Below are positions 1-64,000 of a stretch of 64,000 bases of DNA, piece by piece (position 1 is the stretch's first letter; every line of letters begins with the position of its first letter). This DNA comes from Halarcobacter sp. (lineage in GTDB: Bacteria; Campylobacterota; Campylobacteria; Campylobacterales; Arcobacteraceae). Location of the stretch: the NCBI GenBank assembly GCA_048571215.1, contig CP182352.1:576001-640000 (forward strand), in the 5' to 3' direction. The translations under genes were made by a program, and so were the position numbers. The notes under the pieces were generated by a model that was not told where the DNA came from, did no database searches, and worked only from the letters and a program-made list of their open reading frames with translations.

Positions 1-3000
1 TAGTATATACAGTAAGCCAAAATAATGTAAGTGAATTTGATACAACAGTAGATTTAAGTATGACATTAAATGAAGTAGAAGTAGAAGATATCACATCAAT
101 AGTATATACAGACTCAAATGGTAATGTAGTAACCTTAGATGATGCAACAGAGATAAATAACTTCGTAACAAATGGAGCAGAATTAAAAATAGAAGCAGGA
201 GATACAAGCGCACCAGAGATAACAATCACAATAGCAAATGATGCAATATATGAGAAATCAGAAGCTTTAAGTATGAGTATTTCAAACGCAGTAAATGCAA
301 CAATAGGAACAGCAACAGATGGTGCAACAATCTATGATGAAGACTCAACAACACCAAGTAGCCCAACACCACCAGATGAGCCAGGAACACCAAGTACTCC
401 ACCAACAGATGAAAGTGGAGATAAACCAGTAGTAAATATAGAAGCAACAGATAATGATGCAGTAGAAGGGACAAGTAATAATAGCTTAGTATATACAGTA
501 AGCCAAAATAATGTAAGTGAATTTGATACAACAGTAGATTTAAGTATGACATTAAATGAAGTAGAAGTAGAAGATATCACATCAATAGTATATACAGACT
601 CAAATGGTAATGTAGTAACCTTAGATGATGCAACAGAGATAAATAACTTCGTAACAAATGGAGCAGAATTAAAAATAGAAGCAGGAGATACAAGCGCACC
701 AGAGATAACAATCACAATAGCAAATGATGCAATATATGAGAAATCAGAAGCTTTAAGTATGAGTATTTCAAACGCAGTAAATGCAACAATAGGAACAGCA
801 ACAGATGGTGCAACAATCTATGATGAAGACTCAACAACACCAAGTAGCCCAACACCACCAGATGAGCCAGGAACACCAAGTACTCCACCAACAGATGAAA
901 GTGGAGATAAACCAGTAGTAAATATAGAAGCAACAGATAATGATGCAGTAGAAGGGACAAGTAATAATAGCTTAGTATATACAGTAAGCCAAAATAATGT
1001 AAGTGAATTTGATACAACAGTAGATTTAAGTATGACATTAAATGAAGTAGAAGTAGAAGATATCACATCAATAGTATATACAGACTCAAATGGTAATGTA
1101 GTAACCTTAGATGATGCAACAGAGATAAATAACTTCGTAACAAATGGAGCAGAATTAAAAATAGAAGCAGGAGATACAAGCGCACCAGAGATAACAATCA
1201 CAATAGCAAATGATGCAATATATGAGAAATCAGAAGCTTTAAGTATGAGTATTTCAAACGCAGTAAATGCAACAATAGGAACAGCAACAGATGGTGCAAC
1301 AATCTATGATGAAGACTCAACAACACCAAGTAGCCCAACACCACCAGATGAGCCAGGAACACCAAGTACTCCACCAACAGATGAAAGTGGAGATAAACCA
1401 GTAGTAAATATAGAAGCAACAGATAATGATGCAGTAGAAGGGACAAGTAATAATAGCTTAGTATATACAGTAAGCCAAAATAATGTAAGTGAATTTGATA
1501 CAACAGTAGATTTAAGTATGACATTAAATGAAGTAGAAGTAGAAGATATCACATCAATAGTATATACAGACTCAAATGGTAATGTAGTAACCTTAGATGA
1601 TGCAACAGAGATAAATAACTTCGTAACAAATGGAGCAGAATTAAAAATAGAAGCAGGAGATACAAGCGCACCAGAGATAACAATCACAATAGCAAATGAT
1701 GCAATATATGAGAAATCAGAAGCTTTAAGTATGAGTATTTCAAACGCAGTAAATGCAACAATAGGAACAGCAACAGATGGTGCAACAATCTATGATGAAG
1801 ACTCAACAACACCAAGTAGCCCAACACCACCAGATGAGCCAGGAACACCAAGTACTCCACCAACAGATGAAAGTGGAGATAAACCAGTAGTAAATATAGA
1901 AGCAACAGATAATGATGCAGTAGAAGGGACAAGTAATAATAGCTTAGTATATACAGTAAGCCAAAATAATGTAAGTGAATTTGATACAACAGTAGATTTA
2001 AGTATGACATTAAATGAAGTAGAAGTAGAAGATATCACATCAATAGTATATACAGACTCAAATGGTAATGTAGTAACCTTAGATGATGCAACAGAGATAA
2101 ATAACTTCGTAACAAATGGAGCAGAATTAAAAATAGAAGCAGGAGATACAAGCGCACCAGAGATAACAATCACAATAGCAAATGATGCAATATATGAGAA
2201 ATCAGAAGCTTTAAGTATGAGTATTTCAAACGCAGTAAATGCAACAATAGGAACAGCAACAGATGGTGCAACAATCTATGATGAAGACTCAACAACACCA
2301 AGTAGCCCAACACCACCAGATGAGCCAGGAACACCAAGTACTCCACCAACAGATGAAAGTGGAGATAAACCAGTAGTAAATATAGAAGCAACAGATAATG
2401 ATGCAGTAGAAGGGACAAGTAATAATAGCTTAGTATATACAGTAAGCCAAAATAATGTAAGTGAATTTGATACAACAGTAGATTTAAGTATGACATTAAA
2501 TGAAGTAGAAGTAGAAGATATCACATCAATAGTATATACAGACTCAAATGGTAATGTAGTAACCTTAGATGATGCAACAGAGATAAATAACTTCGTAACA
2601 AATGGAGCAGAATTAAAAATAGAAGCAGGAGATACAAGCGCACCAGAGATAACAATCACAATAGCAAATGATGCAATATATGAGAAATCAGAAGCTTTAA
2701 GTATGAGTATTTCAAACGCAGTAAATGCAACAATAGGAACAGCAACAGATGGTGCAACAATCTATGATGAAGACTCAACAACACCAAGTAGCCCAACACC
2801 ACCAGATGAGCCAGGAACACCAAGTACTCCACCAACAGATGAAAGTGGAGATAAACCAGTAGTAAATATAGAAGCAACAGATAATGATGCAGTAGAAGGG
2901 ACAAGTAATAATAGCTTAGTATATACAGTAAGCCAAAATAATGTAAGTGAATTTGATACAACAGTAGATTTAAGTATGACATTAAATGAAGTAGAAGTAG

Positions 3001-4797
3001 AAGATATCACATCAATAGTATATACAGACTCAAATGGTAATGTAGTAACCTTAGATGATGCAACAGAGATAAATAACTTCGTAACAAATGGAGCAGAATT
3101 AAAAATAGAAGCAGGAGATACAAGCGCACCAGAGATAACAATCACAATAGCAAATGATGCAATATATGAGAAATCAGAAGCTTTAAGTATGAGTATTTCA
3201 AACGCAGTAAATGCAACAATAGGAACAGCAACAGATGGTGCAACAATCTATGATGAAGACTCAACAACACCAAGTAGCCCAACACCACCAGATGAGCCAG
3301 GAACACCAAGTACTCCACCAACAGATGAAAGTGGAGATAAACCAGTAGTAAATATAGAAGCAACAGATAATGATGCAGTAGAAGGGACAAGTAATAATAG
3401 CTTAGTATATACAGTAAGCCAAAATAATGTAAGTGAATTTGATACAACAGTAGATTTAAGTATGACATTAAATGAAGTAGAAGTAGAAGATATCACATCA
3501 ATAGTATATACAGACTCAAATGGTAATGTAGTAACCTTAGATGATGCAACAGAGATAAATAACTTCGTAACAAATGGAGCAGAATTAAAAATAGAAGCAG
3601 GAGATACAAGCGCACCAGAGATAACAATCACAATAGCAAATGATGCAATATATGAGAAATCAGAAGCTTTAAGTATGAGTATTTCAAACGCAGTAAATGC
3701 AACAATAGGAACAGCAACAGATGGTGCAACAATCTATGATGAAGACTCAACAACACCAAGTAGCCCAACACCACCAGATGAGCCAGGAACACCAAGTACT
3801 CCACCAACAGATGAAAGTGGAGATAAACCAGTAGTAAATATAGAAGCAACAGATAATGATGCAGTAGAAGGGACAAGTAATAATAGCTTAGTATATACAG
3901 TAAGCCAAAATAATGTAAGTGAATTTGATACAACAGTAGATTTAAGTATGACATTAAATGAAGTAGAAGTAGAAGATATCACATCAATAGTATATACAGA
4001 CTCAAATGGTAATGTAGTAACCTTAGATGATGCAACAGAGATAAATAACTTCGTAACAAATGGAGCAGAATTAAAAATAGAAGCAGGAGATACAAGCGCA
4101 CCAGAGATAACAATCACAATAGCAAATGATGCAATATATGAGAAATCAGAAGCTTTAAGTATGAGTATTTCAAACGCAGTAAATGCAACAATAGGAACAG
4201 CAACAGATGGTGCAACAATCTATGATGAAGACTCAACAACACCAAGTAGCCCAACACCACCAGATGAGCCAGGAACACCAAGTACTCCACCAACAGATGA
4301 AAGTGGAGATAAACCAGTAGTAAATATAGAAGCAACAGATAATGATGCAGTAGAAGGGACAAGTAATAATAGCTTAGTATATACAGTAAGCCAAAATAAT
4401 GTAAGTGAATTTGATACAACAGTAGATTTAAGTATGACATTAAATGAAGTAGAAGTAGAAGATATCACATCAATAGTATATACAGACTCAAATGGTAATG
4501 TAGTAACCTTAGATGATGCAACAGAGATAAATAACTTCGTAACAAATGGAGCAGAATTAAAAATAGAAGCAGGAGATACAAGCGCACCAGAGATAACAAT
4601 CACAATAGCAAATGATGCAATATATGAGAAATCAGAAGCTTTAAGTATGAGTATTTCAAACGCAGTAAATGCAACAATAGGAACAGCAACAGATGGTGCA
4701 ACAATCTATGATGAAGACTCAACAACACCAAGTAGCCCAACACCACCAGATGAGCCAGGAACACCAAGTACTCCACCAACAGATGAAAGTGGAGATA
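1..4797 (+). repeat. Tandem 486-bp intragenic repeat, about 9.9 copies in window
   Basis: Translation recurs every 162 aa and antisense shadow ORFs recur every 486 nt. Identity breaks at 4798 (GGAGATA-AAC vs GGAGATA-TGC). Confidence 0.97.
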
Positions 4798-7172
4798 TGC
4801 CTACTTTAAATGTAAGTGATGTAACTGTTACAGAGGGAACTGATTCTTATGCACAATTTACAGTAAGTTTATCAAATGAAAGTATTCAAGATGTTTCATT
4901 TAATCTAACATTATCTGATGTAACCGCTACAGGAACAGGTACAGATTATGGTAGTAATACAGCAACAAATATTCAAGTGTCTACTGATGGTGGAACAACT
5001 TGGACTAATGCAGCAAGTACAACTATTACTGCTGGAAATACATCTGTTTTAGTAAGAACACCAATTTTAAATGATCTTGATGTTGAGGCAGATGAGACTT
5101 TTAAATTAACTGCAACTGTAACTTCAGGAGATGTTATAAATACAACTAATCCTTTTGGTACTGGTACTATTATAGATAATGATACAAATGTATCAATTGG
5201 TACCCCAGATGATTCTTCTGTTGATGAGGATGATTTAAGTGATGGAAATGATACTTCAAAAGAGAGCTTGATTAAGACTGGTAGTTTAGATATTACAAGT
5301 GGTTCTGATAGTTTTGATACAACATTTAATTTAACTGATATAAATGGTAATTCTATAAGTGAAGGTGGAGATAGTGGATTAACTTCTGGTGGAAATACAG
5401 TTTATTATTATTTAGATGATACAAGCAAACAATTAACTGCATCAACTTCAAATACAGAAGGAGGGATCTTGGGTTCTAATACAGTATTTACTGTTTCTTT
5501 AAATAATACCACATCAAATAGTGCCTCATATGAGTTTGAATTAAAAGATGCAATTGATCATGTACCAGGAAATGGCGAAAATATAGAAACAATAGATTTT
5601 AAATTTACAACTGAACAAGATAATGGCTACAGTGAAAGTAAAACATTTAGTGTTAATGTAGTTGATGATGTACCAACAGTCTATGATAATAATGATTCAG
5701 TATTTATAGGACCAAAAACTACAAACTTGATATTAATACTTGATGCATCTGGAAGTATGGGATATGATTTTGCTCAAAATAGTGGAAGTTCTAATGAAAG
5801 ATTAAATGCAATGAAATCATCTGCTGAGGCTATGATTAACGGTTACTCTGATTTGGGAAATGTAAATGTTATGGTAACTTATTTTAGTGGAAGTAATATA
5901 GTTACTTTTACAGGTAGTGGGTCTATCACAAACACTCAAAATTCATTTGATCTTGCTACTAACAATGTATGGTTAGATTCTTCAACAGCAGTATCAAAGA
6001 TTGATACTATAAGTGCTAATAATAATACATATTATTCAGAGGCAATGGATAGAACATCTGAAGCTTTTACAAGAACATATGCTAATGGAGATACTCCTGA
6101 TGCTGATTTTACATATGTTTATTTTATGTCTGATGGTGATCCAACAGGTGGACATGAACCTACAAATTCTACAAAATGGGATGATTTTGTTAATTTAAAA
6201 GATTCTCAAGGTAATTATATAGTTGATGGAGTTGATGCAGTTGGAATAACTTCAAATGTTGCAACTTCACATTTAAATGTTGTCGCAGGAACTGATTCAG
6301 CTGATAGTTTAGGATTAGATAGGGATGGTGATGTTTATACTGTAACAAGTGCTGCAGAAATGGAAACTAAACTTCTTGGAGAAACAACAGTTACTATTGC
6401 AGGAAATATATTTACTGATGGAAACTTTACACTTATTGGAGAGGGTGCAGATGGGTCTTATGTTACTTCAATAGAGATTGGAGCTAAAACATATAGTTAT
6501 GATGGTACAACAATTAAAGATGAATTAAATGCTACAATTGGTTCTAATGGAGTGATGACTGATATTGATACCACTTTAACAGATGGTGTTAATGGAATAG
6601 GTTCAAAATTTGTGTCATTTAATTTTGAAACAGGGGAGTATTCATATAGAATTAATTCAACATTAGCAGGTAATGAATATAGTGAATCATTTAATACCAT
6701 TGTAAAAGATGGTGATGGGGATATCCAAACAAAAGATATTACATTAAAAATTAATACTATTGTTGATGGAACAACTGGTGATGATACTATGATGTTTGAT
6801 GATGTTATTTTAGATTTTAAAGCAGGTACAGATAGTTTAGTACTTGATAGTGGTATTGATTTAAATTTTGATACATCTGCATCTCAAATTGATAATGTGG
6901 AAAAAATAGATTTAAATTCAAATGGGGATCATACTTTAAATAATCTTGGAATTCAAGATCTTATTGATATAACAGATTCTAATAACGAACTACAAATATT
7001 AGGTAATTCTGGTGATACTGTAAATCTTAAAAATGCAGATGGTGGTAATTGGACTGATTCAGGAATCAATGAAACAATTGATGGTCAAGATTATGATATA
7101 TATACAAAATCTGGTGATAGTACAGCAGTTACACTAAAGATAGACCAAGATATAAACACAAATATAATATAA
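3..7172 (+). CDS. Giant repetitive T1SS-secreted adhesin (LapA/RTX-adhesin-like), 5'-truncated by window edge
   Basis: Frame open from nt 3. Acidic Ig/Calx-beta-like 162-aa repeats, vWA MIDAS motif (LILILDASGSMG, ~5725-5760), T1SS-type C-terminus. Lies upstream of lapE/G/D/B/C-like genes. Confidence 0.92.
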   Translation, partial: VYTVSQNNVSEFDTTVDLSMTLNEVEVEDITSIVYTDSNGNVVTLDDATEINNFVTNGAELKIEAGDTSAPEITITIANDAIYEKSEALSMSISNAVNATIGTATDGATIYDEDSTTPSSPTPPDEPGTPSTPPTDESGDKPVVNIEATDNDAVEGTSNNSLVYTVSQNNVSEFDTTVDLSMTLNEVEVEDITSIVYTDSNGNVVTLDDATEINNFVTNGAELKIEAGDTSAPEITITIANDAIYEKSEALSMSISNAVNATIGTATDGATIYDEDSTTPSSPTPPDEPGTPSTPPTDESGDKPVVNIEATDNDAVEGTSNNSLVYTVSQNNVSEFDTTVDLSMTLNEVEVEDITSIVYTDSNGNVVTLDDATEINNFVTNGAELKIEAGDTSAPEITITIANDAIYEKSEALSMSISNAVNATIGTATDGATIYDEDSTTPSSPTPPDEPGTPSTPPTDESGDKPVVNIEATDNDAVEGTSNNSLVYTVSQNNVSEFDTTVDLSMTLNEVEVEDITSIVYTDSNGNVVTLDDATEINNFVTNGAELKIEAGDTSAPEITITIANDAIYEKSEALSMSISNAVNATIGTATDGATIYDEDSTTPSSPTPPDEPGTPSTPPTDESGDKPVVNIEATDNDAVEGTSNNSLVYTVSQNNVSEFDTTVDLSMTLNEVEVEDITSIVYTDSNGNVVTLDDATEINNFVTNGAELKIEAGDTSAPEITITIANDAIYEKSEALSMSISNAVNATIGTATDGATIYDEDSTTPSSPTPPDEPGTPSTPPTDESGDKPVVNIEATDNDAVEGTSNNSLVYTVSQNNVSEFDTTVDLSMTLNEVEVEDITSIVYTDSNGNVVTLDDATEINNFVTNGAELKIEAGDTSAPEITITIANDAIYEKSEALSMSISNAVNATIGTATDGATIYDEDSTTPSSPTPPDEPGTPSTPPTDESGDKPVVNIEATDNDAVEGTSNNSLVYTVSQNNVSEFDTTVDLSMTLNEVEVEDITSIVYTDSNGNVVTLDDATEINNFVTNGAELKIEAGDTSAPEITITIANDAIYEKSEALSMSISNAVNATIGTATDGATIYDEDSTTPSSPTPPDEPGTPSTPPTDESGDKPVVNIEATDNDAVEGTSNNSLVYTVSQNNVSEFDTTVDLSMTLNEVEVEDITSIVYTDSNGNVVTLDDATEINNFVTNGAELKIEAGDTSAPEITITIANDAIYEKSEALSMSISNAVNATIGTATDGATIYDEDSTTPSSPTPPDEPGTPSTPPTDESGDKPVVNIEATDNDAVEGTSNNSLVYTVSQNNVSEFDTTVDLSMTLNEVEVEDITSIVYTDSNGNVVTLDDATEINNFVTNGAELKIEAGDTSAPEITITIANDAIYEKSEALSMSISNAVNATIGTATDGATIYDEDSTTPSSPTPPDEPGTPSTPPTDESGDKPVVNIEATDNDAVEGTSNNSLVYTVSQNNVSEFDTTVDLSMTLNEVEVEDITSIVYTDSNGNVVTLDDATEINNFVTNGAELKIEAGDTSAPEITITIANDAIYEKSEALSMSISNAVNATIGTATDGATIYDEDSTTPSSPTPPDEPGTPSTPPTDESGDMPTLNVSDVTVTEGTDSYAQFTVSLSNESIQDVSFNLTLSDVTATGTGTDYGSNTATNIQVSTDGGTTWTNAASTTITAGNTSVLVRTPILNDLDVEADETFKLTATVTSGDVINTTNPFGTGTIIDNDTNVSIGTPDDSSVDEDDLSDGNDTSKESLIKTGSLDITSGSDSFDTTFNLTDINGNSISEGGDSGLTSGGNTVYYYLDDTSKQLTASTSNTEGGILGSNTVFTVSLNNTTSNSASYEFELKDAIDHVPGNGENIETIDFKFTTEQDNGYSESKTFSVNVVDDVPTVYDNNDSVFIGPKTTNLILILDASGSMGYDFAQNSGSSNERLNAMKSSAEAMINGYSDLGNVNVMVTYFSGSNIVTFTGSGSITNTQNSFDLATNNVWLDSSTAVSKIDTISANNNTYYSEAMDRTSEAFTRTYANGDTPDADFTYVYFMSDGDPTGGHEPTNSTKWDDFVNLKDSQGNYIVDGVDAVGITSNVATSHLNVVAGTDSADSLGLDRDGDVYTVTSAAEMETKLLGETTVTIAGNIFTDGNFTLIGEGADGSYVTSIEIGAKTYSYDGTTIKDELNATIGSNGVMTDIDTTLTDGVNGIGSKFVSFNFETGEYSYRINSTLAGNEYSESFNTIVKDGDGDIQTKDITLKINTIVDGTTGDDTMMFDDVILDFKAGTDSLVLDSGIDLNFDTSASQIDNVEKIDLNSNGDHTLNNLGIQDLIDITDSNNELQILGNSGDTVNLKNADGGNWTDSGINETIDGQDYDIYTKSGDSTAVTLKIDQDINTNII

Positions 7173-7193
7173 TAACAAACTTAGGAGTTTTTG

Positions 7194-7796
7194 ATGAATT
7201 TGAAAAGAGTAGTAGCTTTATCAGTTTTAGGGTTAACGGTTAGTTTAAATGCGAGTTTTATTTCAGCAATTAGTGGAAATGATACAACAGTAGAAAACGA
7301 GGTAAAACCAAGAGGTGTGATTGTTAAACAAGATATAGATGGTGATGGTATCATTGATAGTGAAGATGATTGCCTTGAAACAAACCCTTGTGGTAAAGAA
7401 GGCTGTGTAAAGCCCACAGAAGTTCCTAAAACTAAAATAGTAGAGGATAAGATTAAAATAACTGAACTAAATGTATTTTTTGATGTAGATGAATATGTGA
7501 TAAAAGAAGATTTTATTGAAAAAATTAAACAATTAATTGGGTTTTTAGATAAGAATCAAAACAACAAAGTGTTAATTAAAGGTTATGCAGATAGTGATGG
7601 AACAAATGTACATAACATGGAATTATCAAAAAATAGAGCAAATGCTGTAAAAAATTATATTTTGAATAACAGCAAAATTGATGAAAGTAGAATAAGTACT
7701 GAGTGGTATGGGGAGGAAAAACCATTTAATGATAATGTAACAGAAAAACAAAAAGAACAAAATAGAAGAGTTATTGTAATTTTAAATAATAAATAG
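7194..7796 (+). CDS. OmpA-family peptidoglycan-binding protein with a TSP3-like Ca-binding motif
   Basis: Signal peptide, DIDGDGIIDSEDDC, OmpA_C motifs (GYAD...N..LS..RA..V; G...P...N; NRRV). GGAG RBS precedes the ATG at 7194. Confidence 0.88.
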   Translation: MNLKRVVALSVLGLTVSLNASFISAISGNDTTVENEVKPRGVIVKQDIDGDGIIDSEDDCLETNPCGKEGCVKPTEVPKTKIVEDKIKITELNVFFDVDEYVIKEDFIEKIKQLIGFLDKNQNNKVLIKGYADSDGTNVHNMELSKNRANAVKNYILNNSKIDESRISTEWYGEEKPFNDNVTEKQKEQNRRVIVILNNK

Positions 7797-7804
7797 ATAG
7801 TTAA

Positions 7805-10177
7805 ATGGATAATTTTAAATGGATATTACTATATTGTCTTATATTTAATATATCATTATTTTCAAAAGATATCTCTTTTACAAAAGAGGAACAAGAGTTT
7901 ATAAAAAATAATCCTATTATTACATTTAGTGATGTAAAATGGGAGCCTTTTGCAAAAATTGAAAATGGTAAATATAGTGGTATATTTAAAGAGTATTATT
8001 CTATTTTAGAAAAGAAAACAGGACTAAAATTTAATTTTATTAAAATTGGTAATGGGGTCAATTTTCAATTAGTCTTAGATGCTTTAAAAAATAAACGTAT
8101 AGATATGATTGATGGGAGTGGTAAAACACTAGATAGAAAAAGTTATGCATTTTTTTCAAAACCTTTGATGCGAGTAAATTTTTCTATTGTTAGTAAATCT
8201 ACTAATAGAATAGATAGCTTACAAAAACTAAAAAAATCAAAAATTGTAGTGGCAAAAGGTAGTACAGCTTCAGAATATTTAAAAGAAAAATTTCCAAAAA
8301 AAGAGTTTATTTTTACGGATGGTATAGAGGATGGTTTAAATTTAGTATCAACAAATAAAGCTGATGCTTTAGTTGATAATATAGTTGTATTAGATCATAT
8401 CCTTGAAAATAAATTTTCTTCTTCTATTTTGCATATTGATATAATAGAAGAAGAAAACTTTGATATCTATGCATTAGTAAGAGATGATTACCCTTTATTA
8501 AAATCAATTTTAGACAAAGCTATACTTTCAATTTCATATGAAGAGTTATTATCTATAAATAATAAACTTTTATTAGCAACTATAAATAATTCGAAAAAGA
8601 TTACTAAACTTCCTTATTCAAAAAAAGAGTTAGAATATTTATCAAATAGAGACAGTATAACTATGTGTATTGATCCAAATGGAATGCCATATGATGGTAT
8701 AAAAAATAAGAGCCAAATAGGAATAAATAAAGATTTTATTAAAATGATTGAAAATGATATAAATAAAAAGATAAGATTAGTTCCTACAAAAACTTGGAGT
8801 GATTCTTTGAACTATTTTAAAGCTGGAAAATGTGAAATTATCTCCTTGATTGCAGCTACAAAATTGAGAAATAAGTATATGAATTTTACATCACCATATT
8901 TAGATAGTTCCATTACTTTAGCTACTAGAAGTGGTTCTCCATCTATTGTAAATATAAGTTCTTTAGAAAATAAAAAAATTGCAATTGTAAAAAATTATGC
9001 TACATATGATATTGTAAAAGAGATTTATCCAAATTTAAAAATAGTAGAAGTAGAAACTTTAAATGATGGACTAATAAAAATAAAAGATGGTAATGTTTTT
9101 GGAGTTATAGATAGTTTAGTAAGTATTAATTATCACTTACAAAAGTCCTTCTTTAGTGATATAAAAATTAATGCAATTTTAGATAAGAAGTTAAATCTAT
9201 CTTTTGGAGTTAATAAAAAAGATAAACTACTTTTTTCGATTCTTGAAAAGGCAGTATTGGGCATAAAAGAAAGAGATAAACAAGTTATAATGAATCAATG
9301 GTTTAATAAAGATTATAAAAAAGAGGTTTATTCTGAAATATTTTGGAAAATTTTAGCTATATTATTTTTATTATTACTTTTTTTGTTATATAGACATTAT
9401 GAAACAAGAAGAGTAAATATAGATTTGAAAATCAAAGTTGATAAAGAGCTAAAAAAATCAAGAGAGAAAGATGAAATTATATTTCATCAGAATAAAATGG
9501 TATCCATGGGGCAAATGTTGGAAAATATTGCGCATCAATGGAGACAACCACTATCACAAATTAACTCTTCGGTTTTAGTTATTGATCAAGCTTTAAAAAC
9601 AAATAATATTAAAAATAAAATGATTAATAAAAAATTAGATGAGATTGAATCTATGACAAATTATATGTCAAATACAATTGATGACTTTAAAAGTTTTATA
9701 AAAAGAAATGAGAATAGTGTAGAGTTTAATTTACTTGATAGTATAAAAAGGAGTATTAATATAGTTGAGGGTGCGTATACCCATAGTGGCATAGAACTTG
9801 AACTTGAAGCACCAAATAATATATACTTACATGGTTATCCAAATGATATACAACAGGCATTGATTGTTATTTTAAATAATGCTAGAGATGCTGTCTTAGG
9901 AGATAAAATTGAAAAACCAAAAGTTACAATTATGGTGAAAAAAGATACAGACTTTGTATATATATATATTGAGGATAATGCAAAAGGTATAAAAAAAGAG
10001 GTATTAGATAAGATATTTGAGCCTTATTTCACAACTAAACCTCAAACAAAAGGGAGTGGTCTAGGTTTATATTTATCGAAAAAAATTATAGAAGAAAGTA
10101 TGCAAGGAGACTTGCAAGCAAATAATACTAATTTTGGTGCACAATTTATAATAAAACTAAGGAATAAAATTGAATAA
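7805..10177 (+). CDS. Sensor histidine kinase with two periplasmic SBP-family-3 domains
   Basis: Two SBP-like repeats, TM, H-box AHQWRQPL, FEPYFTTK, GSGLGL. Confidence 0.92.
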   Translation: MDNFKWILLYCLIFNISLFSKDISFTKEEQEFIKNNPIITFSDVKWEPFAKIENGKYSGIFKEYYSILEKKTGLKFNFIKIGNGVNFQLVLDALKNKRIDMIDGSGKTLDRKSYAFFSKPLMRVNFSIVSKSTNRIDSLQKLKKSKIVVAKGSTASEYLKEKFPKKEFIFTDGIEDGLNLVSTNKADALVDNIVVLDHILENKFSSSILHIDIIEEENFDIYALVRDDYPLLKSILDKAILSISYEELLSINNKLLLATINNSKKITKLPYSKKELEYLSNRDSITMCIDPNGMPYDGIKNKSQIGINKDFIKMIENDINKKIRLVPTKTWSDSLNYFKAGKCEIISLIAATKLRNKYMNFTSPYLDSSITLATRSGSPSIVNISSLENKKIAIVKNYATYDIVKEIYPNLKIVEVETLNDGLIKIKDGNVFGVIDSLVSINYHLQKSFFSDIKINAILDKKLNLSFGVNKKDKLLFSILEKAVLGIKERDKQVIMNQWFNKDYKKEVYSEIFWKILAILFLLLLFLLYRHYETRRVNIDLKIKVDKELKKSREKDEIIFHQNKMVSMGQMLENIAHQWRQPLSQINSSVLVIDQALKTNNIKNKMINKKLDEIESMTNYMSNTIDDFKSFIKRNENSVEFNLLDSIKRSINIVEGAYTHSGIELELEAPNNIYLHGYPNDIQQALIVILNNARDAVLGDKIEKPKVTIMVKKDTDFVYIYIEDNAKGIKKEVLDKIFEPYFTTKPQTKGSGLGLYLSKKIIEESMQGDLQANNTNFGAQFIIKLRNKIE

Positions 10178-10862
10178 GATAAATAAATTGCCTTATACAA
10201 TATTATTTGTTGAAGATGAAGATATAATAAGAGAAAATTATAGTTTATTTTTAGAACAAAATTTCACTAAAGTAATAACTGCTTGTGATGGTTTAGAAGC
10301 ATATGAATCTTATGTAAAACATAATCCAGATATTTTAATTTTAGATATAAATATTCCTAAAATTAATGGTCTGGATGTTTTGAAAAAAATAAGAAAAGAT
10401 GATTTTAATACTAAGGTGATAATCCTAACTGCCCATACAGATGTGTTATATTTGCTTGAGGCTTCAGAGTTAAAATTAAGTAAATATCTTGTAAAACCAA
10501 TAACAAGAAAAAAATTGCAAGAGAGTTTAGACTCAGTAATAGATGAGATGTCTAAATATAAAGTTATAAATATACACAAAATAACAATTAACAAAGAGTT
10601 TTATTGGGATAAGAAGAATAGTGAATTAGTAAAAAATAATAAAATTGTAGATTTAACTGTTCAAGAAAAAAGATTGTTAGAACTTTTTTTTGAAAATATA
10701 AATGTTTCACTTAATTATGAAACTATTATTTGTACTATTTGGTATGATTCTGAATATTACAAAATAGATTCTTTAAAAACAGCAATAAAAAATTTAAGAA
10801 GAAAATTACCTAAGGGCTTGATCCAAAACATATATTCCTTTGGGTATAAATTGGTACTCTAA
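10170..10862 (+). CDS. OmpR-family response regulator
   Basis: VEDE...LDINIP receiver domain; wHTH ending in GYKL; overlaps the kinase stop. Confidence 0.92.
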   Translation: MNKINKLPYTILFVEDEDIIRENYSLFLEQNFTKVITACDGLEAYESYVKHNPDILILDINIPKINGLDVLKKIRKDDFNTKVIILTAHTDVLYLLEASELKLSKYLVKPITRKKLQESLDSVIDEMSKYKVINIHKITINKEFYWDKKNSELVKNNKIVDLTVQEKRLLELFFENINVSLNYETIICTIWYDSEYYKIDSLKTAIKNLRRKLPKGLIQNIYSFGYKLVL

Positions 10863-10982
10863 CCTTAAAGTTAGATTAAAATTGTTTAAATAACAAAAAA
10901 CTGTGATAAACTCACTTTTCCCTTACTTTTATAAGTTATAATAATAGTTATAAAATTATTATCAAGTTAAAATGGAGTTGCA

Positions 10983-12923
10983 GTGAAAAAATCTTTATTA
11001 TCGAAAAGTGTATTAGGTTGTTGTTTACTTTTAAGTCAAGCAATAAGTGCAGAAAACTATAAAAAAGTTGTTTTAGCTAGTTTTTTAATAAAAGATGAGG
11101 CTCAAGCTAAATATGATTTATTGATAGATGATATTAATAAAAAAATAGTTAAAGAGAAGGAAAAATATCCTTTTAATGTAGTAGTTAGAGAATCAGGAGC
11201 ACATTATATAATTGCAGCTGAACCTTTTAAATATGTAAAAGAAGCAAAAGAGGTTTTAAACGAATTAGAAACTTTATTTCCTACTGCTTATATCAATAAT
11301 AATGCTGAAACATTTGATGAAAACTCTTCTTCAAATACTATGGCTAAAGAAGAGAAAAAACTTGTAGTTGATAATAAAGTAGATAAAAAATTAGATCTAG
11401 TAGAAGATAAAAATAAATCTTTAAAGAATGAAACTGAAACGGAAAAAGAAGTTCCTGTTGATAATATAGATAAATATACTTTATATGATATAGTTAAAGA
11501 GATTATAACTACAGACCCAGAGATAAAAGCTAGAGTTTATCAATATAATGCAATTATGGAAGATATAAATATCTCAAAAGCTGGATACTATCCAAGTTTG
11601 GATTTATATGGTAAAGTTGGAAAGAAAAGTGTTAAGAAAGATAATACTGCAAAAGATGATTTTGATCATTCAGAAGTTACACTAAAATTAGTTCAAAATA
11701 TTTTTAATGGTTTTGGTACACAAGCAGCAGTTAACAGAGATGAAGCTAGGGCAAAAGCTGCATTTAATAAATTTAAAGAGGTTAGCCAAGATAAAATTTA
11801 TAGAGCAGTTGAAGCATATCTAAAAGTGTTAAGATATAGTGAAGTTTTAGAAATTGCAAAAGATAATGTAAAGGTTCATGAAGAAACATTACTAAAAATT
11901 CAAGATAGATATGAAAAAGGTTTTAGTACATTAAGTGAAGTTGAAAGGGTAAAGGGTAGACTTTCTCTTGCAAGATCAAACTATATTTCAGAAACAAATA
12001 ATTTATATGATGCCAAATTTAATCTACATAAAGCTTTAGGTAGACAAGTTGATGAAAAAGCTTTAATAAGACCAGAATTTAAAGCAAAATTACCTAAAAC
12101 TTTAGAACAAGCAATAGATATAGCTATACATAATAATCCATCTATTAAAGTGGCTAATGAAGATATAAATGTTGCAAAAGAGGCATTAAATTTTACAAAA
12201 AGAAACGACTATCCAACTTTAGACTTAGAACTTGCTGCTTCAAGATATAATAATTTAACAAGTAGTGCAGAAGGTAGAGAAGATGATAAAAGTGCAATGC
12301 TTGTGTTAAATTATAGTTTATATAATGGTGGTGCAGATAGTTCACAAAAACAAAAATATATAAGTTTATTAAATTATGAATATGAGAATAAAAATAAATT
12401 AAAAAGAGATGTCGTAGAATCACTTGGTTTATCTTGGGATGCATATAAGATGATAAGTAAACAATATAAATATCAAGTTGAATATAGAGATTTAACTATA
12501 AAAACAAAAAATGCATATAATGAAGAGTTTCAATTAGGAAGAAGAACACTAATTGATCTTCTAGATGTACAAGATGAAGTTAATCATATCAAAATCAATG
12601 TTATTCATAGTACTTATGATTTACTTTTTTCAAAATTTAGAATTTTAGATGCAATGGGAGACTTGGTTAGTTATTTTAAACAAGATTTCAAAGAAGATTA
12701 TAAAAAAGACACTATTAGAATATATCCAGATCAAGATGGAGATGGAATAATAGATTGTGAAGATCAATGTGATAACTCATTATCAACAACAACAAATTTT
12801 TATGGATGTGAAGATATAAATTGTATTGAGGTTGATAAGGTTGAATTTAATTCAAAATTAGAAAATAAACAATCAGAAGTTAATAAAAAAGAAGTAGAAA
12901 GTTTATGGGGGATAAATCAATAG
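10983..12923 (+). CDS. lapE: TolC-family outer membrane channel of the T1SS (LapE/AggA-like)
   Basis: TolC motifs (YYPSLDL, GRRTLIDLLD). Extra N-terminal domain and C-terminal DQDGDGIID motif. Confidence 0.88.
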   Translation: MKKSLLSKSVLGCCLLLSQAISAENYKKVVLASFLIKDEAQAKYDLLIDDINKKIVKEKEKYPFNVVVRESGAHYIIAAEPFKYVKEAKEVLNELETLFPTAYINNNAETFDENSSSNTMAKEEKKLVVDNKVDKKLDLVEDKNKSLKNETETEKEVPVDNIDKYTLYDIVKEIITTDPEIKARVYQYNAIMEDINISKAGYYPSLDLYGKVGKKSVKKDNTAKDDFDHSEVTLKLVQNIFNGFGTQAAVNRDEARAKAAFNKFKEVSQDKIYRAVEAYLKVLRYSEVLEIAKDNVKVHEETLLKIQDRYEKGFSTLSEVERVKGRLSLARSNYISETNNLYDAKFNLHKALGRQVDEKALIRPEFKAKLPKTLEQAIDIAIHNNPSIKVANEDINVAKEALNFTKRNDYPTLDLELAASRYNNLTSSAEGREDDKSAMLVLNYSLYNGGADSSQKQKYISLLNYEYENKNKLKRDVVESLGLSWDAYKMISKQYKYQVEYRDLTIKTKNAYNEEFQLGRRTLIDLLDVQDEVNHIKINVIHSTYDLLFSKFRILDAMGDLVSYFKQDFKEDYKKDTIRIYPDQDGDGIIDCEDQCDNSLSTTTNFYGCEDINCIEVDKVEFNSKLENKQSEVNKKEVESLWGINQ

Positions 12924-12933
12924 GTTAAAGTAG

Positions 12934-13572
12934 ATGAATAAATTTTATACTAATATTGTATTAATATTTTTTTTATTAAGTACAGTACTGCCATCAAAAG
13001 AGCTTTACACTGATAGTTTAATAAGAAAAATAGATGCCAAATATGGTAAATATACAGCAAACCGATTTATCTATTTAAAGAAAAAAATTGCAAAAATAAA
13101 AAATGATGATGATCTAAGAAAATTAAAAGCAATAAATGATTTTTTTAATAAAGTAAAATATTCATCTGATAAAAAAATTTGGAATAAAAAAGATTATTGG
13201 GCAACACCTTTTGAGTTATTAGTTAAAGATAAAGGTGATAGTGAAGATTTTGTTTTTGCAAAATATTTCACTTTGGTAAATGATTTAAAAATGGATGAAG
13301 ATAAGTTTTTATTTACTTATGTAAAGTTAAAAAATAAAAATATTTCATATATGGTATTAACATATTATGAGACTAAAAAATCAATACCTTATATTTTGGA
13401 TTCAATAAACTATAAAGTTCTTCCAGCAACCAAAAGACCAGATATAATTCCTATTTATAGTTTTAGTGCAAAGAGTGCTGGTCTAAATCTGGATAAAAAA
13501 AATAAGTTTAAAGCAACTCAAAGTTTGAAGTTTAGAGTATTGTTAAGAAACATCAATGGGGAAAAGATATGA
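12934..13572 (+). CDS. lapG: LapG-like BTLCP transglutaminase-fold protease, catalytic residues substituted
   Basis: DYWATP..GDSEDF..AKY..L and MVLTYY...P.ILD motifs; adjacent to lapD. Confidence 0.88.
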   Translation: MNKFYTNIVLIFFLLSTVLPSKELYTDSLIRKIDAKYGKYTANRFIYLKKKIAKIKNDDDLRKLKAINDFFNKVKYSSDKKIWNKKDYWATPFELLVKDKGDSEDFVFAKYFTLVNDLKMDEDKFLFTYVKLKNKNISYMVLTYYETKKSIPYILDSINYKVLPATKRPDIIPIYSFSAKSAGLNLDKKNKFKATQSLKFRVLLRNINGEKI

Positions 13573-15491
13573 GTTTATATAGACAAATAATGGGACTAAT
13601 TACAGTTTTTTTGTTGATAACAATGGGTGTGGTATTGTGGTTTGTTTTAAACTACAATAAAGAGTCATTGGAGGAACAATTAGGTTCAAATGCAAAAAAT
13701 AGTGCAAATTTTTTAGGTTTATCTATTAGTAAAAATGTTGACATTGATGATATCGCAACTATTGATGGTATGATATCTTCTGTTGTAGATAATGGGTTTT
13801 ATGAATATATAACACTTTATGATAATGATGAAAATATAATAATAAAAAAAGAATCTCCTAAGCAAGGGATTGATGTTCCTAGTTGGTTCACTGATTTAGT
13901 TAATATCGATGCTCTTCAATCTAGCTCAAATATAATGAATGGTTGGTCAAAGAAAGGTATTCTAGAAGTAAAAGTTGATCAAGACTTTGCAAACAATCAA
14001 ATGTGGTTGACATTTTTATCTTTGGTGAAAATTTTTATAATTGCCTTTGTAGTTTTATGGATATTTTTATATCTATTTTTAAGTAACTTATTAAAGCCTT
14101 TAAAGAAGTTAAGCTTACAAGCAAAAGCAATAGATAATAATGAATTTATTATAGAAAAAAAACTTCCAAATACAATTGAGTTTAAAAATGTTGTATTAGC
14201 AATGAATAAAACTATTAATAAAATGGAAAATATTTTTAACAAAGAGGTGGAAACTTTAAATAAATACAATGAGTTATTGTATAAGGATAAGGATACAAAT
14301 TTAGGAAATAAAAACTACCTTTTATTGAAACTAAATTTATATCTAAAAAACTCTCATGGAGTTTTAGTATTTATAGAGATTAAAGATGAAGTATCTTTTA
14401 AGAAAAAAGTTGGATTTAAAAACTATATGGCTTTAAAAAGATATATAATTGATTTAGTTAGTGAGGCTTTTCAAGGAAGAGATTTTGTTTTTTCAAAACT
14501 TGATGATGGAGTATTAGCTTTACTTTTGCCAAATAAACACTATGAAGATATTGAAGAAAAACTTGTAGAGATAGAGAAAAACATTGCAAAATATATTGAA
14601 GAGAATTCGATAAAAGAGTTGTTTGATATAAAATATGCAATTGGTGCTTCAAACTATAACCAAAATAGTTCAGTATCAGAAATCTTATCAAAAACAGATC
14701 AAGCCTTATTAAAAGCAATGAAAGATGAAAAAAGCAATATCAGCTATTTAGAAGAGAATGTTATTTTTACAAAGCAAGGCTGGATTGAATTACTAGAGTG
14801 GGCATTTGCAAATGGTGGAATTAATTTTATTAAGCAAAAGATTATTAATACAAATGAGAAAAAAGTTTCACTTCATGAATATTTTGTTAGATTAATAGAT
14901 AAAGATGGTATAGTTTATGCCCCAGGAGATTTTTTATCGATTGTAGATAGTATGGGGTGGATGCCTAAGTTAGAAAAAAATGTATTTTTGAAGATTTTTA
15001 ATGAAGTTTATGAAGGTGTAGAAGGTGGAAAGTTTGCAATAAATATTTCACTAGATTTTATAAAAAACAAAAAAAACATAGATTGGTTAGTTGATGAATT
15101 GAATAGTAAATTTAGCAATAGTAACAAAATCTTTTATTTTGAATGTTTAAATGCAGATATAATATCTAATATAGATAGTTATAGTTATTTTGCTAATAAA
15201 ATAAATACTACAAAACATAAAATTGCAATTGAAAGTTTCACTTTTGACAATGAAGATTTACAATATCTAAAAATAATTAAACCAGCATATATAAAGATTT
15301 CTAAATCATATTTAGTAGGAGAAAGCAATAGTTGTGGTACATTAGTTAATATATCATCAACTATTGGTGCCTTTGTTATTGCAAAACATGTTGAAACAGA
15401 AAAAGAATATGAAAGTTTAATCAATAATGGTATCTCATATCTTCAAGGTAAATTTATAGATAAAGAGTTTAAAACAATAGATGAAAAATAA
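13569..15491 (+). CDS. lapD: LapD/MoxY-like c-di-GMP receptor (periplasmic-HAMP-degenerate GGDEF/EAL)
   Basis: MSLYRQ N-terminus, VPSWF and NGW periplasmic motifs, HAMP, degenerate GGDEF (KLDDG) and EAL (EYF). Confidence 0.88.
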   Translation: MSLYRQIMGLITVFLLITMGVVLWFVLNYNKESLEEQLGSNAKNSANFLGLSISKNVDIDDIATIDGMISSVVDNGFYEYITLYDNDENIIIKKESPKQGIDVPSWFTDLVNIDALQSSSNIMNGWSKKGILEVKVDQDFANNQMWLTFLSLVKIFIIAFVVLWIFLYLFLSNLLKPLKKLSLQAKAIDNNEFIIEKKLPNTIEFKNVVLAMNKTINKMENIFNKEVETLNKYNELLYKDKDTNLGNKNYLLLKLNLYLKNSHGVLVFIEIKDEVSFKKKVGFKNYMALKRYIIDLVSEAFQGRDFVFSKLDDGVLALLLPNKHYEDIEEKLVEIEKNIAKYIEENSIKELFDIKYAIGASNYNQNSSVSEILSKTDQALLKAMKDEKSNISYLEENVIFTKQGWIELLEWAFANGGINFIKQKIINTNEKKVSLHEYFVRLIDKDGIVYAPGDFLSIVDSMGWMPKLEKNVFLKIFNEVYEGVEGGKFAINISLDFIKNKKNIDWLVDELNSKFSNSNKIFYFECLNADIISNIDSYSYFANKINTTKHKIAIESFTFDNEDLQYLKIIKPAYIKISKSYLVGESNSCGTLVNISSTIGAFVIAKHVETEKEYESLINNGISYLQGKFIDKEFKTIDEK

Positions 15492-17631
15492 TGATAATTT
15501 ACTATCAAAGTCTTTATTTGATAACTTATTATATTTTGTAAAACACTATCATAAGAGTATTAGTGCAAATACACTATTGGAAGGTTTTCCATTAAAAGAT
15601 AATGAACAAATACCTAATATGTTATCTTTTTATAATGGGGAGCCAGTTTTTGTTTTGGTAGCTAAAAAAGCTGGTTTTAAATCAAAATTAAGTTTAAAAA
15701 AATTTGAAGAGATAAATTCTTTATTGCTTCCTGCAATTCTAATATTAAATGATAATAGTAGTTGTATATTAGAAGATATTAATTATAAAACAAATAAGGC
15801 AATAATACTCCATAATGAATTAGAACAAACCCATGAAGAGATAGATATAGATAAGCTAAAAAATTTATATTCTGGGAAAATGTTTTTACTAAAAAAAGAG
15901 TATTTTGAAAAAGAGGATAGGGATAAGCTTCTTGATAGTGTAGATAAACATTGGTTTTGGGGAACAATAAAAGATAATATAAATATATATAGAGATGTAA
16001 TTATAAGTTCAATCTTGATTAATATATTTGTGTTAGCTACACCATTTTTTGTTATGAATATATATGATAGGGTTGTTCCAAATTATGCAATTGAAACTTT
16101 GTGGGCACTTAGTATTGGTATTGGTATTATCTATTTATTTGATTTTGTTACCAAGTTTATTAGAGCCTATTATATTGATTTGGCATCAAAAAAGATTGAT
16201 ATTATTATCTCTTCAAAACTTTTTGATAAAATACTAAATATAAAACTTATACATAGACCTAAATCAATTGGAGCTTTTGCAAACAATATCAAAGATTTTG
16301 AATTGATAAAAAACTTTTTTTCAAGTTCTACTGTTGCAGTTTTAGTTGACCTTCCTTTTTCAATACTATTTTTAATTGCAATACTTTATATATCAGGTCT
16401 TATAGTAATTGTACCTATAATATTTATATTTCTTATTTTGTTGTATTCGTTTTTTTTAAGAAAACCTCTTCAAAAGAGTATAGAAGTAGCAAATCATTCC
16501 ATAGCTCAAAAGAATGGTATTTTAATAGAGAGTTTAAATGCCTTGGAAACAATAAAAAGTTTAGGTTCTACAGGGCATCTTAGATGGAAGTGGGAAGAGA
16601 GTACTGCTGATATATCTAAAAAATCTATACTAACTAAAATATTAACTACTTCAATAGCAAATGTAAATGGTTTTTTTGTACAGATAAATACAATTTGTGT
16701 TGTAATATTTGGTGTTTATGCTATTGCTGATAAAAGTCTATCTTTAGGTGGATTAATAGCTGCTGTAATTTTATCTTCGAGGGCAATTGTTCCTATGGGA
16801 CAATTTGCCTCTTTATTAAGTAACTATGAACAAGCAAGTACTTCATATAAAATGTTAGAAAATATAATGAATATTCCAGAAGAGAGAGAAAAAAATAAAT
16901 CAGCTATACATAAAGAGTTGATTCAAGGAAATATTGAATTTAAAGATGTTTATTTTGATTATGGTGCAGACAAAAAAGTTTTACAAAAAGTTTCATTTAA
17001 AATAAATCATGGTGATAAGGTTGCAATTATAGGGAAAATTGGTTCTGGTAAATCAACAATTTTAAAATTAATAATGAAATTATTTGAATCAAGTGAAGGA
17101 GAGATTATAGTTGATGGTATTGAAATAAATCAAATAGAACCATCAGATATAAGGAAAAATTTTGCATACGTTTCTCAAGATACTATTCTTTTAAATGGTA
17201 CTTTAAAAGAGAATATATTATATAAACATCCATATGAAAGTGATGAAACACTAATTAAAGCTGCAACGATAACTCAGTTACTTGATTATGTAAATTCACA
17301 TCCTCGTGGTTTTGATATGGAAGTTGGAGAAAGAGGTGATACACTTTCAGGAGGACAAAAAAAAGCCATCTCCTTAGCAAGAGCATTAGTAGGTGAGTAT
17401 ACTACGCTTCTGTTAGATGAACCAACTGATAGTATGGATAGTAATACGGAGAAAAATTTAATAAAAACATTAAAAGATGAATTAGAAAATAAAACAGTAT
17501 TATTGGTAACTCACAAACACACAATGTTAGACTTAGTAAATAAAATAATAGTTGTTGATAATGGCAAAATAGTCCTAGCAGGTGAAAAACAATATGTTTT
17601 AGATAGTTTGTCAAAGGGAATAAATGCATAA
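15481..17631 (+). CDS. lapB: Type I secretion ABC permease/ATPase (LapB/HlyB family)
   Basis: C39-like N-terminus, HWFW, YDRVVPN, Walker A GKIGSGKS, LSGGQ, LLLDEPT. Confidence 0.95.
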   Translation: MKNNDNLLSKSLFDNLLYFVKHYHKSISANTLLEGFPLKDNEQIPNMLSFYNGEPVFVLVAKKAGFKSKLSLKKFEEINSLLLPAILILNDNSSCILEDINYKTNKAIILHNELEQTHEEIDIDKLKNLYSGKMFLLKKEYFEKEDRDKLLDSVDKHWFWGTIKDNINIYRDVIISSILINIFVLATPFFVMNIYDRVVPNYAIETLWALSIGIGIIYLFDFVTKFIRAYYIDLASKKIDIIISSKLFDKILNIKLIHRPKSIGAFANNIKDFELIKNFFSSSTVAVLVDLPFSILFLIAILYISGLIVIVPIIFIFLILLYSFFLRKPLQKSIEVANHSIAQKNGILIESLNALETIKSLGSTGHLRWKWEESTADISKKSILTKILTTSIANVNGFFVQINTICVVIFGVYAIADKSLSLGGLIAAVILSSRAIVPMGQFASLLSNYEQASTSYKMLENIMNIPEEREKNKSAIHKELIQGNIEFKDVYFDYGADKKVLQKVSFKINHGDKVAIIGKIGSGKSTILKLIMKLFESSEGEIIVDGIEINQIEPSDIRKNFAYVSQDTILLNGTLKENILYKHPYESDETLIKAATITQLLDYVNSHPRGFDMEVGERGDTLSGGQKKAISLARALVGEYTTLLLDEPTDSMDSNTEKNLIKTLKDELENKTVLLVTHKHTMLDLVNKIIVVDNGKIVLAGEKQYVLDSLSKGINA

Positions 17632-18937
17632 TTCAAAAAAAGAATCTTCTGATTATGAATATATTAATTCTGTTTCTCAGGCTTTAATAGATAATACTCC
17701 AAGTAGTACAAAAGTTATTTTATATATTATTGGATTATTAATTGTTGTTTTTTTTCTTTGGGCTTGGCTTACAAATGTAGATCAACTTGTAAGAGGGGAG
17801 TTTAAAGTAGTTCCTTATGGTCAAAATAAAATTATACAAAACTATGAAGGTGGTATAGTTTCAAAAATATATATAGAAGAGGGACAGCTTGTAAAAAAAG
17901 GTGATATTTTACTAAAACTTGAAAATAAACAATACTCTTCAACTTATGAAAAAAATGTTCTAGAAATAGATTCTTTAAAAGCAAAAAGAGATAGACTTTT
18001 TGCAGAAGCTAATGATAAAGAGTTTGTTATTAAAAAAAATAACGATTTATATGAAAAAGAGTACCAGTTATATAAAAGTGATAAAGATCAACTTCAATCA
18101 AAACTAAATGTTTTAGATGAACAAATTAATCAAAAACAAAAAGAGTATAATGAGATAAAGTCAAAAGTGTTTCATCTTAAACAAAACTTTGGTTTAATGA
18201 AACAAGAAAAAGATGTGATGGAACCTTTAGTAAAAAAAGGAATAGTTTCAAAGGTTGAATTTTTGCAATTATTAAGAGAAGCTACATCTTTAAAAGAGGA
18301 TTTAGAATCAACAAGGCTATCATTAAAAAGGATTAAATCATCAATAGATGAGTATAAAAACCGATATAAAGAAGCAAAGTTAGAGTTTCAAAATGAGGCA
18401 CATAAAGAGTATAGTGAGATTGTATCTAAAATTAAACAATTTAGCACACAAAACCAAGGATTAAAAGACCAAGTTAAAAGAACAGAAGTTATTTCTCCTG
18501 TGAATGGATATATTAAAAAGCTATACGTAAATACAATTGGTGGAAGTGTTAAACCGGGTATGGATTTATTAGAGATTGTCCCAAATGATAAAAAACTTTT
18601 ACTTGAAGCAAAAATAAAACCAGAAGATATTGCTTTTTTACATAATGAACAAAAAGTTACTTTGAAATTTACTGCATATGATTTTGCTATATATGGTTCT
18701 TTAAGTGGTCATATAGAAAAGATTGCACCTGATTCTGTAACTGATAAAGAGAATAAGACATATTATTTAGTATATATTAGAACTGATAAAAGTTATTTAG
18801 GTAATGAAAAAAAACCACTTACTATAATACCTGGTATGAGAGGAAGTGCAGATATAATTACTGGGAAAAGAAATATTTTAACATATTTATTAAAACCTAT
18901 TATAAAAACAAAACAATATGCATTTAGTGAGAAATAA
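17624..18937 (+). CDS. lapC: Type I secretion membrane fusion protein (LapC/HlyD)
   Basis: IQNYEGGIV, coiled coil, SPVNG, PGM..ADIITG.R..L.YLLKP. Confidence 0.95.
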   Translation: MHNSKKESSDYEYINSVSQALIDNTPSSTKVILYIIGLLIVVFFLWAWLTNVDQLVRGEFKVVPYGQNKIIQNYEGGIVSKIYIEEGQLVKKGDILLKLENKQYSSTYEKNVLEIDSLKAKRDRLFAEANDKEFVIKKNNDLYEKEYQLYKSDKDQLQSKLNVLDEQINQKQKEYNEIKSKVFHLKQNFGLMKQEKDVMEPLVKKGIVSKVEFLQLLREATSLKEDLESTRLSLKRIKSSIDEYKNRYKEAKLEFQNEAHKEYSEIVSKIKQFSTQNQGLKDQVKRTEVISPVNGYIKKLYVNTIGGSVKPGMDLLEIVPNDKKLLLEAKIKPEDIAFLHNEQKVTLKFTAYDFAIYGSLSGHIEKIAPDSVTDKENKTYYLVYIRTDKSYLGNEKKPLTIIPGMRGSADIITGKRNILTYLLKPIIKTKQYAFSEK

Positions 18938-19533
18938 TGAGAATTATATTTATTTCACCAAACACAATTTTACATCAACATTGGGACAAATCAATTAATC
19001 AAAACTCTAAATTGCATTATTTATATTCAAAAAATGAGTTGGAAATTTTTGAATTTTTCGATGATGATATTGTATTATTTGATTATGATAATATGTATGA
19101 ATATTTAACTATGGTATTAAAATCAAGAGTTATATGTTTAAGTTCAAACCTAGATGAGTTTAAAGGATATAAACTTTTAAAAATGGGAATTAAAGCATAT
19201 GGAAATAGTTATATGACACCTTTTAATCTTAAAAATGTCATAAATACTGTAAATGAAGGAAAAGTTTGGATATATGCAGAACTTATGAGTTTTATAATCA
19301 ATAATACAACAATTGATACAGAAAATAAAAAAGATTTAAAAATAGATTTATTAACACAAAGAGAATTAGGTGTTGTAAAAGAGCTTTCAAAAGGTCTAAC
19401 TAATAAACAAATCGCAGATAATTTAAATATATCTGAACGTACAGTAAAAGCACATATCTCTTCTTCTTATAGAAAACTAGAACTAAACGATAGAGTTAGC
19501 TTAGGAATATTAATTAAAGAGCATTTTAACTAA
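18937..19533 (+). CDS. LuxR/NarL-type regulator with degenerate receiver domain
   Basis: C-terminal LTQRE...GLTNKQIA..LNISERTVKAH HTH. Confidence 0.88.
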   Translation: MRIIFISPNTILHQHWDKSINQNSKLHYLYSKNELEIFEFFDDDIVLFDYDNMYEYLTMVLKSRVICLSSNLDEFKGYKLLKMGIKAYGNSYMTPFNLKNVINTVNEGKVWIYAELMSFIINNTTIDTENKKDLKIDLLTQRELGVVKELSKGLTNKQIADNLNISERTVKAHISSSYRKLELNDRVSLGILIKEHFN

Positions 19534-19588
19534 ATTAATATAACTTACGTGTCGAAGTTTTACTTTATTAAAAAAGTTAATTCTAAAA

Positions 19589-20197
19589 CTATACTTTATA
19601 TGCACTCATAAATACATCAACAGCTCTTACAACCATCTTATCCATCTCTTTTTTTGAAAACTCAATATCAATATTAAACAAAAATGGGTGTATCAATTCT
19701 GATTCTAAAAGTGCATATAGATGCTTTGTCGCAATAGTGGTATCTGTTTTTTTAAGTTTTTTCTCTTTTATTGCTTTTTCTAAATAATTAGAAATAACAA
19801 CTTGACTTTTTTTGACTCTGTTATTGTAAGTAATTTTTCCTAAGTCTGTTATTCCTGATTGGCTTATTGTTAGCCTTCTTAGCTCTTTTAATTTTGGTGA
19901 GTATAAAAAAGCAAGATATCTTTTACCAAATTCACACAGTTGGGTATGTACATTTGTTACCTTGCTATTTTTATCAATAGGTTCATGAACAAGCTCAAAT
20001 TCACCAGCATTTGATATAGATATTACTTCAAAGAAAAGCTCTTCTTTTGAGGAGAAATAGTTATATAGTGTTGTTTTAGAACCCCCGACTCGTGCACAAA
20101 TTTTTGACATTGAAGCTCTTTCAAATCCATATTCTTTGAAAACTTCAGTTGCTGCTTGAATTATTGATTGTCTTTTTATTTCTGTTTTTCTTCTCAT
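19589..20197 (-). CDS. TetR/AcrR-family repressor of the efflux operon
   Basis: N-terminal HTH GF..ASM..I...GGSKTTLYNYFSSKEELF; divergent from the efflux genes. Confidence 0.93.
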   Translation of the reverse strand: MRRKTEIKRQSIIQAATEVFKEYGFERASMSKICARVGGSKTTLYNYFSSKEELFFEVISISNAGEFELVHEPIDKNSKVTNVHTQLCEFGKRYLAFLYSPKLKELRRLTISQSGITDLGKITYNNRVKKSQVVISNYLEKAIKEKKLKKTDTTIATKHLYALLESELIHPFLFNIDIEFSKKEMDKMVVRAVDVFMSAYKV

Positions 20198-20264
20198 TAA
20201 AGTTTCTTTTCAACTAAATATTTTAAAGAGATATTAACATTTAAAAAGATAATATTCCTTTAAA

Positions 20265-20285
20265 TGTACAGTACAGTACAGTACA
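20265..20285. promoter_or_regulatory. Putative TetR operator, T(GTACA)4
   Basis: TGTACAGTACAGTACAGTACA with palindromic TGTAC/GTACA ends, 20 nt upstream of the efflux operon. Confidence 0.6.
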
Positions 20286-20304
20286 ATTTTAAAGAAAGGT
20301 ATAA

Positions 20305-21759
20305 ATGAATACTATTAAAACTATAATTTCTTTTACTATTTTAGCTTTATTGATGGCTGGATGTATACCGCTTCCTGCAAAAAAAGAATTATATAATGCA
20401 AATTCAATATCACAATATAAAGAATCACTCTCAAGTAAAAATAATATTTCATGGCCAAAAGAATCATGGTGGAAAGTTTATGGTGATAAGCAACTAAATT
20501 TGTTGATAAGTGAGGCATTAAAAGATTCACCAAATATGATTTCTGCAATGGCAAGGTTAAATGAAGCAGATGCTTATACTCAAGTTATAAAATCAACAAA
20601 TCTACCACAAATAAGTGCAAATGCACAAGTAACAAAAGAGAAACATAGTTATAACTACATTACACCACCATCTGTTACTCCAAAAGGTTGGAATGATTAT
20701 GGACAAGCAACGTTGAACTTTTCTTGGGAGTTAGATTTTTGGGGTAAAAATCGTGCAACTATAGCTGCTAGTATCTCAAATGTAGAAGCTATGAAAGCAG
20801 AACTTGCACAAACAAGATTGACCCTTTCTAGTGCAATAGCAAGCAATTATGCCCAATTGGCACGGCTTTATGCCAATATGGATGAATTAAAAGAGTATTT
20901 AATAGTTCAAAATAAATTATTGGTATTGTTAAATCAAAGATATGAAAATGGACTTGAAAACAAATCAACAGTCGATGATGCAAAAAGTTTATTAGCGAAT
21001 ACACAAGGGGATGTTTTATCATTGGATGAACAAATCTCTTTACAAAAAAATAAAATAGCAGCACTAATGGGTGCAGGACCCAATAGAGCTCTTAAAATAA
21101 CTCGTCCAACAATTGATTTTTATCAAATTAGATTTGGCTTACCCGATGACTTAGCAGTTAATTTGTTGGGAAGACGACCAGACATAATGGCTGCTAGGAT
21201 GCAAGTAGAATCAAAAGAGTATTTAATCAAAGAGAAAAAAGCTGAGTTTTATCCTAATATAAATCTTTCAGCTTTTATTGGGTTGCAATCTTTAGGATTG
21301 AATCTACTTAATGAAAAAGATTCATATATGGGTTCAGTAGGTCCTGCTATCTCCTTGCCTATTTTCTCAGCAGGAAGATTAAAAGGTGATTTGCGTAGAA
21401 ATATAAGTATATATGAGCAAGCAGTTGCAAACTATAATCAAACTATAACTCAAGCTTTAAAAGAGGTTGCAGATGCGGGGACTAGTCAAAAATCATTGAC
21501 AAAACAGATTTCAAGGTCTTTAGAAGCACTAAACTCTTCAAAAGAAGCTTATGAGATAAAAACAAAGCGTTATGAAGGTGGACTTAGTAATTATTTAGAA
21601 GTCTTATATTCACAAGAAAATCTTATAAATGCAAAAAGAAATTTTATAAATCAAAAAAGTAGAGCGCTTACTTTAGATATAGCACTTAAGTATGCACTTG
21701 GGGGCGGATATAATCAAAAATTGCCTATGAATGAAAAAGGAAACAATAGTGGAAAATAA
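20305..21759 (+). CDS. NodT-family efflux outer membrane lipoprotein
   Basis: Lipobox MAGC, WW..YGD.QL, WELDFWG, LLGRRPDI, ALGGG. Confidence 0.93.
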   Translation: MNTIKTIISFTILALLMAGCIPLPAKKELYNANSISQYKESLSSKNNISWPKESWWKVYGDKQLNLLISEALKDSPNMISAMARLNEADAYTQVIKSTNLPQISANAQVTKEKHSYNYITPPSVTPKGWNDYGQATLNFSWELDFWGKNRATIAASISNVEAMKAELAQTRLTLSSAIASNYAQLARLYANMDELKEYLIVQNKLLVLLNQRYENGLENKSTVDDAKSLLANTQGDVLSLDEQISLQKNKIAALMGAGPNRALKITRPTIDFYQIRFGLPDDLAVNLLGRRPDIMAARMQVESKEYLIKEKKAEFYPNINLSAFIGLQSLGLNLLNEKDSYMGSVGPAISLPIFSAGRLKGDLRRNISIYEQAVANYNQTITQALKEVADAGTSQKSLTKQISRSLEALNSSKEAYEIKTKRYEGGLSNYLEVLYSQENLINAKRNFINQKSRALTLDIALKYALGGGYNQKLPMNEKGNNSGK

Positions 21760-22882
21760 TAAAAATAATATTGAAAAAGTAAAGAACAATCAAAATAAAA
21801 GAAAAAAAGCACTTTTGATTTTCTTAGTATTGATTATTTTAGTAGGGGCATCTTTTGGTTTGTATTGGTATTTTTATGCTTCCCATTATGTTTCAACTGA
21901 TAATGCATATACAGATGTTGAAATAGCGCAAGTTACCCCTTCTGTTGGCGGTACAATTAGTGATGTTCTTGTTTCAAATACTCAAGTTGTAAAAAAAGGT
22001 GATATTTTAGTAAAAATAGATCAAACAGATACTTCTTTAGCAGTAGAAGAAGCAAAAGCAAATTTAAGTCTAGCAATTCGTCGAGTAAAAGGTTATATGG
22101 CAAATAATAAAGGCTTAAATGCCCTAATAGAAGCTAGAAAAGCTGATGAAATAAGAATGAATGCAAAACTAAGTTCTGCAAAAGCTGACTTTCAAAAGGC
22201 ACAAATTGATTTAAAAAGAAGAGAAGATTTAATCTCATCTGGTGCAATTTCAGCAGATGAATTAACAAAAGCAAAAAATGCCTATGAAAATGCGAAATCA
22301 AACCTAGATGCAACAATAGCAGAGGTAAAACAATCAAAATCAAATATTGTTTCAGCAATTGGTTCAAGAAATCAAAATGCAACAAAAATTGATGATGTAA
22401 GTGTAGAAAACAATCCAGAAGTTCTTTTAGCAAAAGCAAAATTAGACCAAGCAATTGTAAATTTAAATCGTACAATAATAAAAGCACCAATAGGTGGAAT
22501 AATTGCAAAAAGACAAGTAGAACTTGGACAAAGAGTTCAAGCGGGAACACCTTTATTATCAATAGTTCCTACACAAAATATATATGTAAATGCAAACTTT
22601 AAAGAGGGTAAATTAAGACGGGTTAAAGTTGGTCAAGACGTAATTGTTCATGCAGATATATATGGAAATGATGTTACATATCATGGTAAAGTAGAAGGTT
22701 TTTCTGGTGGAACTGGAGCTGCTTTTTCTTTAATCCCTGCACAAAATGCTACAGGGAATTGGATTAAAGTTGTTCAAAGGGTGCCAGTTCGTATTAAATT
22801 ACTTCCAGAAGAGTTAAAAGTTCACCCTTTAAAAGTAGGTCTTTCAATGGATGTAGAGATAAATACTTTTGATCAAAAATAA
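21731..22882 (+). CDS. emrA: EmrA/EmrK membrane fusion protein (alternative GTG start at 21749)
   Basis: STDNAY, ANFKE, FSLIPAQNATGNWIKVVQRVPVRI. Confidence 0.95.
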   Translation: MKKETIVENNKNNIEKVKNNQNKRKKALLIFLVLIILVGASFGLYWYFYASHYVSTDNAYTDVEIAQVTPSVGGTISDVLVSNTQVVKKGDILVKIDQTDTSLAVEEAKANLSLAIRRVKGYMANNKGLNALIEARKADEIRMNAKLSSAKADFQKAQIDLKRREDLISSGAISADELTKAKNAYENAKSNLDATIAEVKQSKSNIVSAIGSRNQNATKIDDVSVENNPEVLLAKAKLDQAIVNLNRTIIKAPIGGIIAKRQVELGQRVQAGTPLLSIVPTQNIYVNANFKEGKLRRVKVGQDVIVHADIYGNDVTYHGKVEGFSGGTGAAFSLIPAQNATGNWIKVVQRVPVRIKLLPEELKVHPLKVGLSMDVEINTFDQK

Positions 22883-22896
22883 AATGAGAATCTATT

Positions 22897-24447
22897 ATGC
22901 AAAATGATAAAGCTACTTCTGAAGAGCTTATAGGAGAATTTAAATTACCCAAAACAATGTTTTGGATTGCAGCACTTATGCTTACAACTGCAAATTTCAT
23001 TGCAGTTTTAAATATGACTATTGCAAATGTATCAGTTCCTCATATTGCTGGAAATTTAGGAGCAACTGCCTCTCAAGGTACTTGGGTGATCACAGCTTAT
23101 GCCATTGGTGAAGCAATCACTGTGCCACTTACTGGTTGGTTTGCAGCTAGATTTGGAGCTATAAAAGTATTTGTGGTATCTATGGTTATGTTTGGACTAT
23201 TTTCTATAGTTTGTGGGCTCTCTGATTCTTTAGGTTTACTTGTTATTGCAAGAGTATTTCAAGGATTTTCAGGTGGACCTTTGATGCCACTTTCTCAAAC
23301 TTTGCTTTTAAGACTTTTCCCCAAGGAAAAAGCAGGAGTTGCTATAGGGATGTGGTCTATGACAACACTTGTAGCTCCTGTTTTGGGTCCTATAGTAGGA
23401 GGTTATGTTTGTGATGAGTATAGTTGGCCTTGGGTATTTTTCTTAAATTCTCCTATTGTAATTATTTGTGGATTTTTTGCTTGGGAGATATTAAAAGATT
23501 ATAGTGAGCCTTTAGTTAAAAAACCTATTGATGTTACGGGTTTAGTTTTGTTGATTATTTGGGTAGTAACTTTGCAATTAGTATTAGATGAGGGGAAAGA
23601 TCTTGATTGGTTTGCTTCTGATAAAATTGTAATATTATCTACAATCTCCTTTATAGGATTTGTTAGTTTTATAATCTGGGAGTTTTATGAAGAACATCCT
23701 GTTGTGGATTTGAAGATTTTTAGGCATAGGGGATTTACAATCAGTGTTTTAACTGTAAGTTTAGCTTTTGGTGCATATTTTGGTGCCAATGTTTTAACTC
23801 CCCTTTGGCTTCAAACTTTGATGGGATATACAGGAACTCAAGCTGGACTTGCTGCTTGTTGGACTGGACTTGCAGGATTAGTTGTAGCTCCATTTGTAGC
23901 AAAAGCTTCAACTACAGTTGATGCTAGAAAGTTAGTTTTTGTAGGTGTATTGTGGCTTAGTCTTATGACCTTTTGGAGGGGGATTGCAAATACAGATATG
24001 GCTTTTATAGATGTTATGTTACCTCTATTATTTATGGGATTTGGATTGCCTTTCTTTTTCATTCCTTCAATGGGTTTATCCCTTTCAAGTGTTGAAAAAA
24101 ATGAAGTAGATTCAGCAGCAGGCTTATTAAATTTTGTTCGTACACTTTCAGGTGCTTTTGCAACATCATTTGTAGCAACAGCTTGGAGTAATAAAACAAT
24201 TGAATATCATGCCAATTTGGTAGCTATTACTGATAGTGATAGTAGTGCACGAATAGCAATGGAACATTCAGGTATGAGTACAGATTTGATTAATCAAACA
24301 ATAAATATGATGATAAATAAACAAAGTGTAATGTTAGCAACAAATCAAGTTATGATTACACTTTCTGTTGTATTTGTTTTTGCAGCTATTATTATTTGGG
24401 GAGCTGCTAAACCTATAAAAGTCCCTAAGACAACTGCTGGTCATTAA
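22897..24447 (+). CDS. emrB: EmrB/QacA DHA2 MFS efflux permease
   Basis: TIANVSVPHIAG, WVITAY, GGPLMPLSQ, WPWVFFLN; about 14 TM segments. Confidence 0.95.
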   Translation: MQNDKATSEELIGEFKLPKTMFWIAALMLTTANFIAVLNMTIANVSVPHIAGNLGATASQGTWVITAYAIGEAITVPLTGWFAARFGAIKVFVVSMVMFGLFSIVCGLSDSLGLLVIARVFQGFSGGPLMPLSQTLLLRLFPKEKAGVAIGMWSMTTLVAPVLGPIVGGYVCDEYSWPWVFFLNSPIVIICGFFAWEILKDYSEPLVKKPIDVTGLVLLIIWVVTLQLVLDEGKDLDWFASDKIVILSTISFIGFVSFIIWEFYEEHPVVDLKIFRHRGFTISVLTVSLAFGAYFGANVLTPLWLQTLMGYTGTQAGLAACWTGLAGLVVAPFVAKASTTVDARKLVFVGVLWLSLMTFWRGIANTDMAFIDVMLPLLFMGFGLPFFFIPSMGLSLSSVEKNEVDSAAGLLNFVRTLSGAFATSFVATAWSNKTIEYHANLVAITDSDSSARIAMEHSGMSTDLINQTINMMINKQSVMLATNQVMITLSVVFVFAAIIIWGAAKPIKVPKTTAGH

Positions 24448-24565
24448 TAAATAAAATTTATAAATTAGTTTGAAAAAATAGTTAATAATTATTAAAGATA
24501 TACTTTATAAAAGTTTTTATAAATATAGATTATAATGACTTAATATAGTTTTATTAAGGACTCTC

Positions 24566-27500
24566 TTGAAAAAGTTATTTATAAGTATATTTTTATTTTT
24601 TTATATCTTATATGCAAATCAATTGAATTTAACAAAAGATGAAATAGAGTATATAAAAAATAAAAAACTTATAGTAGTTAGTAATGAGTATGATTATGAA
24701 CCTTATGATTTTAATATAAATGGGAAAGCTATGGGGTATTCTATTGATTTGATAGAAGCTCTTTTAAAAAATACTGGTTTAAAAATAAAATATGAAACTA
24801 AACCTTGGGAACAACTACTTGAAGATTTTCATAAAGGGAAAATCGATTTAATTCATACTATTTTAAAAACTAAAGAAAGACAAAAAGATTATAAATTTTC
24901 ATTAGGTTACTCAAATATTATAAGAAATTATATAATTAGAAAAAATAGTAAAGATATAGATAGTATTGAAGAGCTTTTTGGTAAAAAAGTTGGTATATCA
25001 AGAGCTTGGAGTGAAGAGAAATTTTTTAGTAATTTCCCCCAAATAAAAAAAAGATACTATAAAAATATAGAAGATAAATTAATTGCATTAGCCAGTGGAG
25101 AGATAGATGCCATTATAAACAGCTCAAATGTTGTTCAATATTATATTCATAAATATAATTATAATAATCTAAAGATTTCAAATCTTGTAAAAGAGAGTAA
25201 TAACAACAGCTATATTAATTATTATTTTGCTACTTTAAAAGATAAACCCCATTTAATATCTATTATAAACAAAGCTTACGAAAATATATCTTTAGAAACA
25301 ATTGAGAGCTTAAATAGAAAATGGTTTGGAATATTAGATAAAAAATATAGTAAAAGAGTTTTGTTAGATAAAAATGAAGAAAAATTTTTATCAGATAAAA
25401 AGAGTATAAACATGTGTATTGATCCCGATTGGATGCCTTTTGAATCTTTTAAAAATGGGCAATATATAGGAATGAGTGCTGATTATTTTAAGATATTTGA
25501 AAAAAAAATAGGGATTCCTATTAAGGTTGTAGAAACAAAAACTTGGCTTGAATCTTTAGATTTAGGGGAAAAAAGAAAATGTGACATATTCTCACTTATT
25601 ATGCCTACACCACAGAGAAAAAAATACTTAGATTTTACAAAAGAGTATTTTAAAACACCACTTGTTTTTGCATCTGAGATTTTTAGACCTTGGGTAGATG
25701 ATTTTGAGCAAATAAAAGATAAAAAAATAGGTATTGTAAAAGGGTATGCATATGGCGAGATTTTAAGAAAAAAATATCCCTATATAGATTTAATTGAAGT
25801 TAATAATATCCATGATGGCTTAACAAAAGTTGAGAAGGGTGAACTTTACGGTTTTATAGGCACTCTTGCAACTGTGGGCTATCATATACAACATGATCAT
25901 ATTGGGCAAATCAAAATCAATGGTAAGTTTAAAGATAATTGGAAACTTGGTATTGGTACAAGAAATGATGAACCCTTATTAAAAGATATATTTAATAAAG
26001 CTATTGATAGTTTAACTTCAATGGATCATCAAACAATATTAAATAAATGGATTTCTGTTAATATAAAAGGGGAGAATTTCTATGAATTAACAAATAAGGA
26101 AAAAGAGTTTTTAAGAAAACGTCCTATTATAAAATTTTTAGTAAGACCTGCAAGACCACCTTTTGAATTTGTTGAAGATGGTAAAGTTAAAGGTATAGCC
26201 TTAGATTATATTAATAAGATTGGGGAAAAATTAGGTTTTAAAGTAAAGTTTATTGTAAAAGATATTTCATTAAAAGAAACGTATAAAGAGCTTTTATCAG
26301 ATAATAGAGATTTTGATACTTTATTATTTTCTGTCAAAAATAAAAAAAGAGCCCAAAAAATTAATTTTGGAGATACTTTTTTATCTTATCCTCATATGAT
26401 TATAGTAAATAAAAATACAGCTTACGTAGGGAAAGTTGCCGATTTATTAGATAAAAAAGTTGCTGTGGAAGAGGGTTTTTTGACTAATAAGTGGTTAAAA
26501 AGAGATCATCCCCAATTAGAAATAATACCTGCAACAAATACATTAGAAGCTTTAACTATGGTAAACAATGGTAAAGCAGATGCTTATGTAGGTAATATGG
26601 CAGTTGCAAACTATTTGAGCTCTAATAAAGGTTTTGAAAAACTTAAAATCGCTGCTCCCTCTAAATATGGAACTATTGATTATAGATTTGTTGCACCTAA
26701 AGATATTGGTATATTAGCTTCAATCCTTAGTAAAGGATACAAACAATTAACACCAGCAGAACATAATCTTATTGCGCAAAAGTGGTTTTCTCAAAAAACG
26801 GTTGAAAAAATAGATTATGTTTTAATTTGGAAAATTATCGCTTTTTTTATTTTCATTATTTTATGGATGATTTGGTGGAGTAGAAAACTTCATATTGAAA
26901 AAAGAAAAACTGAATTAACTTTGTCTAAATTAGAAGAGACTAAAGATAGATTAAATAAACAAAAAGAGGAGTTTGAGCTTATCTTTAAATATTCCAAAGA
27001 TGGTATAGCAATAATTGATTTAGATACAAATTTTTTAAATCTAAATAATGCTTATACTAAAATTACAGGATATTCAAAAAAAGAGATGTTAAAAATGTCT
27101 TGTTTAAGTTTAGTAATACAAGAAGAGAGATTAGATATTATAAAAACAATAAAAGAGTGTATTCACTTAGGTTATGTGGAAAATTTCCAAAAAACTTGTA
27201 TCGTAGCAAATGAAAAAAAAGTTGATGTAAATATAAGTATGTCTTTATTGCCTGACAAAAATAGAATTTTAATAGTTCTAAAAGATGTTTCCGCTTTAAA
27301 ATTATTAGAAGAACAGTCAAAACTGGCTTCTATGGGACAAATGATTGGTAATATTGCTCATCAATGGAGACAACCTTTAAGTATGATTACTACAAATGCA
27401 AGTGGAGTTAAACTAAAAATAGAGTATGGTAAACTTGACAATGATTATATAATGGAAAATATGGATAGTATAATTAATCAAGCTAATTACTTATCTAAAA

Positions 27501-28027
27501 CAATAGACAACTTTAGAAATTTTATAAAAAATGAAAATAGATACACAACTATAAGTATTAAGGAGACTTTAGAACAAGCACTTAGTATTATAAATGCATC
27601 ATTAAAAAACAATTATATAACTGCTGTTTTAAATATAGAAGATGATTTAAAAATAGAGGGAAATATAAATGAACTTGTTGAATCTTTTATAAATCTAATC
27701 AATAACAGTAAAGATGCCTTAAAAGAAAATATAGAAGATGAGGATGATAGATTTATTTTTATAAGTACAAATCTGGTAGATTCTAATATTTTAGAAATAA
27801 AAATATTAGATAGTGGAGGGGGAATAGATAATAAAATTATAAATCATATCTTTGAGCCATACTTCACCACTAAACATCAATCTATAGGTACTGGACTAGG
27901 ACTCTCTATGGTTGATAAAATTATAAGGGAAAGACATAAAGGGATGATTTCAGTTTATAATCAAAATTTCGAGTACAATAATAAAAGACATAAAGGTGTG
28001 TGTTTTAAAATAGTTTTCAAAGCATAA
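24566..28027 (+). CDS. Histidine kinase with three SBP domains and a PAS domain
   Basis: Three SBP_bac_3-like repeats, PAS, AHQWRQPL, GTGLGL. No adjacent regulator. Confidence 0.92.
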   Translation: MKKLFISIFLFFYILYANQLNLTKDEIEYIKNKKLIVVSNEYDYEPYDFNINGKAMGYSIDLIEALLKNTGLKIKYETKPWEQLLEDFHKGKIDLIHTILKTKERQKDYKFSLGYSNIIRNYIIRKNSKDIDSIEELFGKKVGISRAWSEEKFFSNFPQIKKRYYKNIEDKLIALASGEIDAIINSSNVVQYYIHKYNYNNLKISNLVKESNNNSYINYYFATLKDKPHLISIINKAYENISLETIESLNRKWFGILDKKYSKRVLLDKNEEKFLSDKKSINMCIDPDWMPFESFKNGQYIGMSADYFKIFEKKIGIPIKVVETKTWLESLDLGEKRKCDIFSLIMPTPQRKKYLDFTKEYFKTPLVFASEIFRPWVDDFEQIKDKKIGIVKGYAYGEILRKKYPYIDLIEVNNIHDGLTKVEKGELYGFIGTLATVGYHIQHDHIGQIKINGKFKDNWKLGIGTRNDEPLLKDIFNKAIDSLTSMDHQTILNKWISVNIKGENFYELTNKEKEFLRKRPIIKFLVRPARPPFEFVEDGKVKGIALDYINKIGEKLGFKVKFIVKDISLKETYKELLSDNRDFDTLLFSVKNKKRAQKINFGDTFLSYPHMIIVNKNTAYVGKVADLLDKKVAVEEGFLTNKWLKRDHPQLEIIPATNTLEALTMVNNGKADAYVGNMAVANYLSSNKGFEKLKIAAPSKYGTIDYRFVAPKDIGILASILSKGYKQLTPAEHNLIAQKWFSQKTVEKIDYVLIWKIIAFFIFIILWMIWWSRKLHIEKRKTELTLSKLEETKDRLNKQKEEFELIFKYSKDGIAIIDLDTNFLNLNNAYTKITGYSKKEMLKMSCLSLVIQEERLDIIKTIKECIHLGYVENFQKTCIVANEKKVDVNISMSLLPDKNRILIVLKDVSALKLLEEQSKLASMGQMIGNIAHQWRQPLSMITTNASGVKLKIEYGKLDNDYIMENMDSIINQANYLSKTIDNFRNFIKNENRYTTISIKETLEQALSIINASLKNNYITAVLNIEDDLKIEGNINELVESFINLINNSKDALKENIEDEDDRFIFISTNLVDSNILEIKILDSGGGIDNKIINHIFEPYFTTKHQSIGTGLGLSMVDKIIRERHKGMISVYNQNFEYNNKRHKGVCFKIVFKA

Positions 28028-28034
28028 ACTTTTT

Positions 28035-28442
28035 TTATAAAAGTAAAAAGTCTTCCACAATTTTTTTATGATCAAAAACAAGTTTATCTAAGGGAATCTC
28101 TTCAGGTTTATATATGAAAACCTCTTTTGCATCATCTTGTGCTTTAGGAGTTCCATAAGCTTTACATATATAAACAGCTGATGCAGTATGAAACCTTGGA
28201 TCCCTTTTAGGATCAGAATAGATATTTAATAAAGATTCAATTTGAACATCAAGGTTAGTCTCCTCTTGCATCTCTCTGATTAAAGCATTCTCAACTGTTT
28301 CTCCAATATCAACAAAGCCACCAGGAAGTGCCAAACCAAAAGGTTTATTTAATCTTTCAATTAAAACAATACCCTGAAAGTTTTCATCTCTATCAAAAAG
28401 TTTTATTATCCCATCAGTGCTTAAATGAGGCGTTTTTATCAT
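28035..28442 (-). CDS. NUDIX hydrolase (ADP-ribose pyrophosphatase-like)
   Basis: Nudix box GGFVDIGETVENALIREMQEETNL; RDPR; LVFDH. Confidence 0.93.
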   Translation of the reverse strand: MIKTPHLSTDGIIKLFDRDENFQGIVLIERLNKPFGLALPGGFVDIGETVENALIREMQEETNLDVQIESLLNIYSDPKRDPRFHTASAVYICKAYGTPKAQDDAKEVFIYKPEEIPLDKLVFDHKKIVEDFLLL

Positions 28443-28521
28443 AGTGTTCCTTTATCAATAAAATATAATTTCTTATTTATAAACTTTTAAATATAATACC
28501 AAAAATAATATAGGATATACA

Positions 28522-28794
28522 GTGGAAATTACAAAAATATTAAAAAGAAATGATGATTTGTTATCTTCTGAAATGGATAGTGAATTAGTGATGATGGATT
28601 TAGAATTAAATAATTATTATGGATTAAATAAAATTGGTAAAGACATTTGGGAACTTTTAGAAAATGATTTGACTTTAGAAGAGTTATGTAATAAGCTTAT
28701 TGAAAAATATGAGGTATCTTTTGAACAGTGCAATGAGGATATTAGTCCATTTATAGAAAAATTAGAAAAATTAAATATTGTTAAAGTTTCTTAA
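28522..28794 (+). CDS. PqqD/RRE protein (lasso peptide B1)
   Basis: 90 aa; D.ELVMMD....YYGLN.IG..IW..L...L...YEV pattern typical of lasso RREs. Confidence 0.9.
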   Translation: MEITKILKRNDDLLSSEMDSELVMMDLELNNYYGLNKIGKDIWELLENDLTLEELCNKLIEKYEVSFEQCNEDISPFIEKLEKLNIVKVS

Positions 28795-29139
28795 TTCAAT
28801 TAAGAATTTATTATCAAGATCTAAAAATTAAATTTTTATATTAATTGAGGCTTTTTTTATCTATTAAAAATAAAATATCTTCTTAAAAAATATGATTTTA
28901 ATTATTTAGTAAAAATTTATAACCTTAAAGTTGTAAATGTAGAGATTTGTGAAAAGTTTTGTAAAGAAGAGATTAGTTTAATAAATTGGGCAGTTGAGAG
29001 AAGTGCATCTGTTTTTCCTTGGGATGGTTTATGCTTAGTTAAGGTATTAGTTGTACAAAGAATACTTATATACTATTATTTACATGGGTGTAAAAAAGAT
29101 ATTTCACAGGCAGAACTTAAATCTTATTCCGAAAAGTAA
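28778..29139 (+). pseudogene. Lasso leader peptidase B2 (transglutaminase-like) pseudogene
   Basis: Manual translation: MLKFLNSIKNLLSRSKN*IFILIEAFF / shift in T7 run (28852-58) / YLLKIK...INWAVERSASVFPWDGLCLVKVLVVQRIL / shift / TIIYMGVKK. The catalytic AHAW motif is eroded (ELKSYS). Confidence 0.78.
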
Positions 29140-29296
29140 TAGTTTAAAACTTTTTTATTTATATTATTTTATAAGGCTTTATGACCTAATAAAAGGACAC
29201 ACTTTGAGTATACTTGGTATGAATCTAAAAGATAATAAAAAAGAGTTTCAAAATAAAACATCTTATGTATATAACTATTTAAATAAAAGGCAATAA

Positions 29297-30202
29297 TTGT
29301 ATCACTATAAAGCATTTAATCTTCATTTCCAAACTCCATTTATTTGTCCAGAATTAATCGAAATAGAAGAGAATAACAATTTAGAAAAAGTGATTGTTAA
29401 ATATTCAAAATTCGCTAAAAACTTAAGTAAAAACTTAGTAGATGAGAATAGATATTATCAATCAAATGAAAATGAATACTTGTTAGACATAAAAGATATA
29501 GCAAGATTTTTAATAAGAAATGGAAATGAGATTCTAATAGAACAAAAAGGAAATTTACCAATTGAGACTTTAAGATTATATCTATTTGGTTCAGCTATTG
29601 GAGCACTGCTTCATCAAAGAAAAGCTTTTCCTTTTCATGCAAGTGGAATTGTTACTTCAAAAGGTGTAATTCTATTTTGTGGTGATTCAGGAGCAGGGAA
29701 ATCAACAACTCTCCAAGCTTTTTTAAAAAAAGGCTATAAGAAAATATCTGATGATACAATTTCTATGTTTTATGATGAAAACAAAAAACAAATTATGTGC
29801 GTCCCCTCTTATCCTCAAAGTAAGATTTGGCAAAATACAGCAGATATATTTAATCATGATACAAATGACTTAAGACAAATACATAAAGATTTCAATAAAT
29901 TTGCACTTCCTACTCATGATAAATTTGAAGATAGGGTTTTACCTTTGTATACTATATATGAATTAAATATACATGAGGAAGATAGTTTAAAAATAGAAAA
30001 AATAAATTTAAATACTGAGAAGCTAAATACAATTATTTATAATACTTATAGATACTACTATTTAGATAAACTTCCTCAAAGAAAAAACCATTTTGATTTA
30101 TCATTAAAAATAGCCAAAAGTATAGATATATATATAATATATAGACCAAAAGAGAAAAATAGTTTAGATGAAATTATAAAAAATATAGAAGATATTATTT
30201 AA
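29297..30202 (+). CDS. HPr-kinase-like lasso peptide kinase (PadeK-like)
   Basis: LYLFGSAIGALLHQR..FHAS; Walker A GDSGAGKST; SDD; PSYPQ.KIW. Confidence 0.85.
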   Translation: MYHYKAFNLHFQTPFICPELIEIEENNNLEKVIVKYSKFAKNLSKNLVDENRYYQSNENEYLLDIKDIARFLIRNGNEILIEQKGNLPIETLRLYLFGSAIGALLHQRKAFPFHASGIVTSKGVILFCGDSGAGKSTTLQAFLKKGYKKISDDTISMFYDENKKQIMCVPSYPQSKIWQNTADIFNHDTNDLRQIHKDFNKFALPTHDKFEDRVLPLYTIYELNIHEEDSLKIEKINLNTEKLNTIIYNTYRYYYLDKLPQRKNHFDLSLKIAKSIDIYIIYRPKEKNSLDEIIKNIEDII

Positions 30203-30257
30203 TTATTATATATAAGAAATTTTATGATATACTTTTAGCAAAAATAATGGAGTTTTT

Positions 30258-30377
30258 ATGAAAAATAAAAAAGTTAATATAAAAGAAATTTGGATTAAAC
30301 CAGAAGTTAAAGAGTTAGATGTTAATAAGACTGCAAATGCTACTTCTGTTAATTCAGATGGTTCACTTTTAAGTTAA
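30258..30377 (+). CDS. Lasso peptide precursor A1 (39 aa, missing from ORF track)
   Basis: GGAG RBS. MKNKKVNIKEIWIKPEVKELDVNKTA-NATSVNSDGSLLS*. WxxP...LDV..T leader, Asp at core position 8, C-terminal Ser. Confidence 0.85.
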   Translation: MKNKKVNIKEIWIKPEVKELDVNKTANATSVNSDGSLLS

Positions 30378-30620
30378 GTAAATTATGGCTATTTATTTCT
30401 TTAAACATTTTTAGTTTTAGAATATGATAGATTAAGATTTTTTTTGGTAGATTTTTTAATAAGATTTTATAATTGGACTTAATAAATTTACCGGCTCTTT
30501 ATGTACCCTTTATTATGTTATTATGATTCTAGTGTAGCATTTATAAAAGATGCTCAAAATCATAAACTTTGCAGAATAGAAACAATTTAAAATAAAAAAA
30601 TAAAGATTTAGGAAATTAAT

Positions 30621-31709
30621 TTGAATTGGATTAAAACTATTTTTATAAATATAAATATTTTAATAATATTTATATTTATATTAAATATGTCAAGCATAGG
30701 GATATATAAGATATATCATATTTTGAATGATGTAAAAAATAATGATAAAAAGTATGAACTACCTAGCTACGCAAATCAAGATTGGGCAAAAACTTATTTT
30801 GATGAATTTAATAATGTATCTTTTCAATATAAAGATTATTATGTTTGGAGAAGTTTGCCTTTTTCTGGTGAGACAATAAATATAGATAAAAATGGACATA
30901 GAAAAACATATCAACATCCAGATGAAAATAATTTATCAAAAATAGCTGTTTTTATAGGTGGTTCTACTACATGGGGATTTGGTGCTTATGATGAGGGGAC
31001 CATTCCTTCCTTTTTTTCAAAATATATGAAAGGAAAATATAAAGCTGTAAATTTAGGAGAAAATGGTTATTGTGCATTTCAAGAATATACATATTTGAGT
31101 TATCAATTGGCAAATGGATTAAAACCAGACTTGATAGTATCCTATGATGGTGTAAATCAACTTAAATCTCTACAAAATATAAATGAAGGATTTGGAAGTG
31201 CAAGAGAAAATCAAATTCAAGAAATGATGAAAGGAAAAGATACAAAAAAGGATTTAGAATTTAATATGATTATAAAACCTATAAATGATTTTATAGTTAA
31301 ATTAGTTGAGAAATACAATAATAAAAACAAACAGGAAGAGTTAGATTTATCAGAAAAAAACATTGAATCAGCAGCAAAAGAAGTAATTGAGAGTTGGATG
31401 TTGATAAATAATCTTGCAAAAATAAATAATTCAAAGTATATTATTATACTACAACCAAATCTATACATTGGAAATCCAAAAAAAGATCATCTTATATTAA
31501 GAGAAGAACGAGGAAAAGCATATAAGTTATTGTATAAGAAAATAAAAGATATGATTAAATTGGAAAAATATAAAGATATTTATAGTAAATTTTATGATTT
31601 TACAAATGCATATGATAATGAACAATATTTATACTGTGACGATTGTCATGTATCTCCAGTGGGAAATGAGATAATAGCTAAAAAAATTATTAATATTTTA
31701 AATAATTAG
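30621..31709 (+). CDS. Membrane-anchored SGNH/GDSL hydrolase-fold protein
   Basis: N-terminal TM; FIGGSTTWG block I; NLG; YDGVN; DDCH..P.GN block V. Confidence 0.85.
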   Translation: MNWIKTIFININILIIFIFILNMSSIGIYKIYHILNDVKNNDKKYELPSYANQDWAKTYFDEFNNVSFQYKDYYVWRSLPFSGETINIDKNGHRKTYQHPDENNLSKIAVFIGGSTTWGFGAYDEGTIPSFFSKYMKGKYKAVNLGENGYCAFQEYTYLSYQLANGLKPDLIVSYDGVNQLKSLQNINEGFGSARENQIQEMMKGKDTKKDLEFNMIIKPINDFIVKLVEKYNNKNKQEELDLSEKNIESAAKEVIESWMLINNLAKINNSKYIIILQPNLYIGNPKKDHLILREERGKAYKLLYKKIKDMIKLEKYKDIYSKFYDFTNAYDNEQYLYCDDCHVSPVGNEIIAKKIINILNN

Positions 31710-31765
31710 AATAATATTCATTTGTTTAATGACAGAATTGAACATTAATAAAATAAGAGTTTTAT

Positions 31766-31899
31766 ATGGAAAATAAGAAAATCGAAAAAGTAGAAGTAAA
31801 AAAGTCTTGGGTTAAATCAAAAGTTAAAGAGTTAGATGTTAATAAAACAGCAGCTAGTGGTGGTGCTGTGCGTGGGATGGTTCAGCTTACGCTAGTTAA
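31766..31899 (+). pseudogene. Lasso peptide precursor A2, frameshifted in the core
   Basis: Leader WVKSKVKELDVNKTA shares a 25-nt exact match with A1. Core ASGGA..., then DGSAYAS* in a shifted frame (TAA 31897-99). Confidence 0.78.
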
Positions 31900-32253
31900 A
31901 AGTAAGCCGTTAAGAAACTATGTTAATCGGGTGAGACAATACCTGAAAATGTAGAAATTAAAGGTAAGAGAATTTACCTAAATTGTATTAGTAGTGTAAA
32001 AATAACTGTTTAAATCCAATTTTCAACTTATCGAATAGGCTTGAAATTTGCTCTGTCTGGTAGATTTATTTGAAGGGTTTACAGATGGAAATTTTAAATA
32101 AAGAACTATGTAGATAAATAAAAAAGATAAAGAGTACTCTCCTATGATGCACCTTTTTTTCAAGAAAAGTAAACTAGTTTGTATGAAGTCCTTTTGTAAC
32201 TCCGTACTTACTAAAAGAGATGTTGTTTAGATAAAAGTCTACCAAATTCTTTT

Positions 32254-34107
32254 TTATTGGTCTTGAAAAAAAGGTGCATTATAATTTAAAAATTCCATGA
32301 TTCCAACACTTTTAAAAAGTAAATGGGTATTCATAGCAGATAATTCTTTTTTCTTTAAAGTATTTAAATCTGCTAACAGCCTTTTTTTGTCAAATAGTTC
32401 AATGTCTATTAAATCAGTTTTAAAATCATTTATTATACTCTCAATTTCAGGGATATCTTTCTGTATTCTATCTATGATATCTGCACTTTGTAAACCTTTG
32501 TTTTTTTGATGTAAAACTTTATCTGGTAATCTATCTTTCATCAAATGTTTGATTATATTTTTCTCTTTATTCTCTTTAGAAATATATAGTTCATTTGGAA
32601 GTTTTAACATATATTCTATTACTCTTTTATCTCCTGTAGGATCAGCTAAATTTATATTAAAATACTGTGATGCATTTGCACCAAATTCACATCTTTTATT
32701 AAAACCTAACATTAGAATTTTTTTCATCAACTCTTTTTCATCATCTTTTGTAAAATAAAAAGAAAAGTCTTCATTTCTTTTTGATTTTTTTATTAACTGT
32801 TTTATTTGTATATCTAAAGAAGGGTTTAAATAACTATAGTCACTCCACATAGTTTTTTTTAACATATTTGTAAAAGGTTTATAATATCTTGAATAAATAG
32901 GTCTTAATAGTTTATTTTTGATTAAAGATTTAAGCCCATAGATTTCATATAATTTATCTGAGTCTAAAAGATAATTTATACCTGTGTAAGATGTCGTTGC
33001 ATTACCTGTTTCTCCACTAAGTAAAACTTCATGACTATTTTTTGAAACCTGACTATAAATATCCATTAACCAGTATGCATTAATGGTTGCATGAATTGGT
33101 TCATTAAAAACTTCAAGTGATAAACGCAATCCCTCAAGTGGCGTTAATTGTGCTGAATTTAAAAAGTGTGCATCTATATTCCCACATTTTTCTATAACAG
33201 CTTTCATATTAGCACTTTCATCACCATTTCTATCTCCAATTAGATCTTGTCTTATATTATATTGTGGTACATGGGAATATGTATGTAAAGTTTGATTCTC
33301 TTTTTTTAATAATTCACTAGCAACAGTGGAAACACTAGTACTATCTAATCCTCCACTTAACATAGAAGCTATTGGCTTATCACTTTGAATTCTACACCTT
33401 ACTGCTTCTGTAAATATCTCATTTAGCTCTTCAATAGCTTGATTTAAAGTTATACTATAATCAACTTTTATTTTTTCAGGGAACCAATATCTCTCTTTTT
33501 TTATCTCTTTTTTATTTAACCAAGCTCTATGAGCTGGATTTAGTACTTTTAAATTTTTGTAAAAAGTTGAGTCATCTTCAGATAAATAGACTATAGCATC
33601 TCTTCCAATTGCCTTTTCAATATCAATTGTCAAATCTATAAAAGGTATTTTTTTTATTAGCCTAATACTTGTAGAAACAATAATATAATCTGAATCAACA
33701 TAATAGTAAACAGCAGTATATCCATGATGATCTTGTGCTATAAAATATTCCTCTTTTTCAAAGTCATATATTAGTAAAGACCAATCTCCTATTATCTTAT
33801 CTACACACTCTTGTCCATATTTTAAATAAAGTTCCAAAATAAGTTTAGTATTGTCAATATCTATGCAAGAATTATGATTTATGTATTTTTTTAATTCTTT
33901 TTTATTGTATATTCTTCCATTAAAAATTATAGATATCTTTTTTGATTGTGATTTATATGTTTGAATATTGTTTATATTTGAATTGGATAAAATTAAATGA
34001 TTTTTTTCAAATAGAGAATGATTATATGAAAATGTATGAGAAAAACCTTTTAGGTCATCTTTTATAAATTGTTTTTTTAAACTTAGTATTGATAGAAAAC
34101 TGTGCAT
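32254..34107 (-). CDS. Lasso cyclase (asparagine synthetase-like, C protein)
   Basis: 617 aa; GRIYN..EL, GDWS, MLSGGLDSTSV PP-loop, LLSGETGN..SY, D.RVIE...P, KGLQSAD. Lacks the N-terminal Cys2 of true AsnB. Confidence 0.88.
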   Translation of the reverse strand: MHSFLSILSLKKQFIKDDLKGFSHTFSYNHSLFEKNHLILSNSNINNIQTYKSQSKKISIIFNGRIYNKKELKKYINHNSCIDIDNTKLILELYLKYGQECVDKIIGDWSLLIYDFEKEEYFIAQDHHGYTAVYYYVDSDYIIVSTSIRLIKKIPFIDLTIDIEKAIGRDAIVYLSEDDSTFYKNLKVLNPAHRAWLNKKEIKKERYWFPEKIKVDYSITLNQAIEELNEIFTEAVRCRIQSDKPIASMLSGGLDSTSVSTVASELLKKENQTLHTYSHVPQYNIRQDLIGDRNGDESANMKAVIEKCGNIDAHFLNSAQLTPLEGLRLSLEVFNEPIHATINAYWLMDIYSQVSKNSHEVLLSGETGNATTSYTGINYLLDSDKLYEIYGLKSLIKNKLLRPIYSRYYKPFTNMLKKTMWSDYSYLNPSLDIQIKQLIKKSKRNEDFSFYFTKDDEKELMKKILMLGFNKRCEFGANASQYFNINLADPTGDKRVIEYMLKLPNELYISKENKEKNIIKHLMKDRLPDKVLHQKNKGLQSADIIDRIQKDIPEIESIINDFKTDLIDIELFDKKRLLADLNTLKKKELSAMNTHLLFKSVGIMEFLNYNAPFFQDQ

Positions 34108-34345
34108 TATTTTTATTCTTTAAATTTTATTTGTGTGATTCTATCGTATTCAAGTTAATCTTAGACTAAATCATCTAATTATAATTAAAGTGAGGTTATG
34201 TCATATATTTTTCATCTTTTGGTAGAAATATTAATATTGTTTTTTGTTTGAATAAATGTATATATATTATATAGTTTCAATTATTTAACTGCTATTAACC
34301 AAATATTGTATAGAATAATCTAAATTAATAAAAAGAAAAATTATA

Positions 34346-35935
34346 ATGAATAGTTTCTTAGAAAAAAATTTTGATGAGATTGTAAGGGCATCATTTCTTC
34401 TTTCTCCTCAAGCAATTTATTGGTTAAATAAAGATGGTAAACTTCTTTTTGCAAATGATAATGCTTTAAATAGATTAGATTATACTTTGGAAGAGCTTCA
34501 AAATCTAAATCTTTGGGATGTTGATGTTACTGTTGATACAAAAGAGAAATACCTACAAGCTCTTGATAGTTTTGAAAAGGGGCAGATACTTGAATCAAAT
34601 GTAATTCAAACTTACCATAGAAAAAAAAACAATGAAACTTTTCCTGTTGAGGTTGTATCAAGATTTCATAAAATAGATTCAGAAGAATATATAGTATCTT
34701 ATGCAAAAGATATTACAAATAGAGTTCAACGAACAGAAAAAATAAATCTTTATTTTGAACTTATAAACTCTTCAAAAGATATGATTTTTTTAGTTGACTT
34801 AGAAACTGAAAGAATAGAGTTTGCAAATGATATTGTATGTGAAAGTTTAGGGTTTAGTTTTAAAGAACTAAATAAGATGAAGGTTTCTGATATTAGAAAA
34901 CCTGTAGAGGGTGAAAAAAAAATAAAGATATCTGAAGTTTTTGATAAACTAAAAGAGAGTAAAAACTTAATCACCCAAGGAATTTATATTACAAAAGATG
35001 GTAAAGAGATACCTGTAGAAACCTCTGTACATCTTAAAAACTATTTAGGTAGAAGTTTTGTTATTGCTATTTCTAGAGATATTAGTGAAAGAATTGAAAT
35101 AGAAAAAAAACAAATAGATTTAAATAAAAAGTTAAAAGAGTATAATCAAAATTTAGAAGAAGAGGTTAGAAAGTTTCAAAAAGAGTTGATTGATTATGAA
35201 GATATTATGAAAAAACAGTCAAAAATGGCAGCAATGGGAGAGATGATAGAAAATATCGCCCATCAATGGAGACAACCCTTATCTGCTGTATCTGTATTAT
35301 CAAGTGGTATGATGTTGCAAAACCAAGAAAATATTCTTGATAAAGAAACTCTAACTTCAAATTTAAATAAGATACATGAACAGGTTCAATATCTTTCTAA
35401 AACAATTGATGACTTTAGAAATTTTTTTAAACCTGATAAAGAAAAGAATAGCTTTAAAGTGAAGGATTTAATAAAAAATAGTATTAAACTTATTAAGTCA
35501 AGATATAATAATATTCCAATTCTATTTATTGAAGATATTGAAGATAATGAACTTTTTACTTATGAAAATGAACTTTTACAAGTTATACTAAATATTATAA
35601 ATAACTCAGTTGATGAACTTATTAATAAAGAGTGTAAAAGATTAATTTTTATTAACTCTTATAAAAAACATAATTATTTGATAATTAAGATAAAAGATAA
35701 TGGTGGTGGTATTGATGAGAAGATTATTGATAGAATTTTTGAACCATATTTTACGACAAAACACAATTATCAGGGAACAGGGATAGGTCTTTATATGTCA
35801 AACAATATTATAAGACATCTACATGGAAAAATAGAAGTAAAAAATATTATTACAAAACATGATGATATTGTTTATAAGGGTGCATCTTTTAAAATAAAAT
35901 TACCCTTGAGTTTTACAAAGGATAAATATGAATGA
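34346..35935 (+). CDS. Cytoplasmic dual-PAS histidine kinase
   Basis: Two PAS/PAC repeats (FPVEV, IPVET), AHQWRQPL, GTGIGL. Confidence 0.92.
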   Translation: MNSFLEKNFDEIVRASFLLSPQAIYWLNKDGKLLFANDNALNRLDYTLEELQNLNLWDVDVTVDTKEKYLQALDSFEKGQILESNVIQTYHRKKNNETFPVEVVSRFHKIDSEEYIVSYAKDITNRVQRTEKINLYFELINSSKDMIFLVDLETERIEFANDIVCESLGFSFKELNKMKVSDIRKPVEGEKKIKISEVFDKLKESKNLITQGIYITKDGKEIPVETSVHLKNYLGRSFVIAISRDISERIEIEKKQIDLNKKLKEYNQNLEEEVRKFQKELIDYEDIMKKQSKMAAMGEMIENIAHQWRQPLSAVSVLSSGMMLQNQENILDKETLTSNLNKIHEQVQYLSKTIDDFRNFFKPDKEKNSFKVKDLIKNSIKLIKSRYNNIPILFIEDIEDNELFTYENELLQVILNIINNSVDELINKECKRLIFINSYKKHNYLIIKIKDNGGGIDEKIIDRIFEPYFTTKHNYQGTGIGLYMSNNIIRHLHGKIEVKNIITKHDDIVYKGASFKIKLPLSFTKDKYE

Positions 35936-36467
35936 TAGATTACATGAAATTCTTGCTGAGGTTGGTGTAATACATAAAACTTTAATAAATGATGGAAAAA
36001 TTGAAGATATTGAGTATGTTTTAGAATATATAGAAACTTATGATGATGATATTAAATCTCACTATTTAACTCTTCTTTTGCAATATTATTTCCAACAAAA
36101 TAGTATTGATAATGTAAAAGAGTTATTATTGCTTGGTTACAAGTTTGATATGCGAATGGAAGATATAAAAGAGGCATTTATCCATATAACAACAAATAAA
36201 GAAAATGTAATACAATTACTTGAAGATAATGTAGTGTTTTTTAAAGATACTAACTATGAAGAGCCTTTAAAAGTGATGTATGAATATTATATGAATGGTG
36301 ATGAAGATTTAAAAGTGATTTTGGAAGAGACAGTTGAGTTAATAAAAAGAAATAGATATGTATGTGCATATGCATACAAAAATAGAAATTTTGAGTTTGC
36401 AGAGTTTTTTCTAAATGAAGATCTATTAGAGTCTTTGCAAAGAGATCTACCATACCTTTTAAAATAA
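35928..36467 (+). CDS. Hypothetical acidic protein
   Basis: 179-aa ORF coupled to the kinase, AAGGA RBS. Confidence 0.7.
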   Translation: MNDRLHEILAEVGVIHKTLINDGKIEDIEYVLEYIETYDDDIKSHYLTLLLQYYFQQNSIDNVKELLLLGYKFDMRMEDIKEAFIHITTNKENVIQLLEDNVVFFKDTNYEEPLKVMYEYYMNGDEDLKVILEETVELIKRNRYVCAYAYKNRNFEFAEFFLNEDLLESLQRDLPYLLK

Positions 36468-36476
36468 GAGATAAGT

Positions 36477-37352
36477 ATTAAAAAGTTTAGAAAAGTTCAT
36501 GTTGAGATTACAAATATATGTAATTTAGAGTGTAGTTTCTGCCCTAGCAAAATATTGCCAAATGAAACTATGCACTTAAAAGATTTTGAAAAGTTAAATA
36601 CGCAATTAAAAGCAGTAACAAAAGAGTTAGCCTATCATGTTGTTGGTGATCCTTTAGTTTTATCAAATTTAGATAAATATTTAGATATTAGTTTGGAGAA
36701 TAATTTAAAAGTAAACCTAACAACGGCTGCTTATAATTTATCTAAAAATAGTTTTGAAACCCTTATGCATAAAACAATCAAGCAAATCAATTTTTCACTT
36801 AACTCTTACAATGCAAATACCCATAAAATATCCCTTCAAGAGTATTTAAAACCTATTTTTGATTTTTGTGAGTATGCAATAAACAAAAAACAACACTTTT
36901 TTATCAATCTTAGAATTTGGAATCTAGATGAATCAAAAAGTGCAAAAGAGTTCAACAAAGAGGTATTTGAAACTGCAAATAAAAGGTTTGGTAGTAATAT
37001 TGATTTAGAAAAAGTTTATGAAAATAAACCAAAAAATATAAAGATAGCAAGAATGATATTTTTCAATTTTGATGATTATTTTTTTTGGCCTAGTTTAAAT
37101 AATGAACTTGTATCAAAAGAGGGGTTTTGTTATGGTCTTGATTCCCATTTTTCAGTCTTAAGTGGGGGTAGGGTAGTTCCTTGTTGCTTAGATAAAGATG
37201 GTATTATAAATCTAGGAAATATAAATGAACAAGATTTAACACAGATTTTAAATTCAAAAAAAGTATTAGATATACAAAAAGGGTTTAAAAATAATATTTT
37301 ATTAGAAGAACTTTGCCAAAAGTGTGAGTATCGAACCCGTTTTGATAAGTAG
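36477..37352 (+). CDS. Radical SAM/SPASM domain protein; true start upstream of the called ORF, probably ATT
   Basis: In-frame KKFRKVHVEITNICNLECSFCP (CxxxCxxC) lies upstream of the called TTG. SPASM motifs FCYGL, VVPCCLD, LCQKC. Confidence 0.88.
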   Translation: MKKFRKVHVEITNICNLECSFCPSKILPNETMHLKDFEKLNTQLKAVTKELAYHVVGDPLVLSNLDKYLDISLENNLKVNLTTAAYNLSKNSFETLMHKTIKQINFSLNSYNANTHKISLQEYLKPIFDFCEYAINKKQHFFINLRIWNLDESKSAKEFNKEVFETANKRFGSNIDLEKVYENKPKNIKIARMIFFNFDDYFFWPSLNNELVSKEGFCYGLDSHFSVLSGGRVVPCCLDKDGIINLGNINEQDLTQILNSKKVLDIQKGFKNNILLEELCQKCEYRTRFDK

Positions 37353-37415
37353 TTTTTAGATAAAATTGCTAATCTTATTTTAAATTAAAATATAAATTCT
37401 ATAGGAAATAAAAAA

Positions 37416-38246
37416 ATGAAAGATATGTTAGAGGGACAAATTATAAGTTTAAGTATAAGAGATTTTTTTACTAAACAGATGTTAAAAATAGCAATATTAC
37501 CATTGATTCTTACTATGTTAGTTATGCTTATATTTTTTTATACAGCAGCTGATTATGGTTTTCAAGCCCTACAACAATTTATGGAAGCTTCACAAAATGG
37601 TCAAGAAGCACAAATAGACCCAAATGCACCTTTTTATTTTATATGGCTTATGTATGTGATGGCATTTTTGTTTAAATACTCTATAACCTCTTGGTTGGTT
37701 GGATTTTTATTTTATACTGTTGGTACATTGTTTGTGATGATGTTTTCAGTTTTTTTAACTTTGATTATTATTGGTTTTTTAACTCCAATGATTTTAAATA
37801 TTATCCATAAAAGACACTATAGTGATATGAAGATAAATGGTTTTGCAACACTTATGAGCCCTTTATGGATACTACTTAGAAGCTCTTTGATTATGATTTT
37901 TCTTTTTATTTTATTTATCCCTTTGTATTTTATTCCTGTGATTAATCTATTTGCGATAAACTTTCCATTTTATTACTTTTTTCACAAGATGTTAACTTAT
38001 GATGTGGCTTCAACTATATTAACTGAGTCTGAGTATAAAACAATACAAAATAAAAAAGCGATGAGTTTTAGATTTAGGACTTTGTTTTTATATATCCTAT
38101 CTATGATCCCTTCAATTACTCTATTTACGGCAGTGTTTTTTATAATTTATCTTGGACATGGGTATTTTCAAGAGTTGAAAAAAATAAAAAGTTTTGAAAA
38201 AGATATAACTGATACAAAAGAGGATACAAAACTATTACAAGACTAG
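37416..38246 (+). CDS. EI24/CysZ-like membrane protein
   Basis: Multiple TM segments; IIIGFLTP, FIPVIN, LTYDV pattern. Confidence 0.7.
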   Translation: MKDMLEGQIISLSIRDFFTKQMLKIAILPLILTMLVMLIFFYTAADYGFQALQQFMEASQNGQEAQIDPNAPFYFIWLMYVMAFLFKYSITSWLVGFLFYTVGTLFVMMFSVFLTLIIIGFLTPMILNIIHKRHYSDMKINGFATLMSPLWILLRSSLIMIFLFILFIPLYFIPVINLFAINFPFYYFFHKMLTYDVASTILTESEYKTIQNKKAMSFRFRTLFLYILSMIPSITLFTAVFFIIYLGHGYFQELKKIKSFEKDITDTKEDTKLLQD

Positions 38247-38918
38247 TCTGTACCCTGTTCCTTGTACATTTTTAAGTACATTTTCTGGAAGTTTTTTTCT
38301 AAAGTTTTTGATAAATAATCTCATTGCATTTGGTGTCATGACATTATCTTCATTCCAAATGATATTTTCCATCTCTTCATAGGTGATGATTCTATTTTTT
38401 TGAATAAGTAGTTTTAAAAATTGGTTCTCTTTTTTTGTTAACTTAAACTCTTCATTTGGTGATTGAACAAAAGATTTACTCTCATCAAAAAGCCACCCTT
38501 CACATAGATTATAAACTCTAGCATTTTCATAACTTTTTATAAAGGCATGAAGTGATTCTATCAAACTTGCATCAGTTATAGGTTTAACAATATATTTTAC
38601 TAAGTGTAGTTCTGTCGCATCAAGCATATAGTCCAAATCGGTATATGCTGAGGTTATTATAACTCTTACTTTTGCATCAACTTTTCTAATTTTTTTGATA
38701 AGTTCAATACCTGTTTCATTAGGCATTTTTATATCTGTTATTATTAAGTCAGGTTTATTTAATTCATAAATATTATAGGCTTCTTTTGTATTTTTAGCTA
38801 CAAAAGTTTCTTTAAAAAGGTCTTTTAATATTTCATATATATTATTTCTTATCCCCTCTTCATCTTCAACATATAAAACTGTAAAGGTACTCAATCTTGA
38901 GATTAGTTCTTTATCCAT
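38235..38918 (-). CDS. OmpR-family response regulator
   Basis: VEDE, TDIKMP, KPI; wHTH GTGYRL. Confidence 0.93.
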   Translation of the reverse strand: MDKELISRLSTFTVLYVEDEEGIRNNIYEILKDLFKETFVAKNTKEAYNIYELNKPDLIITDIKMPNETGIELIKKIRKVDAKVRVIITSAYTDLDYMLDATELHLVKYIVKPITDASLIESLHAFIKSYENARVYNLCEGWLFDESKSFVQSPNEEFKLTKKENQFLKLLIQKNRIITYEEMENIIWNEDNVMTPNAMRLFIKNFRKKLPENVLKNVQGTGYRLVL

Positions 38919-38976
38919 ATCAAACCTTATTATAAAAGATATGTTATCATATCAAAAATATGTTTAGGGAATTCAA

Positions 38977-40530
38977 TTGAAGTTTATTACTGAGAAAAAT
39001 TTATCAAAAATTATTATTTATATCTTTATTATCATTATGACAAGTATGATTATGATGATTTCTTATTTTTATGTGAAAAATACCTATGAAGAATTTGACA
39101 ATGAGATGGATAAATATGTACAAGAACATTATAGGAGTCAAAAGGTTGCTTTGAAAAAAGAGATTGATACTATTATCGATGTTATAAAATATAATGCAAC
39201 AAAAAATGATGAGAGTGAAAGTTTTTTAAAAGAAGATACTATTAGACTTCTAAATAATATCTCCTTTGATAGATATAGAAGTAATTATATTTTTGTATAT
39301 GATATAAAGAAGTTAGAGGGTGGAGATGATTTTGCTATTCTTTTAGTAAATCCAAATAGACTTGATTTGGTAGGAAAACTAATCTCTACAAACTATAAAG
39401 ATTCAAATGGAAAAAAATTTAGAGAAGAGTTTATGAAAGATATTAGAGAAAAGGGTGAGTCTTATACGGAGTACTCTTATAGAAAACTTGATACAGATAT
39501 TCCAAAACAAAAACTTTCATATTTTAAATATTTTCCAAGATGGAATTGGGTTATTGCAGTAGGGGTATATGTAGATGATATAGAAAAAGAGATTGAAAAA
39601 AACAGAGAAAATCTTCAAAGAAGAATTCAAAATCAAGTGATACAAAATATACTTTTATTTTTATTGTTTTTATCTTTTGCCATAGTGATTTCTATTTTGG
39701 TATCACAAAAAATCGATGATGTTCTAAAGTCTTATCAAAGAAGAGTTTATTCTAAATCAAAAGCATTAAAAGAGTTAAATGGAAGCTTAGAAAAAAAGGT
39801 AAAAGAGGAGATAGAAAAAAATAGAGAACATGAACAACTACTTGTTCAAAAATCTAAATTTATAGCATTAGGTGAGATGATTTCAAACATTGCTCACCAA
39901 TGGAGACAACCCTTATCGGAGTTATCTTCAATAATGATGTTTATAAAATTTAAATATGAAATGGGAAAACTAAATGACGAGATAATGGAGAAAAAAGCAA
40001 AAGAAGCTGAGTCCGTTTTAGATTTTATGTCCCATACCATTGATGATTTTAGAAACTTTTTTATACCAAAAAAAGAAAAAGAGAAGTTTACTTTAATCTC
40101 AGCTTTAGATTCAGTGATAACAATTGTTTCAAGCTCTTTGATAAATAATCAAATCAATCTTACAGTTTGTGTTGATGATAAAATTGAACTAAATACTTAT
40201 TTAAATGAGTTTCAACAAGTTATGTTAAATATAATCAAAAATGCAAAAGATGTTTTGATAGAAAAAAATATAAAAAATCCATGGATTAAAATATATACAG
40301 AGCTTCAAAAGGATTCTATTGTGCTTTTTGTAGAAGATAATGGTGGTGGAATAGTAGTTGAACCAAAGAGTAAAATATTTGAACCATATTTTACAACTAA
40401 AAAAGATAGTGATGGAACAGGAATAGGGCTTTATATGTCAAAAATCATTGTCGACAAAAATATGAATGGAAGATTAAAAGTTACTAATGCCCAAGAGGGT
40501 GCAAAATTTGAGATAATTTTGCCTAAATAG
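38977..40530 (+). CDS. Cache-domain sensor histidine kinase
   Basis: YIFVY..DSNGK..KLSY...WNWVIAVGVY single Cache domain; AHQWRQPL. Confidence 0.92.
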   Translation: MKFITEKNLSKIIIYIFIIIMTSMIMMISYFYVKNTYEEFDNEMDKYVQEHYRSQKVALKKEIDTIIDVIKYNATKNDESESFLKEDTIRLLNNISFDRYRSNYIFVYDIKKLEGGDDFAILLVNPNRLDLVGKLISTNYKDSNGKKFREEFMKDIREKGESYTEYSYRKLDTDIPKQKLSYFKYFPRWNWVIAVGVYVDDIEKEIEKNRENLQRRIQNQVIQNILLFLLFLSFAIVISILVSQKIDDVLKSYQRRVYSKSKALKELNGSLEKKVKEEIEKNREHEQLLVQKSKFIALGEMISNIAHQWRQPLSELSSIMMFIKFKYEMGKLNDEIMEKKAKEAESVLDFMSHTIDDFRNFFIPKKEKEKFTLISALDSVITIVSSSLINNQINLTVCVDDKIELNTYLNEFQQVMLNIIKNAKDVLIEKNIKNPWIKIYTELQKDSIVLFVEDNGGGIVVEPKSKIFEPYFTTKKDSDGTGIGLYMSKIIVDKNMNGRLKVTNAQEGAKFEIILPK

Positions 40531-40738
40531 CTACTTTTTTATCTTTTTTTTCTTTTTTTGCTGGTTGATATAACATATGATGCCATAAAGAGAAACCACA
40601 TAGAGCTACTCCTGCACCAATATGAACATTTTTTGCTAATTTGTTTTTCATAAACATTGATGTTACAACTGTAGCACCTAATGTTGCAGTCATTCCAATT
40701 TTTGCTATCTCTTTTTGTACTTCTAAATCAACATTCAT
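40523..40738 (-). CDS. Small two-TM His-containing membrane protein
   Basis: KIGMTATL...VHIGAGVALCGFSLWHH; start coupled (ATGA) to the upstream small ORF. Confidence 0.72.
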   Translation of the reverse strand: MNVDLEVQKEIAKIGMTATLGATVVTSMFMKNKLAKNVHIGAGVALCGFSLWHHMLYQPAKKEKKDKKVAI

Positions 40739-40848
40739 TGTTTCTCTTTCCTTTTTCTTCTTTTTTCCATTTTTCTTGCAGTTGTATTTAATGTTTTAAC
40801 TGTTAATGCAGTGGTTAAAACTGCTGCTAAAGGTAAAAGTAATGGCAT
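40735..40848 (-). CDS. 37-aa small protein (missing from ORF track)
   Basis: AAGGA RBS; MPLLLPLAAVLTTALTVKTLNTTARKMEKRRKRKEKQ*; its TGA overlaps the next ATG. Confidence 0.65.
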   Translation of the reverse strand: MPLLLPLAAVLTTALTVKTLNTTARKMEKRRKRKEKQ

Positions 40849-40861
40849 GTTAAATCCTTAT

Positions 40862-40876
40862 TGATAATTATTATTA
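40862..40876. promoter_or_regulatory. Fur box (7-1-7, one mismatch)
   Basis: TGATAATTATTATTA directly upstream of the RBS of the 37-aa gene. Confidence 0.7.
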
Positions 40877-40907
40877 AAATATTATCATTAGTTAGCTAAA
40901 ACTAAAC

Positions 40908-40922
40908 TGATAATTATTATCA
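40908..40922. promoter_or_regulatory. Fur box (perfect 7-1-7)
   Basis: TGATAAT-T-ATTATCA palindrome. Confidence 0.8.
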
Positions 40923-40932
40923 TATAATGCAA

Positions 40933-43041
40933 TTACCGTACCTTTACTCCTTGTATCGATGTTAACAATAAACCAATTGTTGTTCCATTATGTAAAAATG
41001 CAGTTGTTACTGGTGAAAATAAGCCAAATGTAGCACCTGCTAATATAGCAGAGTTTATTCCAACTGTTGCATTGAAATTGTTCTTGATTAGTTTCATAGT
41101 ATTATTTGCTAACTCTTTTGCATCTGCCACTGCATTTATATCATCTTTTAACAAACTAACATCTGCTGTTGCTTTTGCAATATCTGCACCTTTACTCATA
41201 GAGATACCAACATGTGCAGAGATTAAAGCGGGTGCATCGTTTATTCCATCTCCAACAAAAGCTACTTTTTTACCACTGTTCATTAAATCTTTTACAATTT
41301 GCGCTTTATCTTGAGGTAATAATTGGGCTTTCACTTCATCAATACCTAACTCTTGGGCAATCATTTTTGCTTTACTTTCTATATCACCTGTTAACATGAT
41401 GATATTTTTAACCCCAAGAGATTTTAATCTTTTTATTACATCTTTAGCATTAGGTCTTACTCTATCTGATAACTCAATTGTTCCTAGTAGTTTTCCATCA
41501 TAACCTATGTATAAAAGGGTTTTACCTTGTTCAAGAGATTCTTTAATTCTTTTTTTATGAGAAGAAAAATCTATTTTTTCATCATCTTCTAGAAAATGTC
41601 TACTTCCTATGATTACAGATTTCCCTCCCATTTGTGTTTTAACTCCATGGGCAACAATAAATTCAACCTCTTCATGGTGCATATGTACAAATCCATTATC
41701 TTTTGCTGCTTTTACTACAGCTTCTGCAACTGGATGAAAATAGTGTTCTTCTGTTGAAGCAGTTAAATTTAGGATCTCATCTTTTGTCCAATTTTTATCA
41801 TAAGATTGAACTTCAATAACTTCTAATTCACCAGAAGTTAGAGTTCCTGTTTTGTCAAATACAAAGGTATCAGCACTATTTAATGCTTCAATAGATTTTG
41901 CACCTTTTATCATTATCCCTTCATGTCCAGCTTTTGAAATAGTTGATTTAAATGCCACAGGAGTTGCAAGTTTTAATGCACATGAGTAGTCAGCTTGTAA
42001 AACAGAAGCTACCCGTTCCATATTCTTTGAAAGTACATAAGATATATCTGCGAGACCAAGTGTAACTGGTACAAGTTTATCTGCCAATCTTGTTGCTTTT
42101 AATTGAACTGATGATTTCTCATTTAAAGAGTTTTCAATATAGTGTTTTATTCTTTGTGTAGCAGTATTTGCACCTACATGTTCAGCCCAAATCCTAAGTC
42201 TTCCATCTTCTATAATAGTACCAGAGATTACTCTATCACCCCTTACTTTTAGAACTGGTTCAGCTTCACCTGTCATGGAAACTTGATTTACACTTGCACT
42301 ACCTTCTAAAATATGTCCATCAACTGGTATAGTATTACCAATACCAACCACAACAATATCTCCAATTTTTATATTTGCACTTTTTACTAAAGTTTCAGTT
42401 ACTTTCCCATCAACTTTAGTTTCTAACCAAGCTTCTTCAACATTTGGTTTAGATAACTCTTTTAATAAATCATCACTTTTATGTACAGTTGTTTCTTCTA
42501 TATATTCACCAAGCTCTAACATTACATTTGTAGAGTTAGCTGCAAAATAATCTTTTCTTAAAATAGAGATACCAACTGCAGCACTCTCTAAAACTTTTGA
42601 AGTTAGACCTTCATTATATAACTCTTTAGAACCTTCAATTACTAAAGGTATTGCCACACTAGATGTAACAGCTGCTTTTAGAAAATCATTTTTAATAAAT
42701 CTTTCTGAAACAAGTGCTGAACTGGCTCTTACTACACCCATAATACTAGGTTCTTCATCATTTACACAAGATACACAAACGGCAGCTTCTTTACAATTAC
42801 TTAAATAATCATCTCTAGTAGCATTAGATAACTTTTCTTCTATTAAATCTATTGTAGAAAAATCTTCAAGAATAAAAACTATACTATATGCTTTTTTATT
42901 TATTCTTACACTTTGAACACCATCTATTTGTTCAAAGTATATTTTTAAAATATTTGTATCAATAGATTTATCTTTTAATAAAGAATATTTATACCTAACT
43001 CTATTTTTTGTTTTGTGAACTTGTTTATAAGAATTACTCAT
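40933..43041 (-). CDS. fezB: P1B-6-type heavy-metal ATPase (FezB-like)
   Basis: N-terminal H...RVR motif, TGE, DYSCAL, DKTGTLT, HP, GDGINDAP, HNGTT. Confidence 0.8.
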   Translation of the reverse strand: MSNSYKQVHKTKNRVRYKYSLLKDKSIDTNILKIYFEQIDGVQSVRINKKAYSIVFILEDFSTIDLIEEKLSNATRDDYLSNCKEAAVCVSCVNDEEPSIMGVVRASSALVSERFIKNDFLKAAVTSSVAIPLVIEGSKELYNEGLTSKVLESAAVGISILRKDYFAANSTNVMLELGEYIEETTVHKSDDLLKELSKPNVEEAWLETKVDGKVTETLVKSANIKIGDIVVVGIGNTIPVDGHILEGSASVNQVSMTGEAEPVLKVRGDRVISGTIIEDGRLRIWAEHVGANTATQRIKHYIENSLNEKSSVQLKATRLADKLVPVTLGLADISYVLSKNMERVASVLQADYSCALKLATPVAFKSTISKAGHEGIMIKGAKSIEALNSADTFVFDKTGTLTSGELEVIEVQSYDKNWTKDEILNLTASTEEHYFHPVAEAVVKAAKDNGFVHMHHEEVEFIVAHGVKTQMGGKSVIIGSRHFLEDDEKIDFSSHKKRIKESLEQGKTLLYIGYDGKLLGTIELSDRVRPNAKDVIKRLKSLGVKNIIMLTGDIESKAKMIAQELGIDEVKAQLLPQDKAQIVKDLMNSGKKVAFVGDGINDAPALISAHVGISMSKGADIAKATADVSLLKDDINAVADAKELANNTMKLIKNNFNATVGINSAILAGATFGLFSPVTTAFLHNGTTIGLLLTSIQGVKVR

Positions 43042-43043
43042 GA

Positions 43044-43427
43044 TTATTGGTTATCTTGTGTTTCCATTTGTGCTTTTGCATCTTCATATCTCTCTTTCAA
43101 CTCTTCCATTCCCGCCTGAAAAAGTTCATTACCCTTTGAAAATGCCTTCATTATTGTTTGTTGAGCGTTTTTATTTGTAAGTAAATATGTTGCTGCTGCA
43201 CCAATTAGAGCACCTTTTATAAAATCTGCATTATTAAAAGTACTTTGATTGTTTTGTACAGGTTGATTATTAATCCCTTGGTTTATATATGGATTTTGTT
43301 GCATATTCATATTAGCAGCTGCATTTACTCTTGTACTTTCAATATTTGTATCATATGCAAATTGATTTTGTTGTACGCTATTTTGTGCATTTAAGCCATT
43401 AGGGCCCATATTTTTATTATTCATCAA
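43044..43427 (-). CDS. YtxH/FezA-like GxxxG small membrane protein with N/Q-rich N-terminus
   Basis: FIKGALIGAAATYLL followed by an amphipathic helix (ELKERYEDAKA). Confidence 0.72.
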   Translation of the reverse strand: MMNNKNMGPNGLNAQNSVQQNQFAYDTNIESTRVNAAANMNMQQNPYINQGINNQPVQNNQSTFNNADFIKGALIGAAATYLLTNKNAQQTIMKAFSKGNELFQAGMEELKERYEDAKAQMETQDNQ

Positions 43428-43794
43428 CTTTCTCCTCCTTGCCTTTGGTCTCTTTATTACAACAAGATGTTAAAGAATACTTTTCATCTAGTTTATCATC
43501 AAGTATCTCGATTGCATAAATACCAGCCATACCAATTGAAATAGTTGTCATGGCTTTAAGAAAACCACCTTTTTGTGTTAAGTAATTAGCAGTTTGGACA
43601 GCAGCACCAGTTGCAATGGCACCTTGAGAACTTCTTTTTACTGTTTCTTTTATAGCTAGTGTAGTACTAATCTCTTTATTTTTAACTTTTCTATAGTTTA
43701 CAGTACTAGATGCAATAGCTGAAGCTACTGCACCTGTTATAATACTTCTTAGTACTGGGTTGTCATTATTTGTAGTTGATATTGTATTTATCAT
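43417..43794 (-). CDS. Small Gly/Ala-rich membrane protein of the fez-like cluster
   Basis: GAVASAIA, GAIATGAA, IGMAGIY hydrophobic segments; co-operonic. Confidence 0.7.
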   Translation of the reverse strand: MINTISTTNNDNPVLRSIITGAVASAIASSTVNYRKVKNKEISTTLAIKETVKRSSQGAIATGAAVQTANYLTQKGGFLKAMTTISIGMAGIYAIEILDDKLDEKYSLTSCCNKETKGKEEKVDE

Positions 43795-44034
43795 TTATTT
43801 CCCTTTATCCTCAATTACTTCTTTTAAAGATTCTTCCTCTTTTTTCTTTTTAATACATTGTGCAGTTGCATTTATAGTATCTTTTACATCATCGACTTTT
43901 TCTTTCCCTTTTGATGCAATATCTTTTGACTTGTTAAAAAGTGAGTCAACTTTTTGTTTAATCTTATCAGACTTGTTGTATGCAAATACTGCACCAGCTC
44001 CTACAGCTAATCCTGCTATAAATGGTAAGGCCAT
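43795..44034 (-). CDS. Small GxxxG membrane protein (YtxH-like)
   Basis: MALPFIAGLAVGAGAV plus a charged helix; GAGGAG RBS. Confidence 0.72.
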   Translation of the reverse strand: MALPFIAGLAVGAGAVFAYNKSDKIKQKVDSLFNKSKDIASKGKEKVDDVKDTINATAQCIKKKKEEESLKEVIEDKGK

Positions 44035-44037
44035 AAT

Positions 44038-44709
44038 CTACTCCTCTTCTTTATTTATGTAGTTATTTAAAAGTGCTATTGCAGCAGCTCCAAGTGCCGC
44101 ACCACCAACCATTGAAATATTTAGTTTTGAAAATAGTTCAGTTAATTTTGACTGATCTACATTGCCACTTAACATATCATCTAAAATCATTTGATATTCA
44201 CCCATTTTTTCCATAATTTGATCTTGGTTAAAACCCTGGGTTGTATTTGCTACATTGTAATGATCTATTACACAATTTCTGAAAGCTGGAAGATGATTAT
44301 TATAAGAAGCAGCTTGCAATCTATAAAAAACATCTTTTATATCAGGTTCTTGAATATATGTTAATAGGTGATCATACATTGCAATATTTTTAATTTCACT
44401 TGCAACTCCTAATTCACAACATTCTATAAAGGTATCTGGAACCTGCAAGTTTGTTGACCAATTATTGAAAGGTATCTCAATCCCATATTTTTGAAATAAA
44501 GGAACAAGTAGGGCATAATGTCTTGCTTCTGATTCTTTGATATGTACAAATGGTTGTACAAAACCAAATTTTTCAATTATTTTTACATATGCCTCGTATG
44601 CTTTCATTTCATCATACATAGCTATTCTAAGAACTTGTGATAAAACAGCTTGTAGATCGTTTTCATCTACTTTTTGTGATAGTAGAATTGATTCATCATT
44701 ATTTATCAC
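44038..44709 (-). CDS. Ferritin-like domain protein with C-terminal GxxxG helix
   Basis: DE..A..Y, ESEARH, E..N..MY, ASYNNHL carboxylate/His motifs; VGGAALGAAA tail. Confidence 0.78.
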   Translation of the reverse strand: MINNDESILLSQKVDENDLQAVLSQVLRIAMYDEMKAYEAYVKIIEKFGFVQPFVHIKESEARHYALLVPLFQKYGIEIPFNNWSTNLQVPDTFIECCELGVASEIKNIAMYDHLLTYIQEPDIKDVFYRLQAASYNNHLPAFRNCVIDHYNVANTTQGFNQDQIMEKMGEYQMILDDMLSGNVDQSKLTELFSKLNISMVGGAALGAAAIALLNNYINKEEE

Positions 44710-45024
44710 CTATATAATCTCCTTTGACAAGTTATTTATAAGTAAGCTTATCTCTTCAATATTTTGCCCTTTTATTAAATCTTCCCATAAAGATGGTGTA
44801 AATATTTTAGAATCATAAAGGATGGTTACAGAAGCAATTATTTTATTTATCTTAATACTTTTTATTCCATTAATTCGTGAAGGTAAAGATTCAATATCAT
44901 CAATTGATACATTGTCACTCTCTTTTTGAATTTTTGGATTTACTCTTACTCTTATTCTTCCAGGGCTATGTGCTATTATTGTAAAATAACTTGCAATTTT
45001 TATTATCTGTTCTTCTGTAATCAA
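44710..45024 (-). CDS. HMA2-like domain protein (FezC-like)
   Basis: HSPGRIRVRV...GIKSIKIN....SVTILYD. Confidence 0.78.
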   Translation of the reverse strand: MITEEQIIKIASYFTIIAHSPGRIRVRVNPKIQKESDNVSIDDIESLPSRINGIKSIKINKIIASVTILYDSKIFTPSLWEDLIKGQNIEEISLLINNLSKEII

Positions 45025-45081
45025 AAATATCCTTTAATGTAATTTTTTCTATTTATAACTTTATGCAAACTTATTTTAGAC

Positions 45082-45096
45082 TCATAGTCATTATCA
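45082..45096 (-). promoter_or_regulatory. Fur-box-like site upstream of the fez-like operon
   Basis: Minus strand TGATAATGACTATGA (two mismatches to 7-1-7), overlapping the Fur gene stop codon. Confidence 0.5.
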
Positions 45097-45549
45097 GTTT
45101 TTTTGACACTCTTCACATAAACCATAAATAGACATAACATGATTTTTTAAAACAAAGCCATTTTTTTCGGCAATTTTTATCTGTTTTAGTTCAATAATAT
45201 CATCAGTAAATTCAATGATTTTATGACAAGAGGTACAAATAAGATGATCATGGTGGTGATCAAGATTTAGCTCAAACCTTCTAGTGCCATCACCAACATC
45301 TAAAGCCTCTACAATATTCATCTCTTCAAAGAAATTTATGCTTCTATATACAGTTGCAATTCCAATATCTAAGTTGAATTCTTTGTGAACCTCAGATGCT
45401 ATCTCTTCAGCACTTAAATGTGTTTGACTAAAAAAAAGGATTTTAAGAATGTAATCTTTTTGAATAGAGTTTTTAAAACCAAGTTTTGAAATATGGGATT
45501 TAAAGTTTTTAAGGAATAGGTCATATCTTTTTTCTTGATTAGTTGACAT
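45094..45549 (-). CDS. Fur-family transcriptional regulator
   Basis: HLSAEE, GIATVYR, HHHDHLICTSC, GLCEEC. Confidence 0.93.
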   Translation of the reverse strand: MSTNQEKRYDLFLKNFKSHISKLGFKNSIQKDYILKILFFSQTHLSAEEIASEVHKEFNLDIGIATVYRSINFFEEMNIVEALDVGDGTRRFELNLDHHHDHLICTSCHKIIEFTDDIIELKQIKIAEKNGFVLKNHVMSIYGLCEECQKN

Positions 45550-45749
45550 TTAATTATTCCCTATAAAAATTACTACTAATGAGATTAATAGCGTTGTTGC
45601 ATAAACTATGGGTAAGTTTTTATTTATTCGCATATTTCTTTTGAAAAAAATTGATGAGTCAAAATTAGACGATTGTTTTTTTGTTTTCATTTTATTCCTT
45701 AATATCGATTATCAGAATTATACTCCTATTAAACTTAACATATTTTTAA

Positions 45750-45764
45750 TGATAATTATTATTG
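45750..45764. promoter_or_regulatory. Fur box
   Basis: TGATAATTATTATTG in the intergenic region between the Fur gene and the divergent ORF at 45832. Confidence 0.62.
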
Positions 45765-45831
45765 ATTTAATTTTTAACAAAGGAAAAATATTTTAATATT
45801 GTGATAATAGTTAAAAATAAAAGGTTCAAAC

Positions 45832-46209
45832 ATGTTATTAGCAATTGGAGAAACAACTAGTAAAATTGTATTTAGTACTTTATTAACAAAAGCAATAAAT
45901 AATTTGCTTACATCAAAAAATAAAGATAAATTAGAAAAAAAGAATTATTTACTTAGTTATAAAACAAAGTTATTAATTAAGTTATATGAAAAAATATCTT
46001 TATTGGATGATAACTTTTTATCATCTGATTTAGATGTAATTAAATCTATCATAAATAAAATATCTATAATTATAGAAGATAAAGATTTTAATGAAAAGTT
46101 AGATAATTATCTTTTTATTTTAGAAGAATCAGATAAAAATAAGTATGGTATAGATATGCAATTAATAAATAATGAAATGAAACAAGTTATAAAAAAGAAT
46201 ATTAAATAA
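45832..46209 (+). CDS. Hypothetical protein
   Basis: 125-aa ORF with AAGG RBS; no recognised motif. Confidence 0.55.
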   Translation: MLLAIGETTSKIVFSTLLTKAINNLLTSKNKDKLEKKNYLLSYKTKLLIKLYEKISLLDDNFLSSDLDVIKSIINKISIIIEDKDFNEKLDNYLFILEESDKNKYGIDMQLINNEMKQVIKKNIK

Positions 46210-46223
46210 ACCTAATATTCTTT

Positions 46224-46775
46224 TTATAAAATAGTATGTTCAATTAGTATTTTAAGACCAATACCTATAAGTACAATACCACCAATCTTTTCAGCTTTAT
46301 CTTCTAAAAAAGATCCACCTTTTGTCCCTAAAAAAACTCCTAAAAAGCTGAATATAAAGGTGATTACTCCAATTAAAGTCATAGAGATAAATGGGTTTAA
46401 ATCCATTAATGTAAGAGTAAATCCAGCAGCCATAGCATCTATACTTGTTGCAATAGCTAAAACCAAAAGTATTTTATTTGTAACTTGTGATATCTCATCT
46501 TCTGTATTTTCTTGAAAACTTTCATAAAACATCTTAGCACCAATTAAAGCTAGTAAAATAAAGGCAATCCAATGATCTATTGATTGGATAAAACTTCCCA
46601 CTCCAACACTTGCAAGGTATCCAAAAAATGGCATTAATGCTTGAAATACACCAAAAAATAGTGCAACTTTAAAAGCTAAATAGATATCAAATTTTTTTGT
46701 TTTTACACCTATTCCTATTGAAACAGCAAATGCATCCATACTAAGTGCAAGTGCTAAAAAAATAACTTCTATCAA
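46224..46775 (-). CDS. mntP: Manganese efflux pump MntP
   Basis: ALSMDAFAVS, FQALMP, ATSIDAMAAG, GG.VLIGIG.KI. Confidence 0.93.
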   Translation of the reverse strand: MIEVIFLALALSMDAFAVSIGIGVKTKKFDIYLAFKVALFFGVFQALMPFFGYLASVGVGSFIQSIDHWIAFILLALIGAKMFYESFQENTEDEISQVTNKILLVLAIATSIDAMAAGFTLTLMDLNPFISMTLIGVITFIFSFLGVFLGTKGGSFLEDKAEKIGGIVLIGIGLKILIEHTIL

Positions 46776-46864
46776 TAAAACTCCTTAAAAATTGAATAAT
46801 ATCATATAAAATTTATCAAGAAGTTAAAATTTAATTAGCAATTAAAAAAGTTTTTATAAATTTA

Positions 46865-47662
46865 CTAATTAAATGCTGACATTACAATACCTCCATCAAC
46901 TCTTAGCATAGCGCCATTTGTAGTACTTGATAAACCACTTGCTGCATAAACAATCATATTTGCAGTTTCTTCAACTTCTGCAAATCTTTTTATAAGTGAA
47001 CTAGGTCTGTGTACTTCAAAAAACTCTTTTTCTATCTCTTCAAAACTTTTATTCTCTTTTTTTGCTAATTCATCTAAGAATTTCATTACACCTTCTGATT
47101 TTGAAGGTCCTACTATAATAGAGTTTGAAGTAACTGCTGTACCTTCTGTAAGTTGAGCAATTCCCCTTGCAACTGAGACTTGGGCAGTTTTTGTCATCCC
47201 ATAGTGTATCATCTCTTTTGGAATATTTAGTGCTGATTCACTAGAAATAAAGATAATTCTTCCCCAGTTTTGTTCCACCATTTTAGATAAATAGTGTTGA
47301 GATAATCTTACTCCACTCATCACATTTACATTAAACATATGTAACCAATCTTGTTCTGTTAAGTCTTCAAAGTTTTTTGGTTCAAATATTCCTAAATTGT
47401 TTATTAAAATATCTATTTGTGGTATTTGAGAAATAAGATAATTACATCCCTCATTATCTTTTAAATCAGCTTTAACACCACTAATTTTTGCTTCTGGAAT
47501 CTGTTTTTTAATACTTAGTATTGCTTTTTGTAGTTTTTGTTCATCTCTACCATTTATAATAACTTCTGCACCCTCTTCACACAACTTTTTTGCAGTTGCT
47601 AGTCCTATTCCTTGTGTAGCGCCGGTGATAAGTGCAATCCTATTTTCTACTTTTAAATCCAT
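46865..47662 (-). CDS. SDR-family oxidoreductase
   Basis: TGATQGIG, NNLG, YGMTK, VDGG. Confidence 0.93.
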   Translation of the reverse strand: MDLKVENRIALITGATQGIGLATAKKLCEEGAEVIINGRDEQKLQKAILSIKKQIPEAKISGVKADLKDNEGCNYLISQIPQIDILINNLGIFEPKNFEDLTEQDWLHMFNVNVMSGVRLSQHYLSKMVEQNWGRIIFISSESALNIPKEMIHYGMTKTAQVSVARGIAQLTEGTAVTSNSIIVGPSKSEGVMKFLDELAKKENKSFEEIEKEFFEVHRPSSLIKRFAEVEETANMIVYAASGLSSTTNGAMLRVDGGIVMSAFN

Positions 47663-47683
47663 AATTACTCCTTATTTAGGAGA

Positions 47684-47717
47684 ATTATAGTTTTAAAAAA
47701 TCGTTAAATTATCGCAG
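47684..47717 (-). promoter_or_regulatory. Putative regulator site plus -10 box, SDR promoter
   Basis: Minus strand CTGCGATAATTTAACGA-N11-TATAAT. Confidence 0.65.
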
Positions 47718-47720
47718 AGC

Positions 47721-48479
47721 TTATATTATCTCTATTTTATATCCTGTATTATTTTGTGTAGTTATCAAATCCTTATGTAGCTTATTTCTAAGTCTAAAAA
47801 GTATTGACCTAAATGCTGCATAACCTGCTGGCTCATCTTGCCAAATAGCGTACTCTATTTGTTCTTGAGATATATTATATCCTGCACTATTACAAAGAAT
47901 TTTTATAATTTGAGTTTCTTTTTTAGTAAGTTTTACAGGCTCATCCCCATAATATAAGATTTCTGTTTCTTTATCAAAAAGATATCCATATTTTAACTTA
48001 ACAGTACGTGATTTTTGTTCCCTTACTAACTCTAATTGATGACTTAATGTTTTATTGATATTTTCTGTGGCATTTAGTTCATGATCTCTTTTTGTATCAT
48101 CTTTAGATTTTTCTAGGGCTATCTCAATTGCTGCATGGAGATGACTTTTTTTATATGGTTTTAAAATATATCCATATGCCAAGGTTTCAGAAGCTTTTTT
48201 TATAGTAGAGATTTCAGAATTAGCAGTTAAAAAAACAACTGGAACATTTGGTAATATATGTTTTAACTCTTTTGCTAACTCAATACCTGTTGTAGGACCC
48301 TTTAAATATATATCCATTAAAATCAAATCAGGTTTAATCCCTTTTTCAAGAAGTTTCATAGTTTTGCATTTATTTGGTGCTATACCACAAGGCTCATATC
48401 CTAGCTCTATTAATGTTTCTTTTAAATTCATAGCAATAATAGACTCATCTTCAACAATCAATATTTTTATTTTTTCCAT
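47721..48479 (-). CDS. Response regulator (receiver plus winged helix)
   Basis: VEDE, LMDIYL, FLTA, KP; C-terminal wHTH RLRNKL...GYKI. Confidence 0.92.
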   Translation of the reverse strand: MEKIKILIVEDESIIAMNLKETLIELGYEPCGIAPNKCKTMKLLEKGIKPDLILMDIYLKGPTTGIELAKELKHILPNVPVVFLTANSEISTIKKASETLAYGYILKPYKKSHLHAAIEIALEKSKDDTKRDHELNATENINKTLSHQLELVREQKSRTVKLKYGYLFDKETEILYYGDEPVKLTKKETQIIKILCNSAGYNISQEQIEYAIWQDEPAGYAAFRSILFRLRNKLHKDLITTQNNTGYKIEII

Positions 48480-49780
48480 TATTCCTCCCTTAGTGGGAAA
48501 AAGATATTACACTCTAATCCCTTATTATTTTTAAAATCTATTGTTCCATCTAATTGGTCTTCAACTATAGAATGGATTAGTTGCATCCCAATTGAATCAG
48601 TCTTATATAAGGATGTGATGTTTTTTAGTCCATCCCCATTATCTCTAATCTTTAAGTGAATCTCATCTTCTAATTTTTTTATATGGATACATAAAAGATT
48701 TTCTCTGTTTTCTTTAAAAGCATATTTTAATGCATTTACACAAAGCTCATGTAAAACCATACCTACTTGTATACACCTATTTGTAGAGAATATAAGTTGG
48801 TCTATATTTAAATCAACCTCCAAATAAGTTTTATTTGAAATATATAACTCTTTTATATCATCAATAAGCCTTTTTATATAATCTTCCAAATTTATATATG
48901 CAAGATTTTCCCCAAGATATAAAAACTCATGGACCAATGCCATGGTATTTATTCTACTTCTACTTTGTTTTAATATATATTTTACTTCATCATCTTGTAC
49001 TCTTCTATATTGCATAGTTAGTAAAGATGAAATTATCTCCATATTGTTTTTAACTCTATGATGAATCTCTTTTAATAATATCTCTTTTTCATCAACTGAT
49101 TTTTGTAGCTCTTGGTTCATATTTGTTATTTTATTTCTATATACAAATCTAGGAGTGATATCCCTACCAAAGGCACAAATATAATCTTGACCACCATAAA
49201 TAAATCCATGACCAGAAACCTCTATATTTATTATACTTCCATCTTTTTTTCTTTGGGTTGTTTCTAGTGTCCAGTTTTTTGTATTTTTTATTTCAAGCAT
49301 ACATTCTTGGGCACTATTTCTATCAAAATTTGGATCCATCTCTTCTAAAAACATATCAAGCATCTCATCTTTTGTATAACCCAACATATTGCAAGCGGCA
49401 TTGTTTATATATACAATTCTTGCATCCAAAGTAAACCAATATATTGCATCAACGGAGTTATCAAGGGCAAATTCATATGGCGCTAGTCTATCTTTATCTT
49501 TTCTTTTTAATTCCTTATATGCCTTGTCAATATTTCGTATAACTTTTTGCATATGGTTTATCATCAAATAAAGAATAATCCCTGTAGAAATTACAAATAA
49601 AATTGCAAAAGTCAAGGGTCCTTGTTGGGAAATACTATTGTGTTCAAAAATAATTGTTATAAGTTTATCAAAGAACATAGCCCCTAAAACACCAATGATG
49701 ATATATGTTAATGAAAATCTTCTGGCTAACTTATTTTTATTTAAAACTGTATTTTTAAAATTTTCAATTCTTTTTATCAT
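48479..49780 (-). CDS. Membrane PAS histidine kinase (HisKA_2 type)
   Basis: Two TM, PAS, EIHHRVKNN H-box, ELCVNALKYAF, DNGDG. Confidence 0.92.
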   Translation of the reverse strand: MIKRIENFKNTVLNKNKLARRFSLTYIIIGVLGAMFFDKLITIIFEHNSISQQGPLTFAILFVISTGIILYLMINHMQKVIRNIDKAYKELKRKDKDRLAPYEFALDNSVDAIYWFTLDARIVYINNAACNMLGYTKDEMLDMFLEEMDPNFDRNSAQECMLEIKNTKNWTLETTQRKKDGSIINIEVSGHGFIYGGQDYICAFGRDITPRFVYRNKITNMNQELQKSVDEKEILLKEIHHRVKNNMEIISSLLTMQYRRVQDDEVKYILKQSRSRINTMALVHEFLYLGENLAYINLEDYIKRLIDDIKELYISNKTYLEVDLNIDQLIFSTNRCIQVGMVLHELCVNALKYAFKENRENLLCIHIKKLEDEIHLKIRDNGDGLKNITSLYKTDSIGMQLIHSIVEDQLDGTIDFKNNKGLECNIFFPLREE

Positions 49781-49829
49781 TGTAAACCTTTTGAAAAATT
49801 ATAGCAAAAAATTTTTGTATAAAATAAAA

Positions 49830-49863
49830 CTGCGATAATTTAGCGATATTATTAATTTAAAGT
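49830..49863 (+). promoter_or_regulatory. Putative regulator site plus -10 box, phenol hydroxylase promoter
   Basis: CTGCGATAATTTAGCGA-N11-TAAAGT; 17/18 identical to the SDR site. Confidence 0.65.
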
Positions 49864-49926
49864 TCACTAGTCAAAGATGAATTATATGATTTATAAGACA
49901 TCTGAATACTAAAAAAAGGTTGTGAT

Positions 49927-50178
49927 ATGGGTGCAAGCACTTTACAAACCAAATTGGATAAGTATGTACATATAACAAATCAAACCCAAAAAGGTTTAAT
50001 TGAGTTTGATTTTTCAGTTGGCAATCCAACATTGTATGTAGAACTAGCCTTACCAGTAAAACAGTTTGAGGAGTTTTGTAAGAAAAATCAAGTGAAATTT
50101 CTCACAAAACAACAGCTAATTGATGTAGAAAACGACAAGTATAAATGGAAGTTTGGCGTAGTTGGAACATCAAAATAG
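49927..50178 (+). CDS. dmpK: Phenol hydroxylase assembly subunit (P0)
   Basis: KYV......GLIEFDFSVG.P.L.VEL.LP..QF..FC..NQV. Confidence 0.9.
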   Translation: MGASTLQTKLDKYVHITNQTQKGLIEFDFSVGNPTLYVELALPVKQFEEFCKKNQVKFLTKQQLIDVENDKYKWKFGVVGTSK

Positions 50179-50198
50179 ATTTAAACAGGAGAAGAAGA

Positions 50199-51194
50199 AT
50201 GACTTTAGATATAAAAAGCGTTGATATAAAACCTAAAAGATTGACTTTTGGTCATGTTGCTAGAAGAATTGGAGAAGATAAAGCTGCAACAAGATACGAA
50301 GAGGCAACTTATGATTTACAATCAGTTACAAACTTTCATTATAGACCTACATATAATCCAAAGTATGAATTATATGATGAAAGAAAAACTGCAATTAAAA
50401 TGAGTGATTGGTATAAGTTTTTAGACCCAAGACAATACTACTACTCAAATTATGTGATGACTAGGGCAAAACAACAAGAAGTAGCTGAGCAAAATTTTGT
50501 TTTTATTGAAAAAAGAGATCTTCTTGCTGTTATGCCTCAAGATGTAAAAGAGCAAATATTAACTTGTGTTTTACCTTTACGTCATTATGAGTGGGGAGCA
50601 AATATGAATAATCTTCAGCTTGTATCAGAATCATATGGTGCAGCATATGCTAGTGCAGCAATGTTTCATGCAGAAGATAGACTAGGAAATGCTCAATATA
50701 TAACTAGAATCGGATTATTAATTGGTGAAAATGAAACAGAGTTTTTAGATAAGTCAAAAGAGATTTGGCTAAATGATGCATCTTGGCAACCACTTAGAAA
50801 AGCTATGGAAGATAGTTTTGTGTTAGAAGATTGGTTTGAGTTACATATGGCTCAAAATGTGATTATGGATGGTTTCTTACACCCATTATTTTTTAATGTA
50901 TTTGAACAAGAGTTAAATGCAAAAGGTGGTTCTGCACAAGGAATGATGACTGAGTTTATTACAACTTGGTTTGAGGAATCAAGTAAATGGATAGATAAAA
51001 CTGTAAGTGTAGCTAGTAGTGAATCTTCTGAAAACTGTGAGATTTTAACTAGTTGGGCAGCAAGATATATTGATATCATGGAAGAAGCAACTCTTTCTTT
51101 AGCAAAAAATTTAGTATCAGACCCAGAAGCTGTTGTAAATGAAATAAAAGAAAATCTAATTGACCGTTTAAATAAAAACGGTTTAAATCTATAG
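50199..51194 (+). CDS. dmpL: Phenol hydroxylase beta subunit (P1)
   Basis: RYEEATYD.Q...NFHYRP, DWY...DPRQYYY, PLRH.EWGANMNN. Start at 50199 follows an AGGAG RBS. Confidence 0.93.
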   Translation: MTLDIKSVDIKPKRLTFGHVARRIGEDKAATRYEEATYDLQSVTNFHYRPTYNPKYELYDERKTAIKMSDWYKFLDPRQYYYSNYVMTRAKQQEVAEQNFVFIEKRDLLAVMPQDVKEQILTCVLPLRHYEWGANMNNLQLVSESYGAAYASAAMFHAEDRLGNAQYITRIGLLIGENETEFLDKSKEIWLNDASWQPLRKAMEDSFVLEDWFELHMAQNVIMDGFLHPLFFNVFEQELNAKGGSAQGMMTEFITTWFEESSKWIDKTVSVASSESSENCEILTSWAARYIDIMEEATLSLAKNLVSDPEAVVNEIKENLIDRLNKNGLNL

Positions 51195-51202
51195 GAGATG
51201 TT

Positions 51203-51478
51203 ATGGCTGATAATAATGTAATGTTAATTCTTCAAAGTGTTGAAGAAGCAAGACCAATGGTAGAGGCGATTTTAAAAGATAATACAGCAGCTACAGTTCA
51301 AAATGAACCTGCAATGATAAAAATAACTTGCCCAAATAAGTTAGTAGTTAAAGCTGATACTATGGAAGAGCTTATTGGTAGAGAGTGGGATCCACAAGAG
51401 TTACAGTTAGTGTTAATCTCTCTTGCGGGTAATGTTGATGAAGATTATGATCATTTTACAATCTATTGGGATAACTAG
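51203..51478 (+). CDS. dmpM: Phenol hydroxylase regulatory subunit (P2, MmoB/DmpM)
   Basis: EEAR..VEAI..DN, PAMIKI, LISLAGNVDED. Confidence 0.93.
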   Translation: MADNNVMLILQSVEEARPMVEAILKDNTAATVQNEPAMIKITCPNKLVVKADTMEELIGREWDPQELQLVLISLAGNVDEDYDHFTIYWDN

Positions 51479-51487
51479 GAGAAACTT

Positions 51488-53008
51488 ATGACAATGAATA
51501 CAAAAAACAGAAAAAAACGTTTAAATATGAAAGAGAAGTATCACCATATGACAAGACTTGGATGGGATACAACATATCAAGATATGGATAAGGTTTTCCC
51601 TTATGATAAATTTGAGGGTATAAAGATACATGATTGGGAAGCTTGGGAAGATCCATTTAGAATGACAATGGATGCTTACTGGAAATATCAAGGGGAAAAA
51701 GATAAAAAGCTTTATGCGATTATTGATGCTTTTGCACAAAATAATGGACAAAAAAACATTACAGATGCAAGATATGTATCAGCATTAAAACTGTTTTTAA
51801 CAGGTGTTTCTCCTTTGGAATATCAAGCACATAGAGGTTTTGCTCATGTGGCAAGAAACTTTAGAGGTGATGGTCCAAGAGTTGCTTGTCAAATGCAAGC
51901 AATAGATGAGTTAAGACATGTACAAACACAAATTCATACTTTAAGTCATTATAATAAACACTTTAATGGATTCTCTGAATGGTCTCATTGGCATGATAGA
52001 GTATGGTACCTTTCAGTTCCAAAATCGTTTTTTGATGATGCAAGAACAGCTGGACCTTTTGAGTTTATGATTGCAATTGGTTTTTCATTTGAATATGTTC
52101 TAACAAATCTATTATTTGTACCATTTATGAGTGGTGCTGCATATAATGGAGATATGGCGACAGTAACATTTGGATTCTCAGCACAAAGTGATGAGGCTAG
52201 ACATATGACATTAGGTTTACAAGCTATTAAGTTCATGTTAGAACAAGACCCAGATAATGTTCCTATTGTTCAAAAATGGATTGATAAATGGACATGGAGA
52301 GGATATAAGGTTTTAGGACTTGTATCTATGATGATGGATTATATGTTACCTGAATCTCCTCAATCTTGGAAAGAAGCTTGGGAATTATATTTTGAAGAAA
52401 ATACAGTTTCTTTATTTAAAGATTTAGAAAGATATGGAATAACAATTCCAAAATGTGCTGGAACAGTTGCAGCAGAAAAAGAGCATCTATCTCATCAAAT
52501 TTGGATGACATTTTATACTCATGGGGCAGCTGCACCTTTTCATACTTGGATTCCAGATGAGAAAAAGATGGATTGGTTGAGTGAAAAATATCCAAACACT
52601 TTTGATAAATATTATAGACCAGTGTATGAACATTGGGATAAATTAGAAAAACAGGGAAAAAGATATTACTCTGAGATGCTTCCTCAACTTTGTCAAACTT
52701 GTCAAATTCCAATGTTATATACAGAAGTTGAAAAAGGTGAACCAACTCAAATCGCCCATAGACATACGATGTATAATGGGGAAAGATTCCATTTCTGTTC
52801 AGATCATTGTAAAGAGATTTTTGAAGATGAACCAGAAAAATTTACTCACTCTTGGATGCCTGTTCAACAAATTTTCCAAGGAAATTGTGGTGGAGCAACA
52901 CTTCCAGAAGTATTAGATTGGTATAAAGTAAAATTTGGTGTAGATAACTGTGACTACAAAGGCTCAGAAGATGAAGCTACTTGGAAAAAGTGGCATGGAC
53001 AAGCATAA
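51488..53008 (+). CDS. dmpN: Phenol hydroxylase alpha subunit (P3, diiron, YHS)
   Basis: WEDPFR, DELRH and DEARH diiron motifs, CQTCQIP, FCSDHC. Confidence 0.96.
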   Translation: MTMNTKNRKKRLNMKEKYHHMTRLGWDTTYQDMDKVFPYDKFEGIKIHDWEAWEDPFRMTMDAYWKYQGEKDKKLYAIIDAFAQNNGQKNITDARYVSALKLFLTGVSPLEYQAHRGFAHVARNFRGDGPRVACQMQAIDELRHVQTQIHTLSHYNKHFNGFSEWSHWHDRVWYLSVPKSFFDDARTAGPFEFMIAIGFSFEYVLTNLLFVPFMSGAAYNGDMATVTFGFSAQSDEARHMTLGLQAIKFMLEQDPDNVPIVQKWIDKWTWRGYKVLGLVSMMMDYMLPESPQSWKEAWELYFEENTVSLFKDLERYGITIPKCAGTVAAEKEHLSHQIWMTFYTHGAAAPFHTWIPDEKKMDWLSEKYPNTFDKYYRPVYEHWDKLEKQGKRYYSEMLPQLCQTCQIPMLYTEVEKGEPTQIAHRHTMYNGERFHFCSDHCKEIFEDEPEKFTHSWMPVQQIFQGNCGGATLPEVLDWYKVKFGVDNCDYKGSEDEATWKKWHGQA

Positions 53009-53017
53009 GGAGATAAA

Positions 53018-53380
53018 ATGGCTGTTAAATCAATAGGTAAATATGAAGCAAATATGATGGATAGAGTTGAGAACTTTCATGGTAATCAACTGGTTTTTAT
53101 TGGTTGGGATAAACATAGAATGATAAATTCAGCTATGGGTTTTCCTTTACCACCACAAATGCCATTTTCAGCACTTTTAAGTGATGTGATGCCAATGTGT
53201 TATAAAGACCATCCAGATTTTGAAAAAGTTGTTTGGGATGATTCTGTTATTTGGAATCTAAATGGTGAATCTTTTTCTCCTGATGTAAATAAATCATTGG
53301 AAGAAAATGGAATCGACCACAAATCTATTTTAAGATTTGAAACACCAAATCTTACAGGATTAAATGGCGTAGGGATGTAA
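53018..53380 (+). CDS. dmpO: Phenol hydroxylase gamma subunit (P4)
   Basis: DRVENFHG..L.IGWD.H, HPDF, SL.ENGIDHKS.LRF.TP.L.G. Confidence 0.93.
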   Translation: MAVKSIGKYEANMMDRVENFHGNQLVFIGWDKHRMINSAMGFPLPPQMPFSALLSDVMPMCYKDHPDFEKVVWDDSVIWNLNGESFSPDVNKSLEENGIDHKSILRFETPNLTGLNGVGM

Positions 53381-53381
53381 G

Positions 53382-54440
53382 ATGAGTTATACAGTTGAGA
53401 TTGAACCAACAGGTGATGTAATAGAGGTTCAAGAGGGACAAACAATTCTTGATGCGGCATTAAGACAAGGGGTATATCTACCCCATGCCTGCAATCATGG
53501 CTTGTGTGGAACTTGTAAAATCGAACTTCTTGAAGGGGAAGTTGACCATGGAGATGCTTCACCATTTGCTTTGATGGATATGGAAAAAGATGAAGGAAAA
53601 TGTTTGGCATGTACTTCAAAACCTAAAGAGGATTGTGCAGTTGAAGCTGATATTGATGAGGATGCAGATGCAAGAAGTATCCCTGTAGAAGATTTTGAAG
53701 CAACAGTTGTAGAAATAAAAGATTTAACCCCAAGAATTAAGGGGATAGTTTTAGAACTTGATAAAAATATTGATTTTCAAGCTGGACAATATGTACAATA
53801 TTATGTTCCAGATTTTGAAGAACCTAGAGCTTTTTCAATTGCAAGTTCTCCTAAAAGTGGAAAAACTATAGAGTTAAATATATCTTTGATACCTGATGGT
53901 GAAGTTACACCTTGGATACATAATAATACAAAAGTTGGAGACAAAACAAAAGTCTCTGGTCCTTTTGGAAGATTTTTTGTAAAAGAATCAGCTCAAAAAC
54001 CTATGGTATTTTTTGCTGGAGGTTCTGGTTTATCAAGTCCAAAGTCTATGATTGAAGATCTACTTGAAAGAGGATGTACCTTGCCTATAACACTTTTTCA
54101 CGGAGCTAGAAATCAAGATGAGCTTTATTATGCAGATTTATTTAGAAACTTAGAAAAAGAGTATGAAAATTTTAGATATATACCTGCATTATCGGGAGAT
54201 AATTTAGTTGAATGGGACGGTGAAACTGGTTATTTAAATGATGTGGCAGTTAAAACCTATGATAATAACTTCTCAGGTCATAAAGCATATTTATGTGGAC
54301 CACCTGCAATGTTAGATGTATGTATTACTGCACTTATGAGGGGAAGGTTATATGAAAGGGATATTCATATAGAAAAATTCTTTTCTAAAGCAGATTTAGA
54401 TGCAAAAAACCAAAAAAGTCCACTTTTTAAATCTTTATAA
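53382..54440 (+). CDS. dmpP: Phenol hydroxylase reductase (P5; 2Fe-2S/FAD/NAD)
   Basis: CNHGLCGTC...LAC, RAFSIAS, AGGSGLS, YLCGPP. Confidence 0.95.
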   Translation: MSYTVEIEPTGDVIEVQEGQTILDAALRQGVYLPHACNHGLCGTCKIELLEGEVDHGDASPFALMDMEKDEGKCLACTSKPKEDCAVEADIDEDADARSIPVEDFEATVVEIKDLTPRIKGIVLELDKNIDFQAGQYVQYYVPDFEEPRAFSIASSPKSGKTIELNISLIPDGEVTPWIHNNTKVGDKTKVSGPFGRFFVKESAQKPMVFFAGGSGLSSPKSMIEDLLERGCTLPITLFHGARNQDELYYADLFRNLEKEYENFRYIPALSGDNLVEWDGETGYLNDVAVKTYDNNFSGHKAYLCGPPAMLDVCITALMRGRLYERDIHIEKFFSKADLDAKNQKSPLFKSL

Positions 54441-54477
54441 ACTAGTACTTATGTATAATAAGTGCTAGTTCTTATTT
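54440..54477 (+). terminator. Probable intrinsic terminator after dmpP
   Basis: AACTAGTACTTAT-GTATA-ATAAGTGCTAGTT hairpin followed by CTTATTT. Confidence 0.6.
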
Positions 54478-54483
54478 TAAATA

Positions 54484-54516
54484 CGCGAAATATTCGCGAC
54501 TAAAATTCACTATAAT
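54484..54516 (+). promoter_or_regulatory. Putative regulator site plus -10 box, TSUP promoter
   Basis: CGCGAAATATTCGCGA-N11-TATAAT, same spacing as the other two sites. Confidence 0.6.
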
Positions 54517-54540
54517 TATAAAAAAATTAAAGGTTTTATT

Positions 54541-55344
54541 ATGTTAGATATGCAAACAATAATATATTTTTTACTATTAGGTTCTTTTGTTGGAGTGGTA
54601 TCAGGACTTTTTGGAATAGGTGGGGGTGGGATTATAGTTCCTATTTTAACTACGATTTTTTTATCCCACGGAATTGATGAGAGAAATGTTGTACATATGG
54701 CACTAGGTACCTCAATGGCCATTATAATAATAACATCAATTTCAAGTATAAGAGCCCAACAAAAGAAAAAAGCAATAGTGTGGAATATTGTAAAAATGAT
54801 GGTTCCAGGTATATTAATAGGTACATTTTTAGCTACTTTTATAGCGTCAAAATTAGATTCATTTTATCTATCAATAATATTTAGTATTTTTATGTTTTTC
54901 ACCTCAATTAATATGTTTATAGGCAAAAAGCCAAAAGCAGAATCAAAAGTTTTTTCAAATAAAACACATTTTTTTTCAGGGGGACTTATAGGTGGATTAT
55001 CCTCTTTAGTATCTATTGGTGGAGGGATATTAAGTGTCCCATATCTACTTGTGCAAAATGTAGATATAAAAAAAGCAATAGCAACATCATCAGCAATAGG
55101 TTTCCCAATAGCACTATCTGGAACCTTGGGTTATATAGTAAATGGTTGGAGCAATACTTCAATAGATACACTAACAATAGGATATGTAAACCTAGCAGCC
55201 TTTGCTTGTGTAGCAGTAGCCAGTTTCACCACAGCTCCAATTGGAGTTATGTTAGTACATAAAATAAATGTGAATATAATGAAAAAATTGTTTTCAGTAT
55301 TGCCTTTTATTTTGAGCATTAAGATGATTTATTCTTTGGTGTAA
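54541..55344 (+). CDS. TSUP (TauE/SafE) family membrane transporter
   Basis: GLFGIGGGGIIVP, ALGTS, SIGGG..VP, AIATSS duplicated halves. Confidence 0.92.
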   Translation: MLDMQTIIYFLLLGSFVGVVSGLFGIGGGGIIVPILTTIFLSHGIDERNVVHMALGTSMAIIIITSISSIRAQQKKKAIVWNIVKMMVPGILIGTFLATFIASKLDSFYLSIIFSIFMFFTSINMFIGKKPKAESKVFSNKTHFFSGGLIGGLSSLVSIGGGILSVPYLLVQNVDIKKAIATSSAIGFPIALSGTLGYIVNGWSNTSIDTLTIGYVNLAAFACVAVASFTTAPIGVMLVHKINVNIMKKLFSVLPFILSIKMIYSLV

Positions 55345-55397
55345 CGTTTAAAATGAGCCGATGAATTACCCGCAGGGTAATTTATTGGCTCCACTGA
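55339..55397 (-). mobile_element. attC site 2, distal part (the rest lies at 56418-56431, split by the IS)
   Basis: Rejoined minus strand: GGATAAC-AAATCAGTGGAGCCAATAAATTACCC-TGC-GGGTAATTCATCGGCTCATTTTAAAC-GTTACAC. Confidence 0.75.
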
Positions 55398-55826
55398 GAC
55401 TGTGAAAGAACTCAATCTCAATTTATATAAATATTCTACATAAAAACACCTAAAAATAATCATCCTAAAAATACTAAAATGTTATAATATATTATATTTT
55501 AAAGGTGATTTATGGGTATATATAAACAAGGATTAGATAGAAATCAACAGTTACTTTTTCCACCAAGTTTGGATGAACTAGTTGATGAAAATAATATAGT
55601 AAGAGCAATTGATTCTTATGTAGAAATATTAAATATTCATAAGCTAAATATAAAAACTAAAAAATCATTAATAACAGATGGTCAACCTGCATTTCATCCT
55701 AAATTACTATTAAAAATATATATTTATGGATATTTAAATAAGATAAGAAGCTCAAGAAAACTAGAACAAGAGATTAAAAGAAATATAGAACTAATGTGGT
55801 TAACACAAGGATTAACTCCATCTTAT

Positions 55827-55867
55827 CTTGTGAAGCGAAGCGGTGCTTTAGCATCACTCTCTTTGAG
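55827..55867 (+). repeat. 41-bp inserted mini-element, copy 1
   Basis: CTTGTGAAGCGAAGCGGTGCTTTAGCATCACTCTCTTTGAG splits PSY|KTIANF. Confidence 0.75.
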
Positions 55868-56165
55868 AAAACAATAGCTAACTTTAAACAAATGTATAGA
55901 TGGGAACATGAAACTATTATCGATGACTATACTACTAAAATGAATACAAAAAAAGCAAGAGATATAGTTAGAAAAAGAGGTTCAATAGTAGAACATCCAT
56001 TTTGCAAGTGTGGATTCCGTTTCACTCCATGGTACAATTAAAAGAACTTTAGGTTGGGATTATTTTTTAGTAAGAGGAAGCAAAGGTATTCGGTGAGAGA
56101 ATGTTCTTATCATGTTTATATATAATTTTAGAAGACTTTTAAACCTTATAGGAATAAGTTTGTTT

Positions 56166-56206
56166 CTTGTGAAGTGAAACGGTGCTTTAGCATCACTCTC
56201 TTTGAG
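56166..56206 (+). repeat. 41-bp inserted mini-element, copy 2
   Basis: 39/41 identical to copy 1; different flanking transposase sequence. Confidence 0.75.
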
Positions 56207-56406
56207 AAAAAGTTATGTATAACAATAAAAAACAAAGATTTAATCCAAATTACCAAAGATATAGAGGAATATATCTTAGTGTTTGGACTTTATTTGGTTT
56301 ATTTTTTACAAAAATTTTTATATCTAAAAAATTTAAGAAGAAATATCAGATATTTAGGAAGTTAATTTGGATTTTTACTGTAAATTTAGTTTATTTGGAA
56401 CTAAAT

Positions 56407-56775
56407 TCACAGTCTGTCTGATTTGTTATCCAGTTTACTTAGCATATCATTGATAGCTTTTTCAAATTCATCAAAATCTTCATCTAAAGTATCCCATAAA
56501 ACTTTGTCATCAACTCCAAAATAATGATGAGTTAAAACATCTCTCATTTTGGCTATTTCACTCCATGGGATTTCAGGGTATTCTTCTGTCAGCTCTTTTG
56601 GTATATTTTTTACAGCTTCTCCTATATTTTCAAATGCTTTTGCGACAGCATAAACTTTTTCAAGATTTTCCGTAAATTCATCGTATGTTATATTTTCAAC
56701 AAATTTTTTAATATTTTTACACTCATTAGATATATCTTCAATATAGAGTTTGTAATCTCTATTGCTTTTAAACAT
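56407..56775 (-). CDS. HEPN/DUF86 (HepT-like) RNase toxin
   Basis: [26 protein letters not shown] (Rx4H). Confidence 0.92.
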
Positions 56776-57064
56776 AGCTAATATCCTTTTGAATATAGCT
56801 TTTTACTTGTGGTTTTAATGTTTCATCTCTTACCAAGTCGATTTTTTTGTGAAAAAAATCTTCAAGTTGCTTAGTTAGTTTTAGATATTTAAATATTGAG
56901 AGTTTTTTATCTTTTTCAATTTTATATAAAATATCTATATCACTATTATCATTTGCCTCATCTCTCGCAAAGGAACCAAATAATCCTATAAATTGCACTC
57001 CAAATTGGTTATGATAATATTCTTGATTTGATTTTAAATAGTTTAAGATATCTTGTTTGTGCAT
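56768..57064 (-). CDS. Minimal nucleotidyltransferase antitoxin (MntA-like)
   Basis: LFGSFAR.....SDIDIL (GSx10DxD), KIDLV; overlaps the HEPN start. Confidence 0.93.
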
Positions 57065-58047
57065 TATTCTATCTCCTCATCTTCATCAAATGGTATAAAA
57101 TGTTTTTTACAATACTCTTTAATCTCTGAATCATTGTTAAAATATTTATCACAAAAACTACTTAGCTCATTTTCTACAGATTGGTAGTTTCTTTCATCTA
57201 TAGTTAACATTCTCTCAGTCAGCTCTATAAAATTTTCATATTTGTCATTTACTTTACACAATTTATCTATAGTTTTAAAATCCAACTCTTTAAATTTTGA
57301 TTGAAATAGTATTTCACTTTCATAAGGATTTGACTTAAGCTCAATTATACCTATTCCAAAAGATTCATTAAGTCTTTGCATCTCATCTTTGAGATTGTCA
57401 TTAATTTCTAATGCAACCAAATACCCGTAATTTGCCCAACTTGAATTTGATACAGCTTGAAAATAATACTTTTTAAGTTCATAATCGGTATTAATCTCTT
57501 TTTTGATCTCATAAGAAGTTAGTTTAAAAGTATCTGACTTATTAAGTATTTTCATAAATGCTTTATTGACTTTTGAAGTTAAATTCAAAAACTCTATCCC
57601 AATCATATCAGGATGTATCCACTTTTGATGGTCATCTTTTGAATTTTTTGATTCCTCATGTAAAATTGTTTTTGTATATATCTTTTTATTTTTAAGATAG
57701 CTACTAAGTAGTTTATGTAAATTTCTTTCACTATAAGTTTGTTTTTTCTTAAGTTGCTTTGGCTCTGGCTTTTCTGTAATTTCAGAAGCAATTTCATTGA
57801 TATTTAAATCTTGTTCAAATTTTGACAAATAGTATAAATAAAAATTACCATCACCTTTTATTCTTTTTACTCTTGTGTCATTTTTTCTAATAAAATCACC
57901 TAATTGAGCAGATATTGTATCTTTAGGCGTTCTTGCATCTCTAAAGTCATAATATTTTTGGCTAATGATATGTTCATATATATCATTATGAGTTAAAAGT
58001 TTATGTAAATCTTCAAGGCTTTTAAGTATTGCTTCTTTTATTGTCAT
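57064..58047 (-). CDS. COG2958/HrgA-like protein (N-terminal HTH plus PD-(D/E)xK-like domain)
   Basis: TP..TISA.L; ERNLH..L; WIHPDMIG; SYEIKK; FQAVSNSSWANYGYLVA. Confidence 0.8.
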   Translation of the reverse strand: MTIKEAILKSLEDLHKLLTHNDIYEHIISQKYYDFRDARTPKDTISAQLGDFIRKNDTRVKRIKGDGNFYLYYLSKFEQDLNINEIASEITEKPEPKQLKKKQTYSERNLHKLLSSYLKNKKIYTKTILHEESKNSKDDHQKWIHPDMIGIEFLNLTSKVNKAFMKILNKSDTFKLTSYEIKKEINTDYELKKYYFQAVSNSSWANYGYLVALEINDNLKDEMQRLNESFGIGIIELKSNPYESEILFQSKFKELDFKTIDKLCKVNDKYENFIELTERMLTIDERNYQSVENELSSFCDKYFNNDSEIKEYCKKHFIPFDEDEEIE

Positions 58048-58114
58048 ATCTTCTCTTTAAGTTTTAATAAATTATATCAGATTTAATTTCAGTAAATACT
58101 TTAGTGATATTTTT

Positions 58115-58185
58115 GGATAACGACTAAGCTCACCCGACAAAACCCGCACAGCGGTTTTTGGTCGGGTGGAGCGCCTGGTTAGCTG
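58115..58185 (-). mobile_element. attC site 1 (integron cassette recombination site)
   Basis: Minus strand CAGCTAAC-CAGGCGCTCCACCCGACCAAAAACCGC-TGT-GCGGGTTTTGTCGGGTGAGCTTAGTC-GTTATCC; overlaps the HNH stop codon. Confidence 0.88.
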
Positions 58186-58859
58186 CCGTATTTTTGCAAG
58201 AATTCTTCATATGTAGAATATCTTTTGATGTTTTTGGATTTTTTGTTTTTCCCTAAAATTGTACTATCAATTCTCCGGTGCATGAAATTTACTAGCTTTT
58301 CAAATTGAGACAGAGCGATCATGTCCCACTTTGCGCCGAACTCCCTATTTATTGCGCCATATATAATGGTGTATTTCATTTTTTCTTTGCCGACGTCTGC
58401 TGTCTTGAATTCGTGATAGCGATCTATAAGGCGCTTAATGTAATTCCGATGATTTGCGCTGGATGCTATAGAACCAACTGGCGCGTTAACTTTAACCGAT
58501 TTCTTTTGTGTTTTTATTTCTACCCTGTTCGCTACTACCCCATTGTTTACAGAAGAGTCAAAGCTAATGACGTTTCCAAGTTGTGATTGATTTGGGAGTG
58601 CGGAATTAACTCCTTTGATTAGCGAAATCTTTTTGCGCAATACTTCTATTTCTGATATTTCACCCGCGGTGACCTTGGCGTGGCAGTTACTACAAAGAAG
58701 AATTAAATTATCTTCTTTATGCTCTTGGATTTCTGAATAAGGTTGGATGTGGTGTAACTCAAATGTTGTTACATCAGTTTCGCCACAAAATGGGCAAGCC
58801 ATCCCAGCTTCTTGGTATATCTTTTTCTTTATTTTTTCTGGAATTGCCTTTCTGCCCAT
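58179..58859 (-). CDS. HNH endonuclease-domain protein (gene cassette)
   Basis: CPFCG..LHHI....NLILLCSNCH; visibly more GC-rich than its flanks. Confidence 0.88.
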   Translation of the reverse strand: MGRKAIPEKIKKKIYQEAGMACPFCGETDVTTFELHHIQPYSEIQEHKEDNLILLCSNCHAKVTAGEISEIEVLRKKISLIKGVNSALPNQSQLGNVISFDSSVNNGVVANRVEIKTQKKSVKVNAPVGSIASSANHRNYIKRLIDRYHEFKTADVGKEKMKYTIIYGAINREFGAKWDMIALSQFEKLVNFMHRRIDSTILGKNKKSKNIKRYSTYEEFLQKYGS

Positions 58860-59141
58860 GCTCTCAGTCCTTTTTGCAGCTAATTACTTATTAGTAATAC
58901 ATTATATATAAATAATATATAAAAACATCTAATATCATAACATTAAAAATGTAAAGATATTAACTCAAATAAGCTTTAAATAGTTAAAATTCAATAAAAT
59001 ATGAAATAATGTAAATAAATATGTACTTTTATATGTTAGATTATTAACGTATATCCGTAATATCTTATCATTTTGTATGACTATTGGGTGAAAATCTTGA
59101 TAGTTTAACAAAATGATAAATATATTATATTGTGATTGGCT

Positions 59142-59850
59142 AAAACTATTATCAAAATATTTGAGTGTAAATAAACTTTTGCTGTACCTCTTGGCTTTCT
59201 CAACTTTCTTTTGTGAAAAAGAAAGTAGCAAAGAAACCATCCCGCAGGTTTCGAAGGTGAAACTTCCCTCGTTTATTATTTATTGTTTCTGTTTTGTAAA
59301 ACTCACATAAAAATATGCTCCCAGCATATTTGTTCTGTTCAAACAGTTACAAAACTTTTCCGAAACAATAAATAAACACTCGGCTTCTCAAATGCGGGAA
59401 AGTAGGATAAGGACCTTTTCATTTTTTTATACCATTTTATTTGGATTGGTGTAATACTCAAATACTGAAAGAAAGTTCAAGGCTAGTGCATTTCAGTCCA
59501 GACTTTGTTGAAGCTGGAACTTTTTCTTTTTTTACGGTGAAAAGTGAGGAGTTGTTTGAGCGTAAAAAAAGAGTGACTAACTCACTCTTTTAGCGAGTCC
59601 CACAACGCAGTAAAAAAATAATAAGTGGAAGGTAGCTTTGCCTTTAACAACGCGTCTGGTTGCTTTTTTGCTTCTTTTTTACAACTAAAAAAGATGAAAG
59701 CGAAGAACTTGTTCTTCAAGACAATTGCATACAATAAAAACTATTATCAAAATATTTGAATATAAATGAACTTTTACTATACGTCTTAACTCTATCAACT
59801 TTCTTTTATAAAAAAGAAAGTAGCATACGAACCACCCGCGGGTTTCGAAG
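59142..59850. repeat. Noncoding palindromic element plus a partial second copy
   Basis: About 115-bp imperfect direct repeat (59142-59256 vs 59737-59850); nested inverted segments between them. Confidence 0.65.
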
Positions 59851-59909
59851 ACAGAAGTTTTACGAGCTTTTCATTTATTGAAATTTTTTATAAAAAACCC
59901 ACGAATTTA

Positions 59910-60944
59910 TCAATTCGCAGGTTCTTCTACAATAATATTTTTTTTCTTTACATGCCTTTTTGTAGCAAAAAGGTGTATATTATTAAAGCGTTGTTTTACA
60001 AGTCCCCATAAGCCTTGTGGTGCTTTTATCATAATAATAATTGTAAAGATTCCTAAAATCACTAAGTACCAAGTACCTAAGCTACTCATGGTTTCCCTCA
60101 TTGTTATATAAACTAGTGTTCCAATAATTGGACCCTCTATTGTTCCTATTCCACCTATTACAACTATAAAAAACATAATTGCTGTCCAGTCTATTGAGAA
60201 GGCTGCTTCTGGTGATACTCTTAATTTTGTAATAAAGATTAAAGCTCCTGCCATTCCTGTAACAAAGGCTGCTATTAGATATACTGTTAGTTTAACTTTT
60301 TTTACTTTTATACCTAGACTTTCAGAGGCTACTTCACTATCCCTAACGGCTGTTAGTGAGGTACCATATTTTGAACGAAGCAGATATGCTACAAGTAATA
60401 CAGAACCAACTCCTAGTAAAATAGCAAACCATAGAGTTAAAGACTCTCTCCACCAAGTTGGAATACCCCTCATAGTTTTTGTAATTGATAGTCCAGAACC
60501 ACCACCTAACCATGATACATTAGAAAATAGTAGTCTAAAGGTTTCAGCTAAAACCCAAGTTCCAACTGCAAAGTAAGCCCCTTTTAATCTAAAGGCAACT
60601 TTTGAAACCATAAAGGCAACTATTAGTGAAATTACACCAGCAAGGGGTATAACCATAAAGGGATCCATCCCTAGTTTATAAGCAAAAATAACTAAACAAT
60701 AAGCTCCAATTCCTACAAAAAGTTGTTGTCCAACTGATAATAGACCTCCATATCCAGCCAAAAGATTCCACATTTGTGCCAAAGATAAGATATATAAAAA
60801 CTCTGTAACTTTTCGTATATCAGCTCGTCCCAACCACCAAGGAGTTGATATTAAAAATATTATAAAAAATACTGTGAAGACAGAAAAACCTTTGGTGACT
60901 TTATTCCCTCTTGTTATCTCATATTTGTTTGATAAAGATTCCAT
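59910..60944 (-). CDS. Branched-chain-type ABC permease (LivM-like)
   Basis: WNLLAGYGG.LS.GQ, RLKGAYFA, AVRDSE.A..SLG, IGGIGT..GP. Confidence 0.92.
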   Translation of the reverse strand: MESLSNKYEITRGNKVTKGFSVFTVFFIIFLISTPWWLGRADIRKVTEFLYILSLAQMWNLLAGYGGLLSVGQQLFVGIGAYCLVIFAYKLGMDPFMVIPLAGVISLIVAFMVSKVAFRLKGAYFAVGTWVLAETFRLLFSNVSWLGGGSGLSITKTMRGIPTWWRESLTLWFAILLGVGSVLLVAYLLRSKYGTSLTAVRDSEVASESLGIKVKKVKLTVYLIAAFVTGMAGALIFITKLRVSPEAAFSIDWTAIMFFIVVIGGIGTIEGPIIGTLVYITMRETMSSLGTWYLVILGIFTIIIMIKAPQGLWGLVKQRFNNIHLFATKRHVKKKNIIVEEPAN

Positions 60945-61816
60945 TATTTTTCCTTTGTCTTTGGAAACAATCCATTTGGTTTAAGCATTAAAACTACTAT
61001 AAAAACTATGTGACCAGCTAAGATACCCCAACCTGGGTCTATATTTGAGCCAATAGTTTGTGCAATTCCCAAAATAACTCCACCAACTAATGTTCCCCAA
61101 AAAGAACCAAGACCTCCAATAATCACAACCTCAAAGGCATATAAAAGTTGAAGTGGACCAGCTGAAGGATCAAAATTTGTACGAATAGCCAATAAAACAC
61201 CAGCTATTGCAGTAACACCTAAAGCCAATCCCATAGCCATAGCATATATATGTTTTGTTTTTATCCCCATAAGTTGTGAGGTGATATGATCATCGGATGT
61301 AGCCCTAAAACACATCCCAAGTTTTGTACGATAAAAGATATATTGTAAGGCAAATATAACTGCTATTGCAATTATTATGGTGATTAAAGGGAAAACACCA
61401 ATTGCTATGTTATTACTTAGATTTATACTAGCAACTTCAATTTCTCCTGCATTTAGTCCTCTAAAATCTGCTGAAAAAACTTCAAGAAGCAGATTTTGAA
61501 TAATAATAGACATTCCAAAGGTTACAAGTAAAGCTGGCATTACATCATTTCCCAAAGTTTTATTTAGAACTAACCTTTGTAAAACATATCCAAATAGTGC
61601 CATTAGAGGTACTACTAAAACTATAGTATAAAAAGGGTTTATTTGTAGGGGTTGTACAATTGCATAGGCAAGATAAGCAGCAAGGATTATAAAATCTCCA
61701 TGTGCCATATTGATTATTCTCATCACACCAAATGACAAAGAAAGACCTGTTGCAAAAAGAGCATATAAACCACCAAGCAATAAACCTTGAACAATAACAT
61801 TAATCCATTCAATCAT
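60944..61816 (-). CDS. Branched-chain-type ABC permease (LivH-like)
   Basis: GLLLGGLYAL.A.GLSL.FG..IIN.AHG, IIGGLGS, P.GLF. Confidence 0.92.
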   Translation of the reverse strand: MIEWINVIVQGLLLGGLYALFATGLSLSFGVMRIINMAHGDFIILAAYLAYAIVQPLQINPFYTIVLVVPLMALFGYVLQRLVLNKTLGNDVMPALLVTFGMSIIIQNLLLEVFSADFRGLNAGEIEVASINLSNNIAIGVFPLITIIIAIAVIFALQYIFYRTKLGMCFRATSDDHITSQLMGIKTKHIYAMAMGLALGVTAIAGVLLAIRTNFDPSAGPLQLLYAFEVVIIGGLGSFWGTLVGGVILGIAQTIGSNIDPGWGILAGHIVFIVVLMLKPNGLFPKTKEK

Positions 61817-61818
61817 AA

Positions 61819-62517
61819 CTACACTCCAAAATAAGCTTGTGATATCTCATCACGCGATAATTCATTTGGATTTCCTTGTAAAGAGACTCGTCCTTCTTGA
61901 AAACAATAAACCCTATCTGATACTTTTAGCGCTTGATTAATATCTTGTTCAACTATTACAATAGAAATACCTTGTTTTTTTATCTCTGGAAATATTGCAT
62001 AAATATCTTTTACAATTACAGGTGCTAGTCCTAAAGAGATCTCATCACAAAGTAATACCTTGGGATTTGACATCAAACCTCTTCCTATAGCTACCATTTG
62101 TTGTTGACCACCTGATAGGGCAGTTCCAGGAGATAAGCGACGCTCTTTTAAGATAGGAAAAAGTTCATAGATTTTTTCTAAATTCCATTTACCATCTCGT
62201 TTAGATTCTTTACCTATAAGAAGATTTTCCTCAACTGTTAGACTAGGGAAAAGTTTCCTACCTTCTGGAACCATGGCTATGCCAAGTTTAGCAATATCAT
62301 CTGCTGCTAAGCCACCTATATTTTTTTTATTTAAAACAATAGATTCACTTTCTACACTTATAAGACCTGTAATTGATTTTAAAAAGGTTGATTTACCTGC
62401 TCCATTAGAACCAATAATTGCTACAGTCTCACCTTCATTTAACTTAAAGTCAATACCAAATAGTGCTTGAAAGTCTCCATATTTTGCTATTAGGTTTTTA
62501 CATTCTAAAATACTCAT
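61819..62517 (-). CDS. ABC ATPase (LivF-like)
   Basis: GSNGAGKST, VPEGR, LSGGQQQM, DEISLGLAP. Confidence 0.93.
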   Translation of the reverse strand: MSILECKNLIAKYGDFQALFGIDFKLNEGETVAIIGSNGAGKSTFLKSITGLISVESESIVLNKKNIGGLAADDIAKLGIAMVPEGRKLFPSLTVEENLLIGKESKRDGKWNLEKIYELFPILKERRLSPGTALSGGQQQMVAIGRGLMSNPKVLLCDEISLGLAPVIVKDIYAIFPEIKKQGISIVIVEQDINQALKVSDRVYCFQEGRVSLQGNPNELSRDEISQAYFGV

Positions 62518-63236
62518 TCTACTTCTATCCCCATATATACCTCTTTTACTTCAGGACTATTCATAACCATTTTGGGCTCACCTTGAATAAGCATTTGACC
62601 AAAGTTTATAGCTACTAAACGATCAACTACTGAAAGTAGGGCATGAACAATATGTTCTATCCAGATTATAGAAACACCTTGTTTTCTTATGTTTTGGATT
62701 AGCTCTATTAGTTCATGTACTTCATGTTCAGTAAGACCGCCTGCAATCTCATCAAGAAGTAAAATTTTTGGTTGTGTTGACATTGCTTTTGCAAGCTCCA
62801 ATCTTTTTCTCTCAAGTAAGGATAAGGTTCCTGCTAATGTTTCTGATTTGTCTATTAGTCCTGTTTGTTCTAATACATGTAATGCTAACTGCTCAGCTTC
62901 TTTTTCTGAATGATTATTACCATAAACAGCTCCCACAAATACATTTTCAAATACACTCATTCCCTCAAAAGGGTGGGGAACTTGATATGTTCTCCCAAAG
63001 CCCTCTAAACATCTACTTGAAGCATCTAAAGATAAAATACTCTTGTCATTTAATAAAATATCTCCACTATCTGGTTTCAAATCCCCTGATATAAGGTTGA
63101 AAAGTGTAGTCTTACCCGCACCATTTGGACCTAATATACCTATAGCTTCACCTTCTTTTAGGTCAAATGATAAATTATCTGTGACCTTTAAGGAACCAAA
63201 ACTTTTTGAAACATTTTTTACTGATAATAAACTCAA
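62514..63236 (-). CDS. ABC ATPase (LivG-like)
   Basis: GPNGAGKTT, RTYQ, LLDEIAGGL, IEH. Confidence 0.93.
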   Translation of the reverse strand: MSLLSVKNVSKSFGSLKVTDNLSFDLKEGEAIGILGPNGAGKTTLFNLISGDLKPDSGDILLNDKSILSLDASSRCLEGFGRTYQVPHPFEGMSVFENVFVGAVYGNNHSEKEAEQLALHVLEQTGLIDKSETLAGTLSLLERKRLELAKAMSTQPKILLLDEIAGGLTEHEVHELIELIQNIRKQGVSIIWIEHIVHALLSVVDRLVAINFGQMLIQGEPKMVMNSPEVKEVYMGIEVE

Positions 63237-63270
63237 AAAAACTCCTATTATTTTAATAATTCAAAAGCTT

Positions 63271-64000
63271 TTAATTCTTAATAGCTTTTAGTTTTCCTTG
63301 TACCTTGATATCTTTTGCTTGAGAGTTTTCAACTATAACCAAATCAAGTTTTTTATCTTTTCTTCTCCATTGACCTGAAACTAGTGGTGTTTTACTAATA
63401 TTTGGAACAGGACCTGTTTTGAAGTTTACATGTCCAACTACAGAGGCATAGTCTGTTGAGGCTATGGCATCTCTTATAGCTTCAAGATTACCTGGACCTT
63501 TTGATCTTTTTAATACATCAATTGCAACTTCAAATAAAGCATGTTTAAATCCAAGTGGCATAGTCCATTGTTTATTTGTAGCTTTTGTATAAGCATCTGC
63601 AAGTTGTTGTGATGTTTGTCCTGTTAGACCAGATGTGTATGGGTGAGTTGGAGACCACCATACTTCAACACTTAAGTTATTTGCTCTTTTCCCAAAAGGT
63701 TCAATAGCAATAGGGAACTCACTAGCTTTTGCAACTGTTACGATTTTTGGTTTAAATCCTTGTTGCCCAGCTTGGTTCCAAAAATTTGCAAAATCTGGTG
63801 GTGGAATAACTCCTGTTACTATCTCAACACCTTGTTTTTTAAATTCATATATATATGATGAAAAGTCACTTGATGGAGATTGATATCTTCCTAAATCAAC
63901 GATTTTATAACCTTTTTCTTTTAGAACTGGAGGGAAACCATGCTCTTTATCTCCCCAAGCATTACCATCAGAATCATTTGGAAAAAGAACACCAATCACT
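63271..64000 (-). CDS. ABC substrate-binding protein (Leu/Ile/Val-binding superfamily), 5'-truncated by window edge
   Basis: NDSDG.AW, PPDFANFW.Q..QQGFKPK, EVWWSP.HP, PLVSGQW; upstream of the Liv-like genes. Confidence 0.85.
   Translation of the reverse strand, partial: VIGVLFPNDSDGNAWGDKEHGFPPVLKEKGYKIVDLGRYQSPSSDFSSYIYEFKKQGVEIVTGVIPPPDFANFWNQAGQQGFKPKIVTVAKASEFPIAIEPFGKRANNLSVEVWWSPTHPYTSGLTGQTSQQLADAYTKATNKQWTMPLGFKHALFEVAIDVLKRSKGPGNLEAIRDAIASTDYASVVGHVNFKTGPVPNISKTPLVSGQWRRKDKKLDLVIVENSQAKDIKVQGKLKAIKN

Follow-up and report, generated by a model that had tools for sequence, protein, structure and literature searches.

A partly deleted kinase-type lasso peptide cluster on a horizontally acquired insertion in a Halarcobacter genome

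The window analyzed here, a 64,000-nt stretch of DNA from Halarcobacter sp. (GCA_048571215.1 CP182352.1:576001-640000), contains a horizontally acquired 5.8 kb insertion at 28443-34280 that carries a lasso peptide cluster. Based on sequence comparison, we identify this as a kinase-type (paeninodin/pseudomycoidin-like) phosphorylated lasso cluster that has been partly deleted. Two further clusters lie in this genome: an intact paralogue at a distance of 1.53 Mb (locus 2; G000:C1:2138300-2149616) and a third cluster (locus 3). Evolutionary patterns point to selection that has kept B1, the kinase, the A1 precursor, and the cyclase intact, and we regard it as an even call whether the decayed cluster may still function, using the B2 and exporter of locus 2 in trans. 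The inserted segment, its flanks, and its elements are listed here by window coordinates and strand; all seven elements reported in a first-pass annotation of this DNA were found where it had placed them.

28443..34280, no strand: inserted segment of 5,838 nt with the entire lasso locus within it, from genus-wide flank comparison
28035-28442, minus: conserved NUDIX gene, left flank of the insertion
28522..28794, plus: B1, PqqD-type RRE (leader-binding chaperone), 90 aa, intact (PF05402, NF033536)
28781..29131, plus: B2 pseudogene (transglutaminase-like leader peptidase), from alignment to locus 2 B2
29132..29296, plus: 3' remnant of an NTP_transf_5 nucleotidyltransferase (PsmN/BsfN type), last ~55 codons, from alignment to the locus 2 protein
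29297..30202, plus: HprK-like lasso precursor kinase, 301 aa, intact, from its motif and homology to lasso-locus kinases
30258..30377, plus: A1 precursor, 39 aa, intact, ending in Ser, with GGAG 8 nt upstream
30621..31709, plus: putative membrane-anchored enzyme of the SGNH/GDSL type (hydrolase or acyltransferase), intact, 362 aa, from weak Pfam matches
31766..31954, plus: A2 precursor, frameshifted, open frame of 62 aa
32143..32173, plus: inverted copy of the cyclase 3' end, 31 nt, which would encode YDAPFFQEK and a stop
32254..34107, minus: lasso cyclase, an AsnB-like macrolactam synthetase; intact, 617 aa, transcribed toward the kinase operon (convergent)
34346-35935, plus: PAS histidine kinase gene, right flank of the insertion

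Homology across the genus stops at 28442 and restarts at 34281; 44 nt lie between these points in genomes G100 and G093, and among 24 genomes of the genus, at least 12 have the two flanking genes on a single contig, separated by 10-209 nt. Neither tRNA nor Rfam matches were found within or adjoining the segment.

The first-pass annotation had read the locus as a kinase-type lasso cluster with split B1/B2, and profiles, motif, and homology agree with these gene identities. B1 matches PF05402, one of the profiles proposed for checking, with E 7.8e-18 in a profile search, and scores 77.4 bits against NF033536 lasso_PqqD_Bac (cut-off 80). The solved chain nearest to it is TbiB1 (E 2.1e-9), and it shares 68% identity with the B1 of locus 2 and 71% with that of L037, the closest full cluster. 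B1 is the PqqD-like RRE that a lasso system uses for leader binding. The kinase matches the HprK models of Pfam and NCBIfam weakly (21-24 bits, under the cut-offs) and is 40-47% identical to the kinases of intact lasso clusters (47% for L037, 40-41% for locus 2). Residues H114, G129, G132, G134, K135, S136, D152, and D153 are spaced as in the motif published for BsfK, H148-G163-G166-G168-K169-S170-D186-D187, such that the catalytic motif H...G..G.GKS...DD is complete. Across 47 lasso-locus kinases, H, G134, K, and S never vary, and DD is found in 46. As described in a section of PMC9266682, such kinases phosphorylate the precursor C-terminal Ser ahead of B2 and C action.

The cyclase matches PF00733, also proposed for checking, and PF13537, and so has the Asn_synthase and GATase_7 domains of housekeeping and polysaccharide-linked AsnB; the solved chains nearest to it are amidotransferases and AsnB (E 3.7e-16 to 5.7e-11). 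Its best NCBIfam model is the lasso cyclase NF033535 (E 4.4e-63; 213.9 bits, cut-off 525 bits). Unlike AsnB, which has an N-terminal Cys nucleophile, the protein begins MHSF..., without Cys2, and has the SGGLDS loop; MCG occurs within the first 12 residues of 17 of 19 AsnB-like ORFs of the family. The first-pass annotation would have given up its reading if the cyclase grouped with housekeeping AsnB. Instead, a tree built by FastTree only places it in a 95-row clade with support 100, together with all 55 cyclases from lasso contexts; all 19 AsnB-like proteins of the family fall outside. The cyclase is thus an AsnB-like macrolactam synthetase distinct from true AsnB.

In the part of PMC9266682 that defines lasso precursors, the leader has Thr at -2, and the core has Asp or Glu at 7-9 for the isopeptide ring. 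A1 shows both: the leader, MKNKKVNIKEIWIKPEVKELDVNKTA, ends ...DVNKT(-2)A(-1) at the predicted boundary, followed by N1...D8, and the predicted core, NATSVNSDGSLLS, has 13 residues with Asp8 and a C-terminal Ser (...SLLS). Its leader motif, W(-15)xxP(-12)xV(-10)...T(-2), agrees with the precursors of L037 and locus 2, and its core is similar to AGTSVNADLTASS of the metagenomic locus L043. The Ser-terminated precursor and very short core anticipated for this system are therefore present in A1, and the precursors of locus 2 and locus 3 also end in Ser. The open frame of A2 has neither Asp/Glu at core 7-9 nor a terminal Ser; its -1 frame reads ...AWDGSAYAS up to a stop at 31897-31899, and only in that frame does it end in Ser. 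The frame change lies inside 31857-31878, which is not a homopolymer, and the conserved leader Pro is changed to Ser. The A1 and A2 leaders had been called near-identical, but they share 16 of 25 residues and are identical only over the last ten (VKELDVNKTA); at the DNA level, 79 nt align at 78%.

The SGNH gene had been taken as a sign of possible extra tailoring, a suggestion that comparison with other loci does not support. The protein falls below the cut-offs of PF13472 (24 bits, cut-off 32.9) and PF00657 (23.3 bits, cut-off 23.6) and has no NCBIfam match in the profile search; GGSTTWG, GENG, and DDCH, candidates for the family's catalytic Ser, Gly, Asn, and His blocks, were picked out by eye. 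Homologues are 45-61% identical, one of which, at 45%, is named SGNH/GDSL hydrolase by NCBI. The gene was missing from all 91 of the other lasso loci, and a relative occurs in one of 183 family genomes, beside an MBOAT-like membrane protein, in what the ORF sequences suggest is an apparent polysaccharide O-acylation locus.

Locus 2 has B1, B2, ABC, DUF218, NT (nucleotidyltransferase), K (kinase), sulfotransferase, A, and C all intact, and it contains an element that we take to be IS256-like. It draws on the same gene families as the window locus and is collinear, unlike the window locus with its convergent cyclase. L037, an intact metagenomic contig whose cyclase is 38% identical to that of the window, has A-C convergent with B1-B2-D-NT-K-ST, with NT abutting K. 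Both comparators share with A1 the leader W..P.[VI]..LD...T, the core Asp-Gly after the ring, and the C-terminal Ser; they differ from the window locus in having an intact B2, ABC exporter, nucleotidyltransferase, and sulfotransferase and in lacking the SGNH gene, and the L037 core has 21 residues compared to 13 in A1. A sulfotransferase gene comes after the kinase in all three of L037, locus 2, and locus 3 but is missing from the window locus, so the product would differ from theirs. Locus 3 has A, B1, C, and K and no B2; the only B2 in the genome above the NF033537 cut-off is at locus 2. By comparison with the intact clusters, the ancestral order of the window locus was probably B1-B2-D-NT-K-sulfotransferase plus A-C.

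Among known systems, the paeninodin cluster (pade, Paenibacillus dendritiformis C454) likewise has split B1/B2, an AsnB-like cyclase, and an HprK-like kinase. According to sections of PMC9266682 and PMC6993621, the pade kinase phosphorylates the precursor C-terminal Ser ahead of processing, and the cluster has an ABC exporter, the latter a likeness that would hold for the ancestral form of the window locus. The window locus differs in that B2 is a pseudogene, the exporter is deleted, and an SGNH gene lies inside it, and its host belongs to Campylobacterota, while that of paeninodin belongs to Bacillota. The paeninodin core exceeds 20 residues, whereas the 13-residue A1 core starts with Asn. 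In the psm (Bacillus pseudomycoides) and bsf (Bradymonas sediminis) clusters, a kinase is likewise accompanied by an NTP-transferase-like gene (psmN, bsfN), which stands beside A, B1, B2, C, and D; the window keeps only its last 55 codons, leaving the nucleotidyltransferase non-functional, unlike psm and bsf. In psm, the N gene is placed between B2 and D; in the window's comparators, it stands between D and K. Ser3 is the residue that BsfK phosphorylates, and BsfA carries Ile(-2) and ends in Asp, where the window precursor has Thr(-2) and a C-terminal Ser.

Residues 25-123 of the intact locus 2 B2 align with the B2 remnant (45% identity, E 2.8e-24), which alone scores 12.9-14.4 bits against NF033537. 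Codon 1 is TTA where locus 2 B2 has a TTG start, a TAA nonsense codon stands at 28829-28831 (codon 17), the frame shifts at or near the T7 run at 28852-28858, and the alignment shows a 5-codon gap. The Cys is retained, and H122, invariant in 24 of 24 B2 proteins, is replaced by Tyr. The remnant ends after residue 123, with the C-terminal 29 residues deleted, so the window locus lacks the intact B2 cysteine protease of a lasso cluster. The junction is near 29131: the B2 residues stop at 29130, and residues 352-402 of the nucleotidyltransferase begin at 29132, with 61.5% identity (E 9e-20) to the 404-aa locus 2 protein, which matches PF14907 (E 1.5e-38). As these alignments show, a single deletion of about 3-3.7 kb joined B2 codon 123 to nucleotidyltransferase codon 352, taking out the ABC exporter, the B2 3' end, and most of the nucleotidyltransferase. 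In the 81-codon ORF at 29051-29296, the second half (from 29132) is not B2 but the nucleotidyltransferase 3' end, and the first third lies over the B2 remnant in another frame. No ABC exporter gene (D), a component of kinase-type clusters, was found in 28443-34280. The first-pass annotation had presented this as a feature of the system, but comparison with locus 2 and L037 puts the exporter in the deleted stretch, and its absence is thus damage rather than design. Since B2 is dead and the exporter is lost, the locus is unable to cut its own leader or export its product. B2 seems to have decayed further after the deletion, and the second precursor gene to have gained its frameshift; the suspicion that this copy is partly decayed was correct.

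It is very improbable that the lesions are assembly or sequencing errors in a truly intact locus. They are read from assembled sequence, and one frameshift falls at the T7 homopolymer; however, the loss of ~3 kb fusing two gene fragments in different frames is not a homopolymer error, nor are the TAA, the His-to-Tyr change, and the 5-codon gap. The B2 remnant has 45% identity where intact copies have 60%, and the host genome is a single closed contig whose marker genes indicate 100% completeness.

If the damage is real, the whole locus could be useless since the deletion, making nothing, its open frames not yet broken. We consider this unlikely, though a serious contender. The losses of B2, exporter, and nucleotidyltransferase are consistent with it, as are the absence of the sulfotransferase of all three comparators and the state of A2, frameshifted and without its leader Pro; the decay of this core pathway part means that selection on the locus is incomplete. 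The inverted cyclase-end copy is the trace of a further rearrangement: it lies 79 nt from the true cyclase end at 32253-32283, is 87% complementary to it, and includes a 19-nt exact match (E 2e-6 in a small search). Rates of evolution argue the other way. In three-way comparisons, the B2 branch is 0.57 for the window copy vs 0.22 and 0.29 for intact copies (2-2.6 times faster evolution), whereas the window branches are not lengthened for B1 (0.17 vs 0.20/0.17), the kinase (0.39 vs 0.53/0.36), or the cyclase (0.45 vs 0.60/0.57). When random substitutions were simulated in this AT-rich DNA, 0.02 per site closed at least one of these three frames in 1986 of 2000 trials, with all open in 14, and 0.04 per site left all open in 0 of 2000. 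At the lesion density of the pseudogenes, the intact genes would be expected to carry 16-20 disabling lesions, yet they show none; this argument draws on few events, of which the T7-run frameshift could be a sequencing error, and at 95% lower-bound rates the chance of zero lesions is 0.054 (two counted) or 0.005 (three), which leaves a dead locus a chance survival of all frames of 0.005-0.05. Pieces of the kinase, SGNH gene, and cyclase occur at 92-99% identity in contigs from two other studies, and in a partial, rough sample, 19 of 40 listed differences in B1, kinase, and cyclase, scored singly, are synonymous. The lengthened B2 branch, together with B1, kinase, and cyclase branches that are not lengthened and frames that are still open, argues for continued selection.

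In our preferred reading, where the cluster works with locus 2 components, the kinase would phosphorylate the C-terminal Ser13 of A1, and B1 would grip the leader via the WxxPxV...T(-2) motif. The genome's only intact B2, that of locus 2, would cut after Thr(-2)-Ala(-1), and the cyclase would link the Asn1 amine to the Asp8 side chain. This would form a predicted 8-residue ring with a 5-residue phosphorylated tail, for which threading is uncertain, and the locus 2 exporter would carry the product out. The leader motifs of A1 and locus 2 are compatible, both carrying KE.W..P.[VI]..LD...T, and the similarity of the two B1 proteins also favors use in trans; against it, the cyclase and kinase of the B2 donor cluster are only 35% and 40% identical to those of the window. 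To our knowledge, there is no characterized case of a lasso B2 shared between clusters.

The cluster might also function without any B2, if a general protease trims the leader or the cyclase takes an unprocessed or otherwise trimmed substrate, though we find this doubtful. For the related kinase-type cluster of pseudomycoidin, a section of PMC6993621 describes lasso formation in vivo with both the leader and its peptidase missing, and the cyclase alone can make pseudomycoidin from a leaderless core; however, that precursor needed to be supplied leaderless. Locus 3 is likewise without B2, and tblastn finds kinase and B1 without B2 in 12 of 91 other loci, an overestimate because at least one of the 12 (L009) has B2 by blastp, and many of those contigs are short. 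Leader-dependent processing is favored by what survives: B1 is present, and the A1 leader is complete, with its conserved recognition motif and Thr(-2). We give similarly little credence to the idea that B1, kinase, and cyclase provide a second cyclase or kinase specificity for precursors from locus 2 and locus 3, with A1 irrelevant. There are three paralogous sets of these genes, the four precursor genes of the three clusters all fit x7-D-G-x4-5-S, and the leaders of the window locus and locus 2 are alike; but A1 is intact, preceded by a ribosome-binding site, and located directly behind the kinase, and each other locus owns a complete B1, kinase, and cyclase.

Placement of the lasso system in a Campylobacterota genome, as first proposed, fits the nearest cyclase homologues (84% and 70% identity among homologues), which carry the names of Aliarcobacter, Sulfurovum, and Sulfuricurvum MAGs. 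None of 183 other genomes of the family yielded a B2, none of 400 other sampled genomes of the phylum yielded the kinase, and our literature search found no paper on a characterized lasso peptide from this lineage. Within this genome, the presence of an intact paralogous cluster and a third cluster changes the meaning of the decay at the window locus.

The first-pass annotation had proposed a paeninodin-type lasso peptide cluster at 28522..34107. Profile and open-reading-frame (ORF) evidence confirms a lasso cluster here, and every element that was listed is present:

28522-28794: B1, a PqqD-type RRE (PF05402, E 7.8e-18; lasso_PqqD_Bac 77.4 bits, cut-off 80)
29297-30202: P-loop kinase with weak HprK matches
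30258-30377 and 31766-31954: two small ORFs with related leaders, the precursor genes A1 and A2
30621-31709: SGNH-like ORF, Pfam scores slightly below the cut-offs
32254-34107, opposite strand: AsnB-like protein of 617 aa (NF033535)

The nearest solved chain to B1 is the lasso RRE TbiB1, and the top NCBIfam model for the AsnB-like protein is the lasso cyclase NF033535 (E 4.4e-63, under the model cut-off). The interval between B1 and the kinase lacks a long open frame and carries pieces resembling the leader peptidase B2 in two frames. Scans for promoter-like sites (46, with 52.8 expected) and terminator-like sites (2, with 1.2 expected) carry little information in DNA this AT-rich. Just beyond the cyclase stop lies a 31-nt inverted copy of the last cyclase codons (32143-32173 against 32253-32283, 87% complementary, 79 nt apart), which would be either an inversion/duplication scar or an extended hairpin separating the two convergent units. 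The sole standout in a tblastn search of 30371-32260 was an 11-residue cyclase tail at 32137-32169 (protein-level E 0.09), and the same search gave no match better than E 0.09 to a sulfotransferase remnant.

The gap between B1 and the kinase is explained by an intact second cluster, locus 2, in the same genome. Searched with the B2 model, this 3.61-Mb single-contig genome shows a single B2 that passes the cut-off (2138601-2138987), and locus 2 holds it:

G000:C1:2138300-2149616: locus 2, an intact kinase-type lasso cluster
B1 of 86 aa, B2 of 152 aa, ABC transporter of 606 aa and a DUF218 protein
NTP_transf_5 nucleotidyltransferase of 404 aa (PF14907, E 1.5e-38)
Kinase of 303 aa, sulfotransferase and cyclase of 592 aa
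Precursor of 51 aa, ending ...VGAPGPFDGSGPYS
Other strand: transposase gene and a sulfotransferase-domain protein of 539 aa

The transposase, which we take to be IS256-like, has nine identical full-length copies in the genome; six further copies each appear as two overlapping pieces (~99% identity), consistent with a frameshift. Identity between the window locus and locus 2 is 68% for B1, 40-41% for the kinase and 35% for the cyclase, and by these values the two are old paralogues, not recent copies. The best intact comparator is the contig L037, found by scanning metagenomes with a cyclase alignment. One of its strands encodes a cyclase and a 45-aa precursor (leader ...EWIEPEVIDLDIDKTE, core TGTGGFLTDGTTAGTATNTNS); B1, B2, an ABC exporter, a nucleotidyltransferase, a kinase and a sulfotransferase run convergently with these two. 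L037 is nearer to the window genes than locus 2 is (B1 71%, kinase 47%, cyclase 38%), and it shares with the window locus a convergent layout of kinase operon against cyclase.

Frame-aware comparison with locus 2 resolves the interval. Window 28781-28861 corresponds to B2 residues 1-27, with TTA rather than the TTG start as first codon and TAA at codon 17. The frame switches at or near a T7 run (28852-28858), and 28852-29130 then matches B2 residues 25-123 (45% identity, 5-codon gap), with KSYS in place of EAHA. Four residues are invariant in a 24-protein B2 alignment (C86, G109, H122, W124); in the remnant the Cys is conserved, the His is replaced by Tyr and the Trp is missing. Directly downstream, 29132-29287 matches nucleotidyltransferase residues 352-402 (61.5%) in another frame, and the stop of this remnant leads straight into the kinase start codon, as in the intact comparator. 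By these successive matches, one deletion fused B2 codon 123 to nucleotidyltransferase codon 352, with loss of the exporter, the end of B2 and the bulk of the nucleotidyltransferase; its predicted size is ~3.0 kb from an L037-like ancestor, or ~3.7 kb from one that carried, in addition, the DUF218 gene seen in locus 2. The first-pass annotation had treated the missing ABC exporter as a feature of the system, but the absence of exporter and B2 reflects losses by deletion, not design. Contigs from the four probable source runs matched here by 20-38-nt chance pieces only.

The second precursor gene is also damaged. The 62-aa open frame of A2 reads ...DVNKTAASGGAVRGMVQ... and has neither an acidic residue at core positions 7-9 nor a terminal Ser; its -1 frame reads ...AWDGSAYAS, with a stop at 31897-31899, and fits the pattern of the other precursors. 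The A2 leader has Ser at the position of their conserved Pro, and a homologue search with the 62-aa ORF returned only itself. Judged from these frames, A2 is a broken second precursor. A 349-nt contig from run X5 (depth ~4, 94% alike) joins 31746-31811, at the A2 start, to 30295-30577, at the A1 end; such a join would arise from a tandem duplication, a precursor-gene recombination circle or an assembly cross-over in the shared leader.

The window cyclase begins MHSF..., and its two paralogues begin MNSF... and MNSI...; MCG occurs within the first 12 residues of 17 of the 19 AsnB-like ORFs of Arcobacteraceae genomes. A FastTree tree of 116 rows has a branch (support 100) that separates 95 of them, among which are every one of the 55 cyclases with lasso neighbours and the three cyclases of this genome; the 19 AsnB-like rows of the family all fall outside. 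Within the 95, the window cyclase belongs to a 16-row clade (support 100) with L037, locus 2 and homologues from metagenome-assembled genomes (MAGs) named Aliarcobacter (84% identity), Sulfurovum and Sulfuricurvum (about 40-46%). The first-pass annotation had held that its lasso reading would fail if the cyclase grouped with housekeeping AsnB; by N-terminus and tree placement, it does not, and on these two lines the window cyclase is not AsnB.

The kinase retains its motifs. H114, G134, K135 and S136 (window numbering) are invariant in 47 of 47 lasso-locus kinases, and D152-D153 occurs in 46 of 47. The section of PMC10368454 on BsfK gives the motif H148-G163-G166-G168-K169-S170-D186-D187, and the window kinase has the same spacing; by motif it is competent. 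Such kinases are described, in the part of PMC9266682 that deals with them, as phosphorylating the C-terminal Ser of the linear precursor ahead of B2 and the cyclase.

Comparison with other members of the genus identifies the window locus as an insertion. In a DNA search, 24 other genomes of the genus gave matches to the NUDIX gene (to 28442) and from ~34258-34284 on, with none between. Among the matches listed, the two flanks share a contig and stand 10-209 nt from each other in at least 12 of the 24 genomes; in four of these 12 the PAS kinase gene is absent as well. The gap measures 44 nt in two same-genus genomes (G100 and G093), and in a third (G091) it holds a tRNA-Gly(TCC) gene (L123, G091:C15, 7744-7820). 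Four further tRNA genes lie just past the NUDIX gene in G091. At the window locus, tRNA and Rfam scans gave no match in or beside it, the insert has no mobility gene, and composition carries no foreign signal (GC of 0.21-0.27 for the insert, 0.22-0.28 for adjoining genes).

Clusters of this kind are scarce in the lineage. The B2 model matched none of 183 other Arcobacteraceae genomes, and at E 1e-10 the kinase had no hit in 400 other genomes of the phylum, evenly sampled and at least 90% complete. No close cyclase orthologue occurs in genomes of the family, where the best match is 33% identical and of AsnB type. The main reading of the first-pass annotation stands. The window locus belongs to the kinase-type lasso clusters, as a member that is both decayed and inserted, and such clusters are very rare in this lineage. 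A full-text literature search turned up no account of a lasso peptide characterised in Arcobacter or Campylobacterota; the relevant portion of PMC13635244 gives only counts of lasso clusters, and the corresponding portions of PMC9266682, PMC6993621 and PMC10368454 describe kinase-type clusters characterised in Bacillota and Bradymonadales.

Two cyclase scans yielded 91 lasso loci; contigs of the 84% and 70% identical cyclase homologues (P0024 and P0023) are not among them. By tblastn (E 1e-5), 49 of the 91 have the kinase, 48 B1, 39 B2, 32 an ABC exporter, 15 a nucleotidyltransferase and 7 a sulfotransferase, and no SGNH homologue turned up; many of the contigs are short, which makes absences weak evidence. 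The window's own genome has a third cluster, locus 3, with no B2 and no exporter at 762.8-773.0 kb:

G000:C1:762871-773025: locus 3, with B1, cyclase of 614 aa, kinase and sulfotransferase
768107-768280 (-): precursor of 57 aa
272-aa protein with similarity to the N-terminal half of locus 2's 539-aa protein
Upstream: GT8 glycosyltransferase, two further sulfotransferases, three phage-tail-collar-domain proteins, GNAT and Asp/Asn beta-hydroxylase

A 6.3-kb Campylobacterota MAG contig (L004) carries a 53-aa precursor (core GGGTQDSLDSPFPNLIPS), a cyclase, a kinase and B1, followed directly by a 196-aa ORF with no match to the lasso query proteins; the contig has no B2 and may end too early.

The predicted cores are short. 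With Thr at -2, the predicted A1 core is NATSVNSDGSLLS (13 aa, Asp8); that of locus 2 is VGAPGPFDGSGPYS and that of locus 3 ANNSRQSDGIADYS, and all three end in Ser and share Asp8-Gly9. Calculated [M+H]+ values for the predicted macrolactam and its phosphate are 1246.591 and 1326.557 for A1, 1289.580 and 1369.546 for locus 2, and 1479.646 and 1559.612 for locus 3, with sulfo or hexose adducts to be expected for the last two. Paeninodin-like metagenome candidates have the same leader spacing, W(-15)xxP(-12)x[VIL](-10)...T(-2). Our own search pattern, whose hits are unverified predictions, gave 77 candidate precursors in the 91 loci. Thirty-two of these end in Ser, with cores of 13-39 residues, nine of them of at most 15; one candidate core, AGTSVNADLTASS from L043, is close to A1. 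These unverified predictions in other loci point to short cores as a type that recurs, not a truncation. Pattern matches with Ser-ended cores of 13-15 residues, likewise unverified, come from L039, L043, L045, L046, L102, L111 and others, and Asn is first among short Ser-ended candidates from L045, L047, L054, L059 and L064. Products of 13-14 residues would, to our knowledge, be shorter than any characterised lasso peptide.

The SGNH gene is flanked by the two precursor genes, themselves a direct repeat of 79 nt (78% identity). It is intact, with an N-terminal hydrophobic helix and SGNH-like blocks as read by eye, and a 391-nt piece at 98% identity indicates that it travels with the locus in a close relative. 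Of 183 family genomes, one has an orthologue (44% identity). Its neighbours there, as read from the ORF sequences alone, are a multi-pass membrane protein of 489 aa and apparent MBOAT type, two more SGNH-/DltD-like proteins and sugar-modifying genes. The first-pass annotation had suggested extra tailoring by this gene. We reject a role as a lasso tailoring enzyme as unsupported, not as disproved, because none of the 91 other lasso loci examined by tblastn has a homologue and the family orthologue sits in a sugar-modifying context.

Is the locus still in use? Branch lengths were derived from three-way distances.

Branch lengths among the window copy, locus 2 and L037
B2: window 0.57, locus 2 0.22, L037 0.29
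B1: window 0.17, locus 2 0.20, L037 0.17
Kinase: window 0.39, locus 2 0.53, L037 0.36
Cyclase: window 0.45, locus 2 0.60, L037 0.57

The window B2 has thus drifted for long, while B1, kinase and cyclase show no speed-up. When random substitutions were applied to this AT-rich DNA, the B1, kinase and cyclase frames all stayed open in 14 of 2000 trials at 0.02 per site and in 0 of 2000 at 0.04. At the lesion density of the pseudogenes, the 4.2 kb of intact genes should carry 16-20 disabling lesions, and none is observed; at 95% lower-bound rates the chance of zero is 0.005-0.05. Altogether, from the unequal branches, open frames and absent lesions we conclude that B1, kinase and cyclase have probably been under selection since the death of B2.

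The simplest way for these three proteins to act would be with the sole intact B2 and the exporter of locus 2, the locus with the B1 and leader that most resemble those here. A complex prediction for window B1 with locus 2 B2 gave a median score of 0.31, against a mark of 0.32, and does not weigh on either side. That one B2 and exporter serve three diverged kinase-type loci, with the window locus as a working satellite, is a tentative proposal that we consider rather unlikely. If it holds, the window locus could afford the loss of its own B2 and exporter, and the products would be phosphorylated lariats of 13-14 residues with an 8-residue ring (Asn1/Val1/Ala1 to Asp8) and a 5-6-residue tail, in which the plug would be the bulky phosphate at the C-terminus, joined in the sister loci by sulfate or sugar.

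If the locus is instead dead, it documents ordinary decay of a gene cluster, and its practical value is as a pointer to locus 2, which, being intact, is the better experimental target than the window copy. The interest lies less in that copy than in locus 2, the short Ser-ended cores and the three-locus set with one B2: three kinase-type loci in one species, with the kinase in 0 of 400 other phylum genomes and B2 in 0 of 183 other family genomes. Should the machinery be shared, the short Ser-ended cores (9 of 32 candidates) would be an unstudied subclass, not a one-off; cores of 13-14 residues raise the question of whether a five-residue phosphorylated tail is sufficient to hold a lasso. A decayed copy working through the remaining B2 and exporter would be a natural case of lasso machinery shared between clusters, and such sharing would bear on whether RRE-leader specificity separates pathways or lets them cooperate.

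Follow-up and report, generated by a model that had tools for sequence, protein, structure and literature searches.

The window analysed here is a 64,000-nt stretch of the Halarcobacter sp. contig CP182352.1 (positions 576,001 to 640,000), and it contains a fez-type cluster of eight genes, one of which encodes a 37-aa microprotein. The ATPase, HMA_2, DUF2202, three small-protein and fur genes all lie on the minus strand, at the coordinates that a preliminary description of this DNA had given. The features of the locus, in positions of the window, are the following:

40523..40738, minus strand: DUF4405-like membrane protein of 71 aa, with two helices and two conserved His, resembling the membrane part of FezC
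40735..40848, minus strand: 37-aa microprotein with a hydrophobic N-terminal helix and a basic tail, absent from the preliminary description
40862..40876, unstranded: Fur-box-like site with 1 mismatch, immediately upstream of the 37-aa gene, its position conserved in relatives
40908..40922, unstranded: Fur-box-like site, perfect 7-1-7, between fezB and the 37-aa gene
40933..43041, minus strand: FezB-type P1B-6 ATPase, 702 aa, assigned by motifs, TIGR01525 and tree
43044..43427, minus strand: 127-aa GxxxG membrane protein with an Asn/Gln-rich N-terminus and a helical tail (YtxH-like)
43417..43794, minus strand: 125-aa three-helix membrane protein, MamC homolog by profile comparison
43795..44034, minus strand: 79-aa membrane protein with an N-terminal GxxxG (GLAVG) and a Lys-rich tail
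44038..44709, minus strand: DUF2202 ferritin-like four-helix bundle with a C-terminal GxxxG helix
44710..45024, minus strand: 104-aa soluble HMA_2 protein with RxRxR
45082..45096, unstranded: Fur-box-like site with 2 mismatches, some 60-75 nt upstream of the HMA_2 gene
45094..45549, minus strand: accessory Fur paralog, 151 aa
45750..45764, unstranded: Fur-box-like site with 2 mismatches, in the gap that separates fur from the divergent 125-aa gene
45832..46209, plus strand: 125-aa protein without known family, divergent from fur and kept with it in relatives
46224-46775: mntP, next to the cluster

The fez assignment is based on motifs, a tree, gene content and conserved order. The P1B ATPase carries the DYSCA (residues 351-355) and HNxxT (HNGTT, 684-688) motifs that had been claimed for it, together with DKTGT at 396. 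D[Y/F]SCA and HNxxT are the signature motifs of P1B-6 (Grant and Komeili, bioRxiv 10.1101/2020.01.10.902569), and both were present in 60/60 full-length homologs from the loci. The distance from HNGTT to an upstream Asn is 20 residues, a spacing shared by 81 of the 83 motif-bearing relatives; a spacing of 18 is quoted in a study of mycobacteria (PMC13460109). The protein scores over the TIGR01525 cut-off. Its N-terminus, described earlier as Arg-rich, does hold RVR at 14-16 (R14, R16), but this is a minimal RxR only, and the HMA_2 match around it is weak (E 5e-4, below cut-off). The N-terminus has the P1B-6 character, being R-rich and free of a CxxC or His-rich metal-binding domain; the CxxC at 89-92 belongs to the linker, outside the HMA domain. 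The phylogeny with FezB that the preliminary description had called for was built from 139 sequences, with all experimentally characterised FezB proteins outside the set (16 of 150 matches were dropped for length, and the root was the genome's CPC ATPase). The ATPase grouped there with the P1B-6 motif-bearing sequences, 82 of the 83 falling in one clade of 98 with a support of 0.992. No FezB structure was found among 24 PDB matches to the ATPase, and no tested protein was among ten near FezB representatives whose names were retrieved.

Gene content and order point in the same direction. The fezB gene and the genes of GxxxG membrane proteins form a conserved cluster, with an R-rich protein, a DUF2202 protein with GxxxG and a DUF4405 protein as accessories, and each accessory class matches one in the published list (R-rich, GxxxG, DUF2202 with GxxxG tail, DUF4405; Grant and Komeili, bioRxiv 10.1101/2020.01.10.902569). 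The HMA_2, ferritin-like and MamC-like genes occurred together in 57 of 66 related loci, many of the remaining loci ending at a contig edge. In the loci sampled from other families the gene order was identical (8/8), one of them having no intact fezB frame called. These features support the placing of the Halarcobacter cluster, at the level of sequence, in the known ferrosome (fez) type. The mntP gene does adjoin the cluster, as had been noted, but it was found in 1 of 66 related loci; its neighborhood is therefore taken as incidental, and mntP is ruled out as a component.

The remaining proteins of the cluster were largely recognized beforehand. The HMA2-like protein matches PF19991 over the Pfam cut-off and may be FezD-like. 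Three small GxxxG or Gly/Ala membrane proteins are indeed present, namely the 79-aa protein (GLAVG), the 127-aa protein (GALIG) and the 125-aa protein, which is Gly/Ala-rich without a strict GxxxG. In the 79-aa protein, which looks FezA/FezE-like by its motif, G8 and G12 of the GxxxG are invariant in 16 sequences. A similarity of this protein to Mms6 (E 0.053) was treated as Gly-rich noise; its profile scored 3.4% against MamC. The 127-aa protein would hold the FezG position; in loci of Vibrio, Azospirillum and Cereibacter, a homolog of it is encoded immediately upstream of fezB. The 71-aa gene, whose DUF4405-like nature the preliminary description had not noted, occurs in 55 of 66 loci. PF14358 is matched by 15 of the 17 proteins in its family (best E 1.2e-4), the Halarcobacter copy not being one of them; the family profile also matches the C-terminal half of an HMA_2 protein in an Azospirillum fez cluster (E 8.6e-4). 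The 37-aa microprotein has no Pfam or NCBIfam match. It was present in 53 of 66 loci and in 81 of 154 family genomes, all of them within the 90 that carry fezB and none among the 64 without it (0/64).

The ferritin-like protein with a GxxxG tail was likewise borne out, with PF09968 over cut-off and a C-terminal GAALG. Its predicted structure (pLDDT 81.8) has MJ0754 as the top fold match (E 1.2e-5), followed by Dps-like and bacterioferritin chains, and E34, E61, H64, E105 and H139 are conserved. With this fold, with conservation in 58 of 66 loci, and with no such gene in the preprint's account of the three tested operons, the DUF2202 protein might itself be the working core, so that the pump would deliver iron to a tethered ferroxidase or to cofactor assembly and no mineral vesicle would be made. 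We regard this as improbable, since the alignment, by reading, lacks the second bridging Glu of a di-iron centre (Ser135-Tyr-Asn-Asn-His139), so that the metal site looks incomplete, and since a canonical ferritin is encoded elsewhere in the same genome.

The 125-aa membrane protein encoded at 43417..43794 is, as judged from profiles, a distant homolog of the magnetosome protein MamC. The family profile matched MamC with a probability of 96.6% over 93 aligned columns that include the membrane core and the loop, reciprocal and reversed-sequence controls having been run. The homology rests on this family profile because the MamC model matches the Halarcobacter copy alone weakly (E 0.009 per genome); among control genomes the model matched in 4/14 at E 0.1 and in 0/14 at 0.01 and 0.001. 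With 18.5 bits against a 100-bit cut-off of NF038051 (MamC, NCBIfam), the protein would not be filed as MamC proper. In Pfam, these proteins already bear the label MamC. The family and MamC have in common the loop pattern N-x-K-x-EI-x3-E-x3-D-T-x-K, but the Gly and Glu after the Asp, kept in MamC (Mms13; NF038051, PF26373), are lost in the Halarcobacter-type family. The acidic loop pair (Glu66/Asp70 of AMB-1, with the numbering mapped by inference) is found in 34 of 63 family members; at these positions the Halarcobacter copy has Leu46/Glu50/Val52, the first acid being replaced by Leu, and lacks the pair with its following Gly. The loop charge is +5 in the Halarcobacter copy, +3.9 in the family and -0.4 in MamC, and the iron-binding loop is eroded. 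Neither the family profile nor the loop by itself retrieved anything relevant to MamC in sequence searches of the PDB, and a fold search with a model of the protein found generic helical bundles only (best Z 8.2). The protein would occupy the FezF position.

A MamC homolog could also mark the cluster as a magnetosome remnant or even a magnetite maker, and true mamC has a DUF4405-like gene as neighbor in 3 of 15 loci and a DUF2202 gene in 4. This reading is highly implausible. MamC-like genes are present in Vibrio-type fez operons as well, FezB is absent from the 15 mamC loci, and no magnetosome gene island was found as context of the Halarcobacter gene: the complete genome holds no MamO over cut-off, and it gave no MamI or MamD match in searches that ran without a positive control. 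Ferrosome and magnetosome have been reported as genetically distinct, in a text where the word MamC does not appear (bioRxiv 10.1101/2020.01.10.902569).

The Fur gene named in the preliminary description was recovered with PF01475 over cut-off, but its standing as the cluster's own regulator held in part only. It usually travels with the cluster, being found, in a proxy count, in 75 of 90 fezB genomes vs 15 of 64 genomes without fezB; however, it is a second paralog, absent from 15 of the 90. In loci L107, L110 and L111 the fur gene stands beside the 37-aa gene and distant from fezB, and in L115 and L116 it is present without fez. Because it occurs neither always nor only with fezB, the adjacent Fur is an accessory paralog that is not strictly dedicated to the cluster. 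Its identity with the core Fur, encoded at another place in the genome, is 40.6%. It lies nearer to Fur than to PerR or Zur (the best NCBIfam models are Fur, below cut-off), and it retains the His/Glu metal ligands as read from the alignment. The divergent 125-aa gene next to it occurs in 29 of 66 loci, and Pfam and Atlas searches gave it no family.

The Fur boxes seen earlier correspond to the Fur-box-like sites at 40862, 40908, 45082 and 45750. They were scanned with the 7-1-7 motif, which we take to be the Fur-box consensus, and the site at 40908 is its sole perfect match in the 3.61-Mb genome. Such sites are far more frequent in relatives than in shuffled sequences: within 100 nt of the 37-aa gene, a site with at most 2 mismatches was found in 47 of 53 loci (29 perfect; shuffles 0.9%), a site with at most 2 mismatches upstream of HMA_2 in 33 of 57 loci (shuffles 0.8%), and a fur-upstream site in 29 of 40 Fur copies (L040 was excluded, as the slice ran off the locus). 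Regions before the fezB, ferritin-like and MamC-like genes had 0 sites, a weak control because they are coding DNA. A 19-bp box scan was unspecific in this AT-rich DNA, and a promoter and terminator scan of the locus stayed at chance level. Elsewhere in the genome, feoA, a flavodoxin operon, an imelysin-like gene and the gene of an iron ABC binding protein have the same box ahead of them, and the clusters of relatives adjoin feoAB, flavodoxin and TonB genes (names in both cases given by eye).

In a metatranscriptome run (X1), one 4,948-nt contig with a depth of 205 and 39 differences covers 40344-45291 and is thus limited to the cluster, the flanks of which are represented by fragments only (depth 2.5-10.4). 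The 5' half of fur is without deep cover in this run, an observation not counted as evidence. A second stretch with four such boxes, of the iron-uptake type, reached a depth of 4-15 only, so that simple joint derepression by iron starvation does not fit; this is a single run of unspecified condition, and depth of contigs measures expression poorly. The available part of the Arcobacter butzleri infection transcriptome (PMC9927503), with a term search of one supplement, yielded no matching ATPase name. The uneven depth in run X1 is what an excess-metal response might give, and by analogy the cluster could encode an efflux platform in the cytoplasmic membrane, in which the small proteins would scaffold the pump and surplus Fe(II), or some other metal, would be exported to the periplasm, with no vesicle. 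In the available part of PMC13460109, the mycobacterial CtpC is a P1B-6-like pump that works with small PacL scaffold proteins in such platforms. That pump, however, has CPC rather than SCA and serves zinc export at the plasma membrane, unlike the Halarcobacter pump, whose DYSCA is that of FezB. The accessory set is also that of the tested fez operons, and the Fur-box-like sites common to the cluster and to uptake genes favour storage preparation over efflux. An efflux platform thus seems unlikely.

The tested fez operons (those of six genes in Shewanella putrefaciens and Rhodopseudomonas palustris, fezABC of Desulfovibrio magneticus and fezAB of Clostridioides difficile) were compared by their descriptions. 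They share with the Halarcobacter cluster a P1B-6 ATPase with an R-rich N-terminus, GxxxG proteins and an HMA-type protein, and the order GxxxG, two-helix protein, GxxxG, fezB is as in Vibrio-type loci. The fused FezC of the tested operons is missing in Halarcobacter, where the additions are DUF2202, the 37-aa microprotein, a DUF4405-like gene standing by itself, a second Fur and a pair of Fur boxes inside the cluster. Some relatives carry a second CPC-type ATPase that the Halarcobacter cluster lacks, and some fuse the 71-aa protein, unfused in Halarcobacter, to a SpoIIAA-like domain. In three species the granules are lost when fez is deleted, and in E. coli the operon from Shewanella suffices (bioRxiv 10.1101/2020.01.10.902569).

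On balance, the product of the eight-gene cluster is probably the ferrosome, a store of iron phosphate bounded by lipid, and Fur is its likely regulator. If the tested systems are a guide, the 79-aa and 127-aa GxxxG proteins and the GxxxG tail of the ferritin-like protein would cluster with FezB and bud the vesicle, and FezB, assisted by the HMA_2 protein, would pump Fe(II) into the lumen, where it would precipitate with phosphate. The MamC homolog may have a structural part in the membrane, with nucleation of the mineral no more than a possibility, and the membrane-tethered DUF2202 protein may bind metal on the surface of the vesicle. An accessory unit under separate regulation could be formed by the 37-aa and 71-aa proteins, and the 71-aa and HMA_2 proteins together may equal a split FezC. 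The boxes could be bound by either Fur.

The preliminary description knew of no ferrosome demonstration in Campylobacterota, and no experimental demonstration was found in the literature searched; the phylum, however, already lies within the ferrosome prediction. Grant and Komeili (bioRxiv 10.1101/2020.01.10.902569, Extended Data Fig. 5) use Sulfurospirillum SMUL_2748 as the representative of a cluster (the SMUL_ locus tags are those of Sulfurospirillum multivorans), so the cluster type is not new for Campylobacterota. The Sulfurospirillum loci compared, SMUL_2748 not itself among them, share the gene order, and their FezB is 61-63% identical to that of Halarcobacter. The cluster type is common, the fezB-type ATPase being found in 90 of 154 family genomes and in 124 of 301 sampled genomes of the phylum. 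Campylobacterota with the cluster include culturable, air-tolerant Arcobacter species. To our knowledge, tested ferrosomes all come from anaerobic growth.

More tentatively, and at rather less than even probability, ferrosomes and magnetosomes may share an ancestral biomineralisation module, with MamC, the membrane protein that templates magnetite, belonging to the family of a standard fez component (the FezF position) and with the DUF4405-like and DUF2202 genes beside true mamC in some magnetotactic genomes being the module that adjoins fezB in Halarcobacter, and Campylobacterota may form iron organelles tuned by the 37-aa protein. The MamC homology gives a testable handle on the shaping and seeding of the ferrosome mineral, and also on the origin of magnetosome accessory proteins. 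If the proposal is true, two in five of the sampled Campylobacterota would form iron organelles with such a kit, and a Fur-controlled microprotein of 37 aa would tune them.

The eight-gene cluster on the minus strand, with a Fur paralog upstream, belongs to a known and already predicted type and probably encodes a ferrosome. The chromosome is complete (3.61 Mb, 28.5% G+C), and the motifs named in the preliminary description are present in the window proteins; the 37-aa gene and the DUF4405-like nature of the 71-aa gene were absent from that description. The features are as follows.

40523..40738, minus strand: 71-aa DUF4405-like ORF
40735..40848, minus strand: 37-aa ORF
40933..43041, minus strand: FezB-type ATPase, 702 aa
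43417..43794, minus strand: small MamC-like membrane protein, 125 aa
within 40523..45024, minus strand: HMA_2 protein (104 aa), ferritin-like DUF2202 protein (223 aa), small proteins of 79 and 127 aa
45094..45549, minus strand: fur, 151 aa
40862, 40908 (perfect match), 45082 and 45750: Fur-box-like sites
right of the cluster: mntP and a divergent 125-aa ORF (45832..46209)

Other loci were annotated by eye. The window begins inside a 3,299-aa ORF with strong AT skew (1-7172, plus strand), probably a large adhesin, followed by a type I secretion-like gene set (10983-19533). The stretch 28522-34107 holds a small PqqD-like ORF, a convergent asparagine-synthetase-like gene and other ORFs, which suggest a lasso-peptide-type locus. 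Six plus-strand genes at 49927-54440 (83, 349, 91, 506, 120 and 352 aa) resemble a multicomponent phenol hydroxylase and adjoin a PAS histidine kinase and a response regulator. Near 3255900-3258000 of the chromosome, repetitive CRISPR-array-like ORFs adjoin a cas2-like gene.

FezB is defined by D[Y/F]SCA, HNxxT and an R-rich N-terminus (Grant and Komeili, 10.1101/2020.01.10.902569). The window ATPase has all three, and both motifs occur in 60/60 full-length homologs from the fetched loci; in the sequence search its nearest named records are Halarcobacter and Arcobacter (86% identity), and the genome is accordingly taken to belong to the Arcobacteraceae. A tree of 139 sequences was built from the window copy, the CPC ATPase of the genome as root, three second ATPases of related loci and 134 representatives kept from the best 150, with 16 left out for length. 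The proposed kinship with FezB is supported in this tree, whose FezB members were identified by motif rather than by experiment: a clade of 98 (support 0.992) includes the window pump and 82 of the 83 motif-bearing sequences. That the cluster is an efflux platform is unlikely. Seven loci (L017, L044, L045, L048, L049, L063 and L065) carry a second ATPase before the cluster (SCPC, HIxHT, R-rich start), which probably corresponds to FezH in the preprint. Two of them, L048 (filed as Advenella) and L049 (filed as Sulfurimonas), share one layout, suggesting a misbinned contig.

The cluster type is not new for the phylum, since SMUL_2748 is already one of nine FezB homologs in Extended Data Fig. 5 of the preprint (10.1101/2020.01.10.902569), SMUL_ being the tag of Sulfurospirillum multivorans (PMC7755780). 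Sulfurospirillum loci share the gene order of the window. No experimental study of the cluster in Campylobacterota was found in the literature searched, which did not extend to the Nature 2022 version, to Pi et al. 2023 or to the supplementary tables of the preprint, any of which may bear on this point. The ATPase occurs in 90/154 genomes of the family and 124/301 of the phylum, in seven families, kin among them not being independent. HMA_2, ferritin-like and MamC-like genes stand together in 57 of 66 loci, with the 71-aa gene in 49 and with both the 37-aa and 71-aa genes in 47; the order is kept in 8/8 loci sampled outside the family. The ATPase and MamC-like genes also lie on two 133-kb Arcobacter plasmids from chicken meat (CP129951.1, locus L069, and CP134847.1), and the one inspected carries the whole cluster. 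The L069 stretch has a DUF2325 gene and integrases and is free of a Fur gene.

The homology of the 125-aa protein to MamC is firm. NF038051 (MamC) was matched by 17/18 family members (best E 3.3e-8; window copy 18.5 bits), and PF26373, which the Atlas names MamC, is on all 120 homologs listed. In a search of 401 genomes of another phylum, 15 proteins exceeded the MamC cut-off; a profile built solely from 63 homologs of relatives' loci together with the window copy recovered 15/15 of them (E 2e-11 to 1e-3), scoring 13.8-35.0 bits on 14 of the 15 and -5.5 to 1.6 on their reversed sequences. Compared profile against profile, the family matched MamC at 96.6% (E 5.8e-10, 93 columns), against 3.4% and 0.3% for two further families of membrane proteins from the cluster. 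A MamC-like gene also stands two genes ahead of fezB in loci of Vibrio, Azospirillum and Cereibacter and in two further loci, three of the five proteins passing E 1e-5 against NF038051 and two being unmatched; by the order in the Fig. 3 legend of the preprint (10.1101/2020.01.10.902569), this position would be FezF.

A common iron-binding chemistry is doubtful, as the loop is eroded. The iron-binding residues of MamC are Glu66, Asp70 and a Gly two residues on (PMC6584501). The columns aligned with Glu66 and Asp70 are acidic in 13/14 and 14/14 MamC, but in 43/63 and 46/63 family members (both in 34/63; Leu/Glu in the window copy), and the Gly and following Glu are lost from a loop that is basic here. 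Among the true mamC loci, FezB was nearby in 0/15, DUF4405-like genes in 3/15 and DUF2202 genes in 4/15, their DUF2202 proteins being distant from that of the window. Selected neighbours of 10 of the 15 loci were scanned; MamD, MamX or MamZ exceeded the cut-off in five, a MamE-like protein fell below it in one, and none was seen in four. That the cluster is a magnetosome remnant is very improbable. In magnetotactic-type loci L091, L093, L094, L099 and L100, DUF4405-like and DUF2202 genes adjoin true mamC; no NCBIfam name was found for them, nor, in the literature searched, a paper linking MamC to the ferrosome, fez or the DUF families.

The model of the DUF2202 protein shows a bundle of four helices plus a C-terminal helix of low confidence, its nearest fold match being MJ0754. 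Conserved residues are E34, E61-x2-H64, E105 and H139; in an alignment read by eye, however, the Glu of the second ExxH is missing, which leaves ferroxidase activity uncertain. The genome encodes a canonical ferritin at another place. A role centred on this ferritin-like protein is quite improbable as an account of the cluster, and a ferrosome is preferred.

Relatives conserve the sequence of the 37-aa ORF, which occurs in 81/154 family genomes, 81/90 with fezB and 0/64 without. In six fetched cases it is unlinked to the cluster, yet box-like sites persist nearby, with a Fur gene in four and the 71-aa gene in two; it is thus a movable unit, although one confined to genomes with fezB. Of the 71-aa family, 15/17 members match DUF4405, and the preprint connects this class with the membrane portion of FezC (10.1101/2020.01.10.902569). 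A C-terminal domain is fused to it in L060 (SpoIIAA-like), L063, L065, L113 and L114, and a 30-aa GxxxG microprotein precedes the 79-aa gene in L113:2909-3001 and L114:2641-2733.

Sites were scanned with a 7-1-7 motif that we take to be the Fur box. Genome-wide, the scan gave 1 perfect, 12 near-perfect and 139 two-mismatch sites, of which 31 lie outside long ORFs; many of these 31 have no link to iron. Four lie in the cluster, the sole perfect one between fezB and the 37-aa gene, and others stand ahead of feoA, an imelysin-like gene, a DUF2325 gene, a flavodoxin operon and the gene of an iron ABC binding protein (named by eye). Among relatives, a site of no more than two mismatches stands ahead of the 37-aa gene in 47/53 loci, of the HMA_2 gene in 33/57 and of the upstream Fur in 29/40 (L040 left out); base shuffles gave 0.8-3.5%, and the downstream core Fur has such a site in 0/14. 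Of four Fur-family genes in the genome, the adjacent one shares a clade with 39 upstream copies (support 0.989) and the core one a separate clade with 14 downstream copies (0.942). The adjacent Fur stands immediately before the cluster in 27/66 loci, and by proxy count at least two Fur matches occur in 75/90 fezB genomes versus 15/64 without. The adjacent and the core Fur have almost the same recognition helix, so that either may bind the boxes. In L018, L021, L022, L027, L031, L040 and L041, one iron island unites both Fur paralogs with feoAB, the fez cluster, flavodoxin and DUF2325; in the source genome this island is divided between 351-355 kb and 616-622 kb.

The stretch is present in one of three RNA runs listed, where one contig spans 40344-45291 (depth 205, 0.8% different, aligned over its full length), the flanks giving short fragments of depth 2.5-10.4. 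Transcription is the simplest reading, of contigs that give no strand, level or single-transcript information. A second four-box stretch reached a depth of 4-15 in the same run, a result that speaks against simple joint derepression in this sample.

In the proposed ferrosome, the small membrane proteins would shape vesicles into which FezB may load Fe(II), to be stored as ferrous phosphate on the model of Clostridioides difficile, where ferrosome iron is so held (10.64898/2026.06.16.732667); in Escherichia coli, FezA and FezB alone formed foci (10.1101/2025.09.22.677801). The MamC homology and the 37-aa microprotein set this cluster above a routine case.
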